Below, piece after piece: positions 1 through 64,000 of a stretch of 64,000 bases of DNA. Under the pieces are notes generated by a model. It searched no databases. It was not told the DNA's origin and worked only from the letters and a program-made list of their open reading frames with translations. The translations under genes and the position numbers were made by a program. The stretch is from Candidatus Dadabacteria bacterium. Lineage in GTDB: Bacteria > Desulfobacterota_D > UBA1144 > Nemesobacterales > CSP1-2. The stretch covers positions 64,001-128,000 of the forward strand of contig CAWDVW010000002.1 in assembly GCA_963805855.1 (NCBI GenBank), read 5' to 3'. Positions within the stretch are counted from its first letter, which is position 1. The number at the start of each line of letters is the position of its first letter.

Positions 1-2972
1 TACTTGGCGCTCCGGTCGCAGATACCAATAAAACAATAGGTTTGCTATGTCTTCACTCCAGGAAAGCTCACAGATGGAGCAATCACGAAAAAAAAACCAT
101 AAAAGACGTAGCCAAATACTTCGGTATTGCCATAAAAATTGCACGTGCAAAAATAACAAATAAAAAGAACGAAAAGAAAATTAAGAAAAACCTAAAGAAA
201 TTATCCAAAACAACTAGATATGAAACTATTATAAAAACAATAACTCGCAGGGTCCATCAGTCGATAGATTTACGAAAAGTTCTCAATTATGCAGTTGCAG
301 CAATGAATAAAACTATTGACGGGGCTGAAAGCGTTTCAATTTACCTTGTTGAGGGAAAAGAGGCTGTTTTGAAGGGCTACAGGGGCTATCCTAAATGGGC
401 GGTTCAGCGTGTAAAGAGGATTCCATATCCCAGAGGATTTACGTGGAAGACAATCATCGAGGGAAAACCCATTTATGTTGATGATGTGGAAAAAGATCAT
501 ACAATTGGTGCAATAGGAAGAGAAATAGGGACTAAGAGTTATGCATCAATGCCGATTACAGTTAATGGTAAGCCGATTGGTTCCATAAACATTAATTCTT
601 ATCATAAAAATGCATTCAATGAAGGAGAGCTCCAGCTACTAAAACAGGTATCACGACAAATAGCAGTAGCGATAAAAAATGCCAGTCAGGCAAATAAGCT
701 TGAAAAAGCAAAATCGGATTTAGAAAAAAGCATTTTAGAACGAACTGAAGACCTGATAAATATGAATAAAGAGTTGGAGAAAGAAATTACTGAGCGTACG
801 GAAATTGAAAAACGACTGCTCATCACTCATCATGAATTGGAAAAGAGGAATCGATATGAGAAAATTGTTAGAGCTATTACTCAAAGCGTTCATCAATCCT
901 TAGCCCTCCGAGAAGTGCTTCAAAATGCTGTAGAATCGATTTGTAGTCATATAGACGTGGTAGAACATATTTCAATATTTTTAGTTGATGGGAGTGAAGC
1001 AGTGATGAGGGCTCATAAGGGTCATCCTGATTGGTTTATTGATAGGGTAGCACGCATTCCCTATCCAAAGGGTTTTACGTGGAAAACTATCATTGAGGGA
1101 AAACCAATTTATTGTCCTGATGTTGAAAAAGATACTGTGATTGGCCCAGCTGGTAAGGAAGTCCGAACCAAGAGCTATGCTAGCATGCCATTGTATTGCG
1201 AAGGTAATGCAGTTGGTAGCATAAATGTACATTCCCTTTTTAAAGATGCGTTTGATAGAGAACACCTCAAATTACTTAATGATGTTGCTAAACAAATTGA
1301 GGTAGCAATAAAACATGCCAAGCAGGCGGAAGCAATCAAGGAAAGTAAAGAAAAGTATCTAAAGCTGATTGAGCAATCAAACGATTGGGTATGGGAATTT
1401 GACACAAATGGCTTTTTCACATATGTAAATCCAAAAGTGCGCGAAATAATTGGGTACGAACCAGAAGAATTAATAGGTAAAACAACATTTGATTTTATGT
1501 CTTCGGGGGAAGCAAAACGATTTTCTGATTTGGCAAACCCCTATTTTTCGGAGAAAAAACCATTTAAGCGTCTTGAAAAACAACTGATTCATAAGGATGG
1601 GCATCAAGTTACCCTGGAAGTTAGTGGAACACCTATTTTTGATAGTCAAGGAGATTTCAAAGGCTATTTGGGAGTAGTCCAGGATATTACCGAACGCAGA
1701 AATCAAGAGAAGACGATACACCATTTTGCTATGCATGATTATCTGACCGATCTTCCTAATCGCCGTCTACTTGAACAGGAATTAGCACGATTAACAAATC
1801 GAAATAACTCCAAACAAAATGATGCGTTGGTCATAATAGACTTGGACAACTTTAAAATAATAAACGATACGCTAGGTCATTTTGCTGGAGATCAGCTTTT
1901 GAAGGATCTGTCAAATGCTTTAGCAAGAATTATGCGCCCTAGAGATTTGCTGGCAAGAATGGGTGGTGATGAGTTTGCTATACTTCTCCAGAACGTTTCT
2001 CAGAAAGAGGCTAAGAAAATTGTTGGTAGGTTATTTAAGTCAATAAACAAGTTTGAATTCAATATCAAAGGTTATAATTTGAATCTTAACTGCAGTATGG
2101 GCATTGCCCTCATCGACGGCGAATCAAGCATAGAAGAAATTTTGCAAAATGCTTATTCGGCTCTTTACCAAGCCAAGACCGAGGGGAAAAACCAGATAAT
2201 CCATCATATTACAAGCAAAAACATCATCAAGATTAAGCAGGCTAGCAATTGGAATATCCGCATCAAAGAAGCACTCAAATTTGATCGATATACAATAGAA
2301 TTTCAACCGGTGGTACGGCTGGATACTGAGAATACGGAGTTTTTCGAGGCATTGATCAGGATGAAAGCCAAAAATGGTGAAATTGTATTTCCAAAAGCGT
2401 TTATTCATGCTGCTGAACGCTATGGCTTAATATCAGAAATTGACCGGTGGATGTTGGAGAAAATAACGCATTTTTTAGGTAACCATCCGAGTACGAATCT
2501 TTCCATAAACCTTTCAGGATCGAGCTTAAGAGATAAGTCGCTTCTTTCATTAATCGAAAGATATATCAAGGAAGGTCGAATATCTGCCGATCAATTAATT
2601 TTCGAAATCACCGAACTCTCCGCTATTAGAGATTTAAATAGCGTCCAAAAATGGATGAATAAATTGCAGATCTTAAATGCCAGATTTGCCCTGGATGACT
2701 TTGGTACTGGCTTCTCATCATTCAAGCACTTGCAGATCCTTCCAGTTGATTTTGTCAAAATAGACGTTTCCTTTATCTCTAAAATCAAAGAAGATCTGTC
2801 ATGCTATGCGATTGTAAACAGTATCGCAGCTGTAGCACATGCTCTTGGTAAAGAAGTTATCGCCGAGGGGGTAGAAAATCAAGAAATTATTAAAAGCCTC
2901 CGGGAGCTTAAAATTGAATTTGGGCAAGGGAAATTCTGGAAGTCAGCGAATCTGGGTTCTCTAACATCATAA
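1..2972 (+). CDS. Multi-GAF/PAS diguanylate cyclase-phosphodiesterase (GAF-GAF-PAS-GGDEF-EAL), 5'-truncated by the window edge
   Basis: The frame is open from base 3 (LGAPVADTNKTIGLLCLHS, the tail of a further GAF), so the TTG at 42 is probably not the start. Two near-duplicate GAFs, a PAS, RPRD...MGGDEF, and the EAL-domain motifs FEALIR, DDFGTG, KID and AEGVE. Confidence 0.93.
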   Translation, partial: LGAPVADTNKTIGLLCLHSRKAHRWSNHEKKTIKDVAKYFGIAIKIARAKITNKKNEKKIKKNLKKLSKTTRYETIIKTITRRVHQSIDLRKVLNYAVAAMNKTIDGAESVSIYLVEGKEAVLKGYRGYPKWAVQRVKRIPYPRGFTWKTIIEGKPIYVDDVEKDHTIGAIGREIGTKSYASMPITVNGKPIGSININSYHKNAFNEGELQLLKQVSRQIAVAIKNASQANKLEKAKSDLEKSILERTEDLINMNKELEKEITERTEIEKRLLITHHELEKRNRYEKIVRAITQSVHQSLALREVLQNAVESICSHIDVVEHISIFLVDGSEAVMRAHKGHPDWFIDRVARIPYPKGFTWKTIIEGKPIYCPDVEKDTVIGPAGKEVRTKSYASMPLYCEGNAVGSINVHSLFKDAFDREHLKLLNDVAKQIEVAIKHAKQAEAIKESKEKYLKLIEQSNDWVWEFDTNGFFTYVNPKVREIIGYEPEELIGKTTFDFMSSGEAKRFSDLANPYFSEKKPFKRLEKQLIHKDGHQVTLEVSGTPIFDSQGDFKGYLGVVQDITERRNQEKTIHHFAMHDYLTDLPNRRLLEQELARLTNRNNSKQNDALVIIDLDNFKIINDTLGHFAGDQLLKDLSNALARIMRPRDLLARMGGDEFAILLQNVSQKEAKKIVGRLFKSINKFEFNIKGYNLNLNCSMGIALIDGESSIEEILQNAYSALYQAKTEGKNQIIHHITSKNIIKIKQASNWNIRIKEALKFDRYTIEFQPVVRLDTENTEFFEALIRMKAKNGEIVFPKAFIHAAERYGLISEIDRWMLEKITHFLGNHPSTNLSINLSGSSLRDKSLLSLIERYIKEGRISADQLIFEITELSAIRDLNSVQKWMNKLQILNARFALDDFGTGFSSFKHLQILPVDFVKIDVSFISKIKEDLSCYAIVNSIAAVAHALGKEVIAEGVENQEIIKSLRELKIEFGQGKFWKSANLGSLTS

Positions 2973-3177
2973 AACCCTTTCCTCTTATCGTCACTAAAAA
3001 AAGCGCGAACATAATCAATAAATGTTGGTGCAATTTATATATAGCTTCGACAGATTGATAATGCAGTTATCTAATTGAAAAGATCAAAACTAATCACATG
3101 CGCTTCGGTGGTTAAAATTCATCGTCTCTTTAATGCCTAAATTGTGCGATGCGTTTCTATCTACTTTTCACTTTTGT

Positions 3178-5076
3178 TCAGCCCCCCAAAACTTGTGAAA
3201 CGACATCTTTAATTTCATCAATCGTAAAAGGCTTTTTTATAAATGAAAACGCGCCTTCTGAAATTAACTTGTCTACATTGTCTGCTTCAGGCGTACCGCT
3301 AATAATAACTGCAACAGAACTGGGATCAAAGATCTTCATCTCTCTTAAGATTTCAATGGCACCTTTTCCATTGATTGTTAAATCTAAAAAAATAATATCA
3401 TAGTGATTCTTCATGATTAGTTCAATTACGACATCACCACTTTTGGCAGTGTCTACGTTATGACCGGAATTTACAAGTGCCTCCCTTATAAGATCACACG
3501 CAAATTCTTCATCATCTACTACAAGTATGTTCCCTTTCCTCCTCGTTCGTACGGCAGTATCCAAATTTGCTTCATCCGATGAACTGATTTCGTCAGAACT
3601 TGAGATTCGTTGGATATTTGGAAGCCATATGGTAAATGTTGTTCCTTTCCCAAGTTCACTGCTTACTTCAATTCTTCCTCCATGCCTCTCGATTATCGAA
3701 TAAACCACAGAAAGACCAAGGCCTGTCCCGGACCTTGAATCATCGCTTTTCTTTGTCGAAAAAAAGGGCTCAAATATTTTCTGTAGATTTTTCTTAGGAA
3801 TGCCAATCCCATTATCTGAGAATTCTATCCTTACATAGTCACCATCAATGTCAGTTTTTATCGCTATCGCCCCGCCTTCGCTCATTGCATCCCTCGAGTT
3901 GAGCGCCATGTTGATGATCACCTGTTGTACCTCCCCCACGTTCATAATAATAGGAGGAACCTTTCCATAATGACGTATTAATTGTATGCCGTCCGATTTA
4001 AAAGTATGTTCGATTAGTTTGATCGCATCTTCGATCACCTCCTCTAAAGACGCAAGCTGCTTTTTGTTATCCCTATTTTTAGAAAACGATAACAGAGTCG
4101 TTACAAGGTCTGACGCTCTCGCTGCAGCCTTTTCCACAACCTTTAAGTCCTCTCTTATACTCTCAATACTTGTCCTTGAAAAGGCAAAGCTTGTATAACC
4201 AATGATCCCGGAAAGAATATTATTAAACTCATGGGCAAGACCCGTTGCAAACTGACCTACCGCGGACATTTTGGCAGATTGAATCACTTGGGCCTCTAAT
4301 TTCCTTTTTTCAGTTATGTCTTCTGTCACTACTGTCAGACCAAACTTCTCACCAGTCTCAGAATCAACCAGAGGTGAGAGAACTATTTCTAGGTACTTGT
4401 CATCAAACTTTATAATATGATTTGTGCTGTATGAATCGTAATGAAGTATCTGAGGAATAACAGTCTTGAAATTGATACCCGCGATGAGATCGTCCAGTCT
4501 CGAGCCAATACAATCCTTCCCAAAAATTTTCAAAGTCTGAGTGTTAGCACTTTTTATTATCAGGTCCATATCGGTTGTCATTACACTCTCATGGGTGCTG
4601 AACAAAATATTGTTAAGTTCTCGAGTTCTATCCCTGATCTTAAGTTCAAGATTGGCATTAATGTCTTGAAGTTCTTTCATCAGACGTCTGTTTTCCTGAA
4701 GTAGTTCATACTTTTCAACAGCATGCTTTATGATGCTTTTTAGTTTATTAAAGTCCAGAGGCTTGGATAAATAATCAAATGCGCCGTGCTTTACAGCCTC
4801 CACGGCGGTTTCCAGGGAGGCATACCCTGTCATGATGATAACAGGTATGTCCGGATCAAACGTACGGATTTTATCGAGAAGATTTATGCCGTTCTTCTCA
4901 GGCATCCGGATATCTGTAAGGACAACGTGAAAGAGATCTTCTCTCAGGAGATTGAGAGCCCTATCACAGTTCAGAGCGGTAATTACTTCATAACCTTCGT
5001 TTGAGAAGATGTCAGAAATAATTTGTAAAATTAATTGTTCGTCATCAACCACTAAAAGTTTTCTTTTCGCCTTCAC
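3178..5076 (-). CDS. Hybrid sensor histidine kinase (REC-PAS-HisKA-HATPase-REC)
   Basis: N-terminal receiver (VVDD, TDIRMP, KP), H-box AHEFNN, DNGIGI, FEPFFSTK, GTGLGL, and a C-terminal receiver. Confidence 0.93.
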   Translation of the reverse strand: MKAKRKLLVVDDEQLILQIISDIFSNEGYEVITALNCDRALNLLREDLFHVVLTDIRMPEKNGINLLDKIRTFDPDIPVIIMTGYASLETAVEAVKHGAFDYLSKPLDFNKLKSIIKHAVEKYELLQENRRLMKELQDINANLELKIRDRTRELNNILFSTHESVMTTDMDLIIKSANTQTLKIFGKDCIGSRLDDLIAGINFKTVIPQILHYDSYSTNHIIKFDDKYLEIVLSPLVDSETGEKFGLTVVTEDITEKRKLEAQVIQSAKMSAVGQFATGLAHEFNNILSGIIGYTSFAFSRTSIESIREDLKVVEKAAARASDLVTTLLSFSKNRDNKKQLASLEEVIEDAIKLIEHTFKSDGIQLIRHYGKVPPIIMNVGEVQQVIINMALNSRDAMSEGGAIAIKTDIDGDYVRIEFSDNGIGIPKKNLQKIFEPFFSTKKSDDSRSGTGLGLSVVYSIIERHGGRIEVSSELGKGTTFTIWLPNIQRISSSDEISSSDEANLDTAVRTRRKGNILVVDDEEFACDLIREALVNSGHNVDTAKSGDVVIELIMKNHYDIIFLDLTINGKGAIEILREMKIFDPSSVAVIISGTPEADNVDKLISEGAFSFIKKPFTIDEIKDVVSQVLGG

Positions 5077-7579
5077 TATCCCTTCCTGAAATCTCCTGAA
5101 TAATGGGCAGTTCTATTATGAAGTTCGTTCCCTTTTCGGTATCACTGTAAATTACAATGTTCCCATTGTGAGCTTCAATTATTTTATAGCTCACTGAGAG
5201 ACCAAGCCCGGACCCAGTGTTTTTTGTGGTAAAGAAGGGGTCAAAAATCTTGGGGAGGTCTTCTTTTTTGATACCAGGCCCATTATCCGCGAAACTTATA
5301 AATACTTTATTTGAGCTTTCTTTTTGAAATCCTGTATTAATCCTGAGTTCACCGCCACCGGGCATCGCTTGAATAGAATTCATTATCACATTAATGAATA
5401 CATGCCATATGTTATTTAGATCAGCCATGATTTTGGGAACCCCGTAATCCAGATTTTTAATGACTTCGATCTTATTATCAACAATCTGTTTTCTGGTTAA
5501 GGTCAAAACTTCATTGATTAAGCTGTTAACATCAACAAGTTCAAAATTCGTCGATCCAGGCTTTGAAAACTTAAGCAAGGCATCTATCAACCTGTTTGTG
5601 CGATCAACCTCGTGCTTAATGTAATCAAGGTATTGTCCAATTAGCGGAGATTTTTCCCGGGTCAAATTTTGTGATAAATAATACCTTGCACCTTCTATGA
5701 TGTTTAAAGGGTTTCGTATTTCATGCGCAATTCCTGCCGCAAGTTGTCCTACAGCAGACATCTTCTCCGCCTGGAGAAGCTGCGCTTGTGTCTCTTGAAG
5801 CTCTCTATTTTTTTCTTCTAACTTGTTTACATAATCCTCGACCAATTTAAAAGCAAATGCGTTTTCAATAGCAATGGCAGTCTGGTTTGCCAGTGTCTTC
5901 AGTAGCTTTAAATCATAGCTTGTATACATCAGTCCGGATTTCTTTTCTCCCAATGAAAGAACACCTACCAGCTCGTCCTTGAAAAAAAGGGGGATAATTA
6001 GTGAAGCCCTCAAAACAGAGAAGGTTTTCTTCAATTCTTCGCCATACATATAATATTTTGGCTCCGCAATCAAATCCTCTTTAAACACTTCTTTTTTCGA
6101 GCTATTTAATAAGAAAACTAACTTGTTATCGCTCTCGATGCTTAAGCCATTTTTCTCCAAATCATCAATCGTAGTAGAATGAATCTTGTAGCCATTTGTG
6201 CTTCGATCGAAAAGTAGAAGGGAGGCTGAGTTGATGAACATGGTTTCTGTAATAGTTTTAATAACTTTATTGGCTATTTCGTCAATATTGAGAATTGACG
6301 TCATGGCGTCGCTAAGATCAGAGATTGTTTTATTGTAGTCATACCTTTTTCTAAAGAAAGCAGTATCTAAAATGCTCTGGATTCGATTTCTGAGTGGATT
6401 AAGTGCTAACACAAGAAAAGCACTTAAGATCAGAAAGAAAGCGGGATTTTTCCAACCGCCATGTTTGGCAAAAGCAATATTGAAACCAAGAACCATAAGA
6501 GCAAAAATTCCTAACACCAATCCCGTCAGGGAGCCATAGACTAGTGTCTTTTGAATGATAACATCTATATCGAAGAGTTTATGCTTTGCGATAGCATAGC
6601 CTATTGAAAGAGGGAAAAATAAGACGAGTATTGCTATGTAGTTAATATTACTAGCTCCATAAAAAACCACTATCAAAGCGGCTAGAGCAGGCAGAAAATA
6701 ACCTAATACTGCACCTATCAACACCACTTGCGCCCTCTGTTTATTCAACTCAGAATCCGGTTTTAAATAACTTACAGTTACAGAAGCCAGCATTGTCAAC
6801 GCCGCGAAAATCAAATAAAACCACATGACTGTATCTACCCTTATCCACATAGTAGGGTTATTAAGATAGATCAGTTGTAAAATGAATAATAAAGATGAAA
6901 ATAAAAAAGGAAGCAATATTATACGCGGATACTTTTTAAATAATTTCTTCTCATTAGGAAAAACTAAGGATAGATAAATCAAAAAAGAAGGGCTAAAAAT
7001 CTGAGCCAGATAGGACATATTCACTGAATATATGAGCGAATAGTTGGTTTGATAATCAAAGTCTTCTATAAACCAAATCCCGATTGAAGAACAAAGCATC
7101 AAGAAGACCTTACTGGAAAGTAAATTCGGTTTTAAAAGATAAACTAAAGCTCCTATTGTAAGAAAAATTAAGCCAGTAACAAATTCTATCCCAAATACTT
7201 GCAAATAATCGCTAATTGTAAACTTCATGGAAGGAAACGTGGCTTCGATGAAATTATTATCTCTTGAAATTAGATAAGTTATTGGGGTACCTATCGGCTT
7301 CTCAGCGACGATATCATAGACCCCATACGAGCTTGATACTTCCCTTCCATCCACCTTTATAATTTGATCGTAAGATTCCAATCCGGATTTTCCACGCTGC
7401 GACCAACTGGGAAGGGTAACCTGACTAACCAATAAGTTATTATAAAGTAAAAAACCGGGGAAAGGCTTCCCAATCGATCTGAATCCCTGAATTAGGCTAT
7501 TGACACTAAGAGCAAGGGATAAACCAATTATTATATACGCTATAACCCTAAATTTATCTCTATAAAAAAAATAACTCAT
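5045..7579 (-). CDS. Membrane histidine kinase: extracytoplasmic PDZ-like domain, multi-TM region, GAF, HisKA/HATPase
   Basis: N-terminal TM, PDZ-like GLESYDQIIKVDG, many hydrophobic helices, GAF (IIPLFFKDELVGVLSLG), AHEIRNP, DNGPGI, GSGLGL. Confidence 0.9.
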   Translation of the reverse strand: MSYFFYRDKFRVIAYIIIGLSLALSVNSLIQGFRSIGKPFPGFLLYNNLLVSQVTLPSWSQRGKSGLESYDQIIKVDGREVSSSYGVYDIVAEKPIGTPITYLISRDNNFIEATFPSMKFTISDYLQVFGIEFVTGLIFLTIGALVYLLKPNLLSSKVFLMLCSSIGIWFIEDFDYQTNYSLIYSVNMSYLAQIFSPSFLIYLSLVFPNEKKLFKKYPRIILLPFLFSSLLFILQLIYLNNPTMWIRVDTVMWFYLIFAALTMLASVTVSYLKPDSELNKQRAQVVLIGAVLGYFLPALAALIVVFYGASNINYIAILVLFFPLSIGYAIAKHKLFDIDVIIQKTLVYGSLTGLVLGIFALMVLGFNIAFAKHGGWKNPAFFLILSAFLVLALNPLRNRIQSILDTAFFRKRYDYNKTISDLSDAMTSILNIDEIANKVIKTITETMFINSASLLLFDRSTNGYKIHSTTIDDLEKNGLSIESDNKLVFLLNSSKKEVFKEDLIAEPKYYMYGEELKKTFSVLRASLIIPLFFKDELVGVLSLGEKKSGLMYTSYDLKLLKTLANQTAIAIENAFAFKLVEDYVNKLEEKNRELQETQAQLLQAEKMSAVGQLAAGIAHEIRNPLNIIEGARYYLSQNLTREKSPLIGQYLDYIKHEVDRTNRLIDALLKFSKPGSTNFELVDVNSLINEVLTLTRKQIVDNKIEVIKNLDYGVPKIMADLNNIWHVFINVIMNSIQAMPGGGELRINTGFQKESSNKVFISFADNGPGIKKEDLPKIFDPFFTTKNTGSGLGLSVSYKIIEAHNGNIVIYSDTEKGTNFIIELPIIQEISGRDSEGEKKTFSG

Positions 7580-7597
7580 TTTAATTCAAAAAGAGCA

Positions 7598-7675
7598 TTA
7601 ATCCCCCTTTTCTACCAGTTTGCCTGCTGGATATTCATCTACAAAGCCGGTTCCCCCAGTTAACATTGCTTTCAT
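7598..7675 (-). pseudogene. Remnant N-terminus of an NAD-dependent epimerase/dehydratase (extended SDR)
   Basis: Translates MKAMLTGGTGFVDEYPAGKLVEKGD*, matching the typical SDR start MKxLVTGGTGFVGxxL...L.ExG with the last Gly lost, then a stop. Confidence 0.55.
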
Positions 7676-8179
7676 TTCTGCATCGTTTAAGACTTTGCGC
7701 TAGGACTTACATCCTGAAAATTCACATCCTTTCTTTTCAGAAGATCAAACTCTCCTTTAGCTTATTTAAAACCTCTAGTATCATATCTAAACTATATTTA
7801 GCATAGCAAAGATAGGGAAATAGCGAAAATTCCACCAGCCACATGCAGAAACATCTTAAGAAATTCAATTAGTATCATCGCCTTAGCTTTCTCATTAATT
7901 ATTATGCTTTCTACTTCGGCGACCCGATTAACATCGATTATTTGATCCCTGAGGTGTTAGGCATTGGTCCCCATCCTTTCGAGTAACTCACCGTTTCGGT
8001 GGTACGAAATGTACCTCAAAAACTATTGTTTAACGACTAAATAATAATCCAATTTTCGTGACATGAAGAACCCCCGTAGCAAGCTGCAGGGAATTCGCTA
8101 GTTAAATAAGATAAGCTCAATAAATTCATTAATAACGCTAACATAATTCATCAAGAAGACCGGGCAAGAATGTTTTCAT

Positions 8180-9820
8180 TCAGGCAGCAGATGATGGACG
8201 GGGAAAATGACAATGATCCGAATCTAGAATATTGAATTCTTTTCCAACTTTTTCTAAAACCTCTAGAGTCTTATCCAAATCTTGTTTAGTATGGGTCGCC
8301 ATAACGCTTAATCTGAAACGTTCTTCTCCCTTTGGCACAGCAGGATAAGGAACGGCGCTCAGATAAATCCCTTCCTCATATATCCTTTTACTCATTTTTC
8401 TGAGCGTCAAACCATCTCCAATAATGATTGGAATTATAGCCGATTCAGTGTTTCCAACATTAAAGCGCAGGGATAGAAGATTTTCTTTCAAATATTTTAT
8501 ATTTCTCCATAAGTTATCATGAATTTCTGTCTCACTCTCCATAACTTCAATAGCTGCTAGTGCCGCTGCTGCTACAGCGGGTGGCAGGTTTATGGAGAAA
8601 AACCCTGATCTTGCATAGTACCTCAAGTAATTTACAACTTCACTTGAAGAAGCAACAAAGCCACCTACGGCACCTAAAGCCTTACTCAAGGTGCCCATAA
8701 CTATATCTGCTTTACCCTCTATTTTAAAATGACTGGGTGTACCTTTACCCCTTTCTCCTATGACCCCGGTTGCATGAGCCTCGTCGACCATGACTTTTGC
8801 ACCGTAGCGGTGAGCGACTTCAATTATTTGGTCAAGAGGCGCGATATCACCGTCCATGCTATATACACCATCAACTACTACTAATCTACCGTTATATTTC
8901 TTCTCTGTTCTTTCCAACACATGCTTCAGACTATTGATATCGGAATGTTGAAAAGTTCCAAAAAGACCGCCGCTAAGCATACAACCATCTATAATGCTTG
9001 CATGTGCAAGCCTGTCTATAATTACCGCATCTCCTTTCTTTACCAAAGCAGGTATGCACCCTACGTTAGTTGCATATCCTGTGGGGAAGACTGCCGCATC
9101 CTCACAGCCTTTCATCCGGGCTAATTCAATTTCCAGTTCTCTATGCACATCGTATGTCCCTGAAAGAAGTGCTGCACCCTCTGAGCCAGTTCCGTATACC
9201 CTGGTCGATTCTAAAGCAGCTTTTACTACTTTTGGATGCGTTGAAAGACCCAGATAGTTGCAACTCCCCATCATGATCATTTCTCTCACTTCACCAAAGT
9301 TTTTATCAAAAACCTCAACTCTATTTTTACAAGCTGTTATGAGAGGTATTCTGTATTTATTAAAGCCCTTCTGGATAATATCTTCAAGAAATTCGCCGAA
9401 TGGTTTCGTCTTGTAAAATAAGTCTTTGTCTGAATTATCGACAAAATCTGCCAACGAGAAGTTATCAGAATTTATTTTTGTAGAACATTCCACTGTGGAT
9501 TCCTCTAACCTCCTCCTATCTGCTTCGAACATACTCTTAAATTCAACTCCCATCCCGGAATGGTCTCCTAATCTCAATTTCGCGGCATCCTTAATCCATC
9601 TAATCTCGCAATATGCGATTAGGGCTGTAATGTCTTTGGGAAACCTAAATTCAAGGAGTATTTTTGTTCCAGGCTGTAGTAGTTTTTTGGATTCAACAAA
9701 CATTCCATAGGGAGAAATATCCCTTACATGTCCACTTAATTGGCCATCGGCTCTTGACGCAACTTTAATGTCCGAAAAAGTGGTCCTTGTGCACCTTCTG
9801 CGTTCTAAGCTCAATGTCAT
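8180..9820 (-). CDS. PilZ domain fused to a PLP-dependent alpha-oxoamine synthase (BioF/Kbl/Spt/CqsA family)
   Basis: PilZ motifs ERRRCTR and DISPYG; AOS motifs SCNYLGL, AHASIIDG, DGVYSMDGD, DEAH and GTLSKALG (PLP lysine). Confidence 0.9.
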   Translation of the reverse strand: MTLSLERRRCTRTTFSDIKVASRADGQLSGHVRDISPYGMFVESKKLLQPGTKILLEFRFPKDITALIAYCEIRWIKDAAKLRLGDHSGMGVEFKSMFEADRRRLEESTVECSTKINSDNFSLADFVDNSDKDLFYKTKPFGEFLEDIIQKGFNKYRIPLITACKNRVEVFDKNFGEVREMIMMGSCNYLGLSTHPKVVKAALESTRVYGTGSEGAALLSGTYDVHRELEIELARMKGCEDAAVFPTGYATNVGCIPALVKKGDAVIIDRLAHASIIDGCMLSGGLFGTFQHSDINSLKHVLERTEKKYNGRLVVVDGVYSMDGDIAPLDQIIEVAHRYGAKVMVDEAHATGVIGERGKGTPSHFKIEGKADIVMGTLSKALGAVGGFVASSSEVVNYLRYYARSGFFSINLPPAVAAAALAAIEVMESETEIHDNLWRNIKYLKENLLSLRFNVGNTESAIIPIIIGDGLTLRKMSKRIYEEGIYLSAVPYPAVPKGEERFRLSVMATHTKQDLDKTLEVLEKVGKEFNILDSDHCHFPRPSSAA

Positions 9821-10113
9821 TTTAGATATCCCCTCTCACTCTATGTATTCTCAAACATTATAAGAGCGGTTGTTGAAAGCTATTACTCCCCTCTCCGAGA
9901 AGTCCAAATAATTTCGTCCGCTACACCTTCCTGCAACCGTCTATCATAGAAGACAAAGATTCTATATCAAAAATCTTAGAAAATTGCTTCAATTATAACT
10001 TTCTTTTAACTATCAGGAAAGTAATAATTGAAGCTTGTAGGGATATTAAACAAATAATGAAAATCACATTTTCTATAATAACGACAAAAAGTTACATTTT
10101 ACCCAATATCAGA

Positions 10114-11982
10114 CTAAAGTTGCTCTTCGTGGAACCATGCTCTTTGCCTTAGGCTACTGGAGCCGGTCCATGTCTTAATAATTGAATCCAATGTAAACAC
10201 AAATCTACCTTGAATAGCAAATGGAGCTTTTGGAGGATCGGCCGCTCCTATTGATGGAACTACCCCTTCAATAAACGCTCTTTGACTTTGAAGATCATCT
10301 AGACCATCACCCGCTATCACGACGCTACCTATTAGATCAAACCAGAGGTGATCCAATATCTTCCAGGTAAGAGTACCCTCTAACTCGGTGCCCAGAAATC
10401 TATTGACTTTGGGCAAGGGTGTTACAGGATCGAGACTTAAAGCATCTCTTTCATCCACCCATGCGAATAGGGCTTGAGGCGTAAAATAAAGGGGATCAAG
10501 TAATTTCACCGTGGTCCAAGCCCTGACATAGCCCGAGTTTATTACACTGCCCTCGACCGCATATATATTCGGTATCATATGTTTAAATAAGAGGTTATCG
10601 ACTGTATAAGCGTTATTGAAGAAAATTGCACTTCCTTCTAATCTATCAGGGGTTTTTGCATCATCACCACTAGCCCAACCAAATTCAGCAACAACCAGAT
10701 CTATAAAGCTGGGGGCTGGATCATAACCGACCCTGGCGGCAAGAAGAAAATTTTCAGGCGATATATCGATCTCGTTACTGCCTAAGACGAGGGGTAAGGG
10801 TTCTTCCAGGTTATTTACTTTTCCAAAAAGGTCCTGGAATTCGAAAGAAGCAAAAAAGCGATCAAACTTATACTTAGTATATAATGACCAATTTACAGTG
10901 TTATCGAGGTCTCCGGTAAGCCCGCTACTAACATCAAATCCGTTTTGATTTACAAGAAATATGTACCCCCCAAGCTCCAGGCTCTCACCCTGATATAAAG
11001 AAGCGAGCCCGACCTCCCATCCTTTTCCGTCCGCTCCATTAGCTATTGTTTTCCCCTGGCTGAGTCTGTCCAGTACGACGGAAAAAAGTAGATTTTCCCA
11101 GCGCTTATCCAGCAGAGCAAAAGGCGTAGTGTCAAACTCAAATCTATCCACGATACTCCCAAAATCCTGATCAGGCATGCTCCCTGCATTGTTTAAGATT
11201 CCGAGCCCCCAGTCAAAAGGCTGTCTCCCCACCCATAGTTCGCCAATTTTTATCCCCCCGATAGGAATCCCGGCCACCATGTAAAGCGACCTGACATCGA
11301 CCAAATCTATATCTGTATTTACCGGCGAAAGTGTCTCTCCCGTGAACGTATCTGTCACCTCCCTAAGAATTGAACCGCGAAACGAATCTCCCGGGCTCGG
11401 GGCTTCAAAAAATTTTCCTGACACGCTATCATCGCCCAAACCACCCCAAATTATATTTTTTGCAATATCGAACTGACTACGAAGCGACAGATTATCGGTT
11501 ATTTCGATCATGGGAGAAAGAAGCAATCTTGAATCGACAAAAAAAATGTCATCGTCTTGACCGGGAACTGCGCCCGCAAATGTAGCATCTTTAAACACAA
11601 ACCCTCTCGTTCGATAATAGCTCGGAAAATCGGTGTTAAATTTTATTCTTCTCAACAATGGACTCAGGTAATCTAACTTTCTTTTCACAATATCTTCGAC
11701 TTTTTTCTCATCAACTCCCTTTTCGGTTTCCAGATCTTTAATCTTTTCTTTGTCGGCTTCTCTACTGGCTTCGAGTTCCTCAATCTTTCTACGAAGCTCT
11801 TCGATCTGCGCCTGACTCCGTTTCTGTATTTCTTCGATCATCTTCTGATTCTGCTTCTGAATTTCTTCCACCTGCTCTCTAAGAGCATCGATTTCCTCTT
11901 TCGGAGTTTGTGCCTCTGAGCTTCGGTCACATATCGTGATTATTAACAATAAACTGACGGCTAATATTAAAATTACCTTCAT
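10114..11982 (-). CDS. Putative outer-membrane beta-barrel/porin with N-terminal coiled coil
   Basis: Likely start MKVILILAVSLLL (signal peptide) at 11982, then an E/K/Q-rich coiled coil, then amphipathic strands (VGRQPFDWGLGI, GTELEG). Confidence 0.65.
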   Translation of the reverse strand: MKVILILAVSLLLIITICDRSSEAQTPKEEIDALREQVEEIQKQNQKMIEEIQKRSQAQIEELRRKIEELEASREADKEKIKDLETEKGVDEKKVEDIVKRKLDYLSPLLRRIKFNTDFPSYYRTRGFVFKDATFAGAVPGQDDDIFFVDSRLLLSPMIEITDNLSLRSQFDIAKNIIWGGLGDDSVSGKFFEAPSPGDSFRGSILREVTDTFTGETLSPVNTDIDLVDVRSLYMVAGIPIGGIKIGELWVGRQPFDWGLGILNNAGSMPDQDFGSIVDRFEFDTTPFALLDKRWENLLFSVVLDRLSQGKTIANGADGKGWEVGLASLYQGESLELGGYIFLVNQNGFDVSSGLTGDLDNTVNWSLYTKYKFDRFFASFEFQDLFGKVNNLEEPLPLVLGSNEIDISPENFLLAARVGYDPAPSFIDLVVAEFGWASGDDAKTPDRLEGSAIFFNNAYTVDNLLFKHMIPNIYAVEGSVINSGYVRAWTTVKLLDPLYFTPQALFAWVDERDALSLDPVTPLPKVNRFLGTELEGTLTWKILDHLWFDLIGSVVIAGDGLDDLQSQRAFIEGVVPSIGAADPPKAPFAIQGRFVFTLDSIIKTWTGSSSLRQRAWFHEEQL

Positions 11983-12371
11983 GTCTAAATGTTCTAATCT
12001 CTTAAAAATATAAGCCACTATAATATATTTATTGTATGATTTCAAGCAATACTTTGGTTTCAGTTTTGAATCAATATAGATGCACAACAAATTTTTGTTT
12101 AAGTGCAAAGAGCATGATGCTTTGAGAAACCTCCAGGGTTTTGGCCTTGTGTTAATCATATTTGTGTTGATAAATTATATAATTCATGGAAGCACAGGTT
12201 AGAAACGCGCTAGATTACAAAATCGATAATGATTTTAACATTGATTCCTGCGCTCCCATTGTTACAGCAACCCTATAGTCTTAAATGCCGGCAAAGCGAG
12301 TTTTTATAAATCGGGTTTCTTTCCCGTCAGAATCTTAGTTGATCCTTAATGCCCAGGGAAAAGAGTTTAAT

Positions 12372-13484
12372 TTATGAATTGGTAAGGTTGAATAAAAGAT
12401 TTTTCAGATAATTCGAGCCAGCTCGTTCAATATTAGTTCGAGCCTTTGTCCATACCTCATTGGGGATACTAATAAAAATTTCGATTATCTCTGGATCAAA
12501 CTGCCTACCGGAAGATTGCTTTATCAAATCTATCGCCTCTTCGTAAGAAATTGCTTGGCGATAAGAACGGCTGGTAGTCATAGCATCAAATGTATCAACA
12601 ACTGAAAATATCCTAGCACCTAATGGAATTTCCTTCCCGGATATTTTGTGGGGATAACCGGTTCCATCAAAATTTTCGTGATGACTCAATACTATTTCAG
12701 CCGCTTGCTCCAAGAACTTGAACTTTTTCAAAAGATTATACCCGTCAATAGGGTGTTTCCTCATTATTTCAATTTCCTCGTCCGTAAGCTTTTCGGGCTT
12801 CAATAGAACATGGTCTGGAACTCCTATTTTCCCAATATCATGGAGAAGAGCCCCCTTCGCTATACTCCCCAAATCCGAATTCGGTACGCCAAAATTCTCA
12901 GCAAGGATTATCGTATATTCAGTCACTCGATATGAATGGCGACCCGTTTCACATTCCCTCATATCGAGAGCCGAGATCATTGCTTCAAGTGTGTCTGCAT
13001 AAAGACTGATCAATTGATTTGCCTGTGTTGTCACCCTTCTCTCAAGATTTTCCTGATAATCCTTGATATCACTAATCAATCTCGATCTCTCAACCGCACG
13101 ATTTATTACCGACTTTACACTACTATTATTAAAAGGCTTGACAATATAATCATATGCCCCTTCCTTAAGTGCCAACCTTGCGTATTCGAATTCTTTCGAT
13201 GCAGTTACAATTATTATCGAGATATCGGGATAGAGTTTTTTAAGACTCCTCAGTGTCTCAATTCCACTCAGTTTTGGCATATGGATGTCCAAAAGAACTA
13301 CCTCGTAAAAGTGTCCATCTCTGAACTTTTCTAGACACTCGATTCCATCCGAGACACTTTCACTTGCAAAACCCTCCTCGGCTGCAATTTCCTTCAGCAA
13401 ATCTGCCAGGACCTTTTCATCATCAACGATAAGTATTTTCTCTCTATTCTTATGTCTTTCGTTTGTATGATTTATTTGATACAT
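12372..13484 (-). CDS. Response regulator with HD-GYP c-di-GMP phosphodiesterase domain
   Basis: Receiver (IVDD, LDIHMP), LLHDIGKIG, HHENFDGTGYP. Confidence 0.93.
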   Translation of the reverse strand: MYQINHTNERHKNREKILIVDDEKVLADLLKEIAAEEGFASESVSDGIECLEKFRDGHFYEVVLLDIHMPKLSGIETLRSLKKLYPDISIIIVTASKEFEYARLALKEGAYDYIVKPFNNSSVKSVINRAVERSRLISDIKDYQENLERRVTTQANQLISLYADTLEAMISALDMRECETGRHSYRVTEYTIILAENFGVPNSDLGSIAKGALLHDIGKIGVPDHVLLKPEKLTDEEIEIMRKHPIDGYNLLKKFKFLEQAAEIVLSHHENFDGTGYPHKISGKEIPLGARIFSVVDTFDAMTTSRSYRQAISYEEAIDLIKQSSGRQFDPEIIEIFISIPNEVWTKARTNIERAGSNYLKNLLFNLTNS

Positions 13485-13688
13485 TGCCGAACATTCTATT
13501 TCATATTATCAATATAAAAATTTAGACGCCCCGTGCCGTGTATTTATAATCTGTTACTCGGGAATTTAAACGTTACCCGCTATCATAAAATGTGAAACGT
13601 CAAGCTCCGTCCCGTCACAAATATAATAAGTTTAATGTAAGATGGACCTGATTGCTAAGAGACCATCAAGAATATAAGCACCCATACC

Positions 13689-14597
13689 TCAACTCTTCTT
13701 TTCGAAAAAACTAATTTGATTTTTCCCCTTTCTTTTTGCATTGTATAGAGCCTCATCAGCCCGAGCTATGATTTCATCCATGGACTGTTCAGTTGCCATT
13801 AATGTGGCTCCAGCAGAAGCTGTAATGTTCACGACAACTTCTTCATCTAGTGTGATAGGCAAGGAAGACAATCCCATCTGTAACCGGGTGATAATTTCTT
13901 GAGCGGTATCCGCGGTTGTTTGCGGTATGCAGATAAGAAATTCATCGCCCCCATATCGACAAATAGAATCATATTTTCTGAGGTTGCGGGTAAGGTACTT
14001 CGCCGCCTCTTTCAATACTTTATCACCCGACAAATGACCGTATGTATCATTAACATCCTTCAGATTATCCAGGTCAATTAACGCAACTACGCACGGCTCT
14101 CCTTTTCTTAATGCTCTCGCATGTTCCCTTGAAAGGGTTTGGAAAAACGGTTGACGAGTAGGAACGCCAGTCAGAAAATCAATCTTAGACATATTTTCAT
14201 GGAGCTTATCTTTTAACTTGAGGAGTAACGTAGTCAATTCTTGTTCCTTTTCACTTAAGACATCGTAATCTTCTTTTGTGATAGTATCATCGAGTTTTGA
14301 TTTTAACGCCAGGACTCTGGCAATATCATGCATTTCTTGATGGGCCTTATTCACCAAGAGAAAATCTTCATCGTTTCCAAAGTATGTAGAAGTTTCGTCA
14401 CGATGCCATATGCCAAAACCGCACTTGAGATAGCCATCTTTCAATAGATACAAATCGCTTATCGGTAATCCGCATAAAAGACTACGGTGCCAATCCTTAA
14501 GGCATTTGCTGTGTTCCGCAAGCCCGTGCTCGATTGATCGAATATGAGATCGCGCTGCATCTTCATTCAACTGATTATCAGAGAGTTGCGGGATCAT
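13689..14597 (-). CDS. CZB (zinc-binding) domain diguanylate cyclase, DgcZ/YdeH-like
   Basis: CZB ligands H..W, CGFGIW and HQEMH; RKYD I-site followed by RYGGDEF. Confidence 0.88.
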   Translation of the reverse strand: MIPQLSDNQLNEDAARSHIRSIEHGLAEHSKCLKDWHRSLLCGLPISDLYLLKDGYLKCGFGIWHRDETSTYFGNDEDFLLVNKAHQEMHDIARVLALKSKLDDTITKEDYDVLSEKEQELTTLLLKLKDKLHENMSKIDFLTGVPTRQPFFQTLSREHARALRKGEPCVVALIDLDNLKDVNDTYGHLSGDKVLKEAAKYLTRNLRKYDSICRYGGDEFLICIPQTTADTAQEIITRLQMGLSSLPITLDEEVVVNITASAGATLMATEQSMDEIIARADEALYNAKRKGKNQISFFEKKS

Positions 14598-14971
14598 TGC
14601 TGATGATACCTAATTGACAATAAGAACTAAGACCATTTTTGTTTGACACCCATACTATATTATAAGACCTATATCCTCCTCCGATCAACTAATTTGATAA
14701 ATCTGTTATTACGGTTTCAAAAAATGAGTACATAATATAGTTTCCCTGAGATGGCTCGTATTCTGGAGGAGGCGAAACCGCGTGAAATAGCATACCCAAT
14801 AAGAGAAAAATTAGAAGAATAGAAACAGACAGTCAGCTCTGTCGGCCGCACCTACATTATTCGGGACGACACCAACCATGTTGTCATTACAGATAATTCG
14901 ATTCAACTGGTCCTGAGCTCAGCGACGGATCGAAGGGCTCATACTTTCACATCGCCTTTAATTCGCGAGGA

Positions 14972-15628
14972 TTATATATATTTATTGATGGGTACTTTCC
15001 GCAAGTCTGTTACAATCAAATCTGCCGGATAGTTTTGTTCATTTTGATCTCTGACTAAACCGATGCACTGCATTTTTGCCCGTTTTGCGGCTATCATACC
15101 GCTGACAGCGTCTTCAATAACAACGCAATTCTCAGGCTCAACAGATAATCTATTCGCGACTAACAGAAAGAGATCCGGTTCTGGCTTACCCTTGTCAACT
15201 TCTTCCGCACTCGCGATTGCATGGAATCTATGCCTAAGGCCCAATTCTGCCAACACCATCTCTATAAATGCAAGACGAGAGGCTGACCCTACGGCTAAAG
15301 GCAACCCAAAGTTTTCTAGTCGTTCAATGAATTCTCGGGTGCCTGGAATTTCTTTTACATTTCCTCTTACCAACTCGTCCATTATTCTCCATTTCTTTTC
15401 TACCAACTGCTCAATTTCGGGAATTTCTTTTTGCGCCTTGCTAAAAATTTCTCTGAACATTTCCTCATCTCCTACCCCTGCGTATCTCCTTGTTATTTCA
15501 TCTGGGTGCATCGCTATTCCATAACTCCTCAGCAATTCCGATTCTGTCTTTGCATGAATACCTTGCGTGTCGGAAATAACACCATCCATATCAAATATTA
15601 TTGCTTTTATTATTGGCTTCAAGCTCAT
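14972..15628 (-). CDS. HAD-superfamily phosphatase (beta-phosphoglucomutase-like)
   Basis: FDMDGVISDT, GKPEPD and VIEDA motifs; start moved to the Met just before motif I. Confidence 0.88.
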   Translation of the reverse strand: MSLKPIIKAIIFDMDGVISDTQGIHAKTESELLRSYGIAMHPDEITRRYAGVGDEEMFREIFSKAQKEIPEIEQLVEKKWRIMDELVRGNVKEIPGTREFIERLENFGLPLAVGSASRLAFIEMVLAELGLRHRFHAIASAEEVDKGKPEPDLFLLVANRLSVEPENCVVIEDAVSGMIAAKRAKMQCIGLVRDQNEQNYPADLIVTDLRKVPINKYI

Positions 15629-15941
15629 ATTTTTATCCCGGGCCCGTGATCGCATAAAATTGCCTTCGGCAATCACGAAGCATAACACTTTTTGAGATGG
15701 ATCCCGGTGCCTGCTCCACATAAAAGCCTGACGGGTCAAATATTGATATTACATGAAAAATTTAACGTTGCTCATTTCAACATTATAAATTTGAACACAC
15801 TCGGGTAAGTGAATCAATCGATGAATCGATGTGAAAAACAAAACAAAGGGGACGTGATAGTATGAGAGGTGACTCCTCGTAATCTGTTAGACTTGGATTA
15901 ATGGCAAAAGGAGTTAATCCAAAACAGAAGGAGGAATCACC

Positions 15942-17000
15942 ATGAACTATGTCGGAGTAGATCTGCACAAAAAAACATCGTTATTCTACGTAGTAGATTC
16001 CAGGTGCAGGAAACTTGATAGTAGAAATGTAACAAATACTGAAGAGGAATTAAAGGGTTACTTTGAACAGATACCTAAACCGTATATACTCGCAGTAGAA
16101 TCCACCTACAATTGGTATTTCTTCGTAGATTTAGCCGAGCGATACGCCGAGCAGGTATATTTGGCCGACACATACGAGCTTAAGGCATTTGCTAAGAGAC
16201 ATAAGAAGACAGATAAGATAGATGCCAGGCTTATAGCTACAGTATTACAAAAAGGGTTTTCACCAGCTGTAACTATCCCAGATAAACAAACTCGAGAGAT
16301 TAGGGAATTACTCCGTTACAGGATAAAACTTGTACGGGATCGTACCCGCAATATCTCTCGACTCAAATCTTTATTGGACAGGTTAGGGTATCAAAGCACA
16401 GGAGACTTTACTACATATAAACATCTAAAGGCGATTGATACAAAAGACTTACCTGCCATCTACGCCTATATTATAAGAAGGCAATGTGAGCAAATTATTG
16501 AGTTAAACAAAAGGGTAGCAGAGATAGAAGAGCACTTTAATGCTATAGCCGAGGGGGATGAAGACATGCGGAATTTACTCACGATTAAAGGGATCGGGGC
16601 TTTTTCAGCTGCGTTAATAAAGACAGAAATAATAGACATATCCCGTTTCAGGACATTTAATCGACTGTGTGCATATGCGGGGTTGGCGCCGAGAGTGAGT
16701 GCAAGTGGAGGAAGGGTTTATCATGGGCCTTTAAACAAAAATCGTAGAAAGAATCTGCAGTGGATATTATTGGAAAATGTTCTTCATTTTATTAGAGCAT
16801 TACCTAAGTCTAAAGAGAAGTTTGATAGGATAGAAAGGCGCAAGGGATACAATACAGCCAGGGTAGCATTGGCAAGAGATATGTTGAAGATCATTTATCA
16901 TGTTTTGAAAGAAAGGAGGGCGTTTTATCACAGACCAGCAATAGATAAGAGTAAAAGTGGTAGAATTAGAATCCAGTCGGTGGCGGCTACTGCACTCTAA
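15942..17000 (+). CDS. IS110-family DEDD transposase/recombinase
   Basis: GVDLH, AVES, KTDKIDA; C-terminal GIG...AYAGLAP...SG; RBS AGGAGG. Confidence 0.95.
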   Translation: MNYVGVDLHKKTSLFYVVDSRCRKLDSRNVTNTEEELKGYFEQIPKPYILAVESTYNWYFFVDLAERYAEQVYLADTYELKAFAKRHKKTDKIDARLIATVLQKGFSPAVTIPDKQTREIRELLRYRIKLVRDRTRNISRLKSLLDRLGYQSTGDFTTYKHLKAIDTKDLPAIYAYIIRRQCEQIIELNKRVAEIEEHFNAIAEGDEDMRNLLTIKGIGAFSAALIKTEIIDISRFRTFNRLCAYAGLAPRVSASGGRVYHGPLNKNRRKNLQWILLENVLHFIRALPKSKEKFDRIERRKGYNTARVALARDMLKIIYHVLKERRAFYHRPAIDKSKSGRIRIQSVAATAL

Positions 17001-17205
17001 AGGGTTTGAAGGGTTCAAGAAAACTATTGAATCGCTTCGCTGGACGCGATTAGTGAGTAGCCGCTTCCGAGATTATCATGCAGGTCCTAGAGAGTGGGAT
17101 GCTGCCGATAGGTGACTGAAGACTGGTAAAAGAAAATCCGGTGCTTCTTAAGATAGAGAAACCGACTGTGCTTAAACAATGTTTGAAAGTAGTTTAATAA
17201 AAAAA
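16978..17205 (+). ncRNA. Candidate bridge/seek RNA of the first IS110; boundaries approximate
   Basis: About 240-nt 3' non-coding end with the stem GCGGCTACT 16983-91 / AGTAGCCGC 17056-64 enclosing two hairpins. The location fits IS1111-type guide RNAs. Confidence 0.55.
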
Positions 17206-17269
17206 CTAGAGGAGTCACCTTATCTTCTATTGACTTTCACCTCTATAGGCAACCCTTTGATTCTTTAAA

Positions 17270-17346
17270 TGGCGCGCCCGGAGGGAGTCGAACCCCCGAC
17301 CTTCGGATTCGTAGTCCGGCGCTCTATCCATCTGAGCTACGGGCGC
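17270..17346 (-). tRNA. tRNA-Arg(ACG)
   Basis: Cloverleaf GCGCCCG/CGGGCGC, anticodon loop CT-ACG-AA, TTCGA T-loop, CCA end. Confidence 0.96.
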
Positions 17347-17364
17347 ACAGGGTTATTAGAATAT

Positions 17365-17456
17365 TGGCGGAGAGGGTGGGATTCGAACCCACGAGGGAGT
17401 TTTACCCCCCTACTCGCTTAGCAGGCGAGTGCCTTCGGCCACTCGGCCACCTCTCC
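17365..17456 (-). tRNA. tRNA-Ser(GCT)
   Basis: GGAGAGG acceptor, CT-GCT-AA loop, long variable arm, CCA end. Confidence 0.96.
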
Positions 17457-17535
17457 CAATTATAACTTCTCGGAGAAAAAACTACTTAAACTATCAGTGG
17501 GTGTCAATGAGGCTTCTTGTAAAAGATTATCAGTA

Positions 17536-17599
17536 GTAGTGGCGACCTTTAGGTCGCCAATAACAAATAAATATGTGGAGGTCTAAAGACCTCCGCTAC
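17536..17599. repeat. GTAG-type REP doublet (REPIN-like)
   Basis: GTAG-TGGCGACC-TTT-AGGTCGCCA, plus the inverted GTGGAGGTC-TAAA-GACCTCCG-CTAC; related copy at 22348-22372. Confidence 0.7.
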
Positions 17600-17750
17600 C
17601 TTTAATGAAGCAGGCCCCTGAAAGTCGCGGAGGAGTATCGTATTAAATCAACGCCCAGAAAGTAGCAGGAGATTGCTTCGGGACTTTTTCAGTCCCTCGC
17701 AATGACGGTAGAAACTTCTAGCAAGCCAGCGGGAAGTCGATTGTTCAAAT

Positions 17751-18692
17751 TTACGGCAACTTCTTTCCCCTTATATTAGCTCGAATCAGGGAATACTTAG
17801 CGTTTCCTTTTGGAGATTTATGTTCATGATAAATAAGACCCACACCCTTCGCATAAACATCCTTAAACCAGAAAACATCATTTTCAGGAATTGTTACTAT
17901 CAGAAGGTCATAGAACTTACCAGCGGGTGTTGTAAATTCTGTTTTTTCGAAACTCTTTTGAACATCAGGGGTGTAGAATGTCTTTACTTCCTCGTCGGTT
18001 GAGACCAGTATGCCGCCTTCAGGGTCGATCCTCATGCCAACGTTTCTCTTCTCGAAGAAATCATCGAAAATCGACCAGCCGTCGGTTAGCGAAATAATTG
18101 ATTGAGTCTCCTCTTTAACATCTTTTCCAGACTCAATCCTGTATGTCCAAACGTTTCCCTTGTCAATAGGGAGATAATCTGGAAGACCCATGCCCTCAAA
18201 ACCTTTCAGCACATTTGAATATTCGGGGAGCTGCCCCATTCCAACGTGAGAAGGAATAGCAGATGTCTCGGAATCTTCAAAGAACTCGCATTTTAAATTC
18301 GTCACATTCGGATGATCAAGTTTTGCAATTAAATAGTGGGACGAGTTTGCTTTCTCCTTATTAGATCCTTCCTTAGTAAAACCAACCCTGTAACCTATTT
18401 CAACGACATTTTCTTCTTTGTTTTCAACCTCTGAAATATCAATATTATTCCCCTTATTACCTGGTTGAATTATCAGAAAAGCAATCTCTTTATCGAAATC
18501 AACCCTCGGAATTGTTTCCTTAATACCCAGGACACTCCAAATCTTTTGGAGTTGACTTGAGTCTCTGATAACTTGATTCTGGCTATTTTGCTGAATCCCT
18601 GTCGCACCTTTTGAGAGTACGGAGTAGTTCAGATTAGAAGAAAGATTTAAGACTGCAAAAATCATTAATATTAAATTTACGGGCATACACAA
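17751..18692 (-). CDS. Exported hypothetical protein, possible PrcB C-terminal-like domain
   Basis: Hydrophobic N-terminus; VIRDSSQLQKIW...PRVDFDKE pattern; C-terminal TPAGKF...YAKGVGLI module. Confidence 0.6.
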   Translation of the reverse strand: MCMPVNLILMIFAVLNLSSNLNYSVLSKGATGIQQNSQNQVIRDSSQLQKIWSVLGIKETIPRVDFDKEIAFLIIQPGNKGNNIDISEVENKEENVVEIGYRVGFTKEGSNKEKANSSHYLIAKLDHPNVTNLKCEFFEDSETSAIPSHVGMGQLPEYSNVLKGFEGMGLPDYLPIDKGNVWTYRIESGKDVKEETQSIISLTDGWSIFDDFFEKRNVGMRIDPEGGILVSTDEEVKTFYTPDVQKSFEKTEFTTPAGKFYDLLIVTIPENDVFWFKDVYAKGVGLIYHEHKSPKGNAKYSLIRANIRGKKLP

Positions 18693-18804
18693 TCCTCCCT
18701 TTGTCGATGTTAATTATACCGGATAAATCGACTATCTCTTACGAAACATGAATGAATAATGGTATCATTTGATGATAGAAATAACTTATTGATAGGAGCG
18801 TATA

Positions 18805-19236
18805 ATGAAAGAGTTATCCGTTATATTCTTATCCCTTATCCTGACGGTTCTGTTTCTTAATATTGGATATGCCGAAAACGACCAGACAGATTCGGAGACT
18901 AAGCCTCAAATAATCAAGAATATAACTGTTGAAGAGGCCCATACGATTATACAGAATAACGAGAACAGCAATAACGTGGCAATAATTGATGTACGAACAC
19001 CTGAAGAATTCAATCAAGAACATATTCAGGATGCATCGAATATTGATTTTTATTCCGATAATTTCAAAGACGAACTTAACAAGCTTGATAAAACCAGGAC
19101 CTATGTGATACACTGCCGTTCAGGTGGCCGCAGCTCTCAAGCCTTAGACATAATGAGAGAACTCGGGTTCAGAGAAGTCTACAACATGGGCGGTATAATA
19201 CAGTGGAAGGAAAAGGGGTTTCCCACTACCAAATAA
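18805..19236 (+). CDS. Exported rhodanese-like protein
   Basis: Signal peptide, IDVRTPEEF, HCRSGGRS, GGIIQW. Confidence 0.9.
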   Translation: MKELSVIFLSLILTVLFLNIGYAENDQTDSETKPQIIKNITVEEAHTIIQNNENSNNVAIIDVRTPEEFNQEHIQDASNIDFYSDNFKDELNKLDKTRTYVIHCRSGGRSSQALDIMRELGFREVYNMGGIIQWKEKGFPTTK

Positions 19237-19240
19237 ATAA

Positions 19241-20542
19241 TCAGTTATCTAGAATCTCGCTTTTGGCATCAGAATTAATATCGATATAGTAGGGTATATC
19301 ATCGGCCTCAAGAGATGCTAATTCATCCGGAAGTTTTCTCTGTCCTAGCGCCGACAGGTCGCCCCATCGGTTTATAAACTGCCCTGCCCTTGATGCATCA
19401 CCCGCCGCAAACAATTCCAAGAGTGTGAAGGTCATTTCTTCTATATCCGTTTCCAATTTTTTTGTATCAATCTCGAATTTATTTGATTTAGCATTAAAAA
19501 CTATTGAGCCATGTTCCTTAAAGTAGCTGTAGGTCAGAAAGGCAGAAGCCGAATCGGGATAGTTATAAAATCTCCCCCTTCTGATATATCTTAGCATCTC
19601 AGCAATACAAACAAGGTAAGCCTTCAATAGACTTTCGCCTTCTAATAGGCTATCCGTAAGGTATCTCATGATATTCAATGAGATTAAATCGGACTTAAGC
19701 TCATACAGGATCAGATATTCCCTCTCGTGCTGGGTCATGACTTTTCCAAGATTATCCTCTCCACAGAAATGTCCTATGTCATGGCCTCGAAGCCATATGA
19801 GCAATAATTCCCCAATCTGTTTATATTCGAGACCCTCAATTACTGAATATCCATCGAGGAGCTGTTTTGCGATAGCCATCGTAATACATTGAAACCTAAG
19901 TATGTACAAATTTATAAAAACGATTAGTTTTGTAAGGGCGGAAGTATTGGCATTATCGGTCCCTGAGAAAAAAACACATATTGGCTTATGCTTCTGATTC
20001 AGCTCACCTGCAAGGGCAAAAACATCAATGCACCTCATATCGGGAAATTCTAATTTATCCGGAAACTCGTCGGCAACGTTCTTAAATGGCAACTTCTTCA
20101 GGCACACTCTAAATTTATTATCATATCCCTTTACGAGGTCGTCATAAATATTATTCGCAACTCCGACAGCTCCAGAGTAAAGTCTAAGATCATTTTTTTC
20201 GTATGAGAATATCTTCCCTAAAATTAAATTTACATATTCTTCCCCATTCCTATTCAACGATAACGAACACAGGTCATAGATTCCCCGGGAAATAGATTCC
20301 GCCTGTCCCAAATAATCAGCCCTCTCAACCTCCGGTAAATTATCACCTCCTCGTCGTAACAAATCTATCATTTGCTGGAAAATTTCGTTTTCAAGTCTTG
20401 TGTTCAATTCTCCAGCTAGCTGGAGATCATGCATGGCCTCAGTCAACCGAAGCACTTGAAGAAAGTAACGGACCGGGGCTTTCGACCCGTCGTCTATTCT
20501 CAATGAAATATCGACAACAGCGGTTATCTTATAGCTATTCAT
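19241..20542 (-). CDS. Divergent peptidase M49 (DPP III)-like protein
   Basis: HDIGH and downstream ELKSD resemble the HExxH...EExKAD motifs of M49; AEMLRYIR segment. Confidence 0.55.
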   Translation of the reverse strand: MNSYKITAVVDISLRIDDGSKAPVRYFLQVLRLTEAMHDLQLAGELNTRLENEIFQQMIDLLRRGGDNLPEVERADYLGQAESISRGIYDLCSLSLNRNGEEYVNLILGKIFSYEKNDLRLYSGAVGVANNIYDDLVKGYDNKFRVCLKKLPFKNVADEFPDKLEFPDMRCIDVFALAGELNQKHKPICVFFSGTDNANTSALTKLIVFINLYILRFQCITMAIAKQLLDGYSVIEGLEYKQIGELLLIWLRGHDIGHFCGEDNLGKVMTQHEREYLILYELKSDLISLNIMRYLTDSLLEGESLLKAYLVCIAEMLRYIRRGRFYNYPDSASAFLTYSYFKEHGSIVFNAKSNKFEIDTKKLETDIEEMTFTLLELFAAGDASRAGQFINRWGDLSALGQRKLPDELASLEADDIPYYIDINSDAKSEILDN

Positions 20543-20572
20543 AAAATTTCGATTAACTTATAAAAGAAGATA

Positions 20573-22132
20573 CTAGAAATCTTGATGCTCTTTCCTTACC
20601 AGGTCCAGTATCGTTTTTACAGGATTGAACGTCACAATAGGCACTTCTATCAATATCGTGATCCAGTTTGCCATCGATCCATTCCAGAGACCAGGAAGCT
20701 CAAGTGCTTTTAAGTAGTTGCCGTCCTTGGATCTTGTCGATATAAAAGCGTTCGAGGGATCCCGAAAGGCCCTTAAATCAAACTGTCTACCTTTGTAATC
20801 TCTGACCCCGCACACTATATCAACCGGGTTAAAATGAGTCGATGATTCCCATATTTTCTTCTGCTCAGGGTTTTCCATATCAACTTGTGATGATTCCACA
20901 ATTTGCAAGGAAAGTGTACCGTCACCGTGTTGAACCCAGAAAGGGCCACCCCCGGGCTCACCCTGATTTTTAACAACCCCACAAATTCTTATCGGTCGAT
21001 TTAGTTTTGAAAATATAAAGTTCTTCATTTTGTCTCTGGAAAGCTTTTCAAAATCGTCTGGCACAAATATAGAAAGCTTTTCCTTTAAAAATCGCACTAT
21101 ATTCCCCATCATTTTCTGATCCAAATCGTTACGAGCGATTATTCCAAGATAATAAAAAATCTCTTTTTGTAATTCAATCAAATAACCAGCCAGGGCCTTT
21201 TTATAAAAATAAATCTCATCTTTAAACGTATCAGGAACCACGTTATCTATGTTCTTTATAAAAATAATATCCCCTCTGAGATCATTGAGGATTTCCAGGA
21301 GGGCACCATGACCTGCTGCCCGAAATAAAAGTTTATTGTCTTCCGCTCTAAAAGGTTTGTTATCCAAATCGACAGCAATAGTATCAGTTGAAGATCTTTG
21401 GATAGAAAAGGCAATATCAAGCGTGACCTCTTCATTCTCATATCTAGTCCTTACGTTTTCTAAATGGTCACCTATTCGCCTCTCATGCTCCTCTGCGACA
21501 GTAAAATGAACTCTGGCAATCCCACTCTTATCCCTTACATAAGCAGCAGCCTCGACGAGATGCTCTTCAAAAGGTGTTCGAGAGTGGTCGGCGTATCGGT
21601 GAAATTTGATCAGACCCTTGGGAAGATTCCCATAGTTCAATCCCCTGGGGGTTAGCATATATTCCATTATCTCTTTAAACTGTCCTTTTGATATATGATC
21701 TTCTACATCCTTTCCGTTAGCTTTCATTTCAGATTTTAAGTCCTCATAGAAAGCGAACCTCTTTAGATTTTCGATGAAATTCAGGAAGGATTGATGAGCA
21801 ATATCACCCTTTTCAGCCTCAGCTCTGATAATCTTATGGTCAATTTCATCATAATGATTGTAAAAGGAATGCGGCAATCTGAACATACGACTCGCTTCAC
21901 CGGACGCCGGAACAAATTTCATCAATTCCCTTTCCGCGGGTGCGCCTGCAAAAATGCCCGCCAGTCTTTCAAGCTCGTATTCATTTATTTTGAGGATACC
22001 ATCGCCAATCGTGGCAGGGCGATTCAGAATCGTAAACGGCAATCCTTTTCTAAAAGTCTCGATTTGCAACATGACTCTATCAAGAGTTAATCCGTGGGAC
22101 TCAATCTGTTTTATGTCATCTTCAGAAAACAT
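20573..22132 (-). CDS. DUF4301 family protein
   Basis: KFVPASG, PKGLIKFH, IKNIDNV, GEPGGGPFW, THFNPVD, LELPGLWNG motifs. Confidence 0.88.
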   Translation of the reverse strand: MFSEDDIKQIESHGLTLDRVMLQIETFRKGLPFTILNRPATIGDGILKINEYELERLAGIFAGAPAERELMKFVPASGEASRMFRLPHSFYNHYDEIDHKIIRAEAEKGDIAHQSFLNFIENLKRFAFYEDLKSEMKANGKDVEDHISKGQFKEIMEYMLTPRGLNYGNLPKGLIKFHRYADHSRTPFEEHLVEAAAYVRDKSGIARVHFTVAEEHERRIGDHLENVRTRYENEEVTLDIAFSIQRSSTDTIAVDLDNKPFRAEDNKLLFRAAGHGALLEILNDLRGDIIFIKNIDNVVPDTFKDEIYFYKKALAGYLIELQKEIFYYLGIIARNDLDQKMMGNIVRFLKEKLSIFVPDDFEKLSRDKMKNFIFSKLNRPIRICGVVKNQGEPGGGPFWVQHGDGTLSLQIVESSQVDMENPEQKKIWESSTHFNPVDIVCGVRDYKGRQFDLRAFRDPSNAFISTRSKDGNYLKALELPGLWNGSMANWITILIEVPIVTFNPVKTILDLVRKEHQDF

Positions 22133-22347
22133 TAGCTCACCTATAATCCATATCCCTCTTGGCCGCTAAAAACGCTACAAAGGTTAGAGATTTTTCAAGT
22201 CTAACCCTATTCAATCTAGATAAGTATACATAACCGATATGAAGTTTCTTTAATTTTGAACCTAGTGTAGATTTCACATTCTAACTCTCTTAATATCTCC
22301 TTCGACTGGCCCAAGGAGTCAAGGACAGGCTAGCCGCGAATAGACAT

Positions 22348-22372
22348 GTAGCGGAGGACTTCAGTCCTCCAC
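22348..22372. repeat. GTAG-type REP copy
   Basis: GTAGCGGAGGACTTCAGTCCTCCAC, close to the reverse complement of 17575-17599. Confidence 0.65.
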
Positions 22373-22587
22373 TTATCTTCGAATCGATAACGAAAAGAGA
22401 GAACAAGAAAGAGGAAGGACCTGATACCGGAAGTCTGACAGATAATTCGCGAAATAGCGAGGGAGAGCAACAAAAAGAAAAATAACTCATTTACTCACGC
22501 CTGACCCCATCTACTAAAGTCGGTTTTAAGAGTGAAGAAAACGCCACACCGGCTGATTTAACTTCCTCATATCACACAAGTATTGTA

Positions 22588-22666
22588 TGGCGGGGCCGAC
22601 GGGACTTGAACCCGCGACCTCTGGCTTGACAGGCCAGCGTTCTAAACCGGACTGAACTACGGCCCC
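22588..22666 (-). tRNA. tRNA-Asp(GTC)
   Basis: GGGGCCG acceptor, CT-GTC-AA loop, CCA end. Confidence 0.96.
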
Positions 22667-22675
22667 CCATTCAAC

Positions 22676-22752
22676 GGATACATGATGCATGATGCAGGAT
22701 ACATGATAAAGAATGAAACAGAATCATTTACCCTGCATCGTGTATCGTGCAT
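22676..22752. repeat. Degenerate 7-bp tandem repeat (GATGCAG/GATACAT) with inverted partner
   Basis: GGATACATGATGCATGATGCAGGATACATGAT followed by CCTGCATCGTGTATCGTGCAT. Confidence 0.7.
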
Positions 22753-22753
22753 G

Positions 22754-22828
22754 TGGTGGGCGGTACCGGTTTCGAACCAGTGACCTCTTGCTTGTAAGGC
22801 AAGCGCTCTCCCGCTGAGCTAACCGCCC
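22754..22828 (-). tRNA. tRNA-Val(TAC)
   Basis: GGGCGGT acceptor, CT-TAC-AA loop, CCA end. Confidence 0.96.
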
Positions 22829-23002
22829 AAAAACAACCTATTTAATATATGCAATATCTCCTAATTTAAAAGGGCTTATTCTTATAACTGAAAATCCCCA
22901 CTTTGTCTAACACTTTACCTGAGAGGAGAAAGATTATATTCATTTTCGCCGAATCAGAGCCTTTCTCGAATTTTAATAAATTCGGACTTCCCTCTAAACA
23001 GA

Positions 23003-23037
23003 AACTCCCTCTTTGTTTTCCAAACAAAGAGGGAGTT
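23003..23037 (-). terminator. Hairpin downstream of lon, probable terminator
   Basis: Perfect 16-bp inverted repeat AACTCCCTCTTTGTTT / AAACAAAGAGGGAGTT. Confidence 0.7.
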
Positions 23038-23068
23038 CAGAAATTATCTCGTAGTAAATCAATTTCCC

Positions 23069-25507
23069 TTACGACAGATTTACATTGGGCCTGACCTCAC
23101 CCTGCGGTATAGTGGTCGGCGGCGGCACGACGATATCGTGAAGTATCGGCTCCTCTGATATTATCGCCTCTCTTAGAACCTCGTCCATGTGCTCTACCAT
23201 CGTTAGCTCTACGTCCTTCAATATATTAGTGCGTATGTCCCTGAGATCGTTCTCGTTCTCCTTTGGTATTATCACCTTCTTCACCCTTCCCCTGTGCGCT
23301 GCCAGGATCTTCTCCTTCAACCCGCCTATCGGTAACACCCTCCCCCTTAACGTTATCTCTCCTGTCATCGCTATATCATGACTTATTGGCTTCTTCACCA
23401 ATGCACTCACTATCGCCGTCGCTATCGCTATTCCCGCTGATGGCCCATCCTTCGGCGTCGCTCCCTCCGGTACGTGTATATGTATATCCACCTTCTGATA
23501 AAATAACCTCTCCAACCCCAGCTTCTCCGCCCTACTCCTTACATAACTCATCGCCGCCTGCGCACTCTCCTGCATCACCTCTCCTAACTTCCCTGTCACC
23601 GTAAACGTTCCCTTCCCAGGCACTATCGATACCTCTATCGTTAATAACTCTCCCCCTACCTCTGTCCATGCCAGCCCAGTTGCTATCCCTACCTGGTCCC
23701 TCTCCTCTATCTCCCCATACTTGAACTTCGGTACCCCTAAGTACCTCTGCCCCTGTATATTATTCGAATTTATCCTTACCCCATGCTCTACCCCCTTCTT
23801 CACTACCTCCTTTGCCACCTTCCTGCACAACGTCGCCAACTCCCTCTCCAATGTCCTTACTCCTGCCTCCCTCGTATACCTCCTTATCACAGCCAATAAC
23901 CCACTGTCCGTTATCCCTATGTTCTTACCCTTCAGCCCATGCGCCTCTATCTGCTTCGGTATCAAAAACCTCTTCGCTATCTCTACCTTCTCGTCCTCCG
24001 TATACCCAGGCAACCTTATTATCTCCATCCTGTCCTGCAGCGCCCACGGTATTGTGTGCAATACATTCGCCGTCGTTATGAAAAATACATTCGATAAATC
24101 ATAATCTACCTCTATATAATGATCATTGAATGTCTTGTTCTGCTCGGGGTCCAATCCCTCTAGCAATGCCGACGCCGGATCCCCCCTGAAATCCACTCCA
24201 AGCTTGTCTATCTCATCCAATAAAAATACCGGGTTCACCGTCCCCGCCTTCCTCATCCCCTGTATGATCTTCCCAGGCAATGCTCCTATATACGTCCTCC
24301 TGTGCCCCCTTATCTCCGCCTCATCTCTAACTCCTCCAAGAGATACCCTCACGAACTTCCTGCCCATCGCCCTCGCTATAGACTTCGCCAACGATGTCTT
24401 CCCTACTCCGGGCGGCCCCACAAAACACAGTATCGGCCCCCTCAGCTTCTTCGTTAGTGCCCTCACCGCCAAATACTCTATTATCCTCTCCTTCGGCTTC
24501 TCCAACCCATAGTGATCCTCATCCAGTATCTTCCCTGCCTCCTCTATATCCAGACTGTCCTCTGTCATCTCATTTGTCCACGGTAGCCCCAAAAGCCACT
24601 CTATATAGTTCCTAACCACAGTAGCCTCTGCCGACATCGGCGACATCATCTTGAGCTTCTTTAGCTCCCTCTTCACCTTCTGCTCAACCTCTTCCGGTAA
24701 TACCTTCTTCTTCAGCTTCTCCTCAAACTCCTGTATCTCCGACTTCAGATCGTCCTTCTCTCCCAGTTCCTTCTGTATAGCCCTCATTTGCTCAGTAAGA
24801 TAGTATTCCTTCTGGGCCTTTTCCATCTGCTTTTTCACCCTTGTCCTGATGCGCTTCTCTATCTGAAGAATTTCGACCTCTGACTGAATCTTTTCGTATA
24901 GCTTCTCGAGCCTCTCGGCTGGGTTGAGTGTCTCCAGTATCTCCTGCTTATCCTCAAGCTTCAGACCAAGATGCGATGCAATAGTATCCGCAAGACGATT
25001 CGGCTCCTGAATCGACGAGACTGTGACCAATACCTCGGAGGGAATCTTCTTATTGAGCTTCACATAGTTCTCAAAAGCCGTGACAATTGTACGCATGAGA
25101 GCTTCGCTCTCAACACCGAGTTTCCCCTCGTCGGTCAGCACCTCAGCGTCAACCAGGAAAAAGCCGGGATTGGGAACATAACTTATGATCTTTGCCCTTT
25201 TCTTTCCCTCGATCAGTACCTTGACGGTCCCATCTGGCAGACGGAGCATCTGAACTATGGTCCCGACAGTGCCAATCCTGTAAATATCCTCTTCTTTAGG
25301 ATCGTTTGTGTTTGCATCCTTTTGAGCAGCGAGAAGTATCTCCTTCTCCTTCTTCATCGCCTCTTCGAGGGCGCGTATAGACTTCTCACGACCCACAAAA
25401 AGCGGCGCTACCATATAAGGGAAAATTACAACATCCCTGAGGGGTAGAAGTGTAATCTTAATTACTTCTTGTTTTTTTTCATCATCAATTTTAAAGAACA
25501 TTGGCAT
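23069..25507 (-). CDS. lon: ATP-dependent Lon protease
   Basis: [10 protein letters not shown], Walker [17 protein letters not shown], catalytic [14 protein letters not shown]. Confidence 0.98.
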
Positions 25508-25540
25508 TCTTCACCCCCTAAGTGACTTAGTACGCAAAAT

Positions 25541-26815
25541 CTATGTCCCCAACCGCCTCTCTTCTTCATAGAAGAACAAAGGAGTCGCTGTACCGTGGAT
25601 CACCTCCTCCGTTATGATGCATCGCCTAAGACCATTTAACGAAGGAACCTCATATGAGATATCGAGCATAATTGATTCTATAATTGCTCGAAGACCCCTC
25701 GCACCAGTCTTTCTCTTAATTGCCTCCTTAGAGATGGCCTTGAGTGCACCCTCCGTAACTTCTAACTCAACACCCTCCAGTTCCATCAGCTTCTGGAACT
25801 GCTTAATAACCGCGTTTTTCGGCTTTGTAAGAATCTCAAGGAAGGTTCTTTCATCCAGCTCTTCAAGAGTAGCTACAACCGGAATCCTACCAACAAATTC
25901 AGGTATCAAACCGTAATGAATGAGATCTTCCGGTTGAACCTCTTTCAGTAACAGCCCTAAATCCTTTTCCACATTGTTGCCTATATTAGCCTCAAAACCT
26001 ATAGACTTTTCTCCTATTCTCCTCGCTATCAAGTCCTCAAGCCCACAAAATGCTCCTCCGCAAATAAATAGTATATTTGTCGTATCTATATGAATAAACT
26101 CCTGCTGTGGATGTTTTCTTCCGCCCTTCGGAGGAACATTTGCCTTGGTCCCTTCCATAATTTTTAAAAGAGCCTGCTGAACACCCTCGCCCGATACATC
26201 CCTCGTAATCGAAGGGCTATCGCCCGTCTTGCGGGCAAGCTTATCAATTTCGTCGATGTAGATTATCCCCTTTGAGGCCTTTTCTATATCATAATCAGCA
26301 GCCTGGAGAAGGCTTACAATCATATTCTCAACGTCCTCTCCGACATAACCAGCCTCGGTATAACATGTAGCATCGACAATAGTAAAGGGCACATCGAGAA
26401 ACTTTGCCAGAGTTTGAGCCAATAACGTTTTTCCACAGCCAGTGGGACCAATATTCAGTATATTACTCTTTTGGATCTCAACATCCTTACTTCTCTTCCC
26501 ACTGAATGCGGTATGCTCGACCCTCTTATAATGATTATAAACCGCAACAGCTAATACCTTTTTTGCCCTCTCCTGCCCGATGACATATTCGTCTAAAAAG
26601 CTCTTTATTTGGGAAGGCGTTGGTAGAGCCGAATAGCGTTTCTTAAGTTGTCCCTCTTTAGCCTCTTCATCCGCGATTATCTCGTTGCATAGTTCGATGC
26701 ACTCGTTACAGATATATACCGTCGGACCTGCGATCAGCTTCCTAACTTCTTTTTGGCTCTTGCCGCAGAACGAGCAAAAAAGCTTACCTTCTTTTCCGTC
26801 ACGCCTGGTAGTCAC
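25541..26815 (-). CDS. clpX: ClpX ATPase
   Basis: C4 zinc finger [39 protein letters not shown] loop. Confidence 0.98.
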
Positions 26816-27411
26816 TTTATAGCCTCCTGCCTATTAGTTATTATAGCATCCACTATGCCATATTCACAGGCATCTTTAGCCGTCAGAAAAAAATCCCTTT
26901 CTGTATCCCTTTCAATCTTGTCTATGGGCTGACCTGTGTGCTCGGCGAGTATGTGATTTAATTCTTGGCGAACCCTCAAAATCTCTCTTGCATGTATATC
27001 GATTTCAGTAGCTTGCCCCTCAAACCCACCTAAGACCTGATGTAACAATACACGTGCGTGTGGAAGAGCATATCTTTTTCCCTTGGTTCCTGCCGCGAGA
27101 AGTACTGCACCCATGCTGGCGGCTTGCCCGATACACATAGTCGCCACATGTGGCTTTATGTATTGTATAGTGTCATATATTGCAAGACCCGCTGTGACGT
27201 GCCCGCCCGGGGAATTTACGTACAGATAAATATCCTTCTCGGGATTCTCCGACTCCAGGACCAGAAGCTGAGCTATTACGGTATCGGCAACCGCGTCTGT
27301 AATTGGTGATCCCAAAAAAACTATTCTATCTTTTAGGAGTCGAGAAAAGATATCGTATGCCCGTTCACCCCTACTGGTCTGCTCAATAACGATGGGCATA
27401 AAATTGGTCAT
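26812..27411 (-). CDS. clpP: ClpP proteolytic subunit
   Basis: [23 protein letters not shown]. Confidence 0.98.
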
Positions 27412-27434
27412 ATCGTAGTTTTATTATACAGATA

Positions 27435-28739
27435 CTAACTTTTATTGTCAATTTGATTCTTTTCCCCTAAGACCTCTTCTATCCTTGCTTTTTCGATTAG
27501 AAAATCGACCACTTTCTCTTCGAGAATGCTTTCCCGTAACCCGTCGAGCATACTGTTTGATCGATAGGCTTCCCTCACCTGCTCATAAGGGACATCGAAC
27601 GATTTGGAAATTTCCGACAGTCTTCTGTCAACCTCGCCACTGGTGACATCTATTCCCTCCTTTTTTGCGATTGCCCCAAGAACAATGGATGACTTAACGT
27701 TAACACTAGCCCTATCAGTGATCGACTTTTCAGCCTTTTCATCGAATTTAGGAACCCTGAGCCCCTGTCTCTGGAGATTAAACAGAAATTCGCGCTTAAG
27801 CCTCATAGATTCTTCTTCAACCAAACTATTAGGAATATCAAAGGCCTTGTTCTCGATAAGTTTATTGATGAGATCTGTTCTTAACTTATTACTGGAATCT
27901 GCTTGGTGCCTCTTTTCCAAATCTTCTCGAATCTTTTTTTTCAACGATTCAAGGTTCTCTTCGCCGAGATCCTTTGCAAATTCATCATCCAGATTTGGCA
28001 AGATCCTCTCCAGTATATCCTTCAATCGCAATTCAAAATTGACCGTTTTCCCAGCAGCCTCACGTACCTGAAAATCCTCACCGTACGATACATCAAAGTT
28101 CTTTACTTCCCCTTTTTTCAACCCGATTATAGCGTCTTCAAACTCTGGAATTAATTGACCCTCTCCGAGTACAAACTGAACATCTGATTTTTTAAGATCT
28201 TCTAATGACTTTCCTTCAAGGGTTCCTTCATAATCAATCATTACAACATCACCTTTTGCAGCCTCCCTGTCATTTTCAATTGGCTTAGCATCTGCAGAAC
28301 GGTTTCTGAGTCGATCCAGTACAATGCTCACCTCGTCTTCTTCGACTTCCACCTTTTCCCTCTTTAGTTCAATACCGATATAATCATCAAGCTCAAAATC
28401 CGGGATTATCTCAAAGACCGCGGAATAGTGAAATTCTTTGTCAGTCTCTACCTTGTCCGTAGTCAAATTGGGCCGGGATACCGGAGTCACAGAAGCTTCC
28501 TGAAGCGCTTCTTGAAAAGAATCGGAAACCAATCTGGACGAAACCTCATTAAATATCTGCTTTCCATATACTGATTCTATGACCCTTCTAGGAACCTTTC
28601 CGGGGCGAAATCCCCTAACCTTCGCAGATTTTTGGAATTCCCTAAATACCTCTTCTAACTTCTCTTTCACCAGTTCAGGTTGAAGAAAGACATCGAGCTT
28701 TCTTTCGGTACTGCTGAGCGTTTCTAAATTTACTTTCAT
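27435..28739 (-). CDS. tig: Trigger factor
   Basis: GFRPGKVP ribosome-binding motif, FKBP domain, synteny with clpPX-lon. Confidence 0.97.
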   Translation of the reverse strand: MKVNLETLSSTERKLDVFLQPELVKEKLEEVFREFQKSAKVRGFRPGKVPRRVIESVYGKQIFNEVSSRLVSDSFQEALQEASVTPVSRPNLTTDKVETDKEFHYSAVFEIIPDFELDDYIGIELKREKVEVEEDEVSIVLDRLRNRSADAKPIENDREAAKGDVVMIDYEGTLEGKSLEDLKKSDVQFVLGEGQLIPEFEDAIIGLKKGEVKNFDVSYGEDFQVREAAGKTVNFELRLKDILERILPNLDDEFAKDLGEENLESLKKKIREDLEKRHQADSSNKLRTDLINKLIENKAFDIPNSLVEEESMRLKREFLFNLQRQGLRVPKFDEKAEKSITDRASVNVKSSIVLGAIAKKEGIDVTSGEVDRRLSEISKSFDVPYEQVREAYRSNSMLDGLRESILEEKVVDFLIEKARIEEVLGEKNQIDNKS

Positions 28740-28804
28740 GGGGATTGATCCTCTTCCGATTTATTTTGTTGTCGAAAAATCCAATCATCTAGTCATACAC
28801 AAAC

Positions 28805-28885
28805 TATCGTGCATCCTGCATCGTACATCCTACATACTGTATCCTGTATCATGGATCTTGCATCATGCATCCGGCATCCTGTACA
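28805..28885. repeat. Degenerate 7-bp tandem array (CATCCTG/CATCGTG)
   Basis: About 11 imperfect heptamers between tRNA-Leu and tig. Confidence 0.75.
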
Positions 28886-28892
28886 TAAAACT

Positions 28893-28975
28893 TGCGAGAG
28901 GGGGGAGTTGAACCCCCATGAGCAAAGCTCACTGGATCCTAAGTCCAGCGCGTCTGCCAGTTCCGCCACTCTCGC
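28893..28975 (-). tRNA. tRNA-Leu(TAG), CCA not encoded
   Basis: GCGAGAG acceptor, CT-TAG-GA loop, long variable arm. Confidence 0.95.
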
Positions 28976-28981
28976 TGTGTA

Positions 28982-29055
28982 TGGGCTGCGAGGGAATCGA
29001 ACCCCCGACCCGGTGATTAAGAGTCACCTGCTCTACCTAGCTGAGCTAGCAGCCC
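28982..29055 (-). tRNA. tRNA-Lys(CTT), CCA not encoded
   Basis: GGGCTGC acceptor, CT-CTT-AA loop, TTCGA T-loop. Confidence 0.95.
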
Positions 29056-29371
29056 TTATTTACAAATGAATTTCTATAGTTATTAGCTCCCAGTGGAGAA
29101 TTTTATTATAAATACGATATCTTCAAAATCAAATCTATGCTGTCCTTCCAGAAGTAATGGCGGTTTGGATTTAATAACGAGAGTGAAAGTATTCATAGAC
29201 TGGTGTTAAATTTGCTGAGTCGAGATCCGCTCCAAAGTTGTTTAGGGCCTAAAATTATATTAGAATGCCTTTAAAGAACCGGGAAGTACTCTCGCGCATG
29301 GCCTTAAATTCTCGCAGTATAATGATTACTGCCCCTTTATTTTACTTAATTTCTGATCGAAACTTATTTAA

Positions 29372-29752
29372 ATGAGTAAAAATAATTGGCTTAGCATAAT
29401 CGGATTAGTTGTTTATTGCGCCCTCATATTTTATCTGTCTACATTACCTGGCGACTCCATACCCGATTTGCCGCTATCTGATAAAATTTTTCACTTTTTC
29501 CTGTACCTGGGTCTTGGGTTACTATTTACATACTTTTTCTATGGCCTGAAGTTTTTCACTTCCCGGCTGAAGATTGTATTAATAACTCTGGCGTTCATAG
29601 CTCTTTATGGATTAAGCGATGAGATTCATCAGTTATTCGTAGTAGGACGGGATTTTGATGTCTTGGATTTATTTGTGGATATAATTGGGGGGTTCTCGGG
29701 TTGTTTAATAATGTCCTATTTATACCCGCATGTTCAAAGTATTTTGTTGTAG
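29372..29752 (+). CDS. VanZ family membrane protein
   Basis: DKIFHF, DEIHQLFVVGR, DLFVD motifs. Confidence 0.88.
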   Translation: MSKNNWLSIIGLVVYCALIFYLSTLPGDSIPDLPLSDKIFHFFLYLGLGLLFTYFFYGLKFFTSRLKIVLITLAFIALYGLSDEIHQLFVVGRDFDVLDLFVDIIGGFSGCLIMSYLYPHVQSILL

Positions 29753-30164
29753 TTCTATTAAGACTCATATCTGAAAGGGTGAAAAGGGTGGCGAAATATG
29801 TACTTCTTCACCACTCGAATTATCAGATGCTTACATTTAATATCGAAATGCGAACTGTCAGCAGTGTCAGTCCTTGACCTTTTCCTCTAAACGCTTCCTC
29901 AAGTGATTTCATTAAATAAATTAGATCTCAACCATTTTTGGAGAACCAAGCACCACTTTCATTCATTACGGTACGTCTCTAAGTCTTAAATTAACATAAA
30001 GTTTACAGGCTAACCCCGAGACGTATTTTTTACGGAATGTCAAATTAAGTCTTGATTAACTCAGATAAATTGAGTGACATGTGGTTAGTTCATTTCCAAT
30101 AATCTAGTTGCAACGTGTTGGAAGTAGGGATTATAGAAAGTTATTTCAAAGATTCGGTATAGAT

Positions 30165-30286
30165 AAAAAAAGCGACCCCAAGTGACCTCGAACTTTTTTG
30201 ATTACCGAATTATCTACTCGACTTCCCTCTTTCGACTTTACCCCATTCGGCTATCAAGTCAGCCTTAACCTCTTGGAATCGCTTTG
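30165..30286 (-). ncRNA. Orphan rod-shaped structured RNA candidate
   Basis: Two nested stems that pair best on the minus strand (G-U wobbles), an internal bubble and a terminal U run, inside an ~890-bp gene-free gap. Confidence 0.45.
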
Positions 30287-30643
30287 TACTATTTATATAT
30301 ATGCTGACAATTTCATCCTATGTCAAGAGCAATTTTTGAATTTTATCCCAATCTATCCTTTTTTTCGTTCGATAGCTTTGTAGGAAATTTGTCAGATGCC
30401 GGTTGAAACAACCTGGACGGGTTGTTCCAGAAAGTACCGACCTTCGGGATTTGTGATCGATCCACGATCTTACCGATGGGCGAGGTTTTCAAGCTAGTTT
30501 AATTCTCATACTATTTAGCGGATCCCCCATGAAAGCCCTCGGGATGACAAAGCACATCGACTGTAACCACGGTGCAAATAACATATCCACTTCTAGAAAC
30601 CACCACTATCAAAAAGAGCACCCATGATTACAAAGTGGACCGT

Positions 30644-33340
30644 TTAACTACTCCCCTCAGGCTTGACGATCGCGAGAGTATATTTGTCGAGATCTATGTA
30701 CTTATTAGCAACCCTTTTTACATCCTCTCTTGTCACGGAGAAAATCTGCTCAGGATATCTCTTATATTCATCCCATCCTACACCATAGATCTCATCAAAC
30801 GCCATTTTCCCAGACTGGGCAGAGTTTTGCTGCAGACCTATTTCAAAATTGCCGACAAGATAATTCTGCGCCCGCTTTAGCTCATCTTCGGTTATGCCTT
30901 CTTTTAATATACGCTCCAGCTGTTCCTTGATACCTGCTATTGCATCATCCTGCTTATCCGGGGCACTTCCGATATAGACGCCAAAAAATCCCGGCTCCAG
31001 ACCCGCGGTCAGAAACGACGTAACCGTATATGCCAGGCTCTTCTTATCCCTGAGTTCGGTAAACAGTCTGCCCCCTTGACCGGAGAGCACAGCATTCAAC
31101 ACTTCAATGGGATACTGATCTGGATCTTTCAGGCTCGGCGCACGAAAGCCCATGATCATATGGGTCTGGGCTTTTTCCTTCTGATCAACTACTTTGGTCC
31201 TTATGTCAAGAGGCGGAGCTTCAGGCTTTACATCAGGCGCCGATAATTGTCCCTTTTTCATCTTCCCGAAATGCTTCTCAACTTCCCTCAAGACTTCCTT
31301 TTCATTTACATCACCCACAATCGCAATAACCATATTTTCAGGACGTGCGTATTTTTCATAAAATGAAAGCAAATCCTCTCGATTTATCCTGTTAATTGTC
31401 TCCGGTGTGCCAAGGACATTAAATCTATAGGGATGAACTGTGTAGAGCGTACTGAGGAAGTAATTAATAGTAGTCCTTACGGGGTCATCCTGTTCACGAT
31501 TAATTTTTGAGATTATGTCTCTCCTTGCACGCTCGATTTCAACCGGGTTGAAAGAGGGACTCACAATAACATCGGCAAATATATCCATAGCCTGGGCGAA
31601 ATATCGACTAAGGGCTTCAACAGTCACGCCGAAGCTGTTTCTCCCGGAAAAACCGCTTACGTCACCCGCAATTGACTCGATTCCCCGCGCGATATCCTCT
31701 GCACTTCTCGATTGAGTTCCTCTCGTCAAGGTCTCCGACACAAAATTCGATACGCCGTTTGTGTTCTCATCCTCATATCTCACACCGCCAAGAAAAACCG
31801 CCCTGGCTGCAAACAGAGGCACTGAATGATTTTCTTTTACCAAGACTGTTATACCATTATCCAGAATGACTTTGCTAACCTTGTCGGATGGTTCGGTAGT
31901 CATAGGTGACAACTCTTGCGCAATAGCCACCGAAGCCTCATCTGCTACTTCTTCTATCTCGTTCTGATTCAGCACGACCTTACCGGTGGGGAATAAGATC
32001 CCTGCACTAAGATTTTGGTCATCAAAATATGTCTTAGCCACACGGATTATATCTTCCGGGCTCACCTGAGAAATCCTATCCAGGTATTCATCCTCGTATT
32101 TATAATCCCCTGCCTCAACCTCAAAGTACCCAAGCTTCTGCGCCTGGCCTTGCATAGTTTCCTTAGCGTAGATGGAATTGCTTTCTATATTTATTTTTGC
32201 CCTTGAAAGCTCTTCGAGGGACACAGGCTCATATTTCAGCCTGTATGTCTCCTTGATTATTTCCGACAAAGCTTCCTTACTCTTTTCGGGTTCTACGGTG
32301 CCACCGACCCCAAAAAGCCCCGGATGTTTCGGGGTAAAAGAATAAGCATATACATTAGTCACGAGTCCATTTTCCTCTTTAATCCTCCTATAGAGCCTCG
32401 AACTTTCTCCGCCACCTAAGATATTGGAAATAACATCAAGCACCGCTGAATCTTCGTGTCGGGCATCCGGAATATGGAAGGCGAGCGAGAAGTAACCCTC
32501 CTGGATATTCTTATCGAGCACAAAAGTCCTAATTTCTTTCTGCTCAGGCTCTTTAGAAATCACACACTCGGGTACGGGCCTTGCCTTAATCTTACCAAAT
32601 GTATCTTCGATTTGATTGGTTGCTTCCTCGGCGTTGAAATCTCCGACTAAAACAAGCACCATGTTGCTTGGCGAATACCACTTATCGTAAAAGTTAATGA
32701 CCCCTTCACGTGTGAAACTATTAACGCTTTGCTTAGTACCAATCACAGGTCGCTTATAAGGATGAACACTATATGATGTCGAAAAAACCTTCTCACTCAA
32801 TACTCTCGCCGGTGAATCCTCGCTCCGTCTTATTTCTTCCATCACAACCTCAAGCTCCTTGGTGAGCTCGTCGGGATCAAATGTAGCATTTTCCATCGCA
32901 TCAGACAGCACATCGAGAGCAGTGGGAAGAAACCTGCTTGCAATGGCAACAAAATAAACAGTCTCATCAAAGGAAGTAAAGGCGTTGATGTCTCCGCCAT
33001 CCCCCTCTATCACCCTTGCGATTTCCCCTACATCCCTACGCTTTGTTCCCTTAAAGACCATGTGCTCATGTACATGGGCGAGCCCGTACTCTCCCTCCTG
33101 TTCACAAGCGCTGCCGGTCTTTACCCATACATTCACAGCGACCACCGGTGCAGAGTGATTTTCTTCGAGAATCACCTTTAAGCCGTTTTTAAGTTGAATC
33201 TTCCGTGCCCCTGTAACTATTTCACCTAGCGAATCATTTTGAATAACCTGCGCTTCGTTTACATTTATACTCATACCATTCTCCGGATTAAAATTTAGAC
33301 CTATCATTATACCTGAGAGAATGATGAGGAAATATCTCAT
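30644..33340 (-). CDS. M16 family zinc protease (pitrilysin/PqqL-like)
   Basis: Inverted zinc motif HVHEH, NAFTSFDET, duplicated M16 N/C halves, hydrophobic N-terminus. Confidence 0.93.
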   Translation of the reverse strand: MRYFLIILSGIMIGLNFNPENGMSINVNEAQVIQNDSLGEIVTGARKIQLKNGLKVILEENHSAPVVAVNVWVKTGSACEQEGEYGLAHVHEHMVFKGTKRRDVGEIARVIEGDGGDINAFTSFDETVYFVAIASRFLPTALDVLSDAMENATFDPDELTKELEVVMEEIRRSEDSPARVLSEKVFSTSYSVHPYKRPVIGTKQSVNSFTREGVINFYDKWYSPSNMVLVLVGDFNAEEATNQIEDTFGKIKARPVPECVISKEPEQKEIRTFVLDKNIQEGYFSLAFHIPDARHEDSAVLDVISNILGGGESSRLYRRIKEENGLVTNVYAYSFTPKHPGLFGVGGTVEPEKSKEALSEIIKETYRLKYEPVSLEELSRAKINIESNSIYAKETMQGQAQKLGYFEVEAGDYKYEDEYLDRISQVSPEDIIRVAKTYFDDQNLSAGILFPTGKVVLNQNEIEEVADEASVAIAQELSPMTTEPSDKVSKVILDNGITVLVKENHSVPLFAARAVFLGGVRYEDENTNGVSNFVSETLTRGTQSRSAEDIARGIESIAGDVSGFSGRNSFGVTVEALSRYFAQAMDIFADVIVSPSFNPVEIERARRDIISKINREQDDPVRTTINYFLSTLYTVHPYRFNVLGTPETINRINREDLLSFYEKYARPENMVIAIVGDVNEKEVLREVEKHFGKMKKGQLSAPDVKPEAPPLDIRTKVVDQKEKAQTHMIMGFRAPSLKDPDQYPIEVLNAVLSGQGGRLFTELRDKKSLAYTVTSFLTAGLEPGFFGVYIGSAPDKQDDAIAGIKEQLERILKEGITEDELKRAQNYLVGNFEIGLQQNSAQSGKMAFDEIYGVGWDEYKRYPEQIFSVTREDVKRVANKYIDLDKYTLAIVKPEGSS

Positions 33341-33476
33341 AAGGAGCCTCCTTGCAGTATTACAGATATAGAATCGTGGGATTACAGTAACTTACAAATA
33401 TTACGGGCTGCTTAACTTAGCTTTAATAAGGTCAATTTTATACAACCTTCCTAAATAATAAACGATAAATATGTGT

Positions 33477-34277
33477 TTAATCCGCAGTAGCATCCTCTGA
33501 AATAGCCGACTTCCTACTCAGTTGCTTCGCAACATATAGAATCAGACCGGCGATACCATAAAGATAAACAATCAAGATAACCATTATTTCAGGATTAGTC
33601 ACAACAGCAGCTATGATGATTGAAGAGACCACTAGGGCATTAAAAGGACCTGCCAACAACCTGAACCTTGGATATTTCCAGTATGGAATGTTGCTAACCA
33701 TTAAAAGTCCCACAAATGGGGCAGCTATTAAATAGAACCAGGCCATAAATTGAGTGGGCGCAATCCTGAATTCCGAAAACAGCAAAATAGGTGAAAAGAT
33801 CAGACCGGCAGCCATCGGGCTGGGTAGCCCTGTAAACTTGTATTTTTCTAATTTTGTCGATTGAACATTAAACCTCGCTAATCTTAGTGCAGTGCATACC
33901 ATATAAAAAAGAACGGCCATAAGGCCAAGCTTGCTAGCATTCATCAGGGACCATGCATAAATTAAAACACCCGGAGCCACCCCAAAAGAAACCAAGTCTG
34001 ATAGAGAATCATATGAAAGACCAAAGTCGCTCTCGGATTTAAGCAATCTCGCCAGCTTACCATCAAACATATCAAGAACCACGGAAAAACCTATGAATGC
34101 CGCTGCCCACCAAAACTTGTTGTAAATAAACTCCTCTGAAAACTCCGGCGATCCCTGAATAGACACTATTTCGATAGAAGTCATTATAGAATATAGACCC
34201 AGGAACAGGCTTCCCGTTGTGAGAAGGTTTGGCAATATAGGTATGACTCTCTGTCCTCTGGTCTTCTTTTTCTTCAT
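33477..34277 (-). CDS. pssA: CDP-diacylglycerol-serine O-phosphatidyltransferase
   Basis: LPNLLT, DMFDGKLAR...DSLSD, RLARFN, FTGLPSP; ATG at 34277 overlaps the psd stop (ATGA). Confidence 0.93.
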   Translation of the reverse strand: MKKKKTRGQRVIPILPNLLTTGSLFLGLYSIMTSIEIVSIQGSPEFSEEFIYNKFWWAAAFIGFSVVLDMFDGKLARLLKSESDFGLSYDSLSDLVSFGVAPGVLIYAWSLMNASKLGLMAVLFYMVCTALRLARFNVQSTKLEKYKFTGLPSPMAAGLIFSPILLFSEFRIAPTQFMAWFYLIAAPFVGLLMVSNIPYWKYPRFRLLAGPFNALVVSSIIIAAVVTNPEIMVILIVYLYGIAGLILYVAKQLSRKSAISEDATAD

Positions 34278-34930
34278 TCTTCTCTCTCTTTCAACCATCC
34301 AATTATCGTTTCTCCACCCCTTACAAAATCCCCAACATTGCAAGTCACTTCACAATTGAGCGGCACATACGTATCGACCCGTGACCCGAATTTGATCATG
34401 CCAAACCTCTCACCCCTCCTAATTTGATTCCCGATAGCAAGATATGACACAATCCTGCGAGCCAGGAACCCCGCAATCTGAACGAGGACTATATTCTCTT
34501 TTTTCTTCAGACTGGATCAGCGTAGAAAGTCTTTCGTTCTGGCCCGAAGCAGCTTTCGAGTAAGCCAAACTAAATTTCCCTTTAATATATTTTGTGCCTA
34601 ATACAACCCCGTTCACGGGAGACCGGTTTATATGGCAATCCGTTATCGATAAAAAGATACCGATCCGTTTCATCTCTTTACCTAAAAATGTTTCTTCAAA
34701 GGCGGCCGATACATCGACAATCCTTCCATCCGCCGGGGCAACTAGTGCATGTGGATTCTGGGGCGTAGACCTATCGGGATCTCTAAAGAAGTATGTGATA
34801 AGCACAGTCATTACAAAGAGGATCACAGAAATTATCACAAATCCAAAAAGAGCCGTAAGCCAACACAGTATGCCAAAAACGGCTATGTAAGCGAGTCCTT
34901 CGGAAGCTATTTTTACCCTATTTACGCCCA

Positions 34931-34931
<1 letters not shown>
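34274..34931 (-). pseudogene. psd: Phosphatidylserine decarboxylase proenzyme, frameshifted as sequenced
   Basis: FFRDPDR and APADG in the first frame. After removing one A from the A6 run (T6 at 34499-34504 on +), the frame continues VQIAGFLARRIV...MIKFGSRVD to a TGA at 34274-76. Confidence 0.9.
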
Positions 34932-35950
<1,019 letters not shown>

Positions 35951-36448
35951 TCAACTCCTTGGTTTAGTGATTTGAGTTTCTCTTATCATAGCAACGGTAC
36001 CGGTCCTGGCAATCTCATTTATCCCCAATGGCGTTAAAAGGTCTATAAATGCAGTAACCTTGTCTTTATCACCCGTTAGCTCAAGTGTATATGACTTGGC
36101 ACCAACATCAACTACCTTTGCCCGAAAAATATCGGCAGTCCTGAGTATCTCTGCCCTTGTTTCGTGGGTTGCCTCCACCTTGACAAGCACCATCTCTCTT
36201 TCAACACGTGTTAGAGGAGTGAGGTCCCTCACCTTGATAACATTAACCATGTTGTTAAATCTCTTTATTATCTGTTCAATTATCCAATCATCGCCACTGG
36301 TGACAAGCGTGATACGGGAGGTATCGGGTTCCGTCGTTTCGGCAACGTTTAAGCTTTCGATATTGAAACCCCTTGCGCTAAATAATCCGGCTATTCTTGA
36401 AAGAACACCGGGCTCGTTATCGACAAGAATTGAAATAGTATGCCTCAC
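35951..36448 (-). CDS. ilvN: Acetolactate synthase small subunit
   Basis: ACT domain NEPGVLSRIAGLFSARGFNIESL; EIARTG. Confidence 0.96.
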   Translation of the reverse strand: MRHTISILVDNEPGVLSRIAGLFSARGFNIESLNVAETTEPDTSRITLVTSGDDWIIEQIIKRFNNMVNVIKVRDLTPLTRVEREMVLVKVEATHETRAEILRTADIFRAKVVDVGAKSYTLELTGDKDKVTAFIDLLTPLGINEIARTGTVAMIRETQITKPRS

Positions 36449-36536
36449 TGATTTTGAACCTCCGATACTTTACGAGGGAGTTGACCAAGGAATGAATATA
36501 AAGCTGGTGATTCCCCTTTCTAAGAATTGGATATCA

Positions 36537-38243
36537 TTACGCCATGTCGACAGGATCTAGAATCATCTCGTTCATTGCACCGCCCGGAGCTATCATCGGA
36601 TAAACCATCTCCTCACAGTCTACGACAACTTCGATAAGCACAACGCCTTCAGAAAAGATTCCTTCCCTGAGGGTGGCTTCTAACTCGTCGGGCCTTGTAG
36701 CCCTCAATCCCTTAGCACCAAACGACTCTGCAAGCTTCACGAAATCTGGAAGCACTTCGAAATAGGATCCTGAATAATTGCTATTAAAAAACAGCGTTTG
36801 CCATTGCCTTACCATTCCATGATGACGATTATTAAGTAGCACTATCTTTATATCCATCTTGTTTTCAACGGCTGTCGCGAGCTCCTGCATGTTCATTTGA
36901 AAGCTTCCATCCCCTGCCACACATATAACTAATTCATCGGGTTTTGCAAACTTCGCGCCCATGGCAGCCGGAAAACCGAATCCCATAGTACCGAGTCCGC
37001 CGGAGGTGATGTGGGTTCTGGGCTTTTTAAATTTGTAGAACTGAGCCACCCACATCTGATGTTGACCAACATCGCTGACAATGATTGCGTCGCCATTAGT
37101 AATCTTACACAGCGTATCTATCGTATATGTTGTTAAGATCTTATCCCCATTTTGATTATAGGTGAGTGGATGATTCTTGGCCCATTCATTGATTTGGCCC
37201 AGCCACTCTTTCCTATCGAATTTCACCTCGCCGGGCAAGAGATCCAAAAACTGCCTCAGTATATTTTTTGCATCTCCAACTATTGGACAATGAACCCTAA
37301 TATTCTTATCTATAGTCGATGGATCGATGTCGATATGAATAATTTTCGCATTTGGTGCGAATTTCCCGAAATTCCCTCCTGTTGCCCTGTCATCAAACCT
37401 CGCACCGATCGACAAAACCAAATCACACTCGTGCACTGCCATGTTAGCGGCATAAGAACCATGCATCCCCACCATACTGATAAAAAGAGGATCACCAGAG
37501 GGAAAGGCACCCAGTCCCATGAGTGTTAGAGTAACCGGAATTTGAAGCCTATGAGCCAGTTCTTTAAGCTCTTCAGTTGCTTCACCCCAAATCAAACCAC
37601 CGCCTCCAAAGATCAGTGGACGTTTAGCCGAGAGTAACATTTCAACGGCACGCTTAATCTGACCTGGATGACCCTTTATGGAAGGTTTATAACCCCTCAA
37701 ACTTATCTCATCTGGAATTACAAATTCGTCCTCACCGATTAGAACATCCTTTGGCATATCGACAAGAACGGGACTTGGTCTTCCTGTAGTAGCGATATAA
37801 AAAGCCTCCATCATTGCACGCGGCAGATCAGCGGTTTTCCTAACAAGATAGTTATGCTTAGTGCAGGGACGTGTGATCCCGATATGATCAGCTTCCTGAA
37901 ATGCATCGCTCCCAAGATAAGGGGTAGGTACCTGTCCGGTAAATACGACAACAGGTGAAGAATCCATCTGAGCTGTGGCAATCCCAGTAACAGTATTCGT
38001 CGCGGCAGGTCCCGAAGTGCAAAGCACAACCCCTGGCCTTCCAGATGCCCTTGCGTATCCGTCCGCCATGTGTGTTGCGCCCTGTTCATGCCTTGCCAGC
38101 ACATGTTTTATGCGACCATTTGTGTACTGAGGCATTATGTCATACACCTTGAGCACGTAACCTCCGGGCAGACCGAATATGACCTCGATCCCCTCATGCA
38201 ACAGGGTCTCAAAAAACATCTGCGCTCCCAACATTCTTGCCAT
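36537..38243 (-). CDS. ilvB: Acetolactate synthase large subunit
   Basis: RHEQGA, TSGP, DVGQHQMW, GDGSFQMN. Confidence 0.97.
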   Translation of the reverse strand: MARMLGAQMFFETLLHEGIEVIFGLPGGYVLKVYDIMPQYTNGRIKHVLARHEQGATHMADGYARASGRPGVVLCTSGPAATNTVTGIATAQMDSSPVVVFTGQVPTPYLGSDAFQEADHIGITRPCTKHNYLVRKTADLPRAMMEAFYIATTGRPSPVLVDMPKDVLIGEDEFVIPDEISLRGYKPSIKGHPGQIKRAVEMLLSAKRPLIFGGGGLIWGEATEELKELAHRLQIPVTLTLMGLGAFPSGDPLFISMVGMHGSYAANMAVHECDLVLSIGARFDDRATGGNFGKFAPNAKIIHIDIDPSTIDKNIRVHCPIVGDAKNILRQFLDLLPGEVKFDRKEWLGQINEWAKNHPLTYNQNGDKILTTYTIDTLCKITNGDAIIVSDVGQHQMWVAQFYKFKKPRTHITSGGLGTMGFGFPAAMGAKFAKPDELVICVAGDGSFQMNMQELATAVENKMDIKIVLLNNRHHGMVRQWQTLFFNSNYSGSYFEVLPDFVKLAESFGAKGLRATRPDELEATLREGIFSEGVVLIEVVVDCEEMVYPMIAPGGAMNEMILDPVDMA

Positions 38244-38277
38244 TCTATTTCTCCCTAACAGACTTTATAACAAATAA

Positions 38278-38490
38278 TTATTTTAGCTTACTTATCTTCA
38301 TCTCCATCTGATCTTTTAGCGATAACTTCATCTTTTTCAACTTCTTAATCTCTAATTCATCGTCAATGCTGATCGCATCCTTTTCTTGCAGTCCTTTAAC
38401 TATATCATCTAATTTCCTGTGTTCAAAATATAGTTTCTTAAATTCCTCATCTCCCTCCAGCAACTTTTCGACTATATTTGAATCCTTCAT
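38278..38490 (-). CDS. DUF465/YdcH family small protein
   Basis: F..L..EH..LD and LKKMKLSLKD. Confidence 0.85.
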   Translation of the reverse strand: MKDSNIVEKLLEGDEEFKKLYFEHRKLDDIVKGLQEKDAISIDDELEIKKLKKMKLSLKDQMEMKISKLK

Positions 38491-38494
38491 GCTT

Positions 38495-39178
38495 TCACCT
38501 CTCTTTTGATATTTCGGCGTCCGCCTTACTTAAATATTGAGGAGAGAACTGAGAAATCTCCCCTTTGTTGTCGCTACTCATTTTATTTATGGCAACTTGA
38601 GCACAATGAGATGCCTTTGGCAAATTAAAACTAGATGTGCAAAACATTGCATGATCTCCCAGAGACTTCTCGATAAGATCCCTATATAGCAACGCTCCAT
38701 TACCAACAAACATTGTCTCCTCACTTATCATCTCGATAAGTTCAACCGGATTAGTAAGACAATCTTCTTTAAGCCTTATGGGCTTATCGCCAGTAAATTT
38801 GAAAAAAGCCGCATAGACCTGTTTTCTTCTTGCATCAATGACAGTGCATATTGCATATGGCGTATGAAGTAGATTTCTCGATAAGACCTCGAGCGACGAA
38901 ACCCCAACAATAGGTATCCCAAGAGAAAATGCTATACCCTTAGCAGTTGAGATCCCAACCCTGAGCGAAGTGAATGAACCCGGACCACTCGAAACAGCTA
39001 TTCCCTCAATATCATTCCTCTTCATACCTGTTGCCCCTAGAAGCCAATCCACCATTGGCAGGAGCTTTTCGGAATGAGTTGGACCGACATTCAAAAAGAT
39101 CTCTCCAAGAATCGTATCGCCGTCTATTATAGCGACGCTCCCGGAATGGGTTGAAGTCTCAATACCTAAAACTCTCAT
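38495..39178 (-). CDS. tsaB: tRNA t6A biosynthesis protein TsaB
   Basis: LGIETS, HSEKL, GPGSFTSLRVG, DARR. Confidence 0.95.
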   Translation of the reverse strand: MRVLGIETSTHSGSVAIIDGDTILGEIFLNVGPTHSEKLLPMVDWLLGATGMKRNDIEGIAVSSGPGSFTSLRVGISTAKGIAFSLGIPIVGVSSLEVLSRNLLHTPYAICTVIDARRKQVYAAFFKFTGDKPIRLKEDCLTNPVELIEMISEETMFVGNGALLYRDLIEKSLGDHAMFCTSSFNLPKASHCAQVAINKMSSDNKGEISQFSPQYLSKADAEISKER

Positions 39179-39231
39179 CTATGACGAAGAATACAAATAA
39201 GCTTAACATAAATTAATATTTCTTTTTAGGT

Positions 39232-40362
39232 TTATTGGGCAGAACTCTTTTCCTGTTCAAGCCTGCTTAAGGAAGCGGAGCCCGATGTAACACCGCTGAT
39301 TCTGAGCGACAGATCGTCTTTATTTGTTGCCTGCCTCATAGCTTCATCATAGGTTATTAGATTCTTTTTATAAAGATCATACAAGCACTGATCAAAGGTT
39401 TGCATTCCATAATGTAAGTTACCCTCTTCAATAGCTGTCCTTATTTCATGTGTTTTTTCAGAATCAGCGATACACTCCCTTATTCTAGACGTTGCGATCA
39501 ATACCTCGGCGGCCGGAACCCTGCCCTTGTTATCAGCCATTAGCATCAATCTCTGTGAAATTACCGCCTTTAGAACCTGGGCAAGCTGATAGCGAATCTG
39601 GTTGTGCTGGTGAGCAGGAAATATAGCAAGAATACGGTTAATGGTTTCCTGTGCATCGAGTGTATGAAGGGTGGTTAGCACAAGGTGTCCTGTTTCGGCG
39701 GCTGCCATAGCTATCGCCATAGTCTCGAGATCGCGCATTTCTCCAACAAGAATCACGTCCGGATCTTCCCTGAGAGCAGACCTTAATGCATTTGAGAAAG
39801 AGAATGTATCAATCCCGATTTCACGCTGATTTATATAACTCTTCTTGTCTACCTGCAAATATTCTAGTGGATCCTCGATCGTGATTATATGCCTTGCTTT
39901 CGTAGAGTTAACGTAATCTATAATAGCGGCAAGGGTGGTTGATTTGCCGCTGCTGGTGGTTCCGGTGAGAATTACCAAGCCCCTTTCTTCTTCTGCAATC
40001 TTCTCTAGGACAGGGGGGAGGTTAAGCTCTTTAAAGCCCCTTATCTGGTATGGGATTGATCTAAGAGCGCAAGCTATATTCCCTCGTTCCTGAAAAACAT
40101 TTATACGGAACCTTGAAAGGTTTGGAATGCTATAAGCAAGATCCAATTCCTTGTCTCGCTCAAATCTCTCCCTTTGCTTATCGTTGAGAATGGAGTATAT
40201 CAGCTTCTGAAGTTCTTCATTTGAAAATTCGGGTGCATCTTTTACAAATATCAATCTTCCGTCAACCCTTAAAGCGGGCCTGCTCCCTGCCTTCAGATGA
40301 ACGTCCGAGGCACCAATGTTAAAGGCACCTGTAAGCAATTCATCAATTAATGATTCAGCCAT
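39232..40362 (-). CDS. pilT: PilT/PilU family ATPase
   Basis: ASDVHL, GKSTTLA, TIEDP, LREDPD, AETGHLV.TLH. Confidence 0.9.
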   Translation of the reverse strand: MAESLIDELLTGAFNIGASDVHLKAGSRPALRVDGRLIFVKDAPEFSNEELQKLIYSILNDKQRERFERDKELDLAYSIPNLSRFRINVFQERGNIACALRSIPYQIRGFKELNLPPVLEKIAEEERGLVILTGTTSSGKSTTLAAIIDYVNSTKARHIITIEDPLEYLQVDKKSYINQREIGIDTFSFSNALRSALREDPDVILVGEMRDLETMAIAMAAAETGHLVLTTLHTLDAQETINRILAIFPAHQHNQIRYQLAQVLKAVISQRLMLMADNKGRVPAAEVLIATSRIRECIADSEKTHEIRTAIEEGNLHYGMQTFDQCLYDLYKKNLITYDEAMRQATNKDDLSLRISGVTSGSASLSRLEQEKSSAQ

Positions 40363-41405
40363 TATTCCTCACTCAACCTGGTTTCGTTTTTTATACCATA
40401 ACTCGAGAGGATCTGTGATCTAATCTTTTCTGAAACCTCAGCATTCTCCTTTAAAAAAGCTCTGGCGTTCTCCCTCCCCTGACCCAGTCTATCATCATTG
40501 TAAGAAAACCAGGTACCACTCTTATCAATCACCTTTAATTTAGAACCGATATCCACTAGCTCACCTTCATGAGAAATACCACTTCCAAATAGTATATCAA
40601 ACTCGGCATCTCTGAAAGGGGGTGCTACCTTGTTTTTTACGACTTTAGCCCTCACTCTGTTTCCAGAAACCTCTTCCCCATCCTTTATAGAACCGATCCT
40701 TCTCACTTCTATTCTGACAGATGCATAGAATCTTAACGCCGTACCTCCGGTTGTTGTCTCGGGATTCATGTAAGACGGGACTCCGATTCTCATACGGGTC
40801 TGGTTAACAAATATGACTATCGTGTTTGATCTGCTAACATTAGCTGTGATTTTTCTCAAGGCTTGAGACATGAGTCTCGCCTGGAGTCCGACATGGGAAT
40901 CTCCCATCTCCCCCTCTATTTCAGCTCTCGGAGTAAGCGCTGCAACCGAATCAAGAACTATGAGATCCACTGCTCCACTCCTTATGAGCGTGTCAACTAT
41001 CTCGAGTGCCTGTTCTCCAAAATCCGGCTGGGATATTAGAAGATCATCTACTTTTACGCCCAGCTTTGCTGCGTAATGAGGGTCAAGAGCGTGTTCGGCA
41101 TCGACAAAAGCCGCGATGCCGCCGAGTTTTTGCGATTGCGCCAGGGCATGAAGAGCAAGAGTTGTCTTCCCTGAAGACTCTGGTCCAAATATTTCTACCA
41201 TTCGACCCCTTGGGAGACCTCCAACACCGAGAGCCAGATCCAATCCAATGGAACCAGTCGGGATTACAGATATCTCAGGAAGCGGTGAATCTGAACCTAA
41301 GCGCATTATGGAACCCCGACCGAACTGCTTCTCAATCGATGAGATGGCGAGCTCTATCGCTTTGTCCTTATTGTTCATTTCCTTTAGGGATGCTTCTTTA
41401 GCCAT
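40362..41405 (-). CDS. recA: Recombinase A
   Basis: [24 protein letters not shown]. Confidence 0.99.
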
Positions 41406-41422
41406 ATAAGATATACTTCGAA

Positions 41423-42664
41423 TTATACACCATTTGAAATAAATTTTCTAATCAAATCGAGTGCAGCTTCTGAAGATAAGATTTTTATTTCCTCCCTTGT
41501 TCCTCGAAATTGACACCTGTGAGAGAATGTCCCTCTGTTCTTACACGAGATCCCTATAAAAACAGTGCCGACCGGCTTTTCGGAAGAACCTCCGGTCGGC
41601 CCGGCAATTCCAGATATCCCTACTCCCAAATCCGTATTTGCAAGTTTCCTTACTCCCTCTGCCATCGATTGTACAACTTCGGCACTAACAGCTCCTTTGG
41701 ATTCAATCAATATGTTATCTACGCCAAGTACATCTACCTTAGACTCATTACTATAAGAGACTACACCCCTTTCAAAATACTCAGAGCTCCCTGGAACATT
41801 TGTAATTCTATGTGCTAAAAGTCCTCCAGTGCATGACTCAGCTATTGCAAGTGTAAGCCCTTTCTGTTTTAATATCTCCCCCACCACTTGCTCCAGCTCC
41901 TCTCCTTTTGTTGAAAAGACATAATCGCCAATCCGTCTCGAGACCTCTCTTTCAATCCAATCCAGAAGGTCACGAGCCACTTCATCTCTATCAGCTTGAG
42001 CCGAAATCCTCAAATGAATCTCGGGGAAATGAGATCTATAACCTATATAAATACCATCTCTAACAATTCCTTGAAGTTTTTCGGCAACCTCAGACTCTCT
42101 TAATCCAAACGTTTTTACCAGCATGGTTCTAATATTGGGCCGATCTATGCTTCTACTATCCAGCTCAGGTATTACGTACTTGTCGATCATGGACCTAAAC
42201 TCTTTAGGTACCCCGGGTAGAAAGAAAAATACACTACCGGACCTCTCGTATCGGAAACCGGGTGCCGTTCCCCAGAAATTTTTTAGAACCTCTGACCCGC
42301 GGGGCAAATATGCCTGCTTTTTATTGATTTCTGACAACTGTCTGCCACGCTCTCTAAAATTCTGTTCTAACATCTCCAGTGCAAGATGATTAAGCTCGAG
42401 TTCTACTCCAAAATATATCGACGCAGCCCCTGCGCTTAAATCGTCAGGGGTGGGACCTAGCCCACCTGAAACTATAATAGCTTGAGCCCTGTTTTCCGCA
42501 TTGCTGAAGGCCTGCATCAGATCTTCTTCGTCATCTCCAACAGTAGTATGGAACTTAAGATCCAAGCCCATGGCGGAAAGCCTATCGGCTGCCCACCGGA
42601 AATTTGTGTCCAGTGTCAGCCCGCTCATCAACTCATCACCTGTAGTAATAATCTCTATTTTCAT
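41423..42664 (-). CDS. cinA: Competence/damage-inducible protein CinA (MocF + PncC domains)
   Basis: [31 protein letters not shown]. Confidence 0.95.
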
Positions 42665-42727
42665 CCAAATACACTTTAATGATTAAGTTAAGGCTAAATT
42701 CTTCACGTCGATATCATTACAGTTTAT

Positions 42728-43180
42728 TTATCCTGACACTCTGACAAATATTTGAAGTAATATATTCGCATAAATCCCAGCAAGCACATCGTCCGCTACA
42801 ATGCCCAAACCGCCCGAGAGCTTTTCCGACATTCTTATCGGAGGAGGTTTTAAAATATCAAAAAATCTGAACAACAAAAAACCCATTGCAATATTAATCA
42901 TATTCGGAGGGATCAAAATCATTGTAACCAAAAAACCGCAGACCTCATCTATCACTATGCTATTCGGGTCTGAATCCCCTAGTCTTATCCTGGCAATTTC
43001 AGAAACCCAAACTGAAAATATTATTAATGCGATAATAAAAAAAAGATAGAACAGATTTGAAAAACCAGAAATGACATAATACAGAATTACTGCACCAAGA
43101 GTGCCAACTGTTCCCGGAGCGACCGGTGAATAGCCTAGATAAAAGAAGGATGAGATTAATATTGAAAGCCGCTCTTTCAC
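42728..43180 (-). CDS. pgpA: Phosphatidylglycerophosphatase A
   Basis: APGTVG, IVIDEV, FRFFDILKP, DDVLAG. Confidence 0.95.
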   Translation of the reverse strand: MKERLSILISSFFYLGYSPVAPGTVGTLGAVILYYVISGFSNLFYLFFIIALIIFSVWVSEIARIRLGDSDPNSIVIDEVCGFLVTMILIPPNMINIAMGFLLFRFFDILKPPPIRMSEKLSGGLGIVADDVLAGIYANILLQIFVRVSG

Positions 43181-43672
43181 CTATGCGATTAACCCTTCAA
43201 GCCTAAGAAGCTTCTTTTTTATTTCAATACCGGAAGAATAACCTCCGAGCCCCCTCGACGAAACGACCCTGTGGCAGGGGACAATTATCGGTATCGGATT
43301 TGCGCCAACTGCATTCCCCACAGCCCTTGCTGAGTTTGGCTTCCCTATTCTCTTTGCTAATTCATTGTACGAGATAACCTGTCCGTAGGGTATTTGCATC
43401 AACCCCTTCCAGACTGAAACCTGAAAAGGCGTACCCACTAATGCAACCGGATTGACTTTGAAACGTTTAAGACGGCCATCTAGGTATAACTCTAACTCCT
43501 TCGCCGAATCTTCCGCTCGCCCGCCTTCAACCAGTAATTTTTCGTTTAAATCCTTTTTAAAACCTATAAACCTCTTTTTTCCAAAAATTAGATTTGTTAT
43601 GCCTTCCTTTCCACTAATGATGAAGATATCTCCGACCGATGTGCTAATATTCGAATAACTTACTATGTTCAT
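43181..43672 (-). CDS. ogt: Methylated-DNA-protein-cysteine methyltransferase
   Basis: GTPFQ..VW, IPYG, RAVG, PCHRV. Confidence 0.94.
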   Translation of the reverse strand: MNIVSYSNISTSVGDIFIISGKEGITNLIFGKKRFIGFKKDLNEKLLVEGGRAEDSAKELELYLDGRLKRFKVNPVALVGTPFQVSVWKGLMQIPYGQVISYNELAKRIGKPNSARAVGNAVGANPIPIIVPCHRVVSSRGLGGYSSGIEIKKKLLRLEGLIA

Positions 43673-43866
43673 TGATTTGCCTATCGCGAAACAGTAATCA
43701 TAACTGACAAAGCGCTGTCAATATACAATGAGGATTCAAATGTTGGGGGAAATTTATATCCTTGAATTTCATCATAAAGTGCGTAGAATCTGTATGGCTA
43801 AAATGTATTCTAAACAAATTCCGAGCAAGATTAAACTTGAGGTTGTCACCGGTAGGAGGATATGTT

Positions 43867-44676
43867 TTGACAACTGACGACACTCTTATGGATCAGTGGG
43901 CGCTCATCCTTGGCGCATCAAGTGGTTTTGGTGAAGCAACGAGCCTGGAACTGGCCTCCGCTGGATTGAACATATTTGGCGTTCATCTCGACAGAAGATC
44001 CACATTACCCAAAGTAGAAGAGATAAAAAATCAAATAAAAGATATGGGAAGAAAGGCTGTTTTTTTTAACATAAATGCCGCCGATGCAGAAAAAAGAAAA
44101 GAGACAATAGACGCTATAGAAAAAAATATAAGAGAAAGCGGGGATCACAGGGGTATCAAAGTGGTTCTTCATTCGTTGGCCTTTGGCACTTTAAAATCAT
44201 ATATAGCCTCTGATCAAAAAGATATGCTGACCGACTCAAATATGAACATGACTCTAGACGTGATGGCTCACTCCCTGGTCTATTGGGTTCAGGAACTTGT
44301 TCTAAGAAATCTGGTTATGGAGGGCGGAAGGATATTCGCCATGACAAGTGCCGGAGGGCACAGGATCTGGCCTACCTACGGTGCTGTATCAGCTTCCAAG
44401 GCAGCGCTGGAATCCCACATAAGGCAGCTTGCCGTAGAGCTCGCTCCACTAAAGATAACCGCAAATGCGATCCAGGCCGGAGTGACAGAAACACCGGCCC
44501 TCAAAAAAATTCCCGGAAACGAAATAATCACGAAGCATGCCCTTCAGGTAAATCCTGGAAGAAGGCTCACAACTACGAAGGATGTCGCTCAAGCTATAGC
44601 TGCCCTGTCGGTGTCAGCCACTCATTGGATTACGGGGAATGTGATAAGAGTAGACGGTGGTGAAGACCTGATTTAA
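43867..44676 (+). CDS. SDR oxidoreductase, FabL-like enoyl-ACP reductase
   Basis: GASSGFG, YGAVSASK, ITGNVIRVDGG; TTG start at 43867 follows AGGAGG. Confidence 0.8.
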   Translation: MTTDDTLMDQWALILGASSGFGEATSLELASAGLNIFGVHLDRRSTLPKVEEIKNQIKDMGRKAVFFNINAADAEKRKETIDAIEKNIRESGDHRGIKVVLHSLAFGTLKSYIASDQKDMLTDSNMNMTLDVMAHSLVYWVQELVLRNLVMEGGRIFAMTSAGGHRIWPTYGAVSASKAALESHIRQLAVELAPLKITANAIQAGVTETPALKKIPGNEIITKHALQVNPGRRLTTTKDVAQAIAALSVSATHWITGNVIRVDGGEDLI

Positions 44677-44729
44677 TTTTCAACAAACGAAACCCCCAAG
44701 GTAAAATTCATTAAAAACACTCAGTAATC

Positions 44730-46166
44730 ATGGTCAATAAGATAAGGCTCTTTAATACACTTACTGGCAACAAAGAAGATCTAGTCCCAATTGAAGATAA
44801 GAAGATCGGCATATATGTTTGCGGCCCAACAGTCTATGATTCTCCCCATCTTGGTCATGCCAGAGCTGCCGTGATGTTTGATGTCATGACAAAATTCTTA
44901 AAATTAATTGGTTATGATGTTACTTATGTAAGAAACTACACCGACGTTGATGACAAGATCATTAATAAATCGAAAGAGACGGGAATACCATCTGAAGAAA
45001 TCGCTAACACGTACATAGCTGAATACAAGGAAGCGATGGAGTCCCTTGGTGTCAGGGCTCCAAATTACGAACCAAAGGTCACCGAACACATACCTGAAAT
45101 AATCGAACTCATAAGAAAGATCATTGATGCTGGTTACGCATATAAGTCCGGGGGAGACGTATTCTTCTCGATTAAGGAATTCAAAGATTATGGAAAGCTA
45201 TCTAAACGATCCCCGGATGATATGCTCGAAGGTGTCAGGATTGATATAAACGAGCAGAAAGAGGATCCACTCGATTTCGCGCTCTGGAAAGCCGCAAAAC
45301 CCGGAGAACCATCCTGGGATAGTCCGTGGGGAAAGGGACGGCCCGGATGGCATATAGAATGTTCGACGATGAGTATGAAGTACCTGGGCAGCACCTTCGA
45401 GATACACGGGGGCGGCAAGGATCTGATTTTCCCACACCACGAGAATGAAATAGCCCAATCGGAGGCTGCGACAGGTTCGCAATTCGCTAAATATTGGTTG
45501 CACAATGGCCTGATTCAAATAAATCGAGAAAAGATGTCCAAGTCCCTCGGGAATATAATAAATGTCAAGGATGCAATAAAGAAATGGAGCAAGGAAGCGA
45601 TTAGGTTATTCTTTCTTTCACACCAATATCAAAATCCGGCGGATTTTTCCAAAAAAATCATGGACGAATCAGAGGCTGCTCTTGAAAGACTGTATCTAAC
45701 GGTTAAGCGACTGAGGGATTTGAGGAACGAAAATGATAAAAAGGATAACGAGCTGGAAGAAAAAACCGTCACATTTAAACAACAATGGATGGAAGCTATG
45801 TGCGATGATTTCAATACTGCGGAAGCGATAGGCAACCTTTTTGATTTAAGTAAAGCGATTAACAGATCCATTGACACTCATGGATGGACAAAAACATTAG
45901 ATCTAGCACTGACAGAAATCAAGAATATTGGCGGCGTTTTCGGCATCCTTGAAACTGATCCTGACGAATACCTAACGATAGAGAAACTGAGCAAGATCAA
46001 ATCGGACATAACAGAAGAGGAGATTAATAATTTAATTGAGGAAAGAGCAGAGGCAAGAAAGGATAAAGACTGGCAAAGAGCCGATGAGATCAGATCGTAT
46101 TTACTATCAAAATCAATAGTACTGGAAGACAAATCTCACGGAACAATCTGGCGAATTAAAAATTAA
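44730..46166 (+). CDS. cysS: Cysteinyl-tRNA synthetase
   Basis: CGPTVY..HLGH, PGWHIEC, KMSKS. Confidence 0.98.
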   Translation: MVNKIRLFNTLTGNKEDLVPIEDKKIGIYVCGPTVYDSPHLGHARAAVMFDVMTKFLKLIGYDVTYVRNYTDVDDKIINKSKETGIPSEEIANTYIAEYKEAMESLGVRAPNYEPKVTEHIPEIIELIRKIIDAGYAYKSGGDVFFSIKEFKDYGKLSKRSPDDMLEGVRIDINEQKEDPLDFALWKAAKPGEPSWDSPWGKGRPGWHIECSTMSMKYLGSTFEIHGGGKDLIFPHHENEIAQSEAATGSQFAKYWLHNGLIQINREKMSKSLGNIINVKDAIKKWSKEAIRLFFLSHQYQNPADFSKKIMDESEAALERLYLTVKRLRDLRNENDKKDNELEEKTVTFKQQWMEAMCDDFNTAEAIGNLFDLSKAINRSIDTHGWTKTLDLALTEIKNIGGVFGILETDPDEYLTIEKLSKIKSDITEEEINNLIEERAEARKDKDWQRADEIRSYLLSKSIVLEDKSHGTIWRIKN

Positions 46167-47131
46167 ATCCATATACCCATATACTCAAGGCTTCTCTTAA
46201 AATTAATAGGAGTTTCGGTTTCTCCCCTACAACTGTACCAGCAAGCGGTACATTTTGTTTTATCATACAGCCCAGGGCGATATTCACTATAGTGTGCGGT
46301 AACAGGCATCTCCGAGCAACGTTTCAGGTGGCCACTTGGCGTTACCTGAATCATATTAATCCCGGCAAAGCAGTTAGGAACACCACCCCTCTGAAAATAA
46401 TCAGGTATCTCTCGCAAATAATCTTCCGTGGAAAGAATCGTACCCTTCCATTTTCGTCTAAGGCCAATGATTTCTTCAACAACTGCTCTCACCCTCTCCG
46501 CTTCCTCTCCCTTAACGAAATGAGATGAGTTGTTCGTTTTCATGACAGAATAAGAACTGAATGAAACGCATATACCCCACTGCCTCGCTCTATGGGCTAT
46601 ATCAACAACCTTGTCCAGATTATCATTCATGATGATCGTGTTCAGGGTTATCCTCTTTCTGCCAAACGCTGTGCCAAGCTGTGGTAGCAGTGTCGAAACA
46701 TGATTCCATAGTCCGGGTATCCCCCTGTATTGGTCATGTGTTTCTCCAGGAAAGTCAAGGGAGACAGCAATCTGGTTGATACCTGCATCAAAAAGTTGTT
46801 TGGCCTTTTCATAGTCCAGAAGATCACCCTTTGTGACCATAGATACGAATACACAGGAGGAAGCTTTTTTTATCTGCTTTACTATATCAGGAAGATCTTT
46901 CCTCAGCATCGGCTCACCACCGGTAATAACCGTCACAAGGGGATTTAATTTCCTGATAACAGGCGTATAATCCGTGAGCCTTACCTCGTGTTTGGTTTGC
47001 CAGTAATCACAAAAGTCACAGCGGGCATTACAAAGCTTCGTTACTTCCAAGTTGACCAGCTTTGGTCTCTTCGTAACCCTATTGTATATTAACTTCCCCC
47101 CACCTAGAGCAATTTGACGGAATGTGAGCAT
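46163..47131 (-). CDS. Radical SAM protein with C-terminal Cys cluster
   Basis: CNARCDFC, GGEP, and C-terminal C...C...CTACWYSC. Confidence 0.88.
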   Translation of the reverse strand: MLTFRQIALGGGKLIYNRVTKRPKLVNLEVTKLCNARCDFCDYWQTKHEVRLTDYTPVIRKLNPLVTVITGGEPMLRKDLPDIVKQIKKASSCVFVSMVTKGDLLDYEKAKQLFDAGINQIAVSLDFPGETHDQYRGIPGLWNHVSTLLPQLGTAFGRKRITLNTIIMNDNLDKVVDIAHRARQWGICVSFSSYSVMKTNNSSHFVKGEEAERVRAVVEEIIGLRRKWKGTILSTEDYLREIPDYFQRGGVPNCFAGINMIQVTPSGHLKRCSEMPVTAHYSEYRPGLYDKTKCTACWYSCRGETETPINFKRSLEYMGIWI

Positions 47132-47309
47132 CGAGAGATTATATACCTACACTGAATAACTAATCAAGTGCTGTGAAAAATTAGTCTACTGTAAGTTGCT
47201 TATTGACTTAGCTATAATATTTTAGTTTAATTTGTACCAGTTGCTATTTACGCACGCTTTCTGGATTCTTAAACAGTGTTGAATTGCACATCTAAAAAGG
47301 AGTAAAAAA

Positions 47310-47594
47310 ATGTCAAAGAAGACGATAACCGTCGAAATGTACCAATGCGATCATCTAGATGAAAAAGGCAACAGGTGCGTGAACGAAGGCGAGAGGCAGG
47401 CAATTAAAGAATGTGCCATGTGTAAGAAAGACCTGTGCAGTAGGCATTATGAGATGCTAACGGTCTCCAGGATGGGAGGGAGAACCGCACTATCTTATTT
47501 TTTCTGCAGTGATCATGCGCAAGAATTTATCAAAACACTGGCAAAAACATTTGGAGACACGAGCCCCGTTCCATATGCCGGCATGGCTAAATAA
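47310..47594 (+). CDS. Small Cys/His-rich hypothetical protein
   Basis: AAGGAG RBS; CDH, C, CAMC, CSRH and CSDH motifs. Confidence 0.75.
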   Translation: MSKKTITVEMYQCDHLDEKGNRCVNEGERQAIKECAMCKKDLCSRHYEMLTVSRMGGRTALSYFFCSDHAQEFIKTLAKTFGDTSPVPYAGMAK

Positions 47595-47852
47595 GAAAAC
47601 TATTTACGCACTGGTCAACCATAATATTTCCCTTTAAAAAACAGGTAACGATTTACGACAGAGCCGTGACTGTCCTTTCAGCCCTGGCAATTTAGCCAAC
47701 CAGGGATTGGGATGGGGTACCAATCAAGGAAATATTTGAGAGTGATTAGATGTTATTAGCAATGATATTGTTATAATTCCTTGTGAACTTTTTCGTTTGC
47801 TCACCGATTCAAAAGCGTTAACTTAATAATTCCCCCGTAGCTTAAAGGGTAT

Positions 47853-48001
47853 CTGGATTCCCAGTAATAATCCACCCGAACGACAAGAGGGGCCAGCAAT
47901 GACTGCTCAATGGGAATGACATTGGCGTGTCATCCCCGAGTTCAGTAATCGGGGATCCAGAAACAAAAACTGGATTCCCGCCAAGAGTCCGCGGGAATGA
48001 C
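47853..48001. repeat. Cluster of GTCAT(T/C)CCC...GGGA(A)TCCAG palindromic repeats
   Basis: CTGGATTCCC..GGGAATGAC, GTCATCCCCGA..TCGGGGATCCAG and CTGGATTCCCGC..GCGGGAATGAC; relatives at ~30520-30548 and 59587-59617. Confidence 0.75.
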
Positions 48002-48211
48002 GTGAGAGACTCATTACCTGGGTATTTATTCGAGGAATAATTTTGTAATCATTGATATGTATTTATGTGGGATTATACTGATCTTGTAAGCGTAAAAAAA
48101 CAGAAACTCGGATAGTACTTCAAGTTTAGTGCTAAAGGATTTACTAAAAATAGGGACGAAGATTCTTCTTTATCCTATCATCACACCGAATATCAGAGAA
48201 GAAATAGTTAT

Positions 48212-48706
48212 ATGGTAGAGAAATGTGTTTTTTATTCTTCAAGTGAAGAAGAAACAATTAAAATAGGTGAGGAGCTAGGAAAATCACTCAAGCCCGGTAC
48301 TATTATTGGTTTAAACGGTGAACTTGGAACCGGAAAGACAGTTTTCGTAAAGGGGATTGCTAGAGGGTTGAATACACAGGAAGAACCTAACAGCCCAACC
48401 TTTGTTATTATGAACAAGTATGAAGGAAGGATACCTCTTTACCACTTTGACCTTTACAGGATTTCCTCAGCAGAAGAACTCGAGGGAATAGGCTATGAGG
48501 ATTACTTCTATGGAAATGGTGTAACGGTTGTAGAATGGTCAGATCGAGTGAAGGAAATTTTTCCAGATAGGACTATTAAAGTTGAAATAACGATTCCAGT
48601 TGAACCCGATGATAAAGCCGAGACTATAAGAAAGATTAATATTGAAGGTAAGGATATATGGCTCTCATCGTTCAAAAATACGGTGGAACAAGCGTCGCGA
48701 CTGTAG
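48212..48706 (+). CDS. tsaE: tRNA t6A biosynthesis ATPase TsaE
   Basis: GELGTGKT, SPTF, HFDLYR, VEW. Confidence 0.95.
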   Translation: MVEKCVFYSSSEEETIKIGEELGKSLKPGTIIGLNGELGTGKTVFVKGIARGLNTQEEPNSPTFVIMNKYEGRIPLYHFDLYRISSAEELEGIGYEDYFYGNGVTVVEWSDRVKEIFPDRTIKVEITIPVEPDDKAETIRKINIEGKDIWLSSFKNTVEQASRL

Positions 48707-49881
48707 ATAAAATAAGGCGAGTCGCTAAGCACATCATAAATTCCAGGGAAAAAGGCGATGATATTCTCGTTGTGGTATCTGCTATGGCAGGTGAAACCAA
48801 TAGATTGATAGAGCTTTCCAAATCGATCATGGACCCACCTGACGAGAGGGAATTAGACGTAATCACATCGAGTGGTGAGCAGGTATCTTCAGGATTATTG
48901 ACAATGATGATAAAATCTATGGGATATAACGCTATTTCGTTTCAAGGGCACCAGGTAAGGATTATAACAGATAATGCACATTCGAAAGCTAGAATAGTAA
49001 GGATAGATGACGAAAAGATAAAGAAGGCACTCGGCGAGGGCAAGATAATTGTGGTTGCCGGATTTCAAGGCGTAGAGGAAGAAGGCAACGTAACTACGCT
49101 TGGAAGGGGGGGGTCGGACCTAACAGCGGTCGCCCTTGCCGCGGTACTAAATGCTAGTTGTGAACTTTATAAAGATGACGTGGACGGAATTTATACTATC
49201 GATCCTGGGATTTGTGAGAATGCTAGAAAACTAGAGAAGATATCTTATGACGAAATGTTAGAAATGTCGAGCTTAGGTTCCAAAGTGCTCCAAGCTAGAG
49301 CAGTGGAGTTTGCGAAGAAATACTATGTGCCTATCCATGTACGTTCTACGGCCAAACCGGACGAGAAAGGAACCTGGGTTATAGAGGAGAAAGAAATGGC
49401 GGAACTGGAAAAAATCGTTATATCTGGTGTAACCTATGATAAGGATCAAGCGAAGATTACAATAATTCATGTCTCTGATCAGCCGGGTATCGCAGCTAAG
49501 TTATTCAATCCTCTTGCCGACGAAGGCATATTGGTAGATATGATTGTACAAAACGTAAGCACCGAGGGATATACAGATATGACCTTCACGGTCCCCAGGA
49601 CGGATTTCAAGAAAGCCATAAGAATTACCCAAGGCGTAGCAAATGAATTAGGTGCCAAGGCAGTAACATCTGATGATAAAATTGCCAAGATATCCTTAGT
49701 AGGAGTGGGTATGAAATCCCACTCAGGTATTGCATCAAGGATGTTCACTGTACTTGCAAGGGCAGGAATAAACATTATGATGATAAGTACGTCTGAGATA
49801 AAGATTTCTTGTGTTCTCAATGAGAAATTTACTGAACTTGCTGTACGCGCACTTCATGATGAGTTTGAATTGGGAGATTGA
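48658..49881 (+). CDS. lysC: Aspartate kinase
   Basis: QKYGGTSV, VVSAM, TTLGRGGSD, two ACT domains. Confidence 0.97.
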   Translation: MALIVQKYGGTSVATVDKIRRVAKHIINSREKGDDILVVVSAMAGETNRLIELSKSIMDPPDERELDVITSSGEQVSSGLLTMMIKSMGYNAISFQGHQVRIITDNAHSKARIVRIDDEKIKKALGEGKIIVVAGFQGVEEEGNVTTLGRGGSDLTAVALAAVLNASCELYKDDVDGIYTIDPGICENARKLEKISYDEMLEMSSLGSKVLQARAVEFAKKYYVPIHVRSTAKPDEKGTWVIEEKEMAELEKIVISGVTYDKDQAKITIIHVSDQPGIAAKLFNPLADEGILVDMIVQNVSTEGYTDMTFTVPRTDFKKAIRITQGVANELGAKAVTSDDKIAKISLVGVGMKSHSGIASRMFTVLARAGINIMMISTSEIKISCVLNEKFTELAVRALHDEFELGD

Positions 49882-49882
49882 A

Positions 49883-49955
49883 GCAGGACACACGATGCAC
49901 GATGCAGGATGCAGGATGCAAGATATCGATAATTCGTGAATCATGTATCGTGATC
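49883..49955. repeat. 7-bp tandem array (GATGCAG/GATGCAC)
   Basis: CACGATGCACGATGCAGGATGCAGGATGCAAGAT between lysC and cimA. Confidence 0.75.
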
Positions 49956-49975
49956 TATTGTTTGGTAAAACGAAA

Positions 49976-51577
49976 ATGAAAGAAAGATTAGTGAAAATTT
50001 ATGATGTGACTCTAAGGGATGGTACGCAGGGAGAGAACATTTCATTTTCCATACACGACAAGATCCGGATAGCCTCCAAACTCGATGAGTTAGGAGTCCA
50101 TTTCATCGAAGGTGGTTGGCCGGGTTCGAACGAAAGGGACGAAGGCTTTTTTAAGCAGGCAAAAAAACTTCGACTCAGAAAATCGAAGATCACGGCGTTT
50201 GGTAGCACAAGGAGGGTAAATAAAAAACCAGGTGAAGATGAGAACATTCAAGCCTTACTCAAAGCTGAGACACCCGTAGTGACGATTGTGGGTAAGAGCT
50301 GGGATTTTCATGTGAAAGAGGCGTTGAGAATTACACTCAAAGAGAATTTGGATATAATTCATGACTCTATTCAGTACCTGAAAAAAAGAGTAGATGAAGT
50401 CTTCTTCGACGCAGAGCATTTTTTTGACGGGTATAAAAAGAATTCAAAATATGCTCTAGAAGCCATTGAGTCGGCTATAGACGCCGGGGCAGATGTTGTG
50501 GTTCTGTGTGATACAAACGGAGGAACACTTCCCTGGGAGATAGAATCAACCGTTAGGGTTGTGAATGCACAACTTCAAAATCCTCCTCTAGGCATACATA
50601 CACATAACGATGGTGAGTTAGGTGTTGCAAACACGCTCTACGCAGTTAGAGAAGGCGTTAATCAGGTTCAGGGCACTATAAATGGATATGGCGAGAGATG
50701 CGGCAACGCTAACCTATGTTCAATCATCCCGAACCTGAAGCTAAAGCTTGGCATAAAGTGCTTGGGCGACGACGAACTTAAGAAAGTTTACGAGGTATCA
50801 CACTTTATTCACGAACTTACGAATCTCCCCCCAATCAAACATCGTCCATTTGTCGGTGAAAGCGCCTTTGCTCACAAGGGAGGACTCCACGTCAGTGCAG
50901 TCATGAAAAGCGCAGAAACGTATGAGCATATAAACCCTGAGATTCTCGGCAACAGGAGGCGTGTGCTTGTCTCTGATCTTTCAGGTAGGAGCAATATAAT
51001 ATACAAGGCCAAAGAGCTTGGAATTGACTTAGACCCGGGTGATAAAGGTGTACACAAGATACTTTCCGAGCTGAAGAAGTTAGAAAATCAAGGATACGAA
51101 TTTGAGGGCGCGGATGCGTCTTTTGAATTGCTAATAAGGAAGACACTCGGTCAATACAGGAAACACTTTGAGCTCAATGGCGCCAGAATAATAGTAGAAA
51201 AGCACCGAGACGATGAGGAGCCAATCTCAGAGGCCACTGTGATGGTGCAGGTCGACGGAATAACCGAGCACACCGCAGCTATCGGGAACGGTCCTGTAAA
51301 TGCCCTCGATAACGCTCTTCGAAAAGCCCTTGAGAAGTTCTATCCCGTATTAAAGGATGTGAAACTGAAAGACTATCGCGTAAGAGTAGTTTCAAGCCAG
51401 AAAGGGACAGACGCCGTAGTAAGGGTCTTAATTGAATCCGGTGACGGAGAAAGCGATTGGAGCACAGTCGGTGTTTCAGAAAATATAGTTGAAGCAAGCT
51501 GGAAGGCCATGGTCGACAGCATCGATTATAAGCTGTTTAAGGAAGAGGCGAGAAAGACCAAAAAAGCCAGAGGGTGA
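49976..51577 (+). CDS. cimA: Citramalate synthase
   Basis: [45 protein letters not shown]; start placed at the Met downstream of the repeat. Confidence 0.92.
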
Positions 51578-51748
51578 GAATTAATCACCATACTAGAACC
51601 CGCAGCGAATCATCAAATTATAAATAGACACATCCCTAAAAAATAAAATTACCTCTATCCACACTTCGGCTTGGCCCTTCGGTTTAAGTCAAGCGCAGGT
51701 TAAGCGTGATCGGATATTGATATTTAAAAATCACGAACATATATCAAA

Positions 51749-51811
51749 CCGTGCATCCTGAGCAGAGTCGAAGGATGTTATCCCTTTTATATTTTCACGC
51801 TTCGACAGGCT
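51749..51811. repeat. REP-like CCTGAGC..GTCGAAGG / CTTCGAC..GCTCAG inverted pair, second arm interrupted by IS110
   Basis: ATCCTGAGCAGAGTCGAAGGA, then CTTCGACAGGCT; the arm resumes as CAGTGTGAACG at 53234. Confidence 0.75.
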
Positions 51812-51899
51812 GTTATGTAAAAAGTCAAGGGTTATGTTAGGGAAAACTTTAACTTTGAACAAACGAATCCCTTCGTGCTTTTTTATGTAATGTATCTCA

Positions 51900-52075
51900 T
51901 GTGTAAATAAATCCTATCTTGAATCAATCTGTTATAAACAGTCAGCTGCCTCTTTGCAGTGCTGCATTAAATTCATTAAACCACTCAAACCTGTGGCCGC
52001 ACTCTCAGTAAAACATTTTCTTTGCAGCCAGTCGATAGCGGTCCACACTTTATTGTTTGAGATTTCATAGATCCA
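51900..52075 (-). ncRNA. Candidate bridge RNA of the second IS110; boundaries approximate
   Basis: Two parallel modules (guide-CT-GCAAAGA...TGTTT-guide-AG); three of the four guides match the target or donor flanks. Confidence 0.75.
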
Positions 52076-52089
52076 GTCCCTATTACTTA

Positions 52090-53154
52090 TCAAATCAATC
52101 CATAAGCATAACTCTCCTTATTCTTCCACACGTATCTTATCCTGTTCAATAACTTCTTGGCGATCCGAACTATCGCTTTCTGCTTGGTCATCCGCCTGAT
52201 CAATTGACTAAACACATGCCCCAAAGCCGGATCTTCTCGTATCGCTACCCACGCTGCCTCTATCAGTAAGTACCGTAAATACCGGTTACGCCGAAAGCTG
52301 AGCCCCAGAGTGCTCTCCCTCTCCCCAGAACTACTTACCGATGGCACTAACCCCGCATAACTAGCAAGATCGTCTATACTCCTGAACCGACTCATATCCA
52401 TCAGTTCCCCATATAATGTCATCGCTGTTACAAAACCAACCCCTGGCACACTACGCAGATTCTTTACCTCTTCCCCAAACCCGTATTCCCGATAATACTT
52501 CCGCACCAACTTCACTACCTCTGCTAAACGCCTTCGATGACTTTCTAGCTCCTCGAGACATAGCCTAAGATAATCCCTACCCATCCCGTATGAAAACTCT
52601 AATGTCTTTAACCACCTTATAAATCCCCCAGACCAGTGACCAATCTCATCATGGCGCGGTATGACATAACCATAGAATGCTAAATACCCCTTGATCCGAT
52701 TCTTAAGCCGAGTTTGCGACTGTACCACCTTAAATCTGAGCCTGCACAATGATCGCAATTGTTGGTGAAATTCATCCGGTACATATATCCCTCTCAATGA
52801 CCCATTCTCTAGCTCTCGTGCCAGCTTACGGCTATCCACCTTGTCGGTCTTTGTCGATTTCTCCTTCTGGGTACTAGGCACATCTGCCGGATTGATTACT
52901 ATATTGTTAAACCCGTACCTCTTTAACTCCCGATCAATCCAGTACCCACAGAATCCTGCTTCATACACACTGTGATAGTTTCCTCCCGGATAACGCTTGT
53001 GCATATATCCGTACAGTTGCTCCGGTGATGGATCCATGGAGAAAGTCTTTAACTCCATGCCGTTAGTCCTGACTGTTACTTTCCAGCTCTTCTTATGCAC
53101 ATCTATGCCTAGAAAAAAATCTTGATTTGTGTAATCTATACTTTGTCTATTCAT
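52090..53154 (-). CDS. IS110-family DEDD transposase/recombinase
   Basis: GIDVH, YEAG, KTDKVDS; VPGVG...SYAGLVP...SSG. Confidence 0.95.
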   Translation of the reverse strand: MNRQSIDYTNQDFFLGIDVHKKSWKVTVRTNGMELKTFSMDPSPEQLYGYMHKRYPGGNYHSVYEAGFCGYWIDRELKRYGFNNIVINPADVPSTQKEKSTKTDKVDSRKLARELENGSLRGIYVPDEFHQQLRSLCRLRFKVVQSQTRLKNRIKGYLAFYGYVIPRHDEIGHWSGGFIRWLKTLEFSYGMGRDYLRLCLEELESHRRRLAEVVKLVRKYYREYGFGEEVKNLRSVPGVGFVTAMTLYGELMDMSRFRSIDDLASYAGLVPSVSSSGERESTLGLSFRRNRYLRYLLIEAAWVAIREDPALGHVFSQLIRRMTKQKAIVRIAKKLLNRIRYVWKNKESYAYGLI

Positions 53155-53370
53155 TACGGTTCCCTCCTTATTTTTTTCCTTTTAATTATAAGAAGGGAAC
53201 CGTTGTACCTAACCCCTTTTTAACATAATTCCTCAGTGTGAACGACTTCATTTGTTGCATTATTAATTGATAGGCAGGGTTTTCTAACCCCGCTCCCAGC
53301 CTGACCCGCAGTTCGGCGAGAATCGTATTTTGATGCCTGATCGGGGAACAGGCACTACACTCACTTAAAT

Positions 53371-54642
53371 TTATGAATTTTCGTCTTTTTCAGTTTTAAT
53401 TAGTTTCAATGCTTCATCACCCTCTTCGGGGGCAATCGGCAATCCTTGTTTGATTCTGGCATTTTCTATCTTTTCCAATGGGCTTTCGAGCTGCCTCCTT
53501 CGAGTGGTCATAAGGTTCTCGTATTCCTTCAAAGCATCCCCGATCCTCTTACCAAGCATTTCTAGTCGATAAAGGAATTCATCCCACTGTTTCTTGAAAC
53601 GCCCAAATAGGGATAGCAATTCCGCAGATGTTCTCTCAAGGGCAAAATTATCAACAGCCTGTCTGATGACTGCTAAAACAGTGATAAAATTAATCGGGGA
53701 GCAGAGTACGACCTTATTTCTTAAAGCGTTATCAAAAATCGTGCTATCCTGCTCATGGATAAAACCATAGATCTGCTCATTGGGAATAAATAGGATCACG
53801 CAGTCGACAGTGTTTTGTTCAGGATCAATATACTCGCGGGTTGTCACTTCTTTGATCCGCGCCCTCACATCTCTTAAGAAATCATTTCTGAATTTTAATC
53901 TTTCAGTGTCTGACGCTGCTTCTAAAAACTTCATGTAGTTATCTAAAGGGAATTTAACATCCATGTTAAGTCTCAGGCCCCTGGGCAAAAGGAAGGTGAA
54001 ATCCGGTCTCGATCCCCCACCCTCTATGGACTTTTGCTTTAAATAATTAACATTCTCGATAAAGCCCGCTAAATTTAACACGTCCTCCGCCATACGCTCA
54101 CCCCATTGGCCCCTTGCCTTTGAACTGGCAAGCGCCTCACGAATTGTACTTGTCACTTTCATTAATGAAGTAGTCTGCTCACTTGCCGTTTTTAGCTGAC
54201 TGGCGAGCTCACCAAACTTCTCAACCCGATCCTTCTCGAGATCCTTCATCAGCGTCGAAACATTTTCAAGCTCCTTTGACATACGTTGCAATTGCTGATC
54301 GATCAATCCTTTCTTCGCATCCAATTCCTTAACAGTCGTCTCGCGTTCAGGCTCCAATGTCGCCTTGGCTAATTTCAGGAATTCTTCGGTCGATTTCGAC
54401 AATGCATCTAAAGATAAACTGCCAAAACTAGCCTTTATATTTTCGATAACAGTATTCAAGTTCTCCCGTCGTTGACCCTCACTTTCAGCATACAGCTCTT
54501 CCGCGAGTTCCTTTCCAGTCTTAGCCTGTATCACCCTCAGAATTAAGGCTAGGCCAAAACCTATAAGAATGCCGACTACAACCGCAATAAGGATTGGTAG
54601 CCAATTAATAAGATCTCCAGATAACTTAGCTACATCTAGCAT
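53371..54642 (-). CDS. rmuC: DNA recombination protein RmuC
   Basis: N-terminal TM, coiled coil, RGQWGE, RPD, DVKFPL, LFIPNE. Confidence 0.93.
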   Translation of the reverse strand: MLDVAKLSGDLINWLPILIAVVVGILIGFGLALILRVIQAKTGKELAEELYAESEGQRRENLNTVIENIKASFGSLSLDALSKSTEEFLKLAKATLEPERETTVKELDAKKGLIDQQLQRMSKELENVSTLMKDLEKDRVEKFGELASQLKTASEQTTSLMKVTSTIREALASSKARGQWGERMAEDVLNLAGFIENVNYLKQKSIEGGGSRPDFTFLLPRGLRLNMDVKFPLDNYMKFLEAASDTERLKFRNDFLRDVRARIKEVTTREYIDPEQNTVDCVILFIPNEQIYGFIHEQDSTIFDNALRNKVVLCSPINFITVLAVIRQAVDNFALERTSAELLSLFGRFKKQWDEFLYRLEMLGKRIGDALKEYENLMTTRRRQLESPLEKIENARIKQGLPIAPEEGDEALKLIKTEKDENS

Positions 54643-54737
54643 TTAGCCACTTTCTAAAAATAAGTTATTTCTCACAAAAAAGGGTAATTAATCAATTCAA
54701 CCCAATGTAAAGATTTAGAGTTTTAGGAATATTTATA

Positions 54738-55295
54738 TCAGGCTGACGCTAGTGGAAAACCAAAAACCCGAAATAGCAATAGGACCACCAACAATTGAAT
54801 AATCCAGCCTATGACACAGACCCCCACAGCCCTTAAAGTACTCTTGTAATCCAGGGCCTGCCTAACCGCTATAACCATTGCGACAAGCATCCATATTCCT
54901 CCTATAGCAAACACGATCGTTCCTATCAATGGTATGATACCCAATACCCTTATAAGGCCAGGAGAACTAGCGAATCCAATGGTTCTAAGAAGCTCACCAT
55001 AGTCAGATTTCGTCTCCGGTTCCGGCATTAATCTGGTGCCGATATAGAAGGTTAGAAACGCCCATACAAGCCAACCAATAAGTGCGGCGACGGTCACGAA
55101 CACCAAACCGGAAATCCCATTGGTACCAATGGACCCAATACCAGCAGCAACGCTTGACAGAATAACAACGGTTGCCGCCTGCCCCATAGAATCCTTATCG
55201 GCCTCTACTTCTTCGTAAATATTAGGGTCCAACAGGGCAGATTTTATTATACGATCCTTAAAACTAGACATTCGGTCACCCTCCTTTAATATCAA
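54738..55295 (-). CDS. YIP1-like membrane protein
   Basis: YEEVEAD, LLRTIGFASSPG, AVRQALD; five hydrophobic helices; real start may be MSSFKD. Confidence 0.75.
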   Translation of the reverse strand: MILKEGDRMSSFKDRIIKSALLDPNIYEEVEADKDSMGQAATVVILSSVAAGIGSIGTNGISGLVFVTVAALIGWLVWAFLTFYIGTRLMPEPETKSDYGELLRTIGFASSPGLIRVLGIIPLIGTIVFAIGGIWMLVAMVIAVRQALDYKSTLRAVGVCVIGWIIQLLVVLLLFRVFGFPLASA

Positions 55296-55525
55296 TCTTC
55301 CTCTAAGGAAATTATATTATTTTCAATATTAAAACAAGAACTTATACTAAGAATGACGCAGAGTTTGAGTAATTAATCATTGAATGAATCACAAAAAGTA
55401 TTTACAAATTGCAAGCGTCACTTTAATATGAATTCTACAATGTCGGCCAATCTGTGTCCAGTAAAACGATCGATTTTATGGCAGTCCCTTTTGCTAAAGA
55501 AGGCATCGTCTGAATGGATAGCACC

Positions 55526-57157
55526 TTAATTAGTTTTGCGAAACAATCTATTATTTTCCCTTAACAAGTTCAACACCGGGGGGAAAATTTCTTTTTTATA
55601 TCCACTCATCAATGAAATCTGAATCCAGTTCCTTTTCATTAGGTACCGACTTCTGTAGCTTAAAAGATATCCTTTCTCTTCGAGAAGTCGCCCCAAGTTC
55701 TCTGAACTAATCCAACGTGGCAAATCGATAGTAATCAGGGCAGGAGAGGAATGCTCATCCGCGGCTAAAATATTGAAACCAATCTTTCGTAACTCACCTC
55801 TAAGCCAAGATGAGATTTTTTCTAATTCTCTGTATCTATCTTCTGAGTCGAATCTCTCGAGTGCTTTCTTAAGCGCGGATATCAAGTTCGAAGATATTGT
55901 AAAAGGAATACCTTCTGAAATTGAATATAGGCCAATGTCAAGGTATCTCGGTATGTCTTTCGAAAGTGGGAGTATCTCGTGATTATAAAAAACCATCGAC
56001 AAGCCCGGGAAAGCCCCGAGTCCTTTCCCACTGACTCCTGATGCAAGGTAAATACCATTTAGATCGATCGGTATCGTTCCTATGGAGCTAACGCAATCCA
56101 AACAGAGACGTATACCCCTATCGAGGCATAGTGATTTCAACATCTCTAAATCATTTAGAATCCCTGTTGATGTCTCACAGTGGACAGCCCATAACCACTG
56201 GATATCGGGCTCTTGATCCAACAATCTAAAAATTTGATCGCGATCGAAAGCCATTCCCCAGTCAATCTCAAGAGTCCTGAAATGAAGCCCAAACCGACGC
56301 GCATGATCTATTAACCTGTTTCCGAATTCACCATTACTAAGAACCAAACCCGTCTTCAAATTTGAAGACAACTGTGCAGCTATACAATCATTTGCAAGAG
56401 AACCAGACCCCATAAGTATTTCAACGCTACGAGAATGTACTAGGCCGCAAAGAAGGTCCTTCGTTTGTTTAAAATCTTTCACGAAGCTCTCTGAACGATG
56501 TGAAACAGGAATCTCATTAAAGGATTCATGTACAACCTGATCTATATGAACCGGACCCGGAAGTAAATTGACTAAACTCTCGCTTAAGGAATTTTCACGA
56601 AAATCGTCAGAAAAGAGTCTAGTCCGGTTCCTAAATTCTTTATATGCATTAAAAGTGATGTACATGGGTTGAAACATGGCTACATCATTCCCGACCAGCG
56701 GACCAAACGGAACGAAACCGAGATGCTTATAAAGCTTCATTTGATTTAATGTTGCCGAAATAATAGCTAAATCGTATCCATGGGTCTGGACCTCCTCGAT
56801 CAAGGTAGTGAGCAAACCTTTCAGAACATGCCCTCTTCGGTATCCCTTTTCTATCGATAACAATCGAATTTCAACCATAGAACTGCATTCTGGAAGGTAA
56901 GAATCAAGATTCTTCAACTTTTGATCAAGCGAAAAAGGTCTCCTATCCTTGATGGAAACCATAGCTATAAGCCTGTTATCACGCAGACAGATGATGTATT
57001 TATTGTCTCGATGGAATTTGTCTATCAGAGTTCTTTCAGGATTTGCTTCATGCTGCGGTATTTCTTCCACAAAAGTTCTGTAGTTGAGTTTATGTATTTG
57101 CTCAAACTCCCATTCTTCGGTTGCGATCCTGAATATAAGGTGAGGTCTTGGAATCAT
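55526..57157 (-). CDS. GNAT-like acyltransferase fused to a class-V PLP aminotransferase-like domain
   Basis: N-terminal EIRLLSI...RRG...LYKHLGF; C-terminal LLPGPV, NGEFG.R, VHCETSTG, DCVSS, SGKGL. Confidence 0.85.
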   Translation of the reverse strand: MIPRPHLIFRIATEEWEFEQIHKLNYRTFVEEIPQHEANPERTLIDKFHRDNKYIICLRDNRLIAMVSIKDRRPFSLDQKLKNLDSYLPECSSMVEIRLLSIEKGYRRGHVLKGLLTTLIEEVQTHGYDLAIISATLNQMKLYKHLGFVPFGPLVGNDVAMFQPMYITFNAYKEFRNRTRLFSDDFRENSLSESLVNLLPGPVHIDQVVHESFNEIPVSHRSESFVKDFKQTKDLLCGLVHSRSVEILMGSGSLANDCIAAQLSSNLKTGLVLSNGEFGNRLIDHARRFGLHFRTLEIDWGMAFDRDQIFRLLDQEPDIQWLWAVHCETSTGILNDLEMLKSLCLDRGIRLCLDCVSSIGTIPIDLNGIYLASGVSGKGLGAFPGLSMVFYNHEILPLSKDIPRYLDIGLYSISEGIPFTISSNLISALKKALERFDSEDRYRELEKISSWLRGELRKIGFNILAADEHSSPALITIDLPRWISSENLGRLLEEKGYLLSYRSRYLMKRNWIQISLMSGYKKEIFPPVLNLLRENNRLFRKTN

Positions 57158-57181
57158 CTCATAAACATTTCGTAATGGAAT

Positions 57182-57640
57182 TTAGAGAAATCTATTTCTT
57201 ATATCAGCAGAAGGGATGAAACATTCTTTCTTTTTTCCAAACCATCTGTATCTGTTCCGAGCGACTATATTATAAATAAAATCCCTTATTGGAGCAGGTA
57301 TTATAATCAATAGGTATACCAGTGGCCACAGCCCCTTCAACTTCTTACAAAGGCGCAGTACCGCCGTCGACCTTAAGAAAAATCTATCTCCCTCGATCAG
57401 AACAAAGGAATCAAAATCGTCAGTTGAAAGACCAAATTTATTTAAAAAAAACTGGCCAGCGTCGGACTGCAGGGATGTAAATCTGAATATTCCATCCGGA
57501 TCCCCTGAAATGGCGAATCTCACCACCGAGCTGCAGAAGTTGCAAACCCCATCAAACAAAACAATAGGGTTAGGCGCGACCTCTTTGTTCTGGTATCCGT
57601 TGGTTCGAATTTCTTGCATTTGGTTTAGGCAATACCACAA
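57182..57640 (-). CDS. DCC family thiol-disulfide oxidoreductase
   Basis: FDGVCNFC, RD..Y..VARNRYRWFG. Confidence 0.92.
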   Translation of the reverse strand: MWYCLNQMQEIRTNGYQNKEVAPNPIVLFDGVCNFCSSVVRFAISGDPDGIFRFTSLQSDAGQFFLNKFGLSTDDFDSFVLIEGDRFFLRSTAVLRLCKKLKGLWPLVYLLIIIPAPIRDFIYNIVARNRYRWFGKKKECFIPSADIRNRFL

Positions 57641-57826
57641 ATAGTTATCTTATCAGCTGAATTAATAAATAAATAAACCATTAATTACTGAGGCCAGGAA
57701 ATAAAATGCTCATGCAATAGGTATCAAGTAGAAACTGACCGACCCCATGTTACGTGCTCCAGATCATCATAATTATTCTAACACAACATTCGAACTAACT
57801 GCTTCGCGGAAAAGTGCACCCTAAAC

Positions 57827-58600
57827 TTATTGAACAAATTTATAAAACCCTTGAGTATCAGGAAGTTTAATATTTAACTGTGAAGAGTAATCTACATCGG
57901 CCTTCACATCCTGCGTCTTGCACTCGAGCACGTGCCCGCCCGCTTTTCTATCATCAGTAATAAAGTGAAAATGGTAGCCCGGAACATTTAGTCCGTTAAT
58001 GTACGAGGGGAATCGAAAGCCCACAAGAGTGCCCTTTACGGAACGAAGCTCAAATGAGGTTTCTCCATTCAGAGCTTGGACAAGTGAAGGAAATGGTTCA
58101 TGCTGCTCAGAAATACTACGGGCCTTAACGTTTTCAAATAACCCCGAAACCTTTATTGCATAAAAAATATTTTTCGTTGGAAGAAATTTATCTATGACTT
58201 TCTCTAGTGTGTCGCAATCTAAAGGACTTCTTACATTAATCCTCCTATCTGTATCGAAGTATGTGACCACTGAAAACGGCGTTTTCATTGTATCCTTCAC
58301 TGGATATGCTATCCCATCATCCCTTATTTGATATACCTTACCATCCAGTTCGACCATCTCTCCATCGAGTTTATTAAAGGTTCCTAAGCCAAAGTCCCCG
58401 TTTTTCTTTAACTCTCCGACAGATAAATTTCCCTCGAATCCACCCTCCGAAAGAGCGGTAATTGTTGAAGCTTGAAATATTGTATCTTTATCTCTATGGA
58501 TATTTTTCTCGCCGTCACTCGAACAACCATAACATACTGAAATAATCACTATTACTAATGAAACTACTCGACTAGATAACTTGTCCAATGCGCCATTCAC
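57827..58600 (-). CDS. budA: Alpha-acetolactate decarboxylase with lipoprotein-like N-terminus
   Basis: GDFGLGTF..LDGEM, TPF, GYHFHF, GGHV. Confidence 0.9.
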   Translation of the reverse strand: MNGALDKLSSRVVSLVIVIISVCYGCSSDGEKNIHRDKDTIFQASTITALSEGGFEGNLSVGELKKNGDFGLGTFNKLDGEMVELDGKVYQIRDDGIAYPVKDTMKTPFSVVTYFDTDRRINVRSPLDCDTLEKVIDKFLPTKNIFYAIKVSGLFENVKARSISEQHEPFPSLVQALNGETSFELRSVKGTLVGFRFPSYINGLNVPGYHFHFITDDRKAGGHVLECKTQDVKADVDYSSQLNIKLPDTQGFYKFVQ

Positions 58601-58628
58601 ATTATTTTAAAATGTTTCGTTACTAAGC

Positions 58629-59246
58629 CTAATCTTCTATTCTCTCCACAATATTTCTGATGTGCTTCTCTATTCCGGAAAGGTAGTCAAGCATTGCTAG
58701 ATAAGACGAAGAAGCCTTGGGCATACACACACCTTCGATCATACGATCGTAATGGGATAGGGAATATTCGCCTATAATTTCTTGAAATTTTCTCCCTTCC
58801 TCTCTGACGTTAACTAACTTTTCCTTATCATTTGTTTTCAATGCATCGCCAGCGGATTGAAGGATCTCAATAACCTGATCAAACAATGTGTTTATCTCTT
58901 TAATTGCCCTGTCACTAAAGCATACGCCCTCTTTTATGATTGTTGAACTGCATCTTGAAAGCAGCTCAATATTGTCTCCAATTCTCTCAAGGTGAGATGG
59001 AATATGACCCATGCCTATGTGATCATTCACATCCTCTCCACTGGAATATCTTGTCATTATTGACTGTGTGAGGATCTTTTCTTGTTCATGCAGCTCCTTA
59101 CCAATCTTCTCAGCCTTATAAAGTAGTTCTTCATCCAGCTTTTTGAACCCTTCCCAGCTAAATACAAACATCTCCTTAGCTAGGTCGAACATTCTTGAAA
59201 TCTCTTTATCAATATCGACATCTGATAATGTAGCCTCTTTTTCCAT
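58629..59246 (-). CDS. PhoU-domain protein
   Basis: HLERIGD; H..R...G.C motif as in Na/Pi cotransporter C-terminal domains. Confidence 0.8.
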   Translation of the reverse strand: MEKEATLSDVDIDKEISRMFDLAKEMFVFSWEGFKKLDEELLYKAEKIGKELHEQEKILTQSIMTRYSSGEDVNDHIGMGHIPSHLERIGDNIELLSRCSSTIIKEGVCFSDRAIKEINTLFDQVIEILQSAGDALKTNDKEKLVNVREEGRKFQEIIGEYSLSHYDRMIEGVCMPKASSSYLAMLDYLSGIEKHIRNIVERIED

Positions 59247-59424
59247 TGATTCTCCCCTCCTACTATGGATGTGTAGGAAAACCGTACCTGAATTATTATT
59301 ACACCAAACAATTTGGAATGTAAGTAGTTAGATACACAAAGATCATCACTTTTTACGAATAACCGTGCAACAAGCTGCCGGGTATCTTTAAATTAAAATA
59401 GTCCTTGTAGGCATTTGTGAGGAG

Positions 59425-59765
59425 CCCTGAGCTCAGCCGAGGGAGGCGAAGCAACAAAAAAGAAAAAAACGAGATCGCTACGCGAAGCCTGAACTGAGTC
59501 AATCTAAGTGCTCGCGATGTGTAGATGTTAGATATTTCGTGGACAAAATCCAAAAAATAATAAAATTCCTGGAAATTTACTCATCCGTCATCCTCGAATG
59601 TCATTATCGGGGATCCATGGTTTAATTTTTTATTTTCTTTGTCTTGATACAAAGAAACAAAAATCAAGGGCTTACAAAAAACGCTTGCGTATCGAGCGAA
59701 TGCGAGATATCTATTGCTATAATTAATTAGTTCCCTCAGTCACTTTGTTCCTTCGAGATGACAGT
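59425..59765. repeat. Patch of degenerate palindromic repeats
   Basis: CCTGAGCTCAGCCGAGGG, GTCATCCTCGA..TCGGGGATCCA, TTTCTTTGTCTTGATACAAAGAAA, TTCGAGATGAC. Confidence 0.55.
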
Positions 59766-59962
59766 AATGATTGTCACTTTTTTTAACGCTTCCGGAATTG
59801 ATTTTGGCAATTTTTTGAATGCCCATTTAAAATCTAAGATACTTTCCCCGAATTATCTAACATCTAAAGCGACAGGTACGAACAAATTGTTTTGCGGAGT
59901 TAACACCGATTTATAGAATAATTACAAATAATTTCGTAAATGATTAACGGCAGGTCCAAAAT

Positions 59963-60781
59963 TCAGTCGACTCGTACCAGCTTGATCTCATATATCTTTG
60001 GCCATAGCTTTCCGGTCACAAACAATCGATCACCCTTATCGTCGTAAGCAATTCCATTTAAAACTTGATCGCCTCTCCTGGAACCGAAATCATCGGAGAG
60101 GCCTCTCAAATCTATCCATCCCATTACTTTTCCGCTCTCGGGTGATATCCTTGCGATAATGTCAGTCAACCAGACATTCGCATATATCTCGCCGTTAACA
60201 TATTCCAATTCATTTAGTCTGGTAACCGGTCGGCCTTCATATGTCACCTTTATCCTATTTAACTCATTATGTGTTATTGGATCCAGAAAGTATAAGGTGT
60301 CTGAGCCATCACTCATTATTAAGTACTTACCATCATCCGTAATACCCCAACCCTCAGTCGTATAGCTAAACTTATTAACTAGTGAAAATTTTTCTTTATC
60401 ATATACAAAACCAACATTTGATCTCCAGGTCAATTGAGTTATCTTGTCGCCATGAATTGTCAGTCCTTCGCCGAAATAACGATTTGGCAAATTATGACTC
60501 TTCAATATACGACCGGTTTCCAGCTCGACCTTTCGTAGTGACGACCTTCCGTGCAAACCCGTTCCTTCATACATAAATCCATCTTCGTATACCAATCCCT
60601 GGGTAAAGGCTTCGGGATCATGCGGATACGAATTAACTATCTTATACCCGTAAACCGGGACGTCATCGGTGGACTCATTTTTATTCGAACCTGCAATGCC
60701 TACCGACCCACGAATGTTTGAGAAAGAACAGAAAAAGAATCCAAGTGTTATTAATCCAATCAATGAAAAAGGGCGATTCAT
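59963..60781 (-). CDS. Glutaminyl-peptide cyclotransferase (beta-propeller type)
   Basis: PHD..AFTQGL, FGEG, EGWG, SDGS, LNELE, VLNGIA, TGK.WP. Confidence 0.93.
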   Translation of the reverse strand: MNRPFSLIGLITLGFFFCSFSNIRGSVGIAGSNKNESTDDVPVYGYKIVNSYPHDPEAFTQGLVYEDGFMYEGTGLHGRSSLRKVELETGRILKSHNLPNRYFGEGLTIHGDKITQLTWRSNVGFVYDKEKFSLVNKFSYTTEGWGITDDGKYLIMSDGSDTLYFLDPITHNELNRIKVTYEGRPVTRLNELEYVNGEIYANVWLTDIIARISPESGKVMGWIDLRGLSDDFGSRRGDQVLNGIAYDDKGDRLFVTGKLWPKIYEIKLVRVD

Positions 60782-60857
60782 GAAATTATTCCTAAAACGT
60801 TTTTCAACAGCCGATAGTAGACCGGGACTGGAAATAGTATAAAACTCCTTTGATTTT

Positions 60858-61391
60858 CTAACGAAGGGGAGCCCTCAGAAGGCTTATATCATCAACCCAG
60901 ACCGTACCCGAGCCGTCGATTACAAGATTTAGTTTTACATAATCTGGTTTTTCCCCTTTTTTCAAAAAGAATGGAGTCTCCTCAGTCGTCCAATCTGTTG
61001 TCCCTGTGAGCGGGGTTGTTAGTCCGCGGGAGAAAAATTCTCCCTTTCCTGGAAAGTGGCACCACATCTCCAGGTAGGCCTTTCCATCCACATTTTCTGT
61101 CTTGAGTTTAGCCCGATAAATAAGGGTCGCGCTCTCCACATCAATGTCATCAATCTCAAAAAGCCTCACTACGGTAGGTTTTGCGGCAGTAATTTTTAGA
61201 GAACCCTTTCCATCACTCGAAACTTTGCTGTCAATCTGCACCCCTGATTTCGTAATTACATCATCCAGTGTATCAATGGGAAATTGCTTTATCATTTTAA
61301 TTTCATCTGAAGAATTTGAATGACAGGAAATAAAGAGGGCTACCAATAAAAAAAACACAACGCGCTTGATTCTCACTGACTTATCCTCCAT
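60858..61391 (-). CDS. Hypothetical lipoprotein, jelly-roll/CBM-like
   Basis: LFISC lipobox-like; GTTDW...GTVWVDDI. Confidence 0.65.
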   Translation of the reverse strand: MEDKSVRIKRVVFFLLVALFISCHSNSSDEIKMIKQFPIDTLDDVITKSGVQIDSKVSSDGKGSLKITAAKPTVVRLFEIDDIDVESATLIYRAKLKTENVDGKAYLEMWCHFPGKGEFFSRGLTTPLTGTTDWTTEETPFFLKKGEKPDYVKLNLVIDGSGTVWVDDISLLRAPLR

Positions 61392-61496
61392 TTCTCATGA
61401 ACCATCATCCATACATGATAGCTCTTCGATCTTTTATTGCAATGCTGTTTATGTTGAAGCGCCTCGAAGTCATTGCGTCGCGGTGGTTATCCCTGT

Positions 61497-62255
61497 TCAA
61501 CGGCGAGTTGCAGCAAATAATATTCTGCGATATGGGAAAAAAATCGGACCCTTCGGCCACTTCTCCAAAAGTCTTTTTCTGTATAATGCAGTAAAGCTTT
61601 CATGTATCTCCTTCGGCAAACGACCAAGATAAGGAACCAACACCGACCCGCGCATCCAATCTATAACGGCATCAACATCATTCAGAACATGAGGATATAC
61701 CTTTTCATAGATAACAATATTCGTTCCTCCATTTTTGAAAAGTAACTCAGCATACTCATTAATCGAGAGGACTGGAGAAGTTCTGACCCATCCTTTAAGC
61801 GCTTTTCTAAATGGTTCATACTCAGCTATCGCTTTGAGAAGTGTTTGAGTCGGATGATGATGGTTTGAAGGAACCTGGACGACTAGTTGGCCACCTATTT
61901 TTACCTTAGAGAATAGTCTTGTTACTAAATCATAATGGTTATCAATCCAATGCAGGGCTGAATTAGAGAAAATCAGATCCCACTGGCCTTCTATTCCATC
62001 TATTGAACATAGTTTAAAGCGCAGCCCAGGCCTTTCCCTTATCTTAGCCATTTGCAACATCTCTCTAGAAGAATCTATGCCAACCACACTGCTTCCTGGT
62101 AATTTATTTACCAACTTTTCCGTTATTTCACCAGTGCCGCAACCCAGATCTATAACGCTTATACCTTCCCGTATTTTCACCAGCTTTAATAGATCCCTAA
62201 ACGGCTCCATTCTCTGTTTTCGGAACTTATTGTAACAATCTGGATCCCATTTCAC
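61497..62255 (-). CDS. tam: Trans-aconitate 2-methyltransferase-like SAM methyltransferase
   Basis: WDP..Y..F...R..P, DLGCGTG, SNSALHW. Confidence 0.85.
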   Translation of the reverse strand: MKWDPDCYNKFRKQRMEPFRDLLKLVKIREGISVIDLGCGTGEITEKLVNKLPGSSVVGIDSSREMLQMAKIRERPGLRFKLCSIDGIEGQWDLIFSNSALHWIDNHYDLVTRLFSKVKIGGQLVVQVPSNHHHPTQTLLKAIAEYEPFRKALKGWVRTSPVLSINEYAELLFKNGGTNIVIYEKVYPHVLNDVDAVIDWMRGSVLVPYLGRLPKEIHESFTALYRKRLLEKWPKGPIFFPYRRILFAATRR

Positions 62256-62425
62256 GTTTGCGTACCACTACTGTGTTTGGCAATTTTCTTCGGATAATAA
62301 GGGGGGCAGTCGGGACAATAAAAGAATTCTAACATTACCTCCATCAAAATCTGAAGCCCTCAATTGAACATTGATACGTGAAAATATGTGAAAAATACAC
62401 GTTGGATAAAAATTGATTAAATTCA

Positions 62426-63406
62426 TTAACCAAAAAAGGCATCTCGCAATGAATTACAAGCTTCATCCATTGCATCTCTAGCCCTATCTACTAGTCCCAG
62501 CAAGAGAAAAAAGTCGTGGATCATTCCATTATACCTTGAGCACTGGACTGGAACTCCATGACTCTGAAGTCTTTGAGCATACTTCTCAGCTTCGTCCCTC
62601 AAAAGGTCAAATTCAGCAGTTATTATCAGCGAAGGTGGCAGGCCACTAAGGTCACGGGCGAGCAACGGTGAAACCCTAGGGTCATACACATCGTCCGGCT
62701 TTTCAACATACAATTCCTTGAACCATTCCATCTGACTTAAGGTTAGAAAGTAACCGTCGGCATATCTTTTACAAGAATCTCTATCAAATGAAGAGAGATC
62801 GGTAACAGGACAAACAAGCAATTGAAACGCTATCCTCGGCTTGCCAATATCTCTCGCGGTAAGGGATACAGCGGTCGCTAAATTTGCGCCGGCACTATCA
62901 CCCCCAACAGCAATTCTCAAAGGGTCTACTTTTATTGATTCAGAATTCTCTGAAACCCACTTCGTGGCTTCATAACAATCTACAACTGCAGCAGGGAACT
63001 TGTTTTCGGGGGCCAAACGATAATCGACTGAAACCACAACGCACTCGGCACCACGGCATAGGGATCTACACACGTGGTCATGGGTGTCAAGGTTGTCGAA
63101 GACCCAGCCACCACCGTGGAAATATAGGACTGCTGGAAACTGCTTATTTCCAGAAGGAGAATACGTCCTGAGTCGAATTTCACACACGGGGCCTGGAATC
63201 TTAAAATTTTCAATACACGATACCTCTTCCCTTGGGAAATTCATGCTTTTAAAACCCTCTATAGCTGATTCTCTGGCTTCTGATGGAGTCATAGATTCTA
63301 AGGGCGGCAGATTCATCTGTGTGAGGAGGTTCAAAAAGTCTTCCACTTGCGCGTCAAGAACACCCCCTTGCTCATACTTATCTAACTTTTTCACTTCAAA
63401 GGGCAT
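62426..63406 (-). CDS. HSL-family alpha/beta hydrolase (esterase)
   Basis: HGGGW, YRLAPE, GDSAG, D.LRDE, HDF. Confidence 0.93.
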   Translation of the reverse strand: MPFEVKKLDKYEQGGVLDAQVEDFLNLLTQMNLPPLESMTPSEARESAIEGFKSMNFPREEVSCIENFKIPGPVCEIRLRTYSPSGNKQFPAVLYFHGGGWVFDNLDTHDHVCRSLCRGAECVVVSVDYRLAPENKFPAAVVDCYEATKWVSENSESIKVDPLRIAVGGDSAGANLATAVSLTARDIGKPRIAFQLLVCPVTDLSSFDRDSCKRYADGYFLTLSQMEWFKELYVEKPDDVYDPRVSPLLARDLSGLPPSLIITAEFDLLRDEAEKYAQRLQSHGVPVQCSRYNGMIHDFFLLLGLVDRARDAMDEACNSLRDAFFG

Positions 63407-63484
63407 AAATATAAACCAACTTTTATTTTTTTATTAATCGAAGCCGTTGTCATATGAGGCAATAAGAAATAACTAAGAAAGTTC

Positions 63485-63685
63485 TTAGTTTTCAGGGTTC
63501 ATAGGAATAATAATCCAGCCTACAATATAAGCTATTACAAAAGGTAAAACTCCCGTTACTAATCCGATGAACACAAGTCCGAGCCTTATAAGCGTCGGAT
63601 CAATTTCGAACATTTCACCCAGGCCGCCACATATGCCGGCGATCATTTTATCCCTTTCTGACCGATAGATTCTCCTCATCGCCAT
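63485..63685 (-). CDS. pspC: PspC domain protein
   Basis: YRS..DKMIAGICGGLG..F.IDPTLIR...YIVGWIIIP. Confidence 0.92.
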   Translation of the reverse strand: MAMRRIYRSERDKMIAGICGGLGEMFEIDPTLIRLGLVFIGLVTGVLPFVIAYIVGWIIIPMNPEN

Positions 63686-63855
63686 AATGTGCTCTATTAA
63701 TGCCGTTGAGATTAAAGAGTTTGTAACTTTAAACTATTTGCATAAAATTATACGATTTTTGCCGGAAAATTCAAAAGGCCGGTGGTATTGTAAATCAACC
63801 ATTCTTGACAGCTGGGAGAGTAACATTTATTTGAGGAGCATTTCGAACACACTAT

Positions 63856-64000
63856 ATGAATGAAACTTTATGGAAATTAACTGTTGGTAATAATCCCCTC
63901 GTGGCAGCTGCTATTCACAACGGTCATGACACAAGAGAAGAGATTAGGGAACTGCTTGCACTGGATGAGTCTTCAAGACTTCGCGAAGAAGATCCCTTCA
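63856..64000 (+). CDS. N-formylglutamate amidohydrolase family, partial (runs off the window)
   Basis: Translates MNETLWKLTVGNNPLVAAAIHNGHDTREEIRELLALDESSRLREEDPF. Confidence 0.75.
   Translation, partial: MNETLWKLTVGNNPLVAAAIHNGHDTREEIRELLALDESSRLREEDPF

Follow-up and report, generated by a model that had tools for sequence, protein, structure and literature searches.

An alpha-oxoamine synthase (AOS) joined to a PilZ domain, and encoded beside two kinases, was found in an uncultured, sediment-type Candidatus Dadabacteria bacterium within a stretch of 64,000 nucleotides (the window). The 546-residue protein is almost certainly a true PilZ-AOS fusion, and its sequence features suggest a soluble two-domain enzyme, in which a conserved, roughly 65-residue linker connects a canonical PilZ domain to a catalytically complete, PLP-dependent AOS of an uncharacterised subfamily. 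Throughout a clade of Thermodesulfobacteriota/Dadabacteria the fusion is conserved, and its gene opens a conserved cassette that also encodes a polytopic GAF sensor kinase and a REC-HK-REC hybrid kinase. That the AOS is gated by c-di-GMP and works together with this kinase cassette is a plausible reading, which falls a little short of being probable. The features discussed below are collected in Table 1.

Table 1. Positions of the fused gene, its domains, its partner genes and the c-di-GMP genes in the window.
Feature	Positions	Strand	Description	Basis
PilZ-AOS gene	8180..9820	-	Single 546-aa ORF, ATG start	ORF list; Pfam PilZ + Aminotran_1_2
PilZ domain	9482..9805	-	Residues 6-113; RxxxR (R8..R12), D34-I-S36-P-Y-G39	Pfam, motifs, models, Foldseek
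Linker / subfamily-specific N-terminal AOS extension	9287..9481	-	Residues 114-178; conserved INSD...LADF motif	Alignment
AOS core	8216..9286	-	Residues 179-535; H273, D346, H349, K380	Pfam, NCBIfam, PDB phmmer, Foldseek
Non-coding gap, AOS to kinase	7580..8179	.	600 nt; relative L001 holds a Zn-dependent alcohol dehydrogenase gene here	blastn/tblastn against L001
Partner 1: 844-aa polytopic sensor kinase	5045..7579	-	GAF, HisKA, HATPase	Pfam, hydropathy
Partner 2: 632-aa hybrid kinase	3178..5076	-	REC-HisKA-HATPase-REC; overlaps the 844-aa kinase gene by 32 nt	Pfam
REC-HD-GYP c-di-GMP phosphodiesterase	12372..13484	-	HD, HHE and GYP intact; kept in L001 only	Pfam, motifs
GGDEF diguanylate cyclase	13689..14597	-	RxxD I-site; kept in L001 only	Pfam, motifs
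GAF-GAF-PAS-GGDEF-EAL protein	42..2972	+	GGDEF, EAL, DDFGTG and EGVE intact; lineage-specific context; frame open to the first window bases, so start uncertain	Pfam, motifs

The fused gene and its family

A sequence-only reading of this DNA had claimed, giving no strand, that both c-di-GMP motifs of a PilZ domain lie in the N-terminal part of the protein and that this domain is joined in frame to a complete AOS. Both points are borne out, on the minus strand. A Shine-Dalgarno-like run (GAGAGGGG) lies 9–16 nt 5′ of the ATG, and a database protein (P0001) is 100% identical to the 546-residue product. The run RRRCTR forms residues 7–12, with the RxxxR motif at R8 to R12, and DISPYG forms residues 34–39. 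The latter fits [D/N]hSxxG, with Ile35 as h, which is the refined form of the motif given in the available part of a PilZ survey preprint (10.1101/814665). The Pfam PilZ family (PF07238) matches residues 6–108 with 45.9 bits (gathering cut-off 22.5, E 7.8e-12), well beyond chance, and the match takes in profile positions 1–99 of 102.

The predicted fold agrees with the profile. Folded alone, the PilZ domain (pLDDT 76.6) is predicted to contain six β-strands (residues 13–22, 30–35, 39–43, 53–59, 66–77 and 89–97) and one long helix (about 99–116). Nine of the ten best Foldseek matches of this model in the PDB are PilZ domains, most of them c-di-GMP complexes, and the remaining one is an uncharacterised Legionella protein. 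The matches include 4xrn, MotI (5vx6) and Alg44 (4rt0/4rt1), with a best E of 1.2e-4 and TM-scores of 0.63–0.73. Judging by these motifs and matches, the protein probably binds c-di-GMP. A docking prediction of AOS residues 125–540 against PilZ residues 1–119 with two c-di-GMP gave a score of 0.00 (mark 0.32), which is uninformative either way.

The remainder of the protein is occupied by the linker and the synthase. In the linker, S118 is invariant in the alignment, and D119, L123, D125 and F126 are at least 90% conserved; its INSD...LADF motif is also found in two PilZ-less relatives (P0023 and P0081). Pfam Aminotran_1_2 (PF00155) matches residues 180–522 with 193 bits (E 8.6e-57). H273 lies within HASIIDG, D346 and H349 within DEAH (residues 346–349), and K380 at the end of GTLSK (376–380). 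We take K380 to be the PLP lysine, and H273, D346 and H349 to be the AOS His/Asp/His triad. The full-length model has a pLDDT of 84.7.

The same fusion is widespread among its database relatives. Of the 120 clusters that match best, 67 combine PF07238 with PF00155 (counted by hand), so this is a recurrent single-gene architecture, neither a one-off nor a mis-joined pair. A C-terminal GNAT domain (PF00583) is added in 25 of these 67 clusters, and PF04339 in one (P0060). All 31 aligned members have H273, D346, H349 and K380. Both c-di-GMP motifs are intact in 25 of the 31, the window protein included, while the other six retain the domain with degenerate motifs. Across 26 PilZ-positive sequences R8, R12 and G39 are invariant, and R7 and S36 are at least 90% conserved. 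Three members of the clade (P0023, P0028 and P0047) have no PilZ domain, due to either loss or truncated gene calls. Together with the degenerate motifs, they suggest that the enzyme can apparently work without c-di-GMP. An exhaustive phmmer search with the PilZ domain alone against 1.84 billion representatives gave 135 matches at E ≤ 1e-3, mostly stand-alone PilZ proteins of 100–250 aa; with so few long proteins, it is unsuitable as a census of the fusion.

No paper describing a PilZ-AOS fusion, and nothing joining an oxoamine synthase with c-di-GMP, was found in a literature search in which many candidates were judged by title or abstract. The words "aminotransferase" and "enzym" are absent from the available part of the PilZ survey preprint. 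Likewise, the accessible text of PMC11334938 has no mention of fusion or fused, GNAT, acetyltransferase, Dadabacteria or Omnitrophota, and PMC12204192 proved irrelevant.

The kinase cassette and its genomic context

The first partner of the PilZ-AOS gene encodes a kinase with a large membrane region. Its hydropathy profile has one TM segment, an extracytoplasmic stretch of ~90 aa and about seven more TM segments before the GAF domain, and no recognised extracytoplasmic ligand-binding family was found in it by Pfam. An identity as the XrtA/PEP-CTERM kinase PrsK (TIGR02916) was considered and rejected, as the score of 120.1 falls below the cut-off of 300, although the matched part (residues 229–825) runs from the membrane region through GAF and HK.

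Both kinases accompany the fusion at related loci, a context that the sequence-only reading had not remarked on. At all seven of these loci (L001–L007), the gene downstream of PilZ-AOS includes an orthologue of the sensor kinase (43–72% identity), which makes eight of eight with the window. The hybrid kinase has an orthologue (57–89% identity) at L001–L004, L006 and L007, which are all six loci that reach that far, making seven of seven with the window. The genes of the cassette are spaced by 0–8 nt at L002, L004, L006 and L007. This adjacency suggests a signalling circuit that has so far gone undescribed, and functional coupling of PilZ-AOS to the kinase pair is rather likely, if less so than c-di-GMP binding.

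The arrangement in the window is less compact. In the 89%-identical relative L001, the gene that occupies the position of the 600-nt gap encodes 408 aa, and its best model in Pfam and NCBIfam searches is L-threonine 3-dehydrogenase (126 bits, where the Tdh cut-off is 380). The gap and this dehydrogenase insert suggest that operon coupling is looser in the window's lineage. The gap matches no Rfam family, and none of its candidate terminators is convincing. An Rfam scan of positions 7000–10500 at E ≤ 1 returned no riboswitch and two sub-threshold chance matches, and a promoter and terminator scan gave counts no higher than those in shuffled sequence. The cassette encodes no DNA-binding output; its kinases could serve another purpose and be merely co-regulated.

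The sequence-only reading had drawn support from GGDEF, EAL and HD-GYP genes around the fusion. These genes are present in the window with their motifs intact, but this neighbourhood is common only to the window and L001. No c-di-GMP genes are found in the annotated flanks of loci that are 55–57% identical (L002 most fully, and parts of L003, L006 and L007), which hold housekeeping genes, and a family-wide c-di-GMP neighbourhood is thereby ruled out. In the window's own lineage, the REC-HD-GYP protein is a possible phospho-acceptor of the cassette kinases. The idea that the two IS110-family genes are copies of one element was rejected.

Kinship of the synthase and its possible product

The AOS domain resembles several known enzymes without reaching the cut-off of any. 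All AOS-family NCBIfam models match the window protein at E 1e-60 or better. Its scores are 384.2 on the BioF equivalog TIGR00858 (cut-off 426.45) and 380.2 on the Kbl model NF005394 (cut-off 460), both nearly as high as on any other model; the remaining ones are those of the Spt models NF047600 (372, cut-off 640) and NF047599 (343, cut-off 500), a second Kbl model, TIGR01822 (331.3, cut-off 493), the third Spt model, NF047603 (283, cut-off 670), and the ALAS model (282, cut-off 339). In a phmmer search of the PDB, serine palmitoyltransferase (SPT) of S. multivorum is the best match with 292 bits; Kbl and ThAOS, the Thermus BioF/Kbl enzyme (7poa, 290 bits), are level with it. By Foldseek, the AOS model has TM-scores of 0.88–0.94 to SPT, Kbl, ThAOS, ALAS and BioF, and the full-length model matches S. 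multivorum SPT (8guh) with a target-normalised TM-score of 0.94.

A tree of AOS domains, which had been proposed with BioF, Kbl, Spt and CqsA as landmarks, was realised in part. It contains 61 domains and was built by a quick search, from a biased sample whose loci were gathered through query-derived peptide patterns, and known enzymes are represented through NCBIfam cut-offs and context-labelled loci in place of characterised reference sequences. A clade of 30 rows (SH-aLRT 98) unites every one of the 23 PilZ-positive rows but P0060 with five degenerate-motif rows and three PilZ-less rows. A larger group of 37 rows (89) takes in P0060 and a FemAB clade linked to kinases (97) as well, and two BioFs in biotin context (L032 and L042) fall outside this group.

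Acyltransferases recur beside or within these relatives. The fused GNAT region matches only generic "GNAT family N-acetyltransferase" clusters of about 370 aa, which give no hint of its function. In the PilZ-less sister clade, the AOS gene is accompanied by genes for a FemAB-like acyltransferase and an HK (L008, L011 and L012) or by PAS-HK and REC genes (L009). The FemAB-like partners match no NCBIfam family, and the fused C-terminus of P0060 is 43% identical to these stand-alone proteins. Such PilZ-less AOS, FemAB-like and kinase cassettes occur in Omnitrophota and Verrucomicrobiota. Synthase, acyltransferase and kinase are thus far combined in both AOS clades, across three phyla or more. Sensor-region identities are 42–68% and 35–51%, with each AOS clade retaining its own type of kinase sensor. 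Among up to three annotated ORFs per side, an HK or REC gene was found at none of nine annotated loci outside the 37-row group. The window gene has no acyltransferase domain, and none was found across the 64 kb. A tblastn search of the window for remnants of GNAT, FemAB-like, Zn-dependent alcohol dehydrogenase and epimerase genes gave none at E ≤ 0.01, and the best E in a second search was 1.1.

How such a cassette might operate can be proposed as follows. Binding of c-di-GMP at RxxxR and DxSxxG would reposition the PilZ domain against the AOS dimer. This shift would switch the reaction in which an acyl-thioester and an amino acid undergo Claisen condensation to an alpha-amino-ketone, and in most relatives the fused acyltransferase would then N-acylate the new amine. 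The product may be a diffusible or membrane-resident signal that is read by the co-encoded kinases, in a synthase-receptor cassette like CqsA/CqsS and LqsA/LqsS. The nearby REC-HD-GYP phosphodiesterase may be the end point of the phosphorelay in the window's lineage, which would loop the circuit back onto c-di-GMP. The sequence-only reading had named an aminoketone, a sphingoid base or a diffusible signal as the product. The conserved kinase pair and the fused or adjacent acyltransferases of relatives shift weight toward a diffusible or membrane signal, with a lipid still a candidate. That the cassette kinases sense the AOS product is a tentative proposal, more doubtful than gating and joint working as such. 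More speculative again, and unlikely when taken whole, is an undescribed, self-contained module for cell-cell or envelope signalling, in which c-di-GMP directly gates an amino-ketone autoinducer synthase, a fused GNAT or FemAB-like domain N-acylates the autoinducer in most relatives, the cassette kinases act as receptors, REC-HD-GYP provides feedback in this lineage, and the PilZ-less cassettes of Omnitrophota and Verrucomicrobiota form a second branch of one new signal family.

Alternatively, the product could be an envelope lipid. An SPT-like AOS would make a long-chain amino-ketone, which the GNAT of relatives would N-acylate as bCerS acylates 3-ketosphinganine; c-di-GMP would tie lipid remodelling to sessile life, and the kinases would monitor or control the envelope. 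The best sequence and fold matches, both to S. multivorum SPT, favour this, as does the large polytopic membrane sensor of the kinase. The succession of AOS and acyltransferase also mirrors that of bacterial Spt and bCerS in the available part of PMC11087976. In addition, an NAD-dependent epimerase-family gene (Pfam) lies two genes upstream at L002, ORFs at L003, L004 and L006 match it in size and position, and more distant AOS relatives (L013, L038, L044 and L039) adjoin epimerase, desaturase or lipid-kinase genes. However, all three Spt equivalogs are missed by far, and Kbl and ThAOS score as high as SPT. The window contains no ACP, acyl-ACP synthetase, bCerS-like or CerR-like gene, chorismate synthase stands between the L002 epimerase and the cassette, and the FemAB-like proteins are an unrelated second type of acyltransferase at the same position in relatives. 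On this evidence, an envelope lipid is an unlikely product, to about the same degree as the full signalling module.

It could also be that the PilZ domain is no longer a c-di-GMP sensor and serves as a docking or oligomerisation module, like PilZ-fold proteins whose partner binding needs no nucleotide; the membrane kinase or another protein might be what it holds the AOS to. The six aligned members that keep the domain without its motifs are consistent with such a role, and so are the lack of c-di-GMP genes kept around the family and the presence of PilZ-fold proteins with trivial c-di-GMP binding (3dsg and 7lkm) among the Foldseek matches. But both motifs are intact in 25 aligned members, among them the window protein, the best structural matches are mostly c-di-GMP-bound, and if the domain bound no nucleotide, the invariance of R8, R12 and G39 would be difficult to account for. 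Such a role in place of sensing is quite improbable.

Least probable is that the enzyme is simply the organism's BioF or Kbl, for biotin synthesis or threonine/glycine metabolism (compare the dual-function Thermus enzyme), with an acquired PilZ domain and a coincidental kinase neighbour: its near-top BioF and Kbl scores, its match to 7poa and the AOS-dehydrogenase order at L001, which echoes the known kbl-tdh gene order, are set against the missed cut-offs of both enzymes, a dehydrogenase far below the Tdh cut-off and absent from the window, the placement of biotin-context BioFs elsewhere in the tree, a kinase adjacency conserved down to 43% identity, and fused GNAT or FemAB-like domains, which have no role in a biotin or Kbl pathway. 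As the sequence-only reading had observed, there is also no bio or tdh gene nearby: Pfam finds none among the 47 neighbouring window ORFs scanned, and this includes BioA, BioB, BioC, BioD and BioH.

If the reading of a c-di-GMP-gated AOS that works with its kinases is correct, a PilZ domain on a soluble, PLP-dependent enzyme that forms C–C bonds would bring the biosynthesis of small molecules or lipids, too, under direct control by c-di-GMP. The logic of the cassette points to an unstudied family of signals or lipids derived from amino-ketones in uncultured Dadabacteria, Omnitrophota and Verrucomicrobiota. The system is readily testable, as the protein is predicted to be soluble, the fusion marks the ligand, and a candidate receptor is encoded alongside. 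Natural PilZ-AOS-GNAT fusions of 919 aa further show the next-acting acyltransferase.

Comparison with known systems

PilZ domains are known mostly for acting on motility, polysaccharide secretion and transcription. Comparable systems include cellulose synthase BcsA and alginate Alg44, in which a PilZ domain also sits within a biosynthetic protein and which are both among the Foldseek matches (4p00 and 4rt0). These are a membrane polysaccharide synthase and co-polymerase, whereas the output domain in the window is a putatively soluble, PLP-dependent, C–C bond-forming enzyme with its PilZ domain at the N-terminus. The location of canonical PilZ domains with RxxxR and [D/N]hSxxG in biosynthetic proteins is described in the available part of 10.1101/814665.

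BioF, Kbl and the promiscuous Thermus ThAOS (7poa) share the fold and catalytic residues of the window protein and score nearly equally, while the window protein lies below the BioF and Kbl cut-offs, lacks bio and tdh neighbours in the window and stands apart from biotin-context BioFs in the tree. An AOS joined to a GNAT/FemAB-like domain is known from mycobacterial BioF2-type proteins, whose domains follow each other in the opposite order and which are not known to carry PilZ. The bacterial Spt/bCerS/CerR ceramide pathway provides the best sequence and fold match; Spt is a soluble cytoplasmic AOS, and an N-acyltransferase follows the AOS in relatives of the window protein. In contrast to that pathway, the window protein carries PilZ, is encoded in a cassette with kinases, scores below all three Spt cut-offs and has no ACP, bCerS or CerR genes with it in the window.

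In its gene arrangement, PilZ-AOS resembles the autoinducer systems CqsA/CqsS of Vibrio and LqsA/LqsS of Legionella, a likeness in how the cassette may work and not one of membership. In the accessible text of PMC5289986, each of these systems pairs the gene of a PLP-dependent, AOS-family autoinducer synthase with that of a sensor histidine kinase in the membrane; the PilZ-AOS gene has such a kinase gene beside it, too. The synthases themselves are distant: the window protein scores 202.1 bits against the CqsA/LqsA-type model NF005526 (cut-off 428) and reaches only 113 bits to the CqsA structures 2wk8/3hqt, compared to 292 for SPT/ThAOS. To our knowledge, neither CqsA nor LqsA carries a PilZ domain. 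The kinases differ as well, since compared to CqsS and LqsS the window kinase contains a GAF domain and about eight hydrophobic segments and has a REC-HK-REC protein as its partner, and relatives of the cassette add an acyltransferase.

Domains, fold and distribution of the PilZ-AOS protein

The PilZ-AOS protein, a PilZ domain fused to an alpha-oxoamine synthase (AOS), is encoded by a single 546-aa ORF that starts with ATG and is preceded by a GAGAGGGG run resembling a ribosome-binding site. The sequence-only reading had observed such a fusion, and it is confirmed by the one ORF, its two Pfam domains and structure-model matches; all of the motifs it quoted (RxxxR, DISPYG, DEAH and GTLSK) are found in the protein. 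The predicted ligand-binding and catalytic residues are shown to be intact, and domain identity is established.

Features of the window and of the PilZ-AOS protein
Feature	Position	Strand	Remarks
GAF-GAF-PAS-GGDEF-EAL protein	42–2972	+	signatures intact
REC-HisKA-HATPase-REC hybrid kinase (632 aa)	3178–5076	-	32-nt overlap with 844-aa kinase gene
Sensor kinase (844 aa)	5045–7579	-	directly downstream of PilZ-AOS gene; GAF, HisKA, HATPase
PilZ-AOS gene	8180–9820	-
681-aa ORF	10114–12159	-	directly upstream of PilZ-AOS gene
REC-HD-GYP	12372–13484	-	signatures intact
GGDEF protein	13689–14597	-	signatures intact
HAD-family hydrolase	14972–15739
IS110-family transposase	15942–17000
Three ORFs, including those of 313 and 433 aa	17751–18692, 19241–20542, 20573–22132	-
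IS110/IS116-family transposase	52090–53154	-
PilZ domain	residues 6–108		Pfam 45.9 bits, cut-off 22.5, E 7.8e-12
RRRCTR motif	residues 7–12
DISPYG motif	residues 34–39
INSDxxxLADF motif	residues 116–126 (nt 9443–9475)
Aminotran_1_2 domain	residues 180–522		Pfam 193.4 bits
DEAH motif	residues 346–349
GTLSK motif	residues 376–380

A whole-protein AlphaFold2 model built on 31 aligned sequences (mean pLDDT 84.7) has as its best Foldseek match in the PDB the serine palmitoyltransferase (SPT) of S. multivorum (8guh, target-normalised TM 0.94), followed by values near 0.9 for Kbl, the Thermus BioF/Kbl enzyme, ALAS and BioF. Modelled alone, the N-terminal 119 residues (pLDDT 76.6) form six strands and one long helix, which is the canonical PilZ core according to the Galperin and Chou preprint (10.1101/814665). 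Of the ten top PDB matches of this model, nine are PilZ domains, including 4xrn, MotI (5vx6) and Alg44 (4rt0/4rt1), and most of the nine are complexes with c-di-GMP; the remaining one is a Legionella protein that has not been characterised. The absence of any PilZ HMM or structure match had been named as grounds for rejection, and both kinds of match were obtained.

A word-indexed protein search matched 7995 proteins at E ≤ 0.001. A hand count from the precomputed Pfam annotation finds PF07238 and PF00155 together in 67 of the best 120 clusters, and 25 of these 67 have a C-terminal GNAT domain (PF00583, total about 919 aa). A single listed cluster, P0060 (933 aa), has a FemAB-like domain (PF04339) in place of the GNAT. 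The window protein was aligned with 30 relatives, a subset drawn from those listed proteins that cover the N-terminus and are 526 aa or longer. RxxxR and [DN]x[ST]xxG are both kept in 25 of the 31 aligned members; the other six are P0075 and five that also have no Pfam PilZ match. H273, D346, H349 and K380 are kept in all 31, and among the window fragment and the 25 PilZ-positive sequences R8, R12 and G39 are invariant, with R7 and S36 at least 90% conserved. At the level of predicted domains, the fusion is shown to be conserved. Where its sources and loci are named, they are Thermodesulfobacteriota, “delta proteobacterium” and MAGs of Candidatus Dadabacteria, a class of Thermodesulfobacteriota in NCBI taxonomy. 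Public-database names for these proteins are automatic (“glycine C-acetyltransferase”, “aminotransferase class I/II-fold PLP-dependent enzyme”).

The INSDxxxLADF motif sits between the PilZ domain and the AOS core. It is almost invariant: across the 31 aligned sequences S118 never varies, and conservation reaches at least 90% at D119, L123, D125 and F126. The motif is also present in the PilZ-less relatives P0023 and P0081, and marks an extension at the N-terminus that is peculiar to this AOS subfamily.

A conserved kinase cassette

In the 844-aa kinase, one TM helix at the N-terminus is followed by about 90 extracytoplasmic residues, some seven more hydrophobic segments and then the GAF-HisKA-HATPase region. 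One genome scan yielded 49 loci, of which seven (L001–L007, L001 being closest to the window) match from the PilZ domain onward. Each of the seven has an orthologue of this kinase immediately downstream (43–72% identity), which reaches the contig end in L005, and the hybrid kinase comes next in 6/6 loci extending that far (57–89% identity). Pfam confirms the kinase domains in L001, L002, L003 and L007, and cassette genes are spaced 0–8 nt apart in L002, L004, L006 and L007. A conserved kinase cassette is shown by these loci. The L003 cassette, in a long-contig MAG, is fragmented, probably through frameshifts: at 9971–17184, PilZ-AOS-GNAT and kinase genes are in pieces of 748, 164 and 590 aa, with the hybrid kinase intact. 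Sequencing errors that shift the frame, or genuine gene decay, may account for this splitting.

The sequence-only reading placed GGDEF, EAL and HD-GYP genes around PilZ-AOS, which is correct for the window by Pfam and signature motifs (GGDEF/RxxD, EAL/DDFGTG/EGVE or HD/HHE/GYP, intact in all three proteins). The GGDEF and REC-HD-GYP genes are common only to the window and L001 (89% identity, syntenic). Annotated flanks of the other loci, fullest for L002 and covering only parts of L003, L006 and L007, hold genes for DnaB, thiolase, chorismate synthase, a CDF transporter and the like. The conserved context is the kinase pair, not the c-di-GMP genes.

Between AOS and kinase, L001 has a 408-aa Zn-dependent dehydrogenase (best model Tdh, at only 126 bits where the cut-off is 380) and the window a 600-nt gap. 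DNA similarity of window 6649–8221 to L001 11600–14305 breaks off exactly in the interval from the AOS stop into the kinase gene's first third, despite which the kinase proteins are 72% identical over their full length. This region is a local rearrangement hot spot within the cassette.

The 681-aa ORF has a hydrophobic segment (55–82), signal-peptide-like after an internal Met, and then a charged Glu/Lys-rich stretch; its only match, to TIGR04551, is sub-threshold at 82.9 bits where the cut-off is 300. L001 carries a 622-aa ORF with 91% identity to it, and the cassette of L002–L007 does not include the 681-aa ORF. Either the window has gained 14825–17263 (about 2.4 kb, with the HAD-family hydrolase and one transposase) by insertion or L001 has lost it by deletion, since L001 has only about 30 nt there between the flanking syntenic blocks. 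The two IS110 genes are not DNA copies, as blastn of 14700–17400 against the window matched itself only. The 313-aa and 433-aa ORFs have no Pfam match at E ≤ 1e-4 and adjoin a full-length DUF4301 protein (519 aa, 694.9 bits). Otherwise the window carries chromosomal housekeeping genes (Lon, ClpX, ClpP, trigger factor, ilvBNC, RecA, CysS and others).

The AOS subfamily and its PilZ-less sister clade

The AOS falls below the cut-off of every NCBIfam model matched: TIGR01825 subfamily (393, cut-off 535), BioF (384, 426), Kbl (380, 460), three Spt models (372, 343 and 283; 640, 500 and 670), ALAS (282, 339) and CqsA-type (202, 428). By PDB sequence search, SPT (8guh) and the Thermus BioF/Kbl enzyme are level at about 292 bits, and CqsA reaches 113 bits.

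A quick IQ-TREE of 61 AOS domains (columns of window residues 130–532) covered the window, 26 loci and 34 database proteins, a sample biased toward the query, with a midpoint root for drawing only. It omitted the fragmented L003, L037 for lack of an intact ORF, the majority of the 120 proteins, and 21 other loci that were mostly either truncated or redundant Atribacterota and Cloacimonadota. A 30-row clade (SH-aLRT 98) contains all 23 PilZ-positive rows except P0060, plus five degenerate-motif and three PilZ-less rows. With P0060 and a PilZ-less clade of L008, L009, L011, L012, P0116 and P0119 (support 97), it forms a 37-row group (support 89). Outside are the biotin-context loci L032 and L042 and genes of Atribacterota, Cloacimonadota, Ignavibacteria and Bdellovibrio. 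In the Ignavibacteria locus L039 a distant relative of this AOS has diacylglycerol/lipid-kinase-family, AIR-synthase-related and radical-SAM genes as flanks; ORF sizes and order suggest the same surroundings in L040 and L041, and the three AOS genes form one clade, another uncharacterised AOS context.

In its gene orders, the PilZ-less sister clade repeats the cassette logic: REC-LuxR, 120-aa ORF, AOS, FemAB-like, HK, REC-HK (L008); PAS-HK, REC, AOS (L009); HTH-REC, AOS, FemAB-like, FkbM methyltransferase, HK (L011); and FadL, AOS, B12-radical-SAM, FemAB-like, HK (L012). Nine loci from outside the 37-row group were annotated (L013, L014, L025, L032, L036, L038, L039, L042 and L044), over at most three ORFs per side and with the L036 contig ending just past the gene; none has a kinase or receiver gene within that span. 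Kinase sensor regions are 35–51% identical among L008, L011 and L012 and 42–68% among PilZ cassettes, and comparison of these regions found no similarity between the two types; each AOS clade thus travels with its own kinase. The FkbM-type methyltransferase of L011 (8414–9187) is an extra tailoring gene, and L012 adds a FadL/TodX outer-membrane hydrophobic-compound channel and a B12-binding radical-SAM enzyme (8730–9971 and 11256–12674). A product that is a modified, hydrophobic small molecule would be in keeping with these additions.

The fused C-terminus of P0060 is 43% identical to stand-alone FemAB-like proteins over about 380 aa, and the GNAT of the 919-aa forms belongs to an unrelated family (hhalign probability 0.3). 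Two acyltransferase modules therefore share the position after the AOS. In the window's lineage PilZ-AOS has no acyltransferase domain, with no remnant or separate copy in the 64 kb.

Proposed function and known systems

In the proposed mechanism, c-di-GMP would bind the PilZ domain and control AOS activity. The AOS would condense an acyl-thioester with an amino acid to an alpha-amino-ketone, which would be N-acylated in relatives. By analogy with the Cqs and Lqs systems, the product may be read by the co-encoded kinases, and in the window's lineage the relay may extend as far as the REC-HD-GYP enzyme.

The leading alternative is an envelope-lipid role, favored by the resemblance of the AOS to SPT and by the acyltransferase order, which matches Spt-then-bCerS of the bacterial ceramide pathway (PMC11087976). 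Weaker rivals are a housekeeping BioF or Kbl and a PilZ domain that acts only as an adaptor. As the sequence-only reading had claimed, biotin and threonine-dehydrogenase genes are absent nearby, with none in a scan of 47 neighbouring ORFs of the window.

No published description of a PilZ-AOS protein was found in the literature searched, and the words “aminotransferase” and “enzym” are absent from the PilZ survey preprint (10.1101/814665). A c-di-GMP-controlled synthase would belong to a known kind, the PilZ-gated biosynthetic enzymes; the attached synthase-receptor cassette is potentially new. The analogy is with the Cqs and Lqs systems, where a PLP-dependent synthase is likewise paired with a membrane kinase (PMC5289986).

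Follow-up and report, generated by a model that had tools for sequence, protein, structure and literature searches.

The lon gene examined here is written in two codon regimes that meet inside a single reading frame. It lies in a window of 64,000 nucleotides (nts), the whole stretch of Candidatus Dadabacteria DNA that was analyzed (Table 1). We counted purine-ending codons among the codons of A, G, I, L, P, R, S, T, and V, for which a pyrimidine-ending synonym exists. They made up 43 of 107 (40%) in lon codons 1 to 180, 17 of 32 in codons 181 to 249, 271 of 301 (90%) in codons 250 to 735, and 36 of 48 in codons 736 to 812; the corresponding values are 206 of 243 for tuf and 0.51 for the remainder of the genome. 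With a P value of 1.6 × 10−23 for codons 1 to 180 versus codons 250 to 735 (Fisher test), the switch to purine-ending, C-poor codons that the initial annotation had placed over the ATPase and protease part of lon is confirmed as real and extreme. The explanation that we prefer, to which we give a probability of roughly 0.45, is that strand-specific, region-wide selection on coding-strand or mRNA composition has held codons ∼250 to 812 in this state since the common ancestor of two genera.

Table 1. Positions in the window of lon, its parts, and its neighbors
Feature	Position	Strand	Remarks
lon (LonA protease)	23069..25507	-	812 codons + stop; ORF list and Pfam
lon codons 1-180, N-terminal substrate-binding domain, ordinary codons	24968..25507	-	tuf-likeness score −0.76 to −2.0
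lon codons 181-249, transition zone, purine-ending share climbing	24761..24967	-	counts and sliding windows
lon codons 250-735, recoded core: AAA+ ATPase, lid, protease	23303..24760	-	G3 0.58; tuf codon set
lon codons 736-812 + stop, bias fading, poorly conserved C-terminal tail	23069..23302	-	
tRNA-Val (TAC), downstream of lon	22754..22828	-	ARAGORN, C2 86754-86828
tRNA-Asp (GTC), downstream of lon	22588..22666	-	ARAGORN, C2 86588-86666
clpX, directly upstream of lon, ordinary codons	25541..26815	-	ORF list; synteny G001 C52, G002 C184, G007 C58

Between positions 23150 and 24799 the GC skew of the + strand was −0.40 to −0.62 (300-nt windows), versus −0.02 to −0.31 elsewhere in positions 20000 to 28000. 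The third-position purine share in 30-codon windows was 0.37 to 0.60 over codons 1 to 165 and 0.73 to 0.93 over codons 240 to 735; in the latter, C3 was mostly 0.00 to 0.10 and no more than 0.17 around codons 435 to 465. Least squares put the main change point at codon ∼249 (window position ∼24761), near the boundary of 24790 first proposed, but the skew begins to rise earlier, near codon 181 (∼24967). There is no sharp 3′ edge to the recoded segment; the bias fades gradually, and the tuf-likeness score is about −0.04 at residues 746 to 812.

The product is a canonical LonA protein and a normal member of its family, as had been stated. Pfam found an N-terminal LON substrate-binding domain (LON_substr_bdg, residues 18 to 207, 180 bits), an AAA+ module with its lid (AAA, residues 360 to 498, 86 bits; Lon_lid, 75 bits), and an S16 protease domain (Lon_C, residues 587 to 783, 307 bits), and the translation contains the motifs GPPGVGKTS and PKDGPSAG. 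The annotation had taken ALLEVLDPEQN as the usual form of one motif and the departure from it as an oddity; in this order the usual form is ALLEALDPEQN, and the G variant occurs also in genomes G019 and G025, which are unrecoded. Three + strand ORFs antisense to lon (23263 to 23604, 23721 to 24104, and 24126 to 24512) had no Pfam match and are regarded as by-products of a pyrimidine-rich strand poor in stop codons.

Genome-wide, the core of lon is matched only by tuf. Among 31,065 windows of 900 nt covering the whole genome, the absolute GC skew exceeded 0.45 only in the lon segment and the two tuf genes. Among 1,142 ORFs of at least 300 codons, the best 300-codon G3 values were 0.60 and 0.597 for tuf and 0.577 for lon; the remaining ORFs averaged 0.251 ± 0.048, with a maximum of 0.49 in a high-GC island. 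The best 100-codon windows for tuf-likeness scored 0.97 in tuf, 0.875 in lon, and 0.28 in the next ORF. When codon tables were compared, lon codons 241 to 735 preferred the same codons as tuf, which served as the reference for highly expressed genes; the common set is GAG, AAG, CAG, AGG, ATA, GCG, GGG, ACG, CCG, GTR, and TTR. Runs of purine-ending codons (36 to 45 codons, at most 3 to 4 exceptions) were discarded as a search signature since they matched many dozens of loci in this genome, in our reading partly as a result of purine richness at the first position of codons.

The tuf bias is order-wide (R3 of 0.57 to 0.77 in 30 copies from 20 genomes) and stops exactly at the ORF limits, leaving the neighboring fusA unaffected. 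The gene groEL has the same bias over its entire length in G010, G004, and G015 but is patchy in this genome (G000) and its congener G002; here it is far less biased than the lon core. The assembly of G010, which has the strongest groEL bias, contains neither lon nor clpX and is uninformative on lon. ORFs that by eye resemble ribosomal proteins, thioredoxin, SSB, EF-P, and Amt show a mild shift in that direction too. So does an IS110 copy at 52090..53154 on the − strand (G3 of 0.37; score of −0.18 versus a genome mean of −0.87 ± 0.16), as the annotation had remarked.

A bias whose direction follows expected expression (tuf, groEL, and ORFs resembling ribosomal proteins) would ordinarily suggest classical translational selection, acting through tRNA supply or through accuracy at important residues, and most of the preferred codons end in G and have a dedicated C34 tRNA gene. 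However, we consider this explanation quite improbable. ARAGORN found 46 tRNA genes in the genome, essentially all single-copy, and the preferred codons (GGG, ATA, AGG, and AGT among them) do not match tRNA gene copies. No tRNA-Gly-CCC was found by ARAGORN, though GGG is preferred; at 94% completeness of the genome, that gene could be missing from the assembly. In the core, ATA supplies 39 of 41 Ile codons and AGG 31 of 32 Arg codons, with no CGN (the missing CGG, like GGG, ATA, and AGT, contradicts tRNA supply), and AGT is used over AGC by 7 to 0. These choices show that codon usage follows composition, not tRNA genes. Nor was the bias enriched at conserved residues of the core (R3 of 0.92 at invariant versus 0.94 at variable residues; odds ratio of 0.78; P = 0.57), and the invariant block at Lon residues ∼20 to 60 is likewise unrecoded. 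The effect is thus regional and strand-specific, independent of the conservation of each residue. It extends to the protein: amino acid replacements in the core raised codon purine content 13 times and lowered it 4 times (P = 0.049), versus 7 and 5 times in the N part. The unevenness of the bias along lon (40% versus 90%) also speaks against translational selection. Had selection acted on the mRNA or the protein in its entirety, codons 1 to 180 should have been recoded too, yet these are ordinary in both of the lon locus types described below and in both genera.

The recoded segment is found beyond this genome. We saw the lon bias only here and in G007, a member of the sister genus, where lon switches at the same codon and place and to the same codons; the middle of lon is unassembled in the congeners G001 and G002. 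We judged relationships among genomes from identities, by which the genus of G007 is nearest (ClpX, 92% versus ≤87.3% for others). That the same switch is present in the independently assembled G007 is one reason to regard an error of assembly or polishing, or a chimera joining two organisms, as very improbable. Short-read assemblies do break at the lon segment, and the contig of G007 itself stops inside the middle of lon, but the reading frame and the protein are intact, and contigs from run X1 tile positions 22782 to 26000 with 30-base overlaps, one of them (record 4, 24725 to 24907) bridging the change point. Runs containing the segment are labeled marsh, salt marsh, mangrove, and soil (contigs of two of them, X1 and X5, were placed on the window), and a scan of metagenome contigs with a 32-base stretch gave as its sole match a contig 100% identical to the window.

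The two genera also provide an estimate of how long the bias has lasted. At conserved Lon residues, codon identity between G000 and G007 was 0.725, versus 0.604 expected from usage alone; from this we calculate that only ∼30% of codons have come down unchanged, for a synonymous turnover of ∼70%. Both genomes nonetheless keep tuf-likeness scores of 0.54 to 0.57. Because the bias outlasted this turnover, there has been no amelioration, that is, no decay of the atypical composition toward that of the host, which shows that the recoded state of lon is an equilibrium and not a relic. Synonymous changes in tuf between G000 and G001 ran both ways (12 from Y to R and 10 from R to Y) at a raw rate like that of adjacent genes.

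Persistence of this kind is evidence against import, the idea that the core was gained by homologous recombination from a lineage with a strongly biased lon. Mosaic genes of the pbp/penA type arise by homologous recombination, and lon resembles them in having an abrupt compositional boundary within a conserved gene; in contrast to them, it has no apparent donor, its protein relationships are normal, and its state is maintained rather than decaying. Besides the compositional shift within one gene, import would fit the great variation in groEL bias among lineages and the fact that G000 and G007 are mutually nearest in the core (0.891, versus 0.81 to 0.85 for G007 and others) and not in the N part. 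However, the G007 contig is of the second locus type, and its N part is consequently paralogous to that of G000. The core is 0.81 to 0.88 identical to relatives, as expected of more conserved domains. In 101 genomes of the order, 91 of which gave a match at E ≤ 1e−100, only G007 besides G000 exceeded 75% DNA identity; no plasmid or phage match was above 68.2%; and among species representatives the all-purine-ending active-site motif occurred in one contig, that of G007. Neither the per-segment identities nor the searches of order genomes, plasmids, phages, and species representatives gave a discordant similarity pointing to a donor. We think import improbable.

The genomes G001, G002, and G007 have two lon loci. 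Locus A, with the order tig-clpP-clpX-lon-tRNAs, is linked to clpX; locus B is linked to a gene of the sigma-70 family, which lies upstream in G002 and G007, with RtcB nearby in these two and RtcA downstream in G001. Judging from its clpX neighbor, the lon of the window belongs to locus A (tig-clpP-clpX-lon). The annotation had suggested that the segment is a mosaic or a product of gene conversion and is shared with a lon paralogue. The second locus in relatives bears out part of that suggestion, but no donor was found, and sharing fails to account for the codon switch: the tract common to A and B reaches far into the unrecoded N part, extending to codon ∼78 in G002, ∼158 in G001, and ∼30 in run X1. 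A near-identical paralogue within this genome was not found in its assembly, which is 94% complete. In the short-read assemblies of G001, G002, and G007 the central parts of the two loci collapse: contigs of both loci end at the same points, no genome has both copies fully assembled, and the loci diverge from about codons 736 to 812 on. One k-mer contig of run X1 spans positions 23142 to 24754 at ∼2× the depth of the contigs on either side, a value that is suggestive but does not amount to a copy number. From these collapsed assemblies we infer that the interiors of A and B have probably been homogenized. Abdulkarim and Hughes reportedly described in 1996 how gene conversion drives the concerted evolution of tufA and tufB, and the arrangement here is similar, with two dispersed loci, divergent flanks, and interiors that are visibly homogenized in tuf of this genome (two copies 99.2% identical across exactly the ORF) and probably so in lon. 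It differs in that the gene is lon, the presumably homogenized tract is longer than the recoded tract, and this genome's assembly has one locus.

The co-occurrence of the bias with duplication and homogenization (tuf, lon, and partly groEL) may point to a cause linked to recombination. Bias would then accrue where paralogous copies, perhaps also related lineages, exchange DNA most, either because conversion makes weak codon selection more effective or because conversion is itself strand-biased, and the boundary in lon would mark conversion frequency, not function. The strongest cases are indeed duplicated genes with cores homogenized in tuf and probably in lon, which has two loci in G001, G002, and G007; both edges of the lon segment are graded, and an effect that is regional, is independent of conservation, and tilts replacements is like biased conversion. 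Between two groEL copies, DNA identity tracks tuf-likeness (ρ = 0.72; P = 0.0008), but this correlation is confounded by protein conservation (ρ = 0.64). Moreover, 45 multicopy ORFs as a group were unshifted (median of −0.80 versus −0.88), although recent or redundant contigs may account for many of them; the tract shared by A and B runs into the unrecoded N part of lon; and groEL of G010 is fully biased with only one copy found, which is cut by a contig end. We know of no conversion bias that would raise G and lower C on a single strand. A recombination-linked cause is on balance unlikely, though less so than import. A bolder version, which we hold at a similarly low level, is that a strand-specific compositional drive, coupled to gene conversion or to recombination-enhanced selection, rewrites step by step the homogenized cores of duplicated genes for translation and proteostasis (tuf, groEL, and lon) to a near-deterministic purine-ending code. 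If so, higher DNA identity between copies or lineages would feed back on recombination, and the sharp edge in lon would be the limit of a self-reinforcing recombination domain and not a functional boundary.

A stable intragenic boundary common to two genera would also be accounted for by a separate expression unit, in which a promoter or start inside the gene gives rise to an abundant 3′ transcript or to an N-truncated Lon (ATPase plus protease) and only that part is heavily used. There is a promoter-like site at 25113 to 25086 (TTGAGA-16-TACAAT, 10/12), and the in-frame Met228 is preceded by AGGGTGA, by eye like lon's own ribosome-binding site. However, the −10 hexamer is TACACT in the congener G001, both hexamers are weaker in G007, and six promoter-like sites compare with 3.1 ± 1.9 in shuffles. 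Met228 and Met241 are invariant in 20 of 20 genomes, recoded or not, and the Shine-Dalgarno (SD)-like string is automatic because AGG is used for Arg. The 5′ edge is spread across ∼70 codons, and at the other end the bias relaxes ahead of the stop codon. RNA runs covered lon only with isolated contigs of 151 bases (X15, two in the N part; X18, two in the core), which can neither rank expression nor speak to an internal transcript. An internal expression unit seems to us about as doubtful as import.

Selection on the nucleic acid, which the annotation had also raised, fits best, in that the bias is led by composition, is regional, and tilts replacements; an unstructured mRNA as its target fared less well. 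Folding of the lon core was weaker than that of orthologues (−22.6 versus −29.9 and −33.5 kcal/mol per 120 nt) but equal to that of same-codon shuffles (z = −0.9), i.e., there was no weakening beyond composition. A sequence selected for minimal structure should favor A over G, not G over A. SD-like motifs (46 per kb versus 10 ± 4.6 in the genome) and GGG runs were rejected as targets of selection; both are below same-codon shuffles (z of about −2.4 and −4.3) and are by-products. YC dinucleotides numbered 3.7 per 100 nt in the core versus 10.1 ± 2.0 in the genome, and the fraction of 78-nt windows with more C than G was 0.00, versus 0.21 to 0.23 in orthologues and a genome mean of 0.26. The genome encodes Rho (Rho_RNA_bind, 110 bits at C5:887720), and the core, being without a C-rich, G-poor stretch, is predicted to be rut-free.

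Under selection on coding-strand or mRNA composition, lon codons ∼250 to 812 would sit in the order's purine-ending, G-preferring, C-poor regime, which otherwise appears at full strength only in tuf and, in some lineages, groEL. The regime in lon would have had a single origin in the ancestor of the genus and its sister genus, along with the duplication of lon into two loci (A beside clpX; B beside the sigma-70-family gene, with rtcB [G007 and G002] or rtcA [G001] nearby), and gene conversion would keep the central parts of the two loci similar. The best candidate for the selected property may be a transcript that, rich in G and poor in C over its whole length, has no Rho loading site. Two-fold families ending in pyrimidines show only mild C avoidance (about 0.69 to 0.72 T-ending versus 0.62 genome-wide), which is weaker than pure anti-Rho pressure predicts. 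Presumably Lon is not expressed at levels like those of EF-Tu, and under a pressure that scaled with expression lon would be an anomaly, given the far weaker groEL bias in the same genome.

A codon bias linked to expression, with tuf at the extreme, is reportedly of the type described by Sharp and Li. Like that type, the lon core shares the codon set of tuf, and the mildly shifted genes are ones expected to be highly expressed; unlike it, the bias covers part of a gene, is not predicted by tRNA genes, includes ATA and AGG, and falls in a protease that is not known for high abundance. Purine loading of coding strands is said to be the subject of Szybalski's rule and of work by Lao and Forsdyke. 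A related idea is avoidance of stochastic RNA interactions (PMC5028192). With both, lon shares a strong coding-strand purine excess reached by synonymous choices; it differs from these trends, which are genome-wide or abundance-graded, in making a step change within one gene and in favoring G over A. Codon optimization is reported to differ within genes between conserved and variable domains (PMC7374057). In lon, too, usage varies between parts of one gene, but the difference ignores residue conservation and in our judgment far exceeds such effects. The openly accessible full-text literature yielded no account of this kind of switch in lon, or of a purine-ending tuf bias in this group.

Synonymous sites are usually held to be nearly neutral or adjusted to the expression of each gene. 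In lon, two stable regimes lie side by side, and one of them, as extreme as that of tuf and long kept in two genera, is not explained by tRNA supply, residue conservation, or folding beyond composition. This makes lon a natural within-gene control for what tuf-type bias is selected for, and it could separate Rho-proofing, RNA stability, avoidance of RNA interactions, and effects of recombination. There is also a practical warning: such segments (lon, tuf, and groEL) break short-read metagenome assemblies, and several tuf and groEL matches in relatives sit at contig ends. They also inflate the DNA identity of distant relatives, which reached 86% at 89% protein identity.

The abrupt change in codon usage that the initial annotation described within lon is real. 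On the forward strand, GC skew fell as low as −0.62 within window positions 23150 to 24799, against about −0.2 in the surroundings, and the third-position purine share (R3) of the lon coding strand rose from about 0.5 to 0.73 to 0.93 across the switch. When counts were restricted to amino acids with both purine- and pyrimidine-ending synonyms, 43 of 107 codons were purine ending in codons 1 to 180 (the N part), 17 of 32 in codons 181 to 249, 271 of 301 in codons 250 to 735 (the core), and 36 of 48 in codons 736 to 812; the share in the genome minus the lon and tuf regions was 0.51. The N part and the core differ at P = 1.6e-23 (Fisher's test). The main change point is at about codon 249 (window ∼24761), and the bias fades gradually on the 3′ side.

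Features discussed in the text (C numbers are contigs; those without a genome number belong to the source genome, G000)
Feature	Location	Strand	Description
lon	window 23069..25507	minus	canonical 812-aa LonA
DUF4301 protein gene	window 20573-22132	minus	695 bits; after two tRNAs downstream of lon; syntenic in G001, G002
IS110-family transposase gene	window 52090-53154	minus	Pfam DEDD_Tnp_IS110 + Transposase_20
IS110-family transposase gene	C7:152382-153446		Pfam DEDD_Tnp_IS110 + Transposase_20
IS110-family transposase gene	C7:641140-642204		Pfam DEDD_Tnp_IS110 + Transposase_20
tuf copy 1	C4:60539-61723		extreme composition
tuf copy 2	C7:318876-320060		extreme composition
GroEL paralogues	C5:962316-963980; C5:992723-994360		outside window; mosaic pair
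lon locus B contigs	G001:C48; G002:C185 and C20; G007:C12 and C119		loci L086, L098, L091, L094, L097

Codons 1 and 3 of lon are both in-frame ATGs (window 25499-25507); by eye, the ribosome-binding string GGGGGTGA is better spaced for the second. Just 3′ of the stop codon (window ∼23003-23037) lies an inverted repeat resembling a terminator hairpin, kept in the congeners G001 and G002, at which a consensus terminator scan made no call.

Such composition is rare in the genome. Among 31,065 windows of 900 nt, absolute GC skew exceeded 0.45 only in the lon segment and at the two tuf copies. With gene calls from a simple longest-ORF heuristic, which include some spurious ORFs, the best 300-codon share of third-position G (G3) in lon (0.577) was equalled among 1,142 long ORFs only by the two tuf loci (0.60); the remaining ORFs averaged 0.251 ± 0.048. 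Thus, the skew of lon is not within the range of conserved genes other than tuf.

One codon set is common to lon codons 241 to 735 and tuf: GAG (47/49 and 39/41, respectively), AAG (44/44 and 23/23), CAG (13/13 and 9/9), AGG (31/32 and 19/24), and ATA (39/41 and 22/26), with GCG, GGG, ACG, CCG, GTA/GTG, and TTG/TTA also dominant and AGT in place of AGC. For Asp, His, and Asn in lon, C/T ratios stay genome typical. Scored as the log-likelihood of tuf versus genome codon usage, the best 100-codon windows reached 0.97 in tuf, 0.875 in lon, and 0.28 in the next ORF. ORFs that by eye resemble two GroEL copies, an ammonium transporter, ribosomal proteins, thioredoxin, SSB, and EF-P are mildly shifted, and thus the direction of the bias tracks expected expression. 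The milder skew noticed in IS110 was also found: three near-identical transposase genes are slightly shifted to tuf-like codons (score, −0.16 to −0.18; G3, 0.37 to 0.38).

Supply of tRNA does not fit as the cause of this codon set. The genome carries 46 tRNA genes, with essentially a single gene for each anticodon; tRNA-Gly-CCC was not found among them, and GGG is nonetheless preferred. Decoding of ATA requires a minor Ile tRNA. Arg in the core is encoded by AGG and never by CGN, though three CGN-reading tRNA genes are present, and AGT is chosen over AGC when one tRNA reads both. At free positions, the order of preference G > A > T ≥ C accounts for the data better than does any rule based on tRNA.

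Unstructured mRNA, one of the proposed targets of selection, held up only in part. The core folds more weakly (−22.6 kcal/mol per 120 nt) than genome-usage recodes of the same protein (−25.9 ± 1.2) and unrecoded lon orthologues (−29.9 and −33.5), but the effect is modest and due to composition alone, equal to that of same-codon shuffles (z = −0.9). Shine-Dalgarno-like motifs and GGG runs in the core are at 4 to 5 times the genome norm, yet below same-codon shuffles; they are tolerated by-products and not a selected target. The core contains 3.7 YC dinucleotides per 100 nt (genome, 10.1 ± 2.0), none of its 78-nt windows has more C than G, and Rho is encoded in the genome, a pattern compatible with a candidate link to Rho-proofing; C avoidance in the two-fold pyrimidine families is only mild. 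Translational accuracy at conserved residues was not supported: in the core, purine-ending codons had a share of 0.92 at invariant residues against 0.94 at variable ones (P = 0.57), bins of low conservation were biased as much as conserved ones, and an invariant N-terminal block is unrecoded. Amino acid replacements relative to the family consensus raised codon purine potential 13 times and lowered it 4 times in the core (P = 0.049), versus 7 and 5 times in the N part.

That the first ∼180 to 250 codons are exempt is the chief fact left without explanation, and we therefore keep three rivals alive: expression of the core as a separate unit, its old import, and a cause linked to recombination. 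As for a separate unit, the sole good promoter-like site for an internal start is not preserved in G001, and neither Met228 nor Met241 varies among all 20 genomes.

The bias of tuf is old, as 20 genomes of the order yielded 30 copies, every one of them purine ending (R3, 0.57 to 0.77). It stops at the ORF boundaries, the flanks being ordinary and neighboring fusA ordinary up to its last codon; the two source-genome copies are 99.2% identical across exactly 1,181 bases. The switch in lon is narrower: it recurs at the equivalent codon in G007, a sister-genus genome, but is absent from 18 full-length orthologues of other genera (core R3, 0.47 to 0.59). The core DNA matched 91 of 101 genomes of the order at E ≤ 1e-100, and besides the source genome only G007 (86%) exceeded 75% identity. 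The active-site motif in all-purine-ending form occurred on one contig among species-representative genomes, C12 of G007. ClpX of G007 is 92% identical to that of the source genome, versus 79 to 87% in 17 other genomes; on these sequences, its genus appears to be the nearest relative, and a single origin of the switch in the common ancestor of the two genera would be the simplest reading.

Old import of the core would call for a donor; plasmid and phage collections gave ordinary lon homology only (≤68.2% identity). At conserved residues, codon identity between the source genome and G007 was 0.725 in the core versus 0.604 predicted from codon usage alone, and 0.49 versus 0.387 in the N part, where locus A (clpX-linked lon) is compared with locus B (lon beside a sigma-factor gene). 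Because usage alone predicts so much, the extra DNA similarity of the core is mostly shared bias. By our arithmetic, ∼30% of core and ∼17% of N-part codons are unchanged by descent, and so the bias persisted while most synonymous sites turned over. Between the tuf genes of G000 and G001, 47 codons differ synonymously, and codon identity (0.875) matches that of neighboring genes (0.87 to 0.89), an equal raw rate; changes included 12 from Y to R, 10 from R to Y, 15 from R to R, and 8 from Y to Y (Y, pyrimidine; R, purine). Since changes go both ways in tuf and the lon bias survived turnover, the bias is at equilibrium, neither a frozen relic nor an ameliorating import.

The suggestion of a segment shared with a lon paralogue was partly borne out. 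The source assembly (94% complete, 9 contigs) contains no second lon, RtcA, RtcB, or orthologue of the locus B sigma gene, but relatives have a second locus. In G001 and G002, lon is present solely as end fragments at contig ends, the middle being absent. One set is syntenic with the window (tig-clpP-clpX-lon-tRNA-Val/Asp); the other joins lon ends to different DNA. Because G001 and G002 share a C-terminal signature peculiar to the second set, it is an old paralogous locus, B, rather than a strain variant. The recoded lon contig of G007 is B type, and of its A-type lon only end pieces survive, on C58 and C689; N termini are unrecoded in both locus types. The divergent gene upstream of G007 lon-B is sigma-70 family by Pfam and 77% identical to its G002 counterpart; close by are RtcB in G007 (Pfam) and an ORF in G002 whose C terminus is near-identical, and RtcA lies downstream of lon-B in G001. 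This neighborhood suggests a separately regulated Lon copy linked to stress or RNA damage.

Contigs of loci A and B break off at common points (window ∼25276 and ∼23246 for G002; ∼25034 and ∼23273 for G001), which is what a collapsed repeat gives. The junction in lon is not an assembly chimera, because contigs of sequencing run X1 tile 22782-26000 with 30-base overlaps and record 4 bridges the change point. One 1,613-base X1 contig over 23142-24754 has a depth of 14.9, versus 7.2 and 8.6 for flanking contigs, a hint, though no measure of copy number, that two sequences share this stretch.

The results support a strand-specific force, region wide in its reach, on the composition of the coding strand in the catalytic two-thirds of lon, the regime seen in tuf across the order, active since the ancestor of the two sister genera. 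Selection on the transcript or coding strand is the most economical agent; we know of no mutational or conversion bias that makes one strand richer in G and at the same time poorer in C. In both genera lon also appears to have been duplicated and homogenised, as judged from genomes none of which has both copies assembled, and here a recombination-linked cause must be weighed. In source-genome groEL, inter-copy identity correlates with bias (ρ = 0.72), as does protein conservation (ρ = 0.64); in a check on duplication as such, 45 multi-copy ORFs were not shifted as a group. Across genomes, groEL carries tuf-type bias along its full length in G010, G004, and G015, patchily in G000 and G002, and not at all in G020, G026, and G030.

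Tracts of the G000 GroEL paralogues are 90 to 97% identical in some places and 72 to 82% in others, with tuf-like bias peaking within the most identical tract (codons ∼100 to 150); groEL contigs of G001 likewise break near residues 161 to 200. A high-GC island on C5 (∼1,045,900-1,080,500, outside the window) ranks next after tuf and lon in G3, with R3 near 0.5; its long ORFs give Arg/Ala/Pro-rich strings resembling high-GC DNA read in the wrong frame, and the island may be foreign or mis-binned. A ∼175-base repeat adjoining locus B of G001 (L086:2-178) has at least 15 listed matches on C3 and C7 of the source genome (55 to 177 bases; 72 to 96% identity) and may be a miniature mobile element. 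Several ORFs on small contigs C1 and C8 duplicate those on C4/C6 and C7, respectively, at ≥90% identity, suggesting that some contigs of the assembly are redundant or alternative.

Follow-up and report, generated by a model that had tools for sequence, protein, structure and literature searches.

An IS1111-type insertion sequence at one CT of a REP-like repeat and the guide RNA predicted from its 3' non-coding region

Introduction

IS621 targets the REPs of E. coli. REP-targeting elements of the IS110 family were reportedly described by Tobes and Pareja in 2006. ISPpu9 and ISPpu10 of Pseudomonas putida are likewise REP-targeting IS110-family elements (PMC12288879). A bridge RNA has been established experimentally for IS621 and predicted in six cases, ISPpu10 and ISPa11 among them; in IS1111 elements this RNA is found in the right end, a multi-loop holding its donor nucleotides (Durrant et al. 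2024, PMC11208160). The seekRNAs of IS1111 elements lie 3' of tnp and have their match to the top strand 5' of that to the bottom strand, and for ISEc11 an 82-nt seekRNA with target matches alone is enough for transposition (Siddiquee et al. 2024, PMC11187229).

Here we describe an element in the window, as we call the whole 64,000-nt stretch of DNA that was analysed. With ISEc11, ISPa11, ISKpn4 and ISPst6 it has in common a DEDD transposase of ~340-350 aa with a GL-P----SG motif, and with the seekRNA IS1111 elements it shares subterminal inverted repeats, short terminal extensions, a long non-coding region 3' of tnp, two short target matches on opposite strands (the top-strand one 5') whose overlap falls at the insertion point, natural retargeting among relatives and the lack of any duplication beyond a shared core (PMC11187229). 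As in IS110/IS1111 bridge RNAs, a target part and a donor part would be combined in one RNA that reads half-sites on opposite strands around a 2-nt core, and as in those of the IS1111 type this RNA would come from the right end, with donor nucleotides outside a simple internal loop; IS621 differs in its left-end RNA, in which both guide pairs sit in internal loops (PMC11208160). Like IS621, ISPpu9 and ISPpu10, the element is inserted in a specific orientation at one position of a hairpin repeat and in several copies per genome, unlike them in another repeat family and another host (PMC12288879). Very probably the element is of the IS1111 type and still active, or was so until recently, and its DEDD recombinase is directed by RNA from its own 3' non-coding region.

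Results

Three copies of the element occupy the same position of a repeat

The window carries an IS110-family element of the IS1111 type, 1420 bp long on the minus strand, in which the transposase gene lies between a 77-nt 5' non-coding region (53155-53231) and a 3' non-coding region of ~277-278 nt (51812-52089).

51812..53231, minus strand: insertion sequence; span identical in all three genomic copies
51810-51811 and 53232-53233: CT core, present in one extra copy, at both junctions of the element
52090..53154, minus strand: DEDD transposase/recombinase gene, 354 aa (Pfam PF01548, PF02371; NCBIfam NF033542)
53216..53231, minus strand: left end, with the extension GAA (3 nt) ahead of the subterminal inverted repeat TTATGTTAAAAAG (from sequence; anchor kept in homologues)
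51812..51828, minus strand: right end, a 1-nt extension followed by the subterminal inverted repeat TTATGTAAAAAG at 51813-51824 (from sequence)

The genome holds three near-identical copies of the element, and anatomy, copy number and site identity can be read directly. The window copy is flanked by TTCGACAGG-CT (51801-51811) and CT-CAGTG (53232-53238), copy 2 by TTCGACAGG-CT and CT-CAGTA, and copy 3 by TTCGACTGG-CT and CT-CAGTG. All three thus lie in one orientation at the same CT of TTCGAC(A/T)GG-CT-CAGT(G/A), also written TTCGACNGG-CT-CAGTR; that other copies sit at the same CT of the same repeat was a check named beforehand. Only the 2-nt core is duplicated at the junctions, and in silico excision of the element together with one CT restores a full repeat unit that resembles those without an insertion. 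The left end (GAA + TTATGTTAAAAAG) and the reverse-complemented right end (G + TTATGT-AAAAAG) match over 12 bases with one 1-nt gap, and the anchors of both subterminal repeats are conserved in homologues.

The transposase matches PF01548 (E 1.1e-16), PF02371 (E 1.2e-22) and NF033542, the "IS110 family RNA-guided transposase" (216.8 bits; cut-off 140). Residues D18, E65, D104 and D107 are invariant among 35 homologues and align to ISCro4, and residues 268-277, GLVPSVSSSG, agree with the motif GL-P----S(t)G given in PMC11187229. The preliminary description of this DNA had proposed an intact IS110 element; domains, invariant catalytic residues and inverted repeats bear this out and point more precisely to the IS1111 type. 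The protein scores 87 bits with IS5075/IS4321 (~29% identity over residues 69-343), and the 19.6-26.5 bits obtained with IS621/ISCro4 come from programs and databases other than those behind the 87 bits; these latter matches are very distant (E 0.0046 for IS621, 3.9e-5 for ISCro4). In a search of 72,556 plasmid records the top hit has 36% identity. Homologues of the element were found here mainly in MAGs of Ignavibacteria, Bacteroidota and Calditrichaeota and in sediment metagenomes, and in the host phylum 3/120 genomes, the host genome included, contain one at E 1e-60 or better.

The copies differ by three substitutions and one 1-nt indel, the latter a deletion in the leader of the window copy. 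This shortened leader might point to a dead relic, whose copies persist merely as genomic repeats around an RNA that no longer functions, as might two DNA runs (X1 and X7) in which we found no joint across the element, no circle junction and no empty site. Such a relic is improbable given three copies with intact, identical proteins and just these four differing nucleotide positions, catalytic residues that are intact, and the occurrence of the element in other insertion contexts and with variant guides in metagenome contigs and runs (L020; a variant at 52028/52031 in X7). The empty site of the locus was not recovered among 30 related genomes, where the flanking genes lie on separate contigs or, in G007, 1256 bp apart.

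The target is the loop of a multicopy hairpin repeat

The interrupted sequence is one unit of a REP-like repeat, whose intact partner lies nearby.

51794..51811, plus strand: interrupted unit, left part, the arm TTCACGC and then the loop TTCGACAGG-CT (colinear with unoccupied units, e.g. tttcacatTTCGACACGCTCAGTGtgaacgg)
53232..53244, plus strand: interrupted unit, right part, CT-CA, the arm GTGTGAA and then CG (colinear with unoccupied units)
51756..51779, minus strand: intact partner REP-like unit catCCTGAGCagaGTCGAAGGatg in opposite orientation (hairpin scan), reading CATCC-TTCGACTCTGCTCA-GGATG on the minus strand

The arms of the interrupted unit pair over 7 bp, one G-T included; the partner unit is entry C2 (minus strand, 617381) of the hairpin scan. 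Counted with at least 4 bp of flanking stem, the strict loop motif is present in the genome 39 times vs 0.2 times in shuffles, on stems that vary in a compensatory way (CATCC/GGATG in nine, CACAC/GTGTG in eight, CACCC/GGGTG in six). Within the unit, CAYNC-TTCGAY-N2-4-CTCA-GNRTG-ANCGG, the target comprises the loop together with the first 2 nt of the 3' arm. The insertion site of copy 2 is without hairpin arms. REP elements go with a cognate RAYT, a Y1 transposase that the repeat flanks; there are 10 matches to PF01797 in the genome.

The idea that the element aims at a multicopy safe harbour is overstated, every unoccupied site having at least two mismatches to the guide-encoded 15-mer. Unoccupied sites number 0 at 0-1 mismatches, 4 at two (3.2 in shuffles) and 54 at three (39.6 in shuffles), so that a pool of perfect free targets was rejected. 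For the occupied-site 16-mer there are 0 exact sites, 3 at up to one mismatch and 15 at up to two.

Module 1 of the 3' region is a predicted target-binding loop

Rfam 15, searched over 51000-54000 at E values up to 1, matched no family, and single-sequence folds of the 3' region were no better than those of shuffles (z 0.30 and z -0.90), the minimum free energy fold behind the latter value differing from the comparative structure. We aligned homologues from a set of ~30 with 45-90% amino acid identity, from which the following features emerged.

51991..52048, minus strand: module 1, target-binding loop (RNAalifold and pair counts, 28 sequences; minimum free energy folds of single sequences)
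52026..52035, minus strand: 5' target guide UCGACUGGCU, complement of the element-sense core and right flank (AG-CCAGTCGA)
52004..52010, minus strand: 3' target guide UACUGAG, identical to the element-sense left flank and core

All strings cited in the preliminary description lie where it had placed them: AGCCAGTCGA (52026-52035) and CTCAGTA (52004-52010) are the reverse complements of TCGACTGGCT and TACTGAG, respectively, and the closing-stem strands are GCGGTCCAC (52038-52046) and GTGGCCGC (51993-52000). In the stem, P1, GUGUGG-A-CCGC pairs with GCGG-CCACA; inside the stem lie an internal loop and a small hairpin. Over the 28 sequences P1 is 97.2% paired, with both-side changes in 4/9 pairs. 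Together with a second helix, P2 (see below), 95.9% of 532 cells are paired and 11/19 pairs show compensatory changes, a result reached by 0/500 shuffles; slid pairings, which served as a control, were 25-56% paired.

The guides follow the flanks of the elements that carry them. Among 25 distinct homologues the 5' guide matches its own flank with a mean exact run of 7.44 nt vs 3.79 nt when permuted, and the 3' guide, among 22, with 6.68 nt vs 4.33 nt; neither value was reached in 5000 permutations (0/5000 each), figures that overstate independence since the homologues are related to one another. Natural retargeting is visible in L023 (86% amino acid identity; guide TCGACGGGCT with flank TTCGACGGGCT) and L022 (89%; 3' guide UCCUGAG with flank CATCCTGAG). 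At the window site the match is imperfect, 9/10 for one guide and one G-U in the other as noted earlier, yet the matches exceed chance and each guide is exact at another copy, the 5' guide over 10 nt at copy 3 and the 3' guide over 7 nt at copy 2.

Judged from comparative sequence evidence, module 1 is a genuine target-binding loop, its stem covarying and its guides tracking the flanks. The 3' guide RNA proposed at the outset, with the closing stem and both target guides of module 1, is thereby supported through covarying helices and guide-flank covariation. P1 would hold the internal loop open and expose the two guides. One of them would pair with core and right flank on one DNA strand, and the other, being identical to the element-sense left flank and core, with the opposite strand. 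Read jointly they would give TCGACTGG-CT-CAGTA, which corresponds to the loop of the REP-like repeat and the first bases of its stem, and this would explain insertion at that CT in one orientation. The natural guide variants suggest that the element would be reprogrammable.

The guide-like strings might instead stem from a captured or decayed REP-like repeat in the non-coding region, the protein choosing its site by recognising the hairpin. The target is indeed a hairpin repeat, with the 39 stem-flanked copies counted above, and module 1 itself forms a stem around a TCGACNGGCT-like sequence. We regard this origin as very improbable, as the two halves stand in opposite sense in the RNA with a hairpin between them, unlike the arrangement of a repeat unit, as homologues with unrelated, non-REP flanks share the architecture with guides matching their own flanks, and as hairpin arms are absent at 1/3 insertion sites (copy 2).

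Candidate donor segments flank a second stem-loop

Downstream of module 1, the alignment delimits a second module.

51967..51980, minus strand: candidate 5' donor guide UUUAAUGAAUUUAA, single-stranded, directly 5' of stem P2 (covariation with the left-end extension)
51938..51966, minus strand: stem-loop P2, UGCAGC-ACUGC-loop-GCAG-C-UGA-CUGU (covariation, 28 sequences)
51929..51935, minus strand: candidate 3' donor guide AUAACAG, complementary to CTGTTAT and of the same sequence as the element-sense right end and core
51921..51928, minus strand: tail AUUGAUUC after the 3' donor guide, consensus R-UUGAUU-Y (conserved in the alignment)

P2 is 94.6% paired with both-side changes in 7/10 pairs, for example GCAG/CUGU to GCGG/CCGY or GCGA/UCGU, and is a scaffold rather than a guide. 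The preliminary description had read the two modules as parallel, sharing CT-GCAAAGA. This likeness is a coincidence: the CT of module 2 (51958-51959) is paired inside the variable hairpin and hence is not a left donor guide, and GCAAAGAG is largely the loop of that hairpin. For the left donor guide, the segment 51967-51980 upstream of the stem-loop is a better candidate. In 16 distinct pairs this linker matches the left-end extension with a mean run of 5.0 vs 3.69 permuted (0/5000 permutations). The linker tracks the extension in ~10 extension classes, e.g. ACUUCU with AG|AAGT, AUAUCU with AG|ATAT, UUAUCU with AG|ATAA, GGAU with ATCC and GGAUCU with ACCC; L032, whose register could not be placed, is left out of account. 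In the window element only AAUU and one U-G wobble pair with the extension (4-5 nt) and the 2 nt adjoining P2 do not pair with the core, in keeping with the asymmetric donor side suggested earlier.

The proposed match of ATAACAG (51929-51935) to the donor end was also confirmed for the right end. AUAACAG is invariant in 28/28 aligned homologues and the right end in nearly all, so that support comes from one compensatory event, in the distant homologue L078, where 3' donor guide and right end both read ATAGCAG. We therefore treat 51967-51980 and 51929-51935 as candidate donor guides of the window element; the upstream segment, matching the left-end extension, and AUAACAG, matching right end and core, would probably read the joined ends of an excised circle.

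Two further pairings were rejected. A helix between linker and conserved tail that would close the donor loop is not conserved (mean z -0.13, 30 sequences), UGAAUU/GAUUCA occurring in the window element only, and no conserved pairing partner of the tail (51921..51928) was found. The local palindrome CUGUU-N3-AACAG does not act as a hairpin, CUGU covarying with the upstream GCAG while AACAG is fixed.

Alternatively, only module 1 guides: the recombinase would read the ends through the subterminal inverted repeats, P2 and its flanks would be a protein-binding or processing scaffold, and the end matches would be by-products, for example of a partial right-end duplication. For ISEc11 the short seekRNA suffices, which means that module 2 may be dispensable, and that study does not settle what the long form does (PMC11187229). 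By eye, the likeness between the 3' strand of module 2 (UGACUGUUUAUAACAG) and the right end (TTGACTTTTTACATAACAG) extends past the 7-mer, the deletion in L077 runs between exactly these two, and the 5' donor match of the window element is weak. The tracking of the left-end extension by the linker speaks against by-products, as do the joint change of AUAACAG and right end in L078, the covariation of P2 independently of an invariant right end and the donor-complementary nucleotides in IS1111 bridge RNAs (Durrant et al., PMC11208160). On balance we hold this scaffold-only explanation to be rather unlikely.

Donor guidance by the second module would set this clade apart. Its longer RNA covaries with the element's own ends, a role not given to the long form in the available sections of the seekRNA paper (PMC11187229). 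In contrast to the bridge RNAs described in PMC11208160, the candidate donor segments are single strands flanking a stem-loop, with no conserved closing helix, and in the sub-lineage of the window the 5' segment falls short of the core. We tentatively propose, as a possibility for the clade, that genuine donor guides, absent from the short ISEc11 seekRNA, lie as single strands on either side of a stem-loop in its long 3' RNA, that lineages differ in whether the 5' guide reaches the core, and that the window's lineage and several others have lost 5' core pairing.

Expression would be tied to a circular form

Three features bear on expression.

53222-53227, minus strand: -10-like TATGTT, within the left end
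51823-51828, minus strand: -35-like TTGACT, overlapped by the right end
53156..53203, minus strand: 5'-UTR hairpin, its 16-bp stem burying the Shine-Dalgarno sequence AAGGAGG of the transposase gene (fold vs shuffles)

A consensus scan found no promoter for tnp or the RNA within the integrated copy. Circularisation would join the right-end TTGACT to the left-end TATGTT across a 17-nt spacer (hand count) and switch on both transposase and RNA. We infer the circle and its promoter, the production and binding of the RNA and the donor pairing. The 5'-UTR hairpin (-24.6 kcal/mol, z -5.2; equally good folds in 0/200 shuffles) would conceal the ribosome-binding site. Analogous inverted repeats are visible by eye in the leaders of homologues. 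From two RNA-library runs, X17 and X18, we obtained 4 contigs; they lie within tnp (52272-52811) and could be DNA carry-over. No contig covered the non-coding region, a gap that counts neither for nor against the RNA.

Discussion

As a clean example from nature, the element illustrates a mechanism known since 2024 and not a new one, and REP targeting is likewise already in print. What it adds is a well-resolved RNA-guided IS110/IS1111 case, with three copies and ~30 homologues whose guides can be read, in a clade distant from the enterobacterial and pseudomonad elements studied so far (29-36% protein identity). The pairs of guide and flank make up a small natural retargeting data set. What the longer RNA form does in IS1111 elements is a question to which the covariation of a second RNA segment with the left-end extension is relevant. 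If the tentative reading of donor guides is true, the clade would offer a natural series on the task of the long seekRNA, and this series could show whether asymmetric donor pairing tunes excision versus insertion.

An IS1111-type element with three copies in the host genome

The transposase gene of the element is annotated as follows.

52090-53154, minus strand: tnp, transposase gene encoding 354 aa

The protein carries Pfam domains PF01548 and PF02371 and scores 216.8 bits against NCBIfam NF033542, "IS110 family RNA-guided transposase" (cut-off 140). Residues D18, E65, D104 and D107 line up with ISCro4's catalytic motifs in a PDB search and show no variation across 35 aligned homologues (45-90% identity), and residues 268-277 (GLVPSVSSSG) agree with GL-P----S(t)G, the motif given for IS1111-type transposases in PMC11187229. 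The protein resembles characterised elements only distantly, with 29% identity to IS4321/IS5075 over residues 69-343, a best match of 36% among 72,556 plasmid records and a marginal match only to IS621 and ISCro4. Relatives occur mostly in MAGs of Ignavibacteria, Bacteroidota and Calditrichaeota and in sediment and marsh metagenomes; within the host's own phylum it is present in 3 of 120 genomes.

Three copies were found in the host genome (3.11 Mb, 9 contigs): the window copy and, on contig C7, copies at 152298-153735 and 641055-642494. Alignment shows three substitutions and one 1-nt indel between the window copy and the other two, and all three transposase proteins are identical. Because the copies lose similarity at identical bases, the element spans 51812-53231 (1420 bp); each junction has a CT, at 51810-51811 on one side and at 53232-53233 on the other. 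Its subterminal inverted repeats (left, GAA followed by TTATGTTAAAAAG; right, reverse-complemented, G followed by TTATGTAAAAAG) and its non-coding regions, 278 nt 3' of tnp versus 77 nt on the 5' side, both resemble the IS1111 group, which PMC11187229 and PMC11208160 set apart from the IS110 group by subterminal inverted repeats and a long 3' non-coding region.

Further IS110-family members were observed at C7:605295-606440 and in the window:

15942-17000, plus strand, ends near 15866 and 17210: second, unrelated IS110-family element (352-aa transposase; NF033542, 226 bits)

The latter has ~230 nt of 3' non-coding sequence, its inverted repeats are GAGGTGACTCCTC / GAGGAGTCACCT, and it adjoins a tRNA-like sequence on the opposite strand.

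The target is a REP-like hairpin repeat

In window orientation, the flanks read TTCGACAGG-CT and CT-CAGTG for the window copy, TTCGACAGG-CT and CT-CAGTA for copy 2, and TTCGACTGG-CT and CT-CAGTG for copy 3, so that site, position and orientation are common to all copies. The preliminary description had proposed checking whether other copies sit in the same repeat at the same CT, and all three do. The insertion interrupts a single hairpin-repeat unit. When the element is taken out of the window copy together with one CT, the sequence left is TTCACGC-TTCGACAGGCTCA-GTGTGAA-CG, which is colinear with units that carry no insertion. A genome-wide count of the strict loop motif, TTCGAY-N2-4-CTCA, gave 168 against 36.4 in shuffles; with a flanking stem of at least 4 bp required, the count was 39 against 0.2. 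Stems vary compensatorily (CATCC/GGATG in nine copies, CACAC/GTGTG in eight, CACCC/GGGTG in six), and units have a conserved ANCGG tail 3' of the stem. The repeat partner noticed earlier beside the element is a complete unit (51756-51779) in the opposite orientation. Copy 3 occupies a variant unit with arms GCAC/GTGC, and at copy 2 the loop and 3' side are there without pairing arms. No empty site of the window locus was recovered among related genomes.

The suggestion of a multicopy safe harbour goes too far: unoccupied sites all have at least two mismatches to the guide-encoded 15-mer. No free site with 0-1 mismatches was found in the host genome; four have two (shuffles, 3.2) and 54 have three (39.6). 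The three occupied sites show 1-2 mismatches each, one being a U-G wobble position.

The host genome is rich in REP/IS200-type systems, with ten matches to PF01797 (Y1 transposase family), two containing in-frame stops. Just outside the element, a ~26-nt motif (ataggcagggttttctaaccccgctc, 53269-53294) is shared by many related genomes (G006, G007, G010, G012, G014) at 96-100% identity and probably represents a further family of small hairpin repeats.

Target guides in the 3' non-coding RNA

The 3' non-coding RNA, predicted from sequence to be a guide RNA, was divided as follows (minus strand).

51991-52048: module 1, target-binding loop closed by stem P1
51967-51980: candidate 5' donor guide
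51938-51966: stem-loop P2
51929-51935: AUAACAG, candidate 3' donor guide

The guide and stem strings first reported were all correctly placed. We gathered related loci from genome contigs (11) and metagenome contigs (40); including the host's own copies, 37 loci carry the module-1 motif (GACCGY ... UGCGGC), with 30 distinct guide pairs. Every motif-bearing case has the same RNA-sense order, in which the two P1 strands bracket first the 5' guide (terminal CU), then a small hairpin, then the 3' guide (terminal AG). This places the top-strand-complementary guide 5' of the bottom-strand one, as described for IS1111-type seekRNAs in PMC11187229. The small hairpin appears in nearly all per-sequence folds and has just 3 bp in the window element.

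The 5' guide matches the reverse complement of core plus right flank with a mean longest exact run of 7.44 nt over 25 distinct elements (permuted pairings, 3.79 ± 0.25), and the 3' guide matches left flank plus core with a mean of 6.68 nt over 22 elements (4.33 ± 0.25); none of 5000 permutations attained either value, although these figures overstate independence because the homologues are related. Guides are unrelated from one lineage to another, as in loci L009 (CCCCCUUCU with flank AGAAGGGGG), L015 (UGAGUCCGCU with AGCGGACTCA) and L012 (UUUCCCGUAGA with TTTCCCATAGA). Two closer homologues are retargeted inside the same repeat family: L023 (86% aa; TCGACGGGCT with TTCGACGGGCT) and L022 (89% aa; UCCUGAG with CATCCTGAG). 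A variant contig from sequencing run X7 has guide positions 52028 and 52031 altered. Metagenome contig L020 (100% aa) has the left flank of copy 2 and a different right flank (AG-CTCAGTCGAAGCG…), which could reflect either a chimeric assembly or, in a related strain, recombination between copies.

RNAalifold recovered both P1 and P2 on an alignment of 28 sequences, from which L011 (long insert) and duplicates were left out. Pairing holds in 95.9% of 532 cells for the two helices together, and changes on both sides occur at 11 of 19 pairs; none of 500 shuffles attained this, and slid-pairing controls were 25-56% paired. Rfam contained no family matching the element region.

Transcripts and a possible junction promoter

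Joined ends would set TTGACT of the right end 17 nt (hand count) from TATGTT of the left end, the kind of junction promoter described for this IS family in PMC11187229 and PMC12288879. A promoter scan found no such promoter in the integrated copy, and no excision or circle joint was seen in sequencing reads. In the 5' leader, the Shine-Dalgarno sequence is covered by a 16-bp hairpin, and none of 200 shuffles folds as well (z -5.2). Two metatranscriptome runs yielded four short contigs matching the element, all inside tnp (52272-52811). An RNA-library contig from run X17 joins the copy 2 flank (…CAGGCAGTTCGAC) straight to the tnp interior at 52692 with four differences, and may derive from a related strain whose copy is truncated.

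Candidate donor guides flank stem-loop P2

Unlike the structure first proposed, the comparative structure of module 2 has a helix, P2 (UGCAGC...CUGU), that encloses a variable hairpin and covaries (GCAG/CUGY in 16 sequences, GCGG/CCGY in 11, GCGA/UCGU in three). The CU at 51958-51959, taken initially for a core-matching left donor guide, is paired within this hairpin in the window element, and GCAAAGAG is mostly its loop. The hairpin is not conserved in sequence (UCCUCU...AGAGGA in most homologues), and the resemblance that had suggested parallel modules sharing CT-GCAAAGA is therefore coincidence.

AUAACAG lies just 3' of P2 and, as first noted, exactly matches the donor end. All 28 aligned sequences keep it unchanged, and nearly all have CATAAC-AG as the right end; this invariance is uninformative, though consistent with a guide. 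Information comes instead from L078 (46% aa), which has CAUAGCAG in module 2 and CATAGCAG at the right end. A tail 3' of AUAACAG (R-UUGAUU-Y, 51921-51928) is kept in all aligned homologues, among which no pairing partner for it was found. In L077 (G004:C68; 84% aa), a deletion 3' of the transposase gene, between two mutually similar stretches, joins module 2 straight to the right end (…GUGCA-TTGACTTTTTACATAACAG).

A more likely choice for the other donor guide appears to be the single-stranded stretch directly 5' of P2. Across homologues, the last 6-10 nt of this linker are complementary to the left-end extension.

Candidate donor linkers and matching left-end sequences.
ACUUCU with AG-AAGT: L027, L029, L030
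AUAUCU with AG-ATAT: many loci
UUAUCU with AG-ATAA: L052
AUACAG with CTGTAT: L010
AUAAUG with ACATTAT: L024
GGAUCU with AG-ACCC: L078, 5/6 match
GGAU with ATCC: L040

Runs average 5.0 over 16 distinct pairs (permuted, 3.69 ± 0.28; 0/5000 attain it), and these figures overstate independence here as well because the homologues are related. Some lineages have a candidate guide that also spans the core (NNNNCU-UGCRGC); the 2-3 nt adjoining P2 are unpaired with the core in L010, L013, L015 and L040 and in the window's lineage (own, L022, L023, L024). In the window element, left-end pairing is limited to AAUU and one U-G wobble. Since the linker pairs weakly and misses the core, the asymmetric donor loop proposed earlier was right in spirit, but the segment concerned is this linker rather than the CT originally named.

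On balance, we favor the view that the segments flanking P2 act as donor guides. No helix closing the donor region into a loop is conserved among homologues. The donor reading agrees with PMC11208160, which places the donor-binding nucleotides of IS1111 bridge RNAs outside a simple internal loop; the 82-nt seekRNA of ISEc11, which has target matches alone and is enough for transposition according to PMC11187229, counts against it. PMC11187229, PMC11208160 and PMC12288879 already cover the mechanism, REP targeting, natural retargeting and the 3' position of the RNA in IS1111-type elements; the one aspect that is modestly new is the covariation supporting putative donor guides on either side of a stem-loop in the long RNA.
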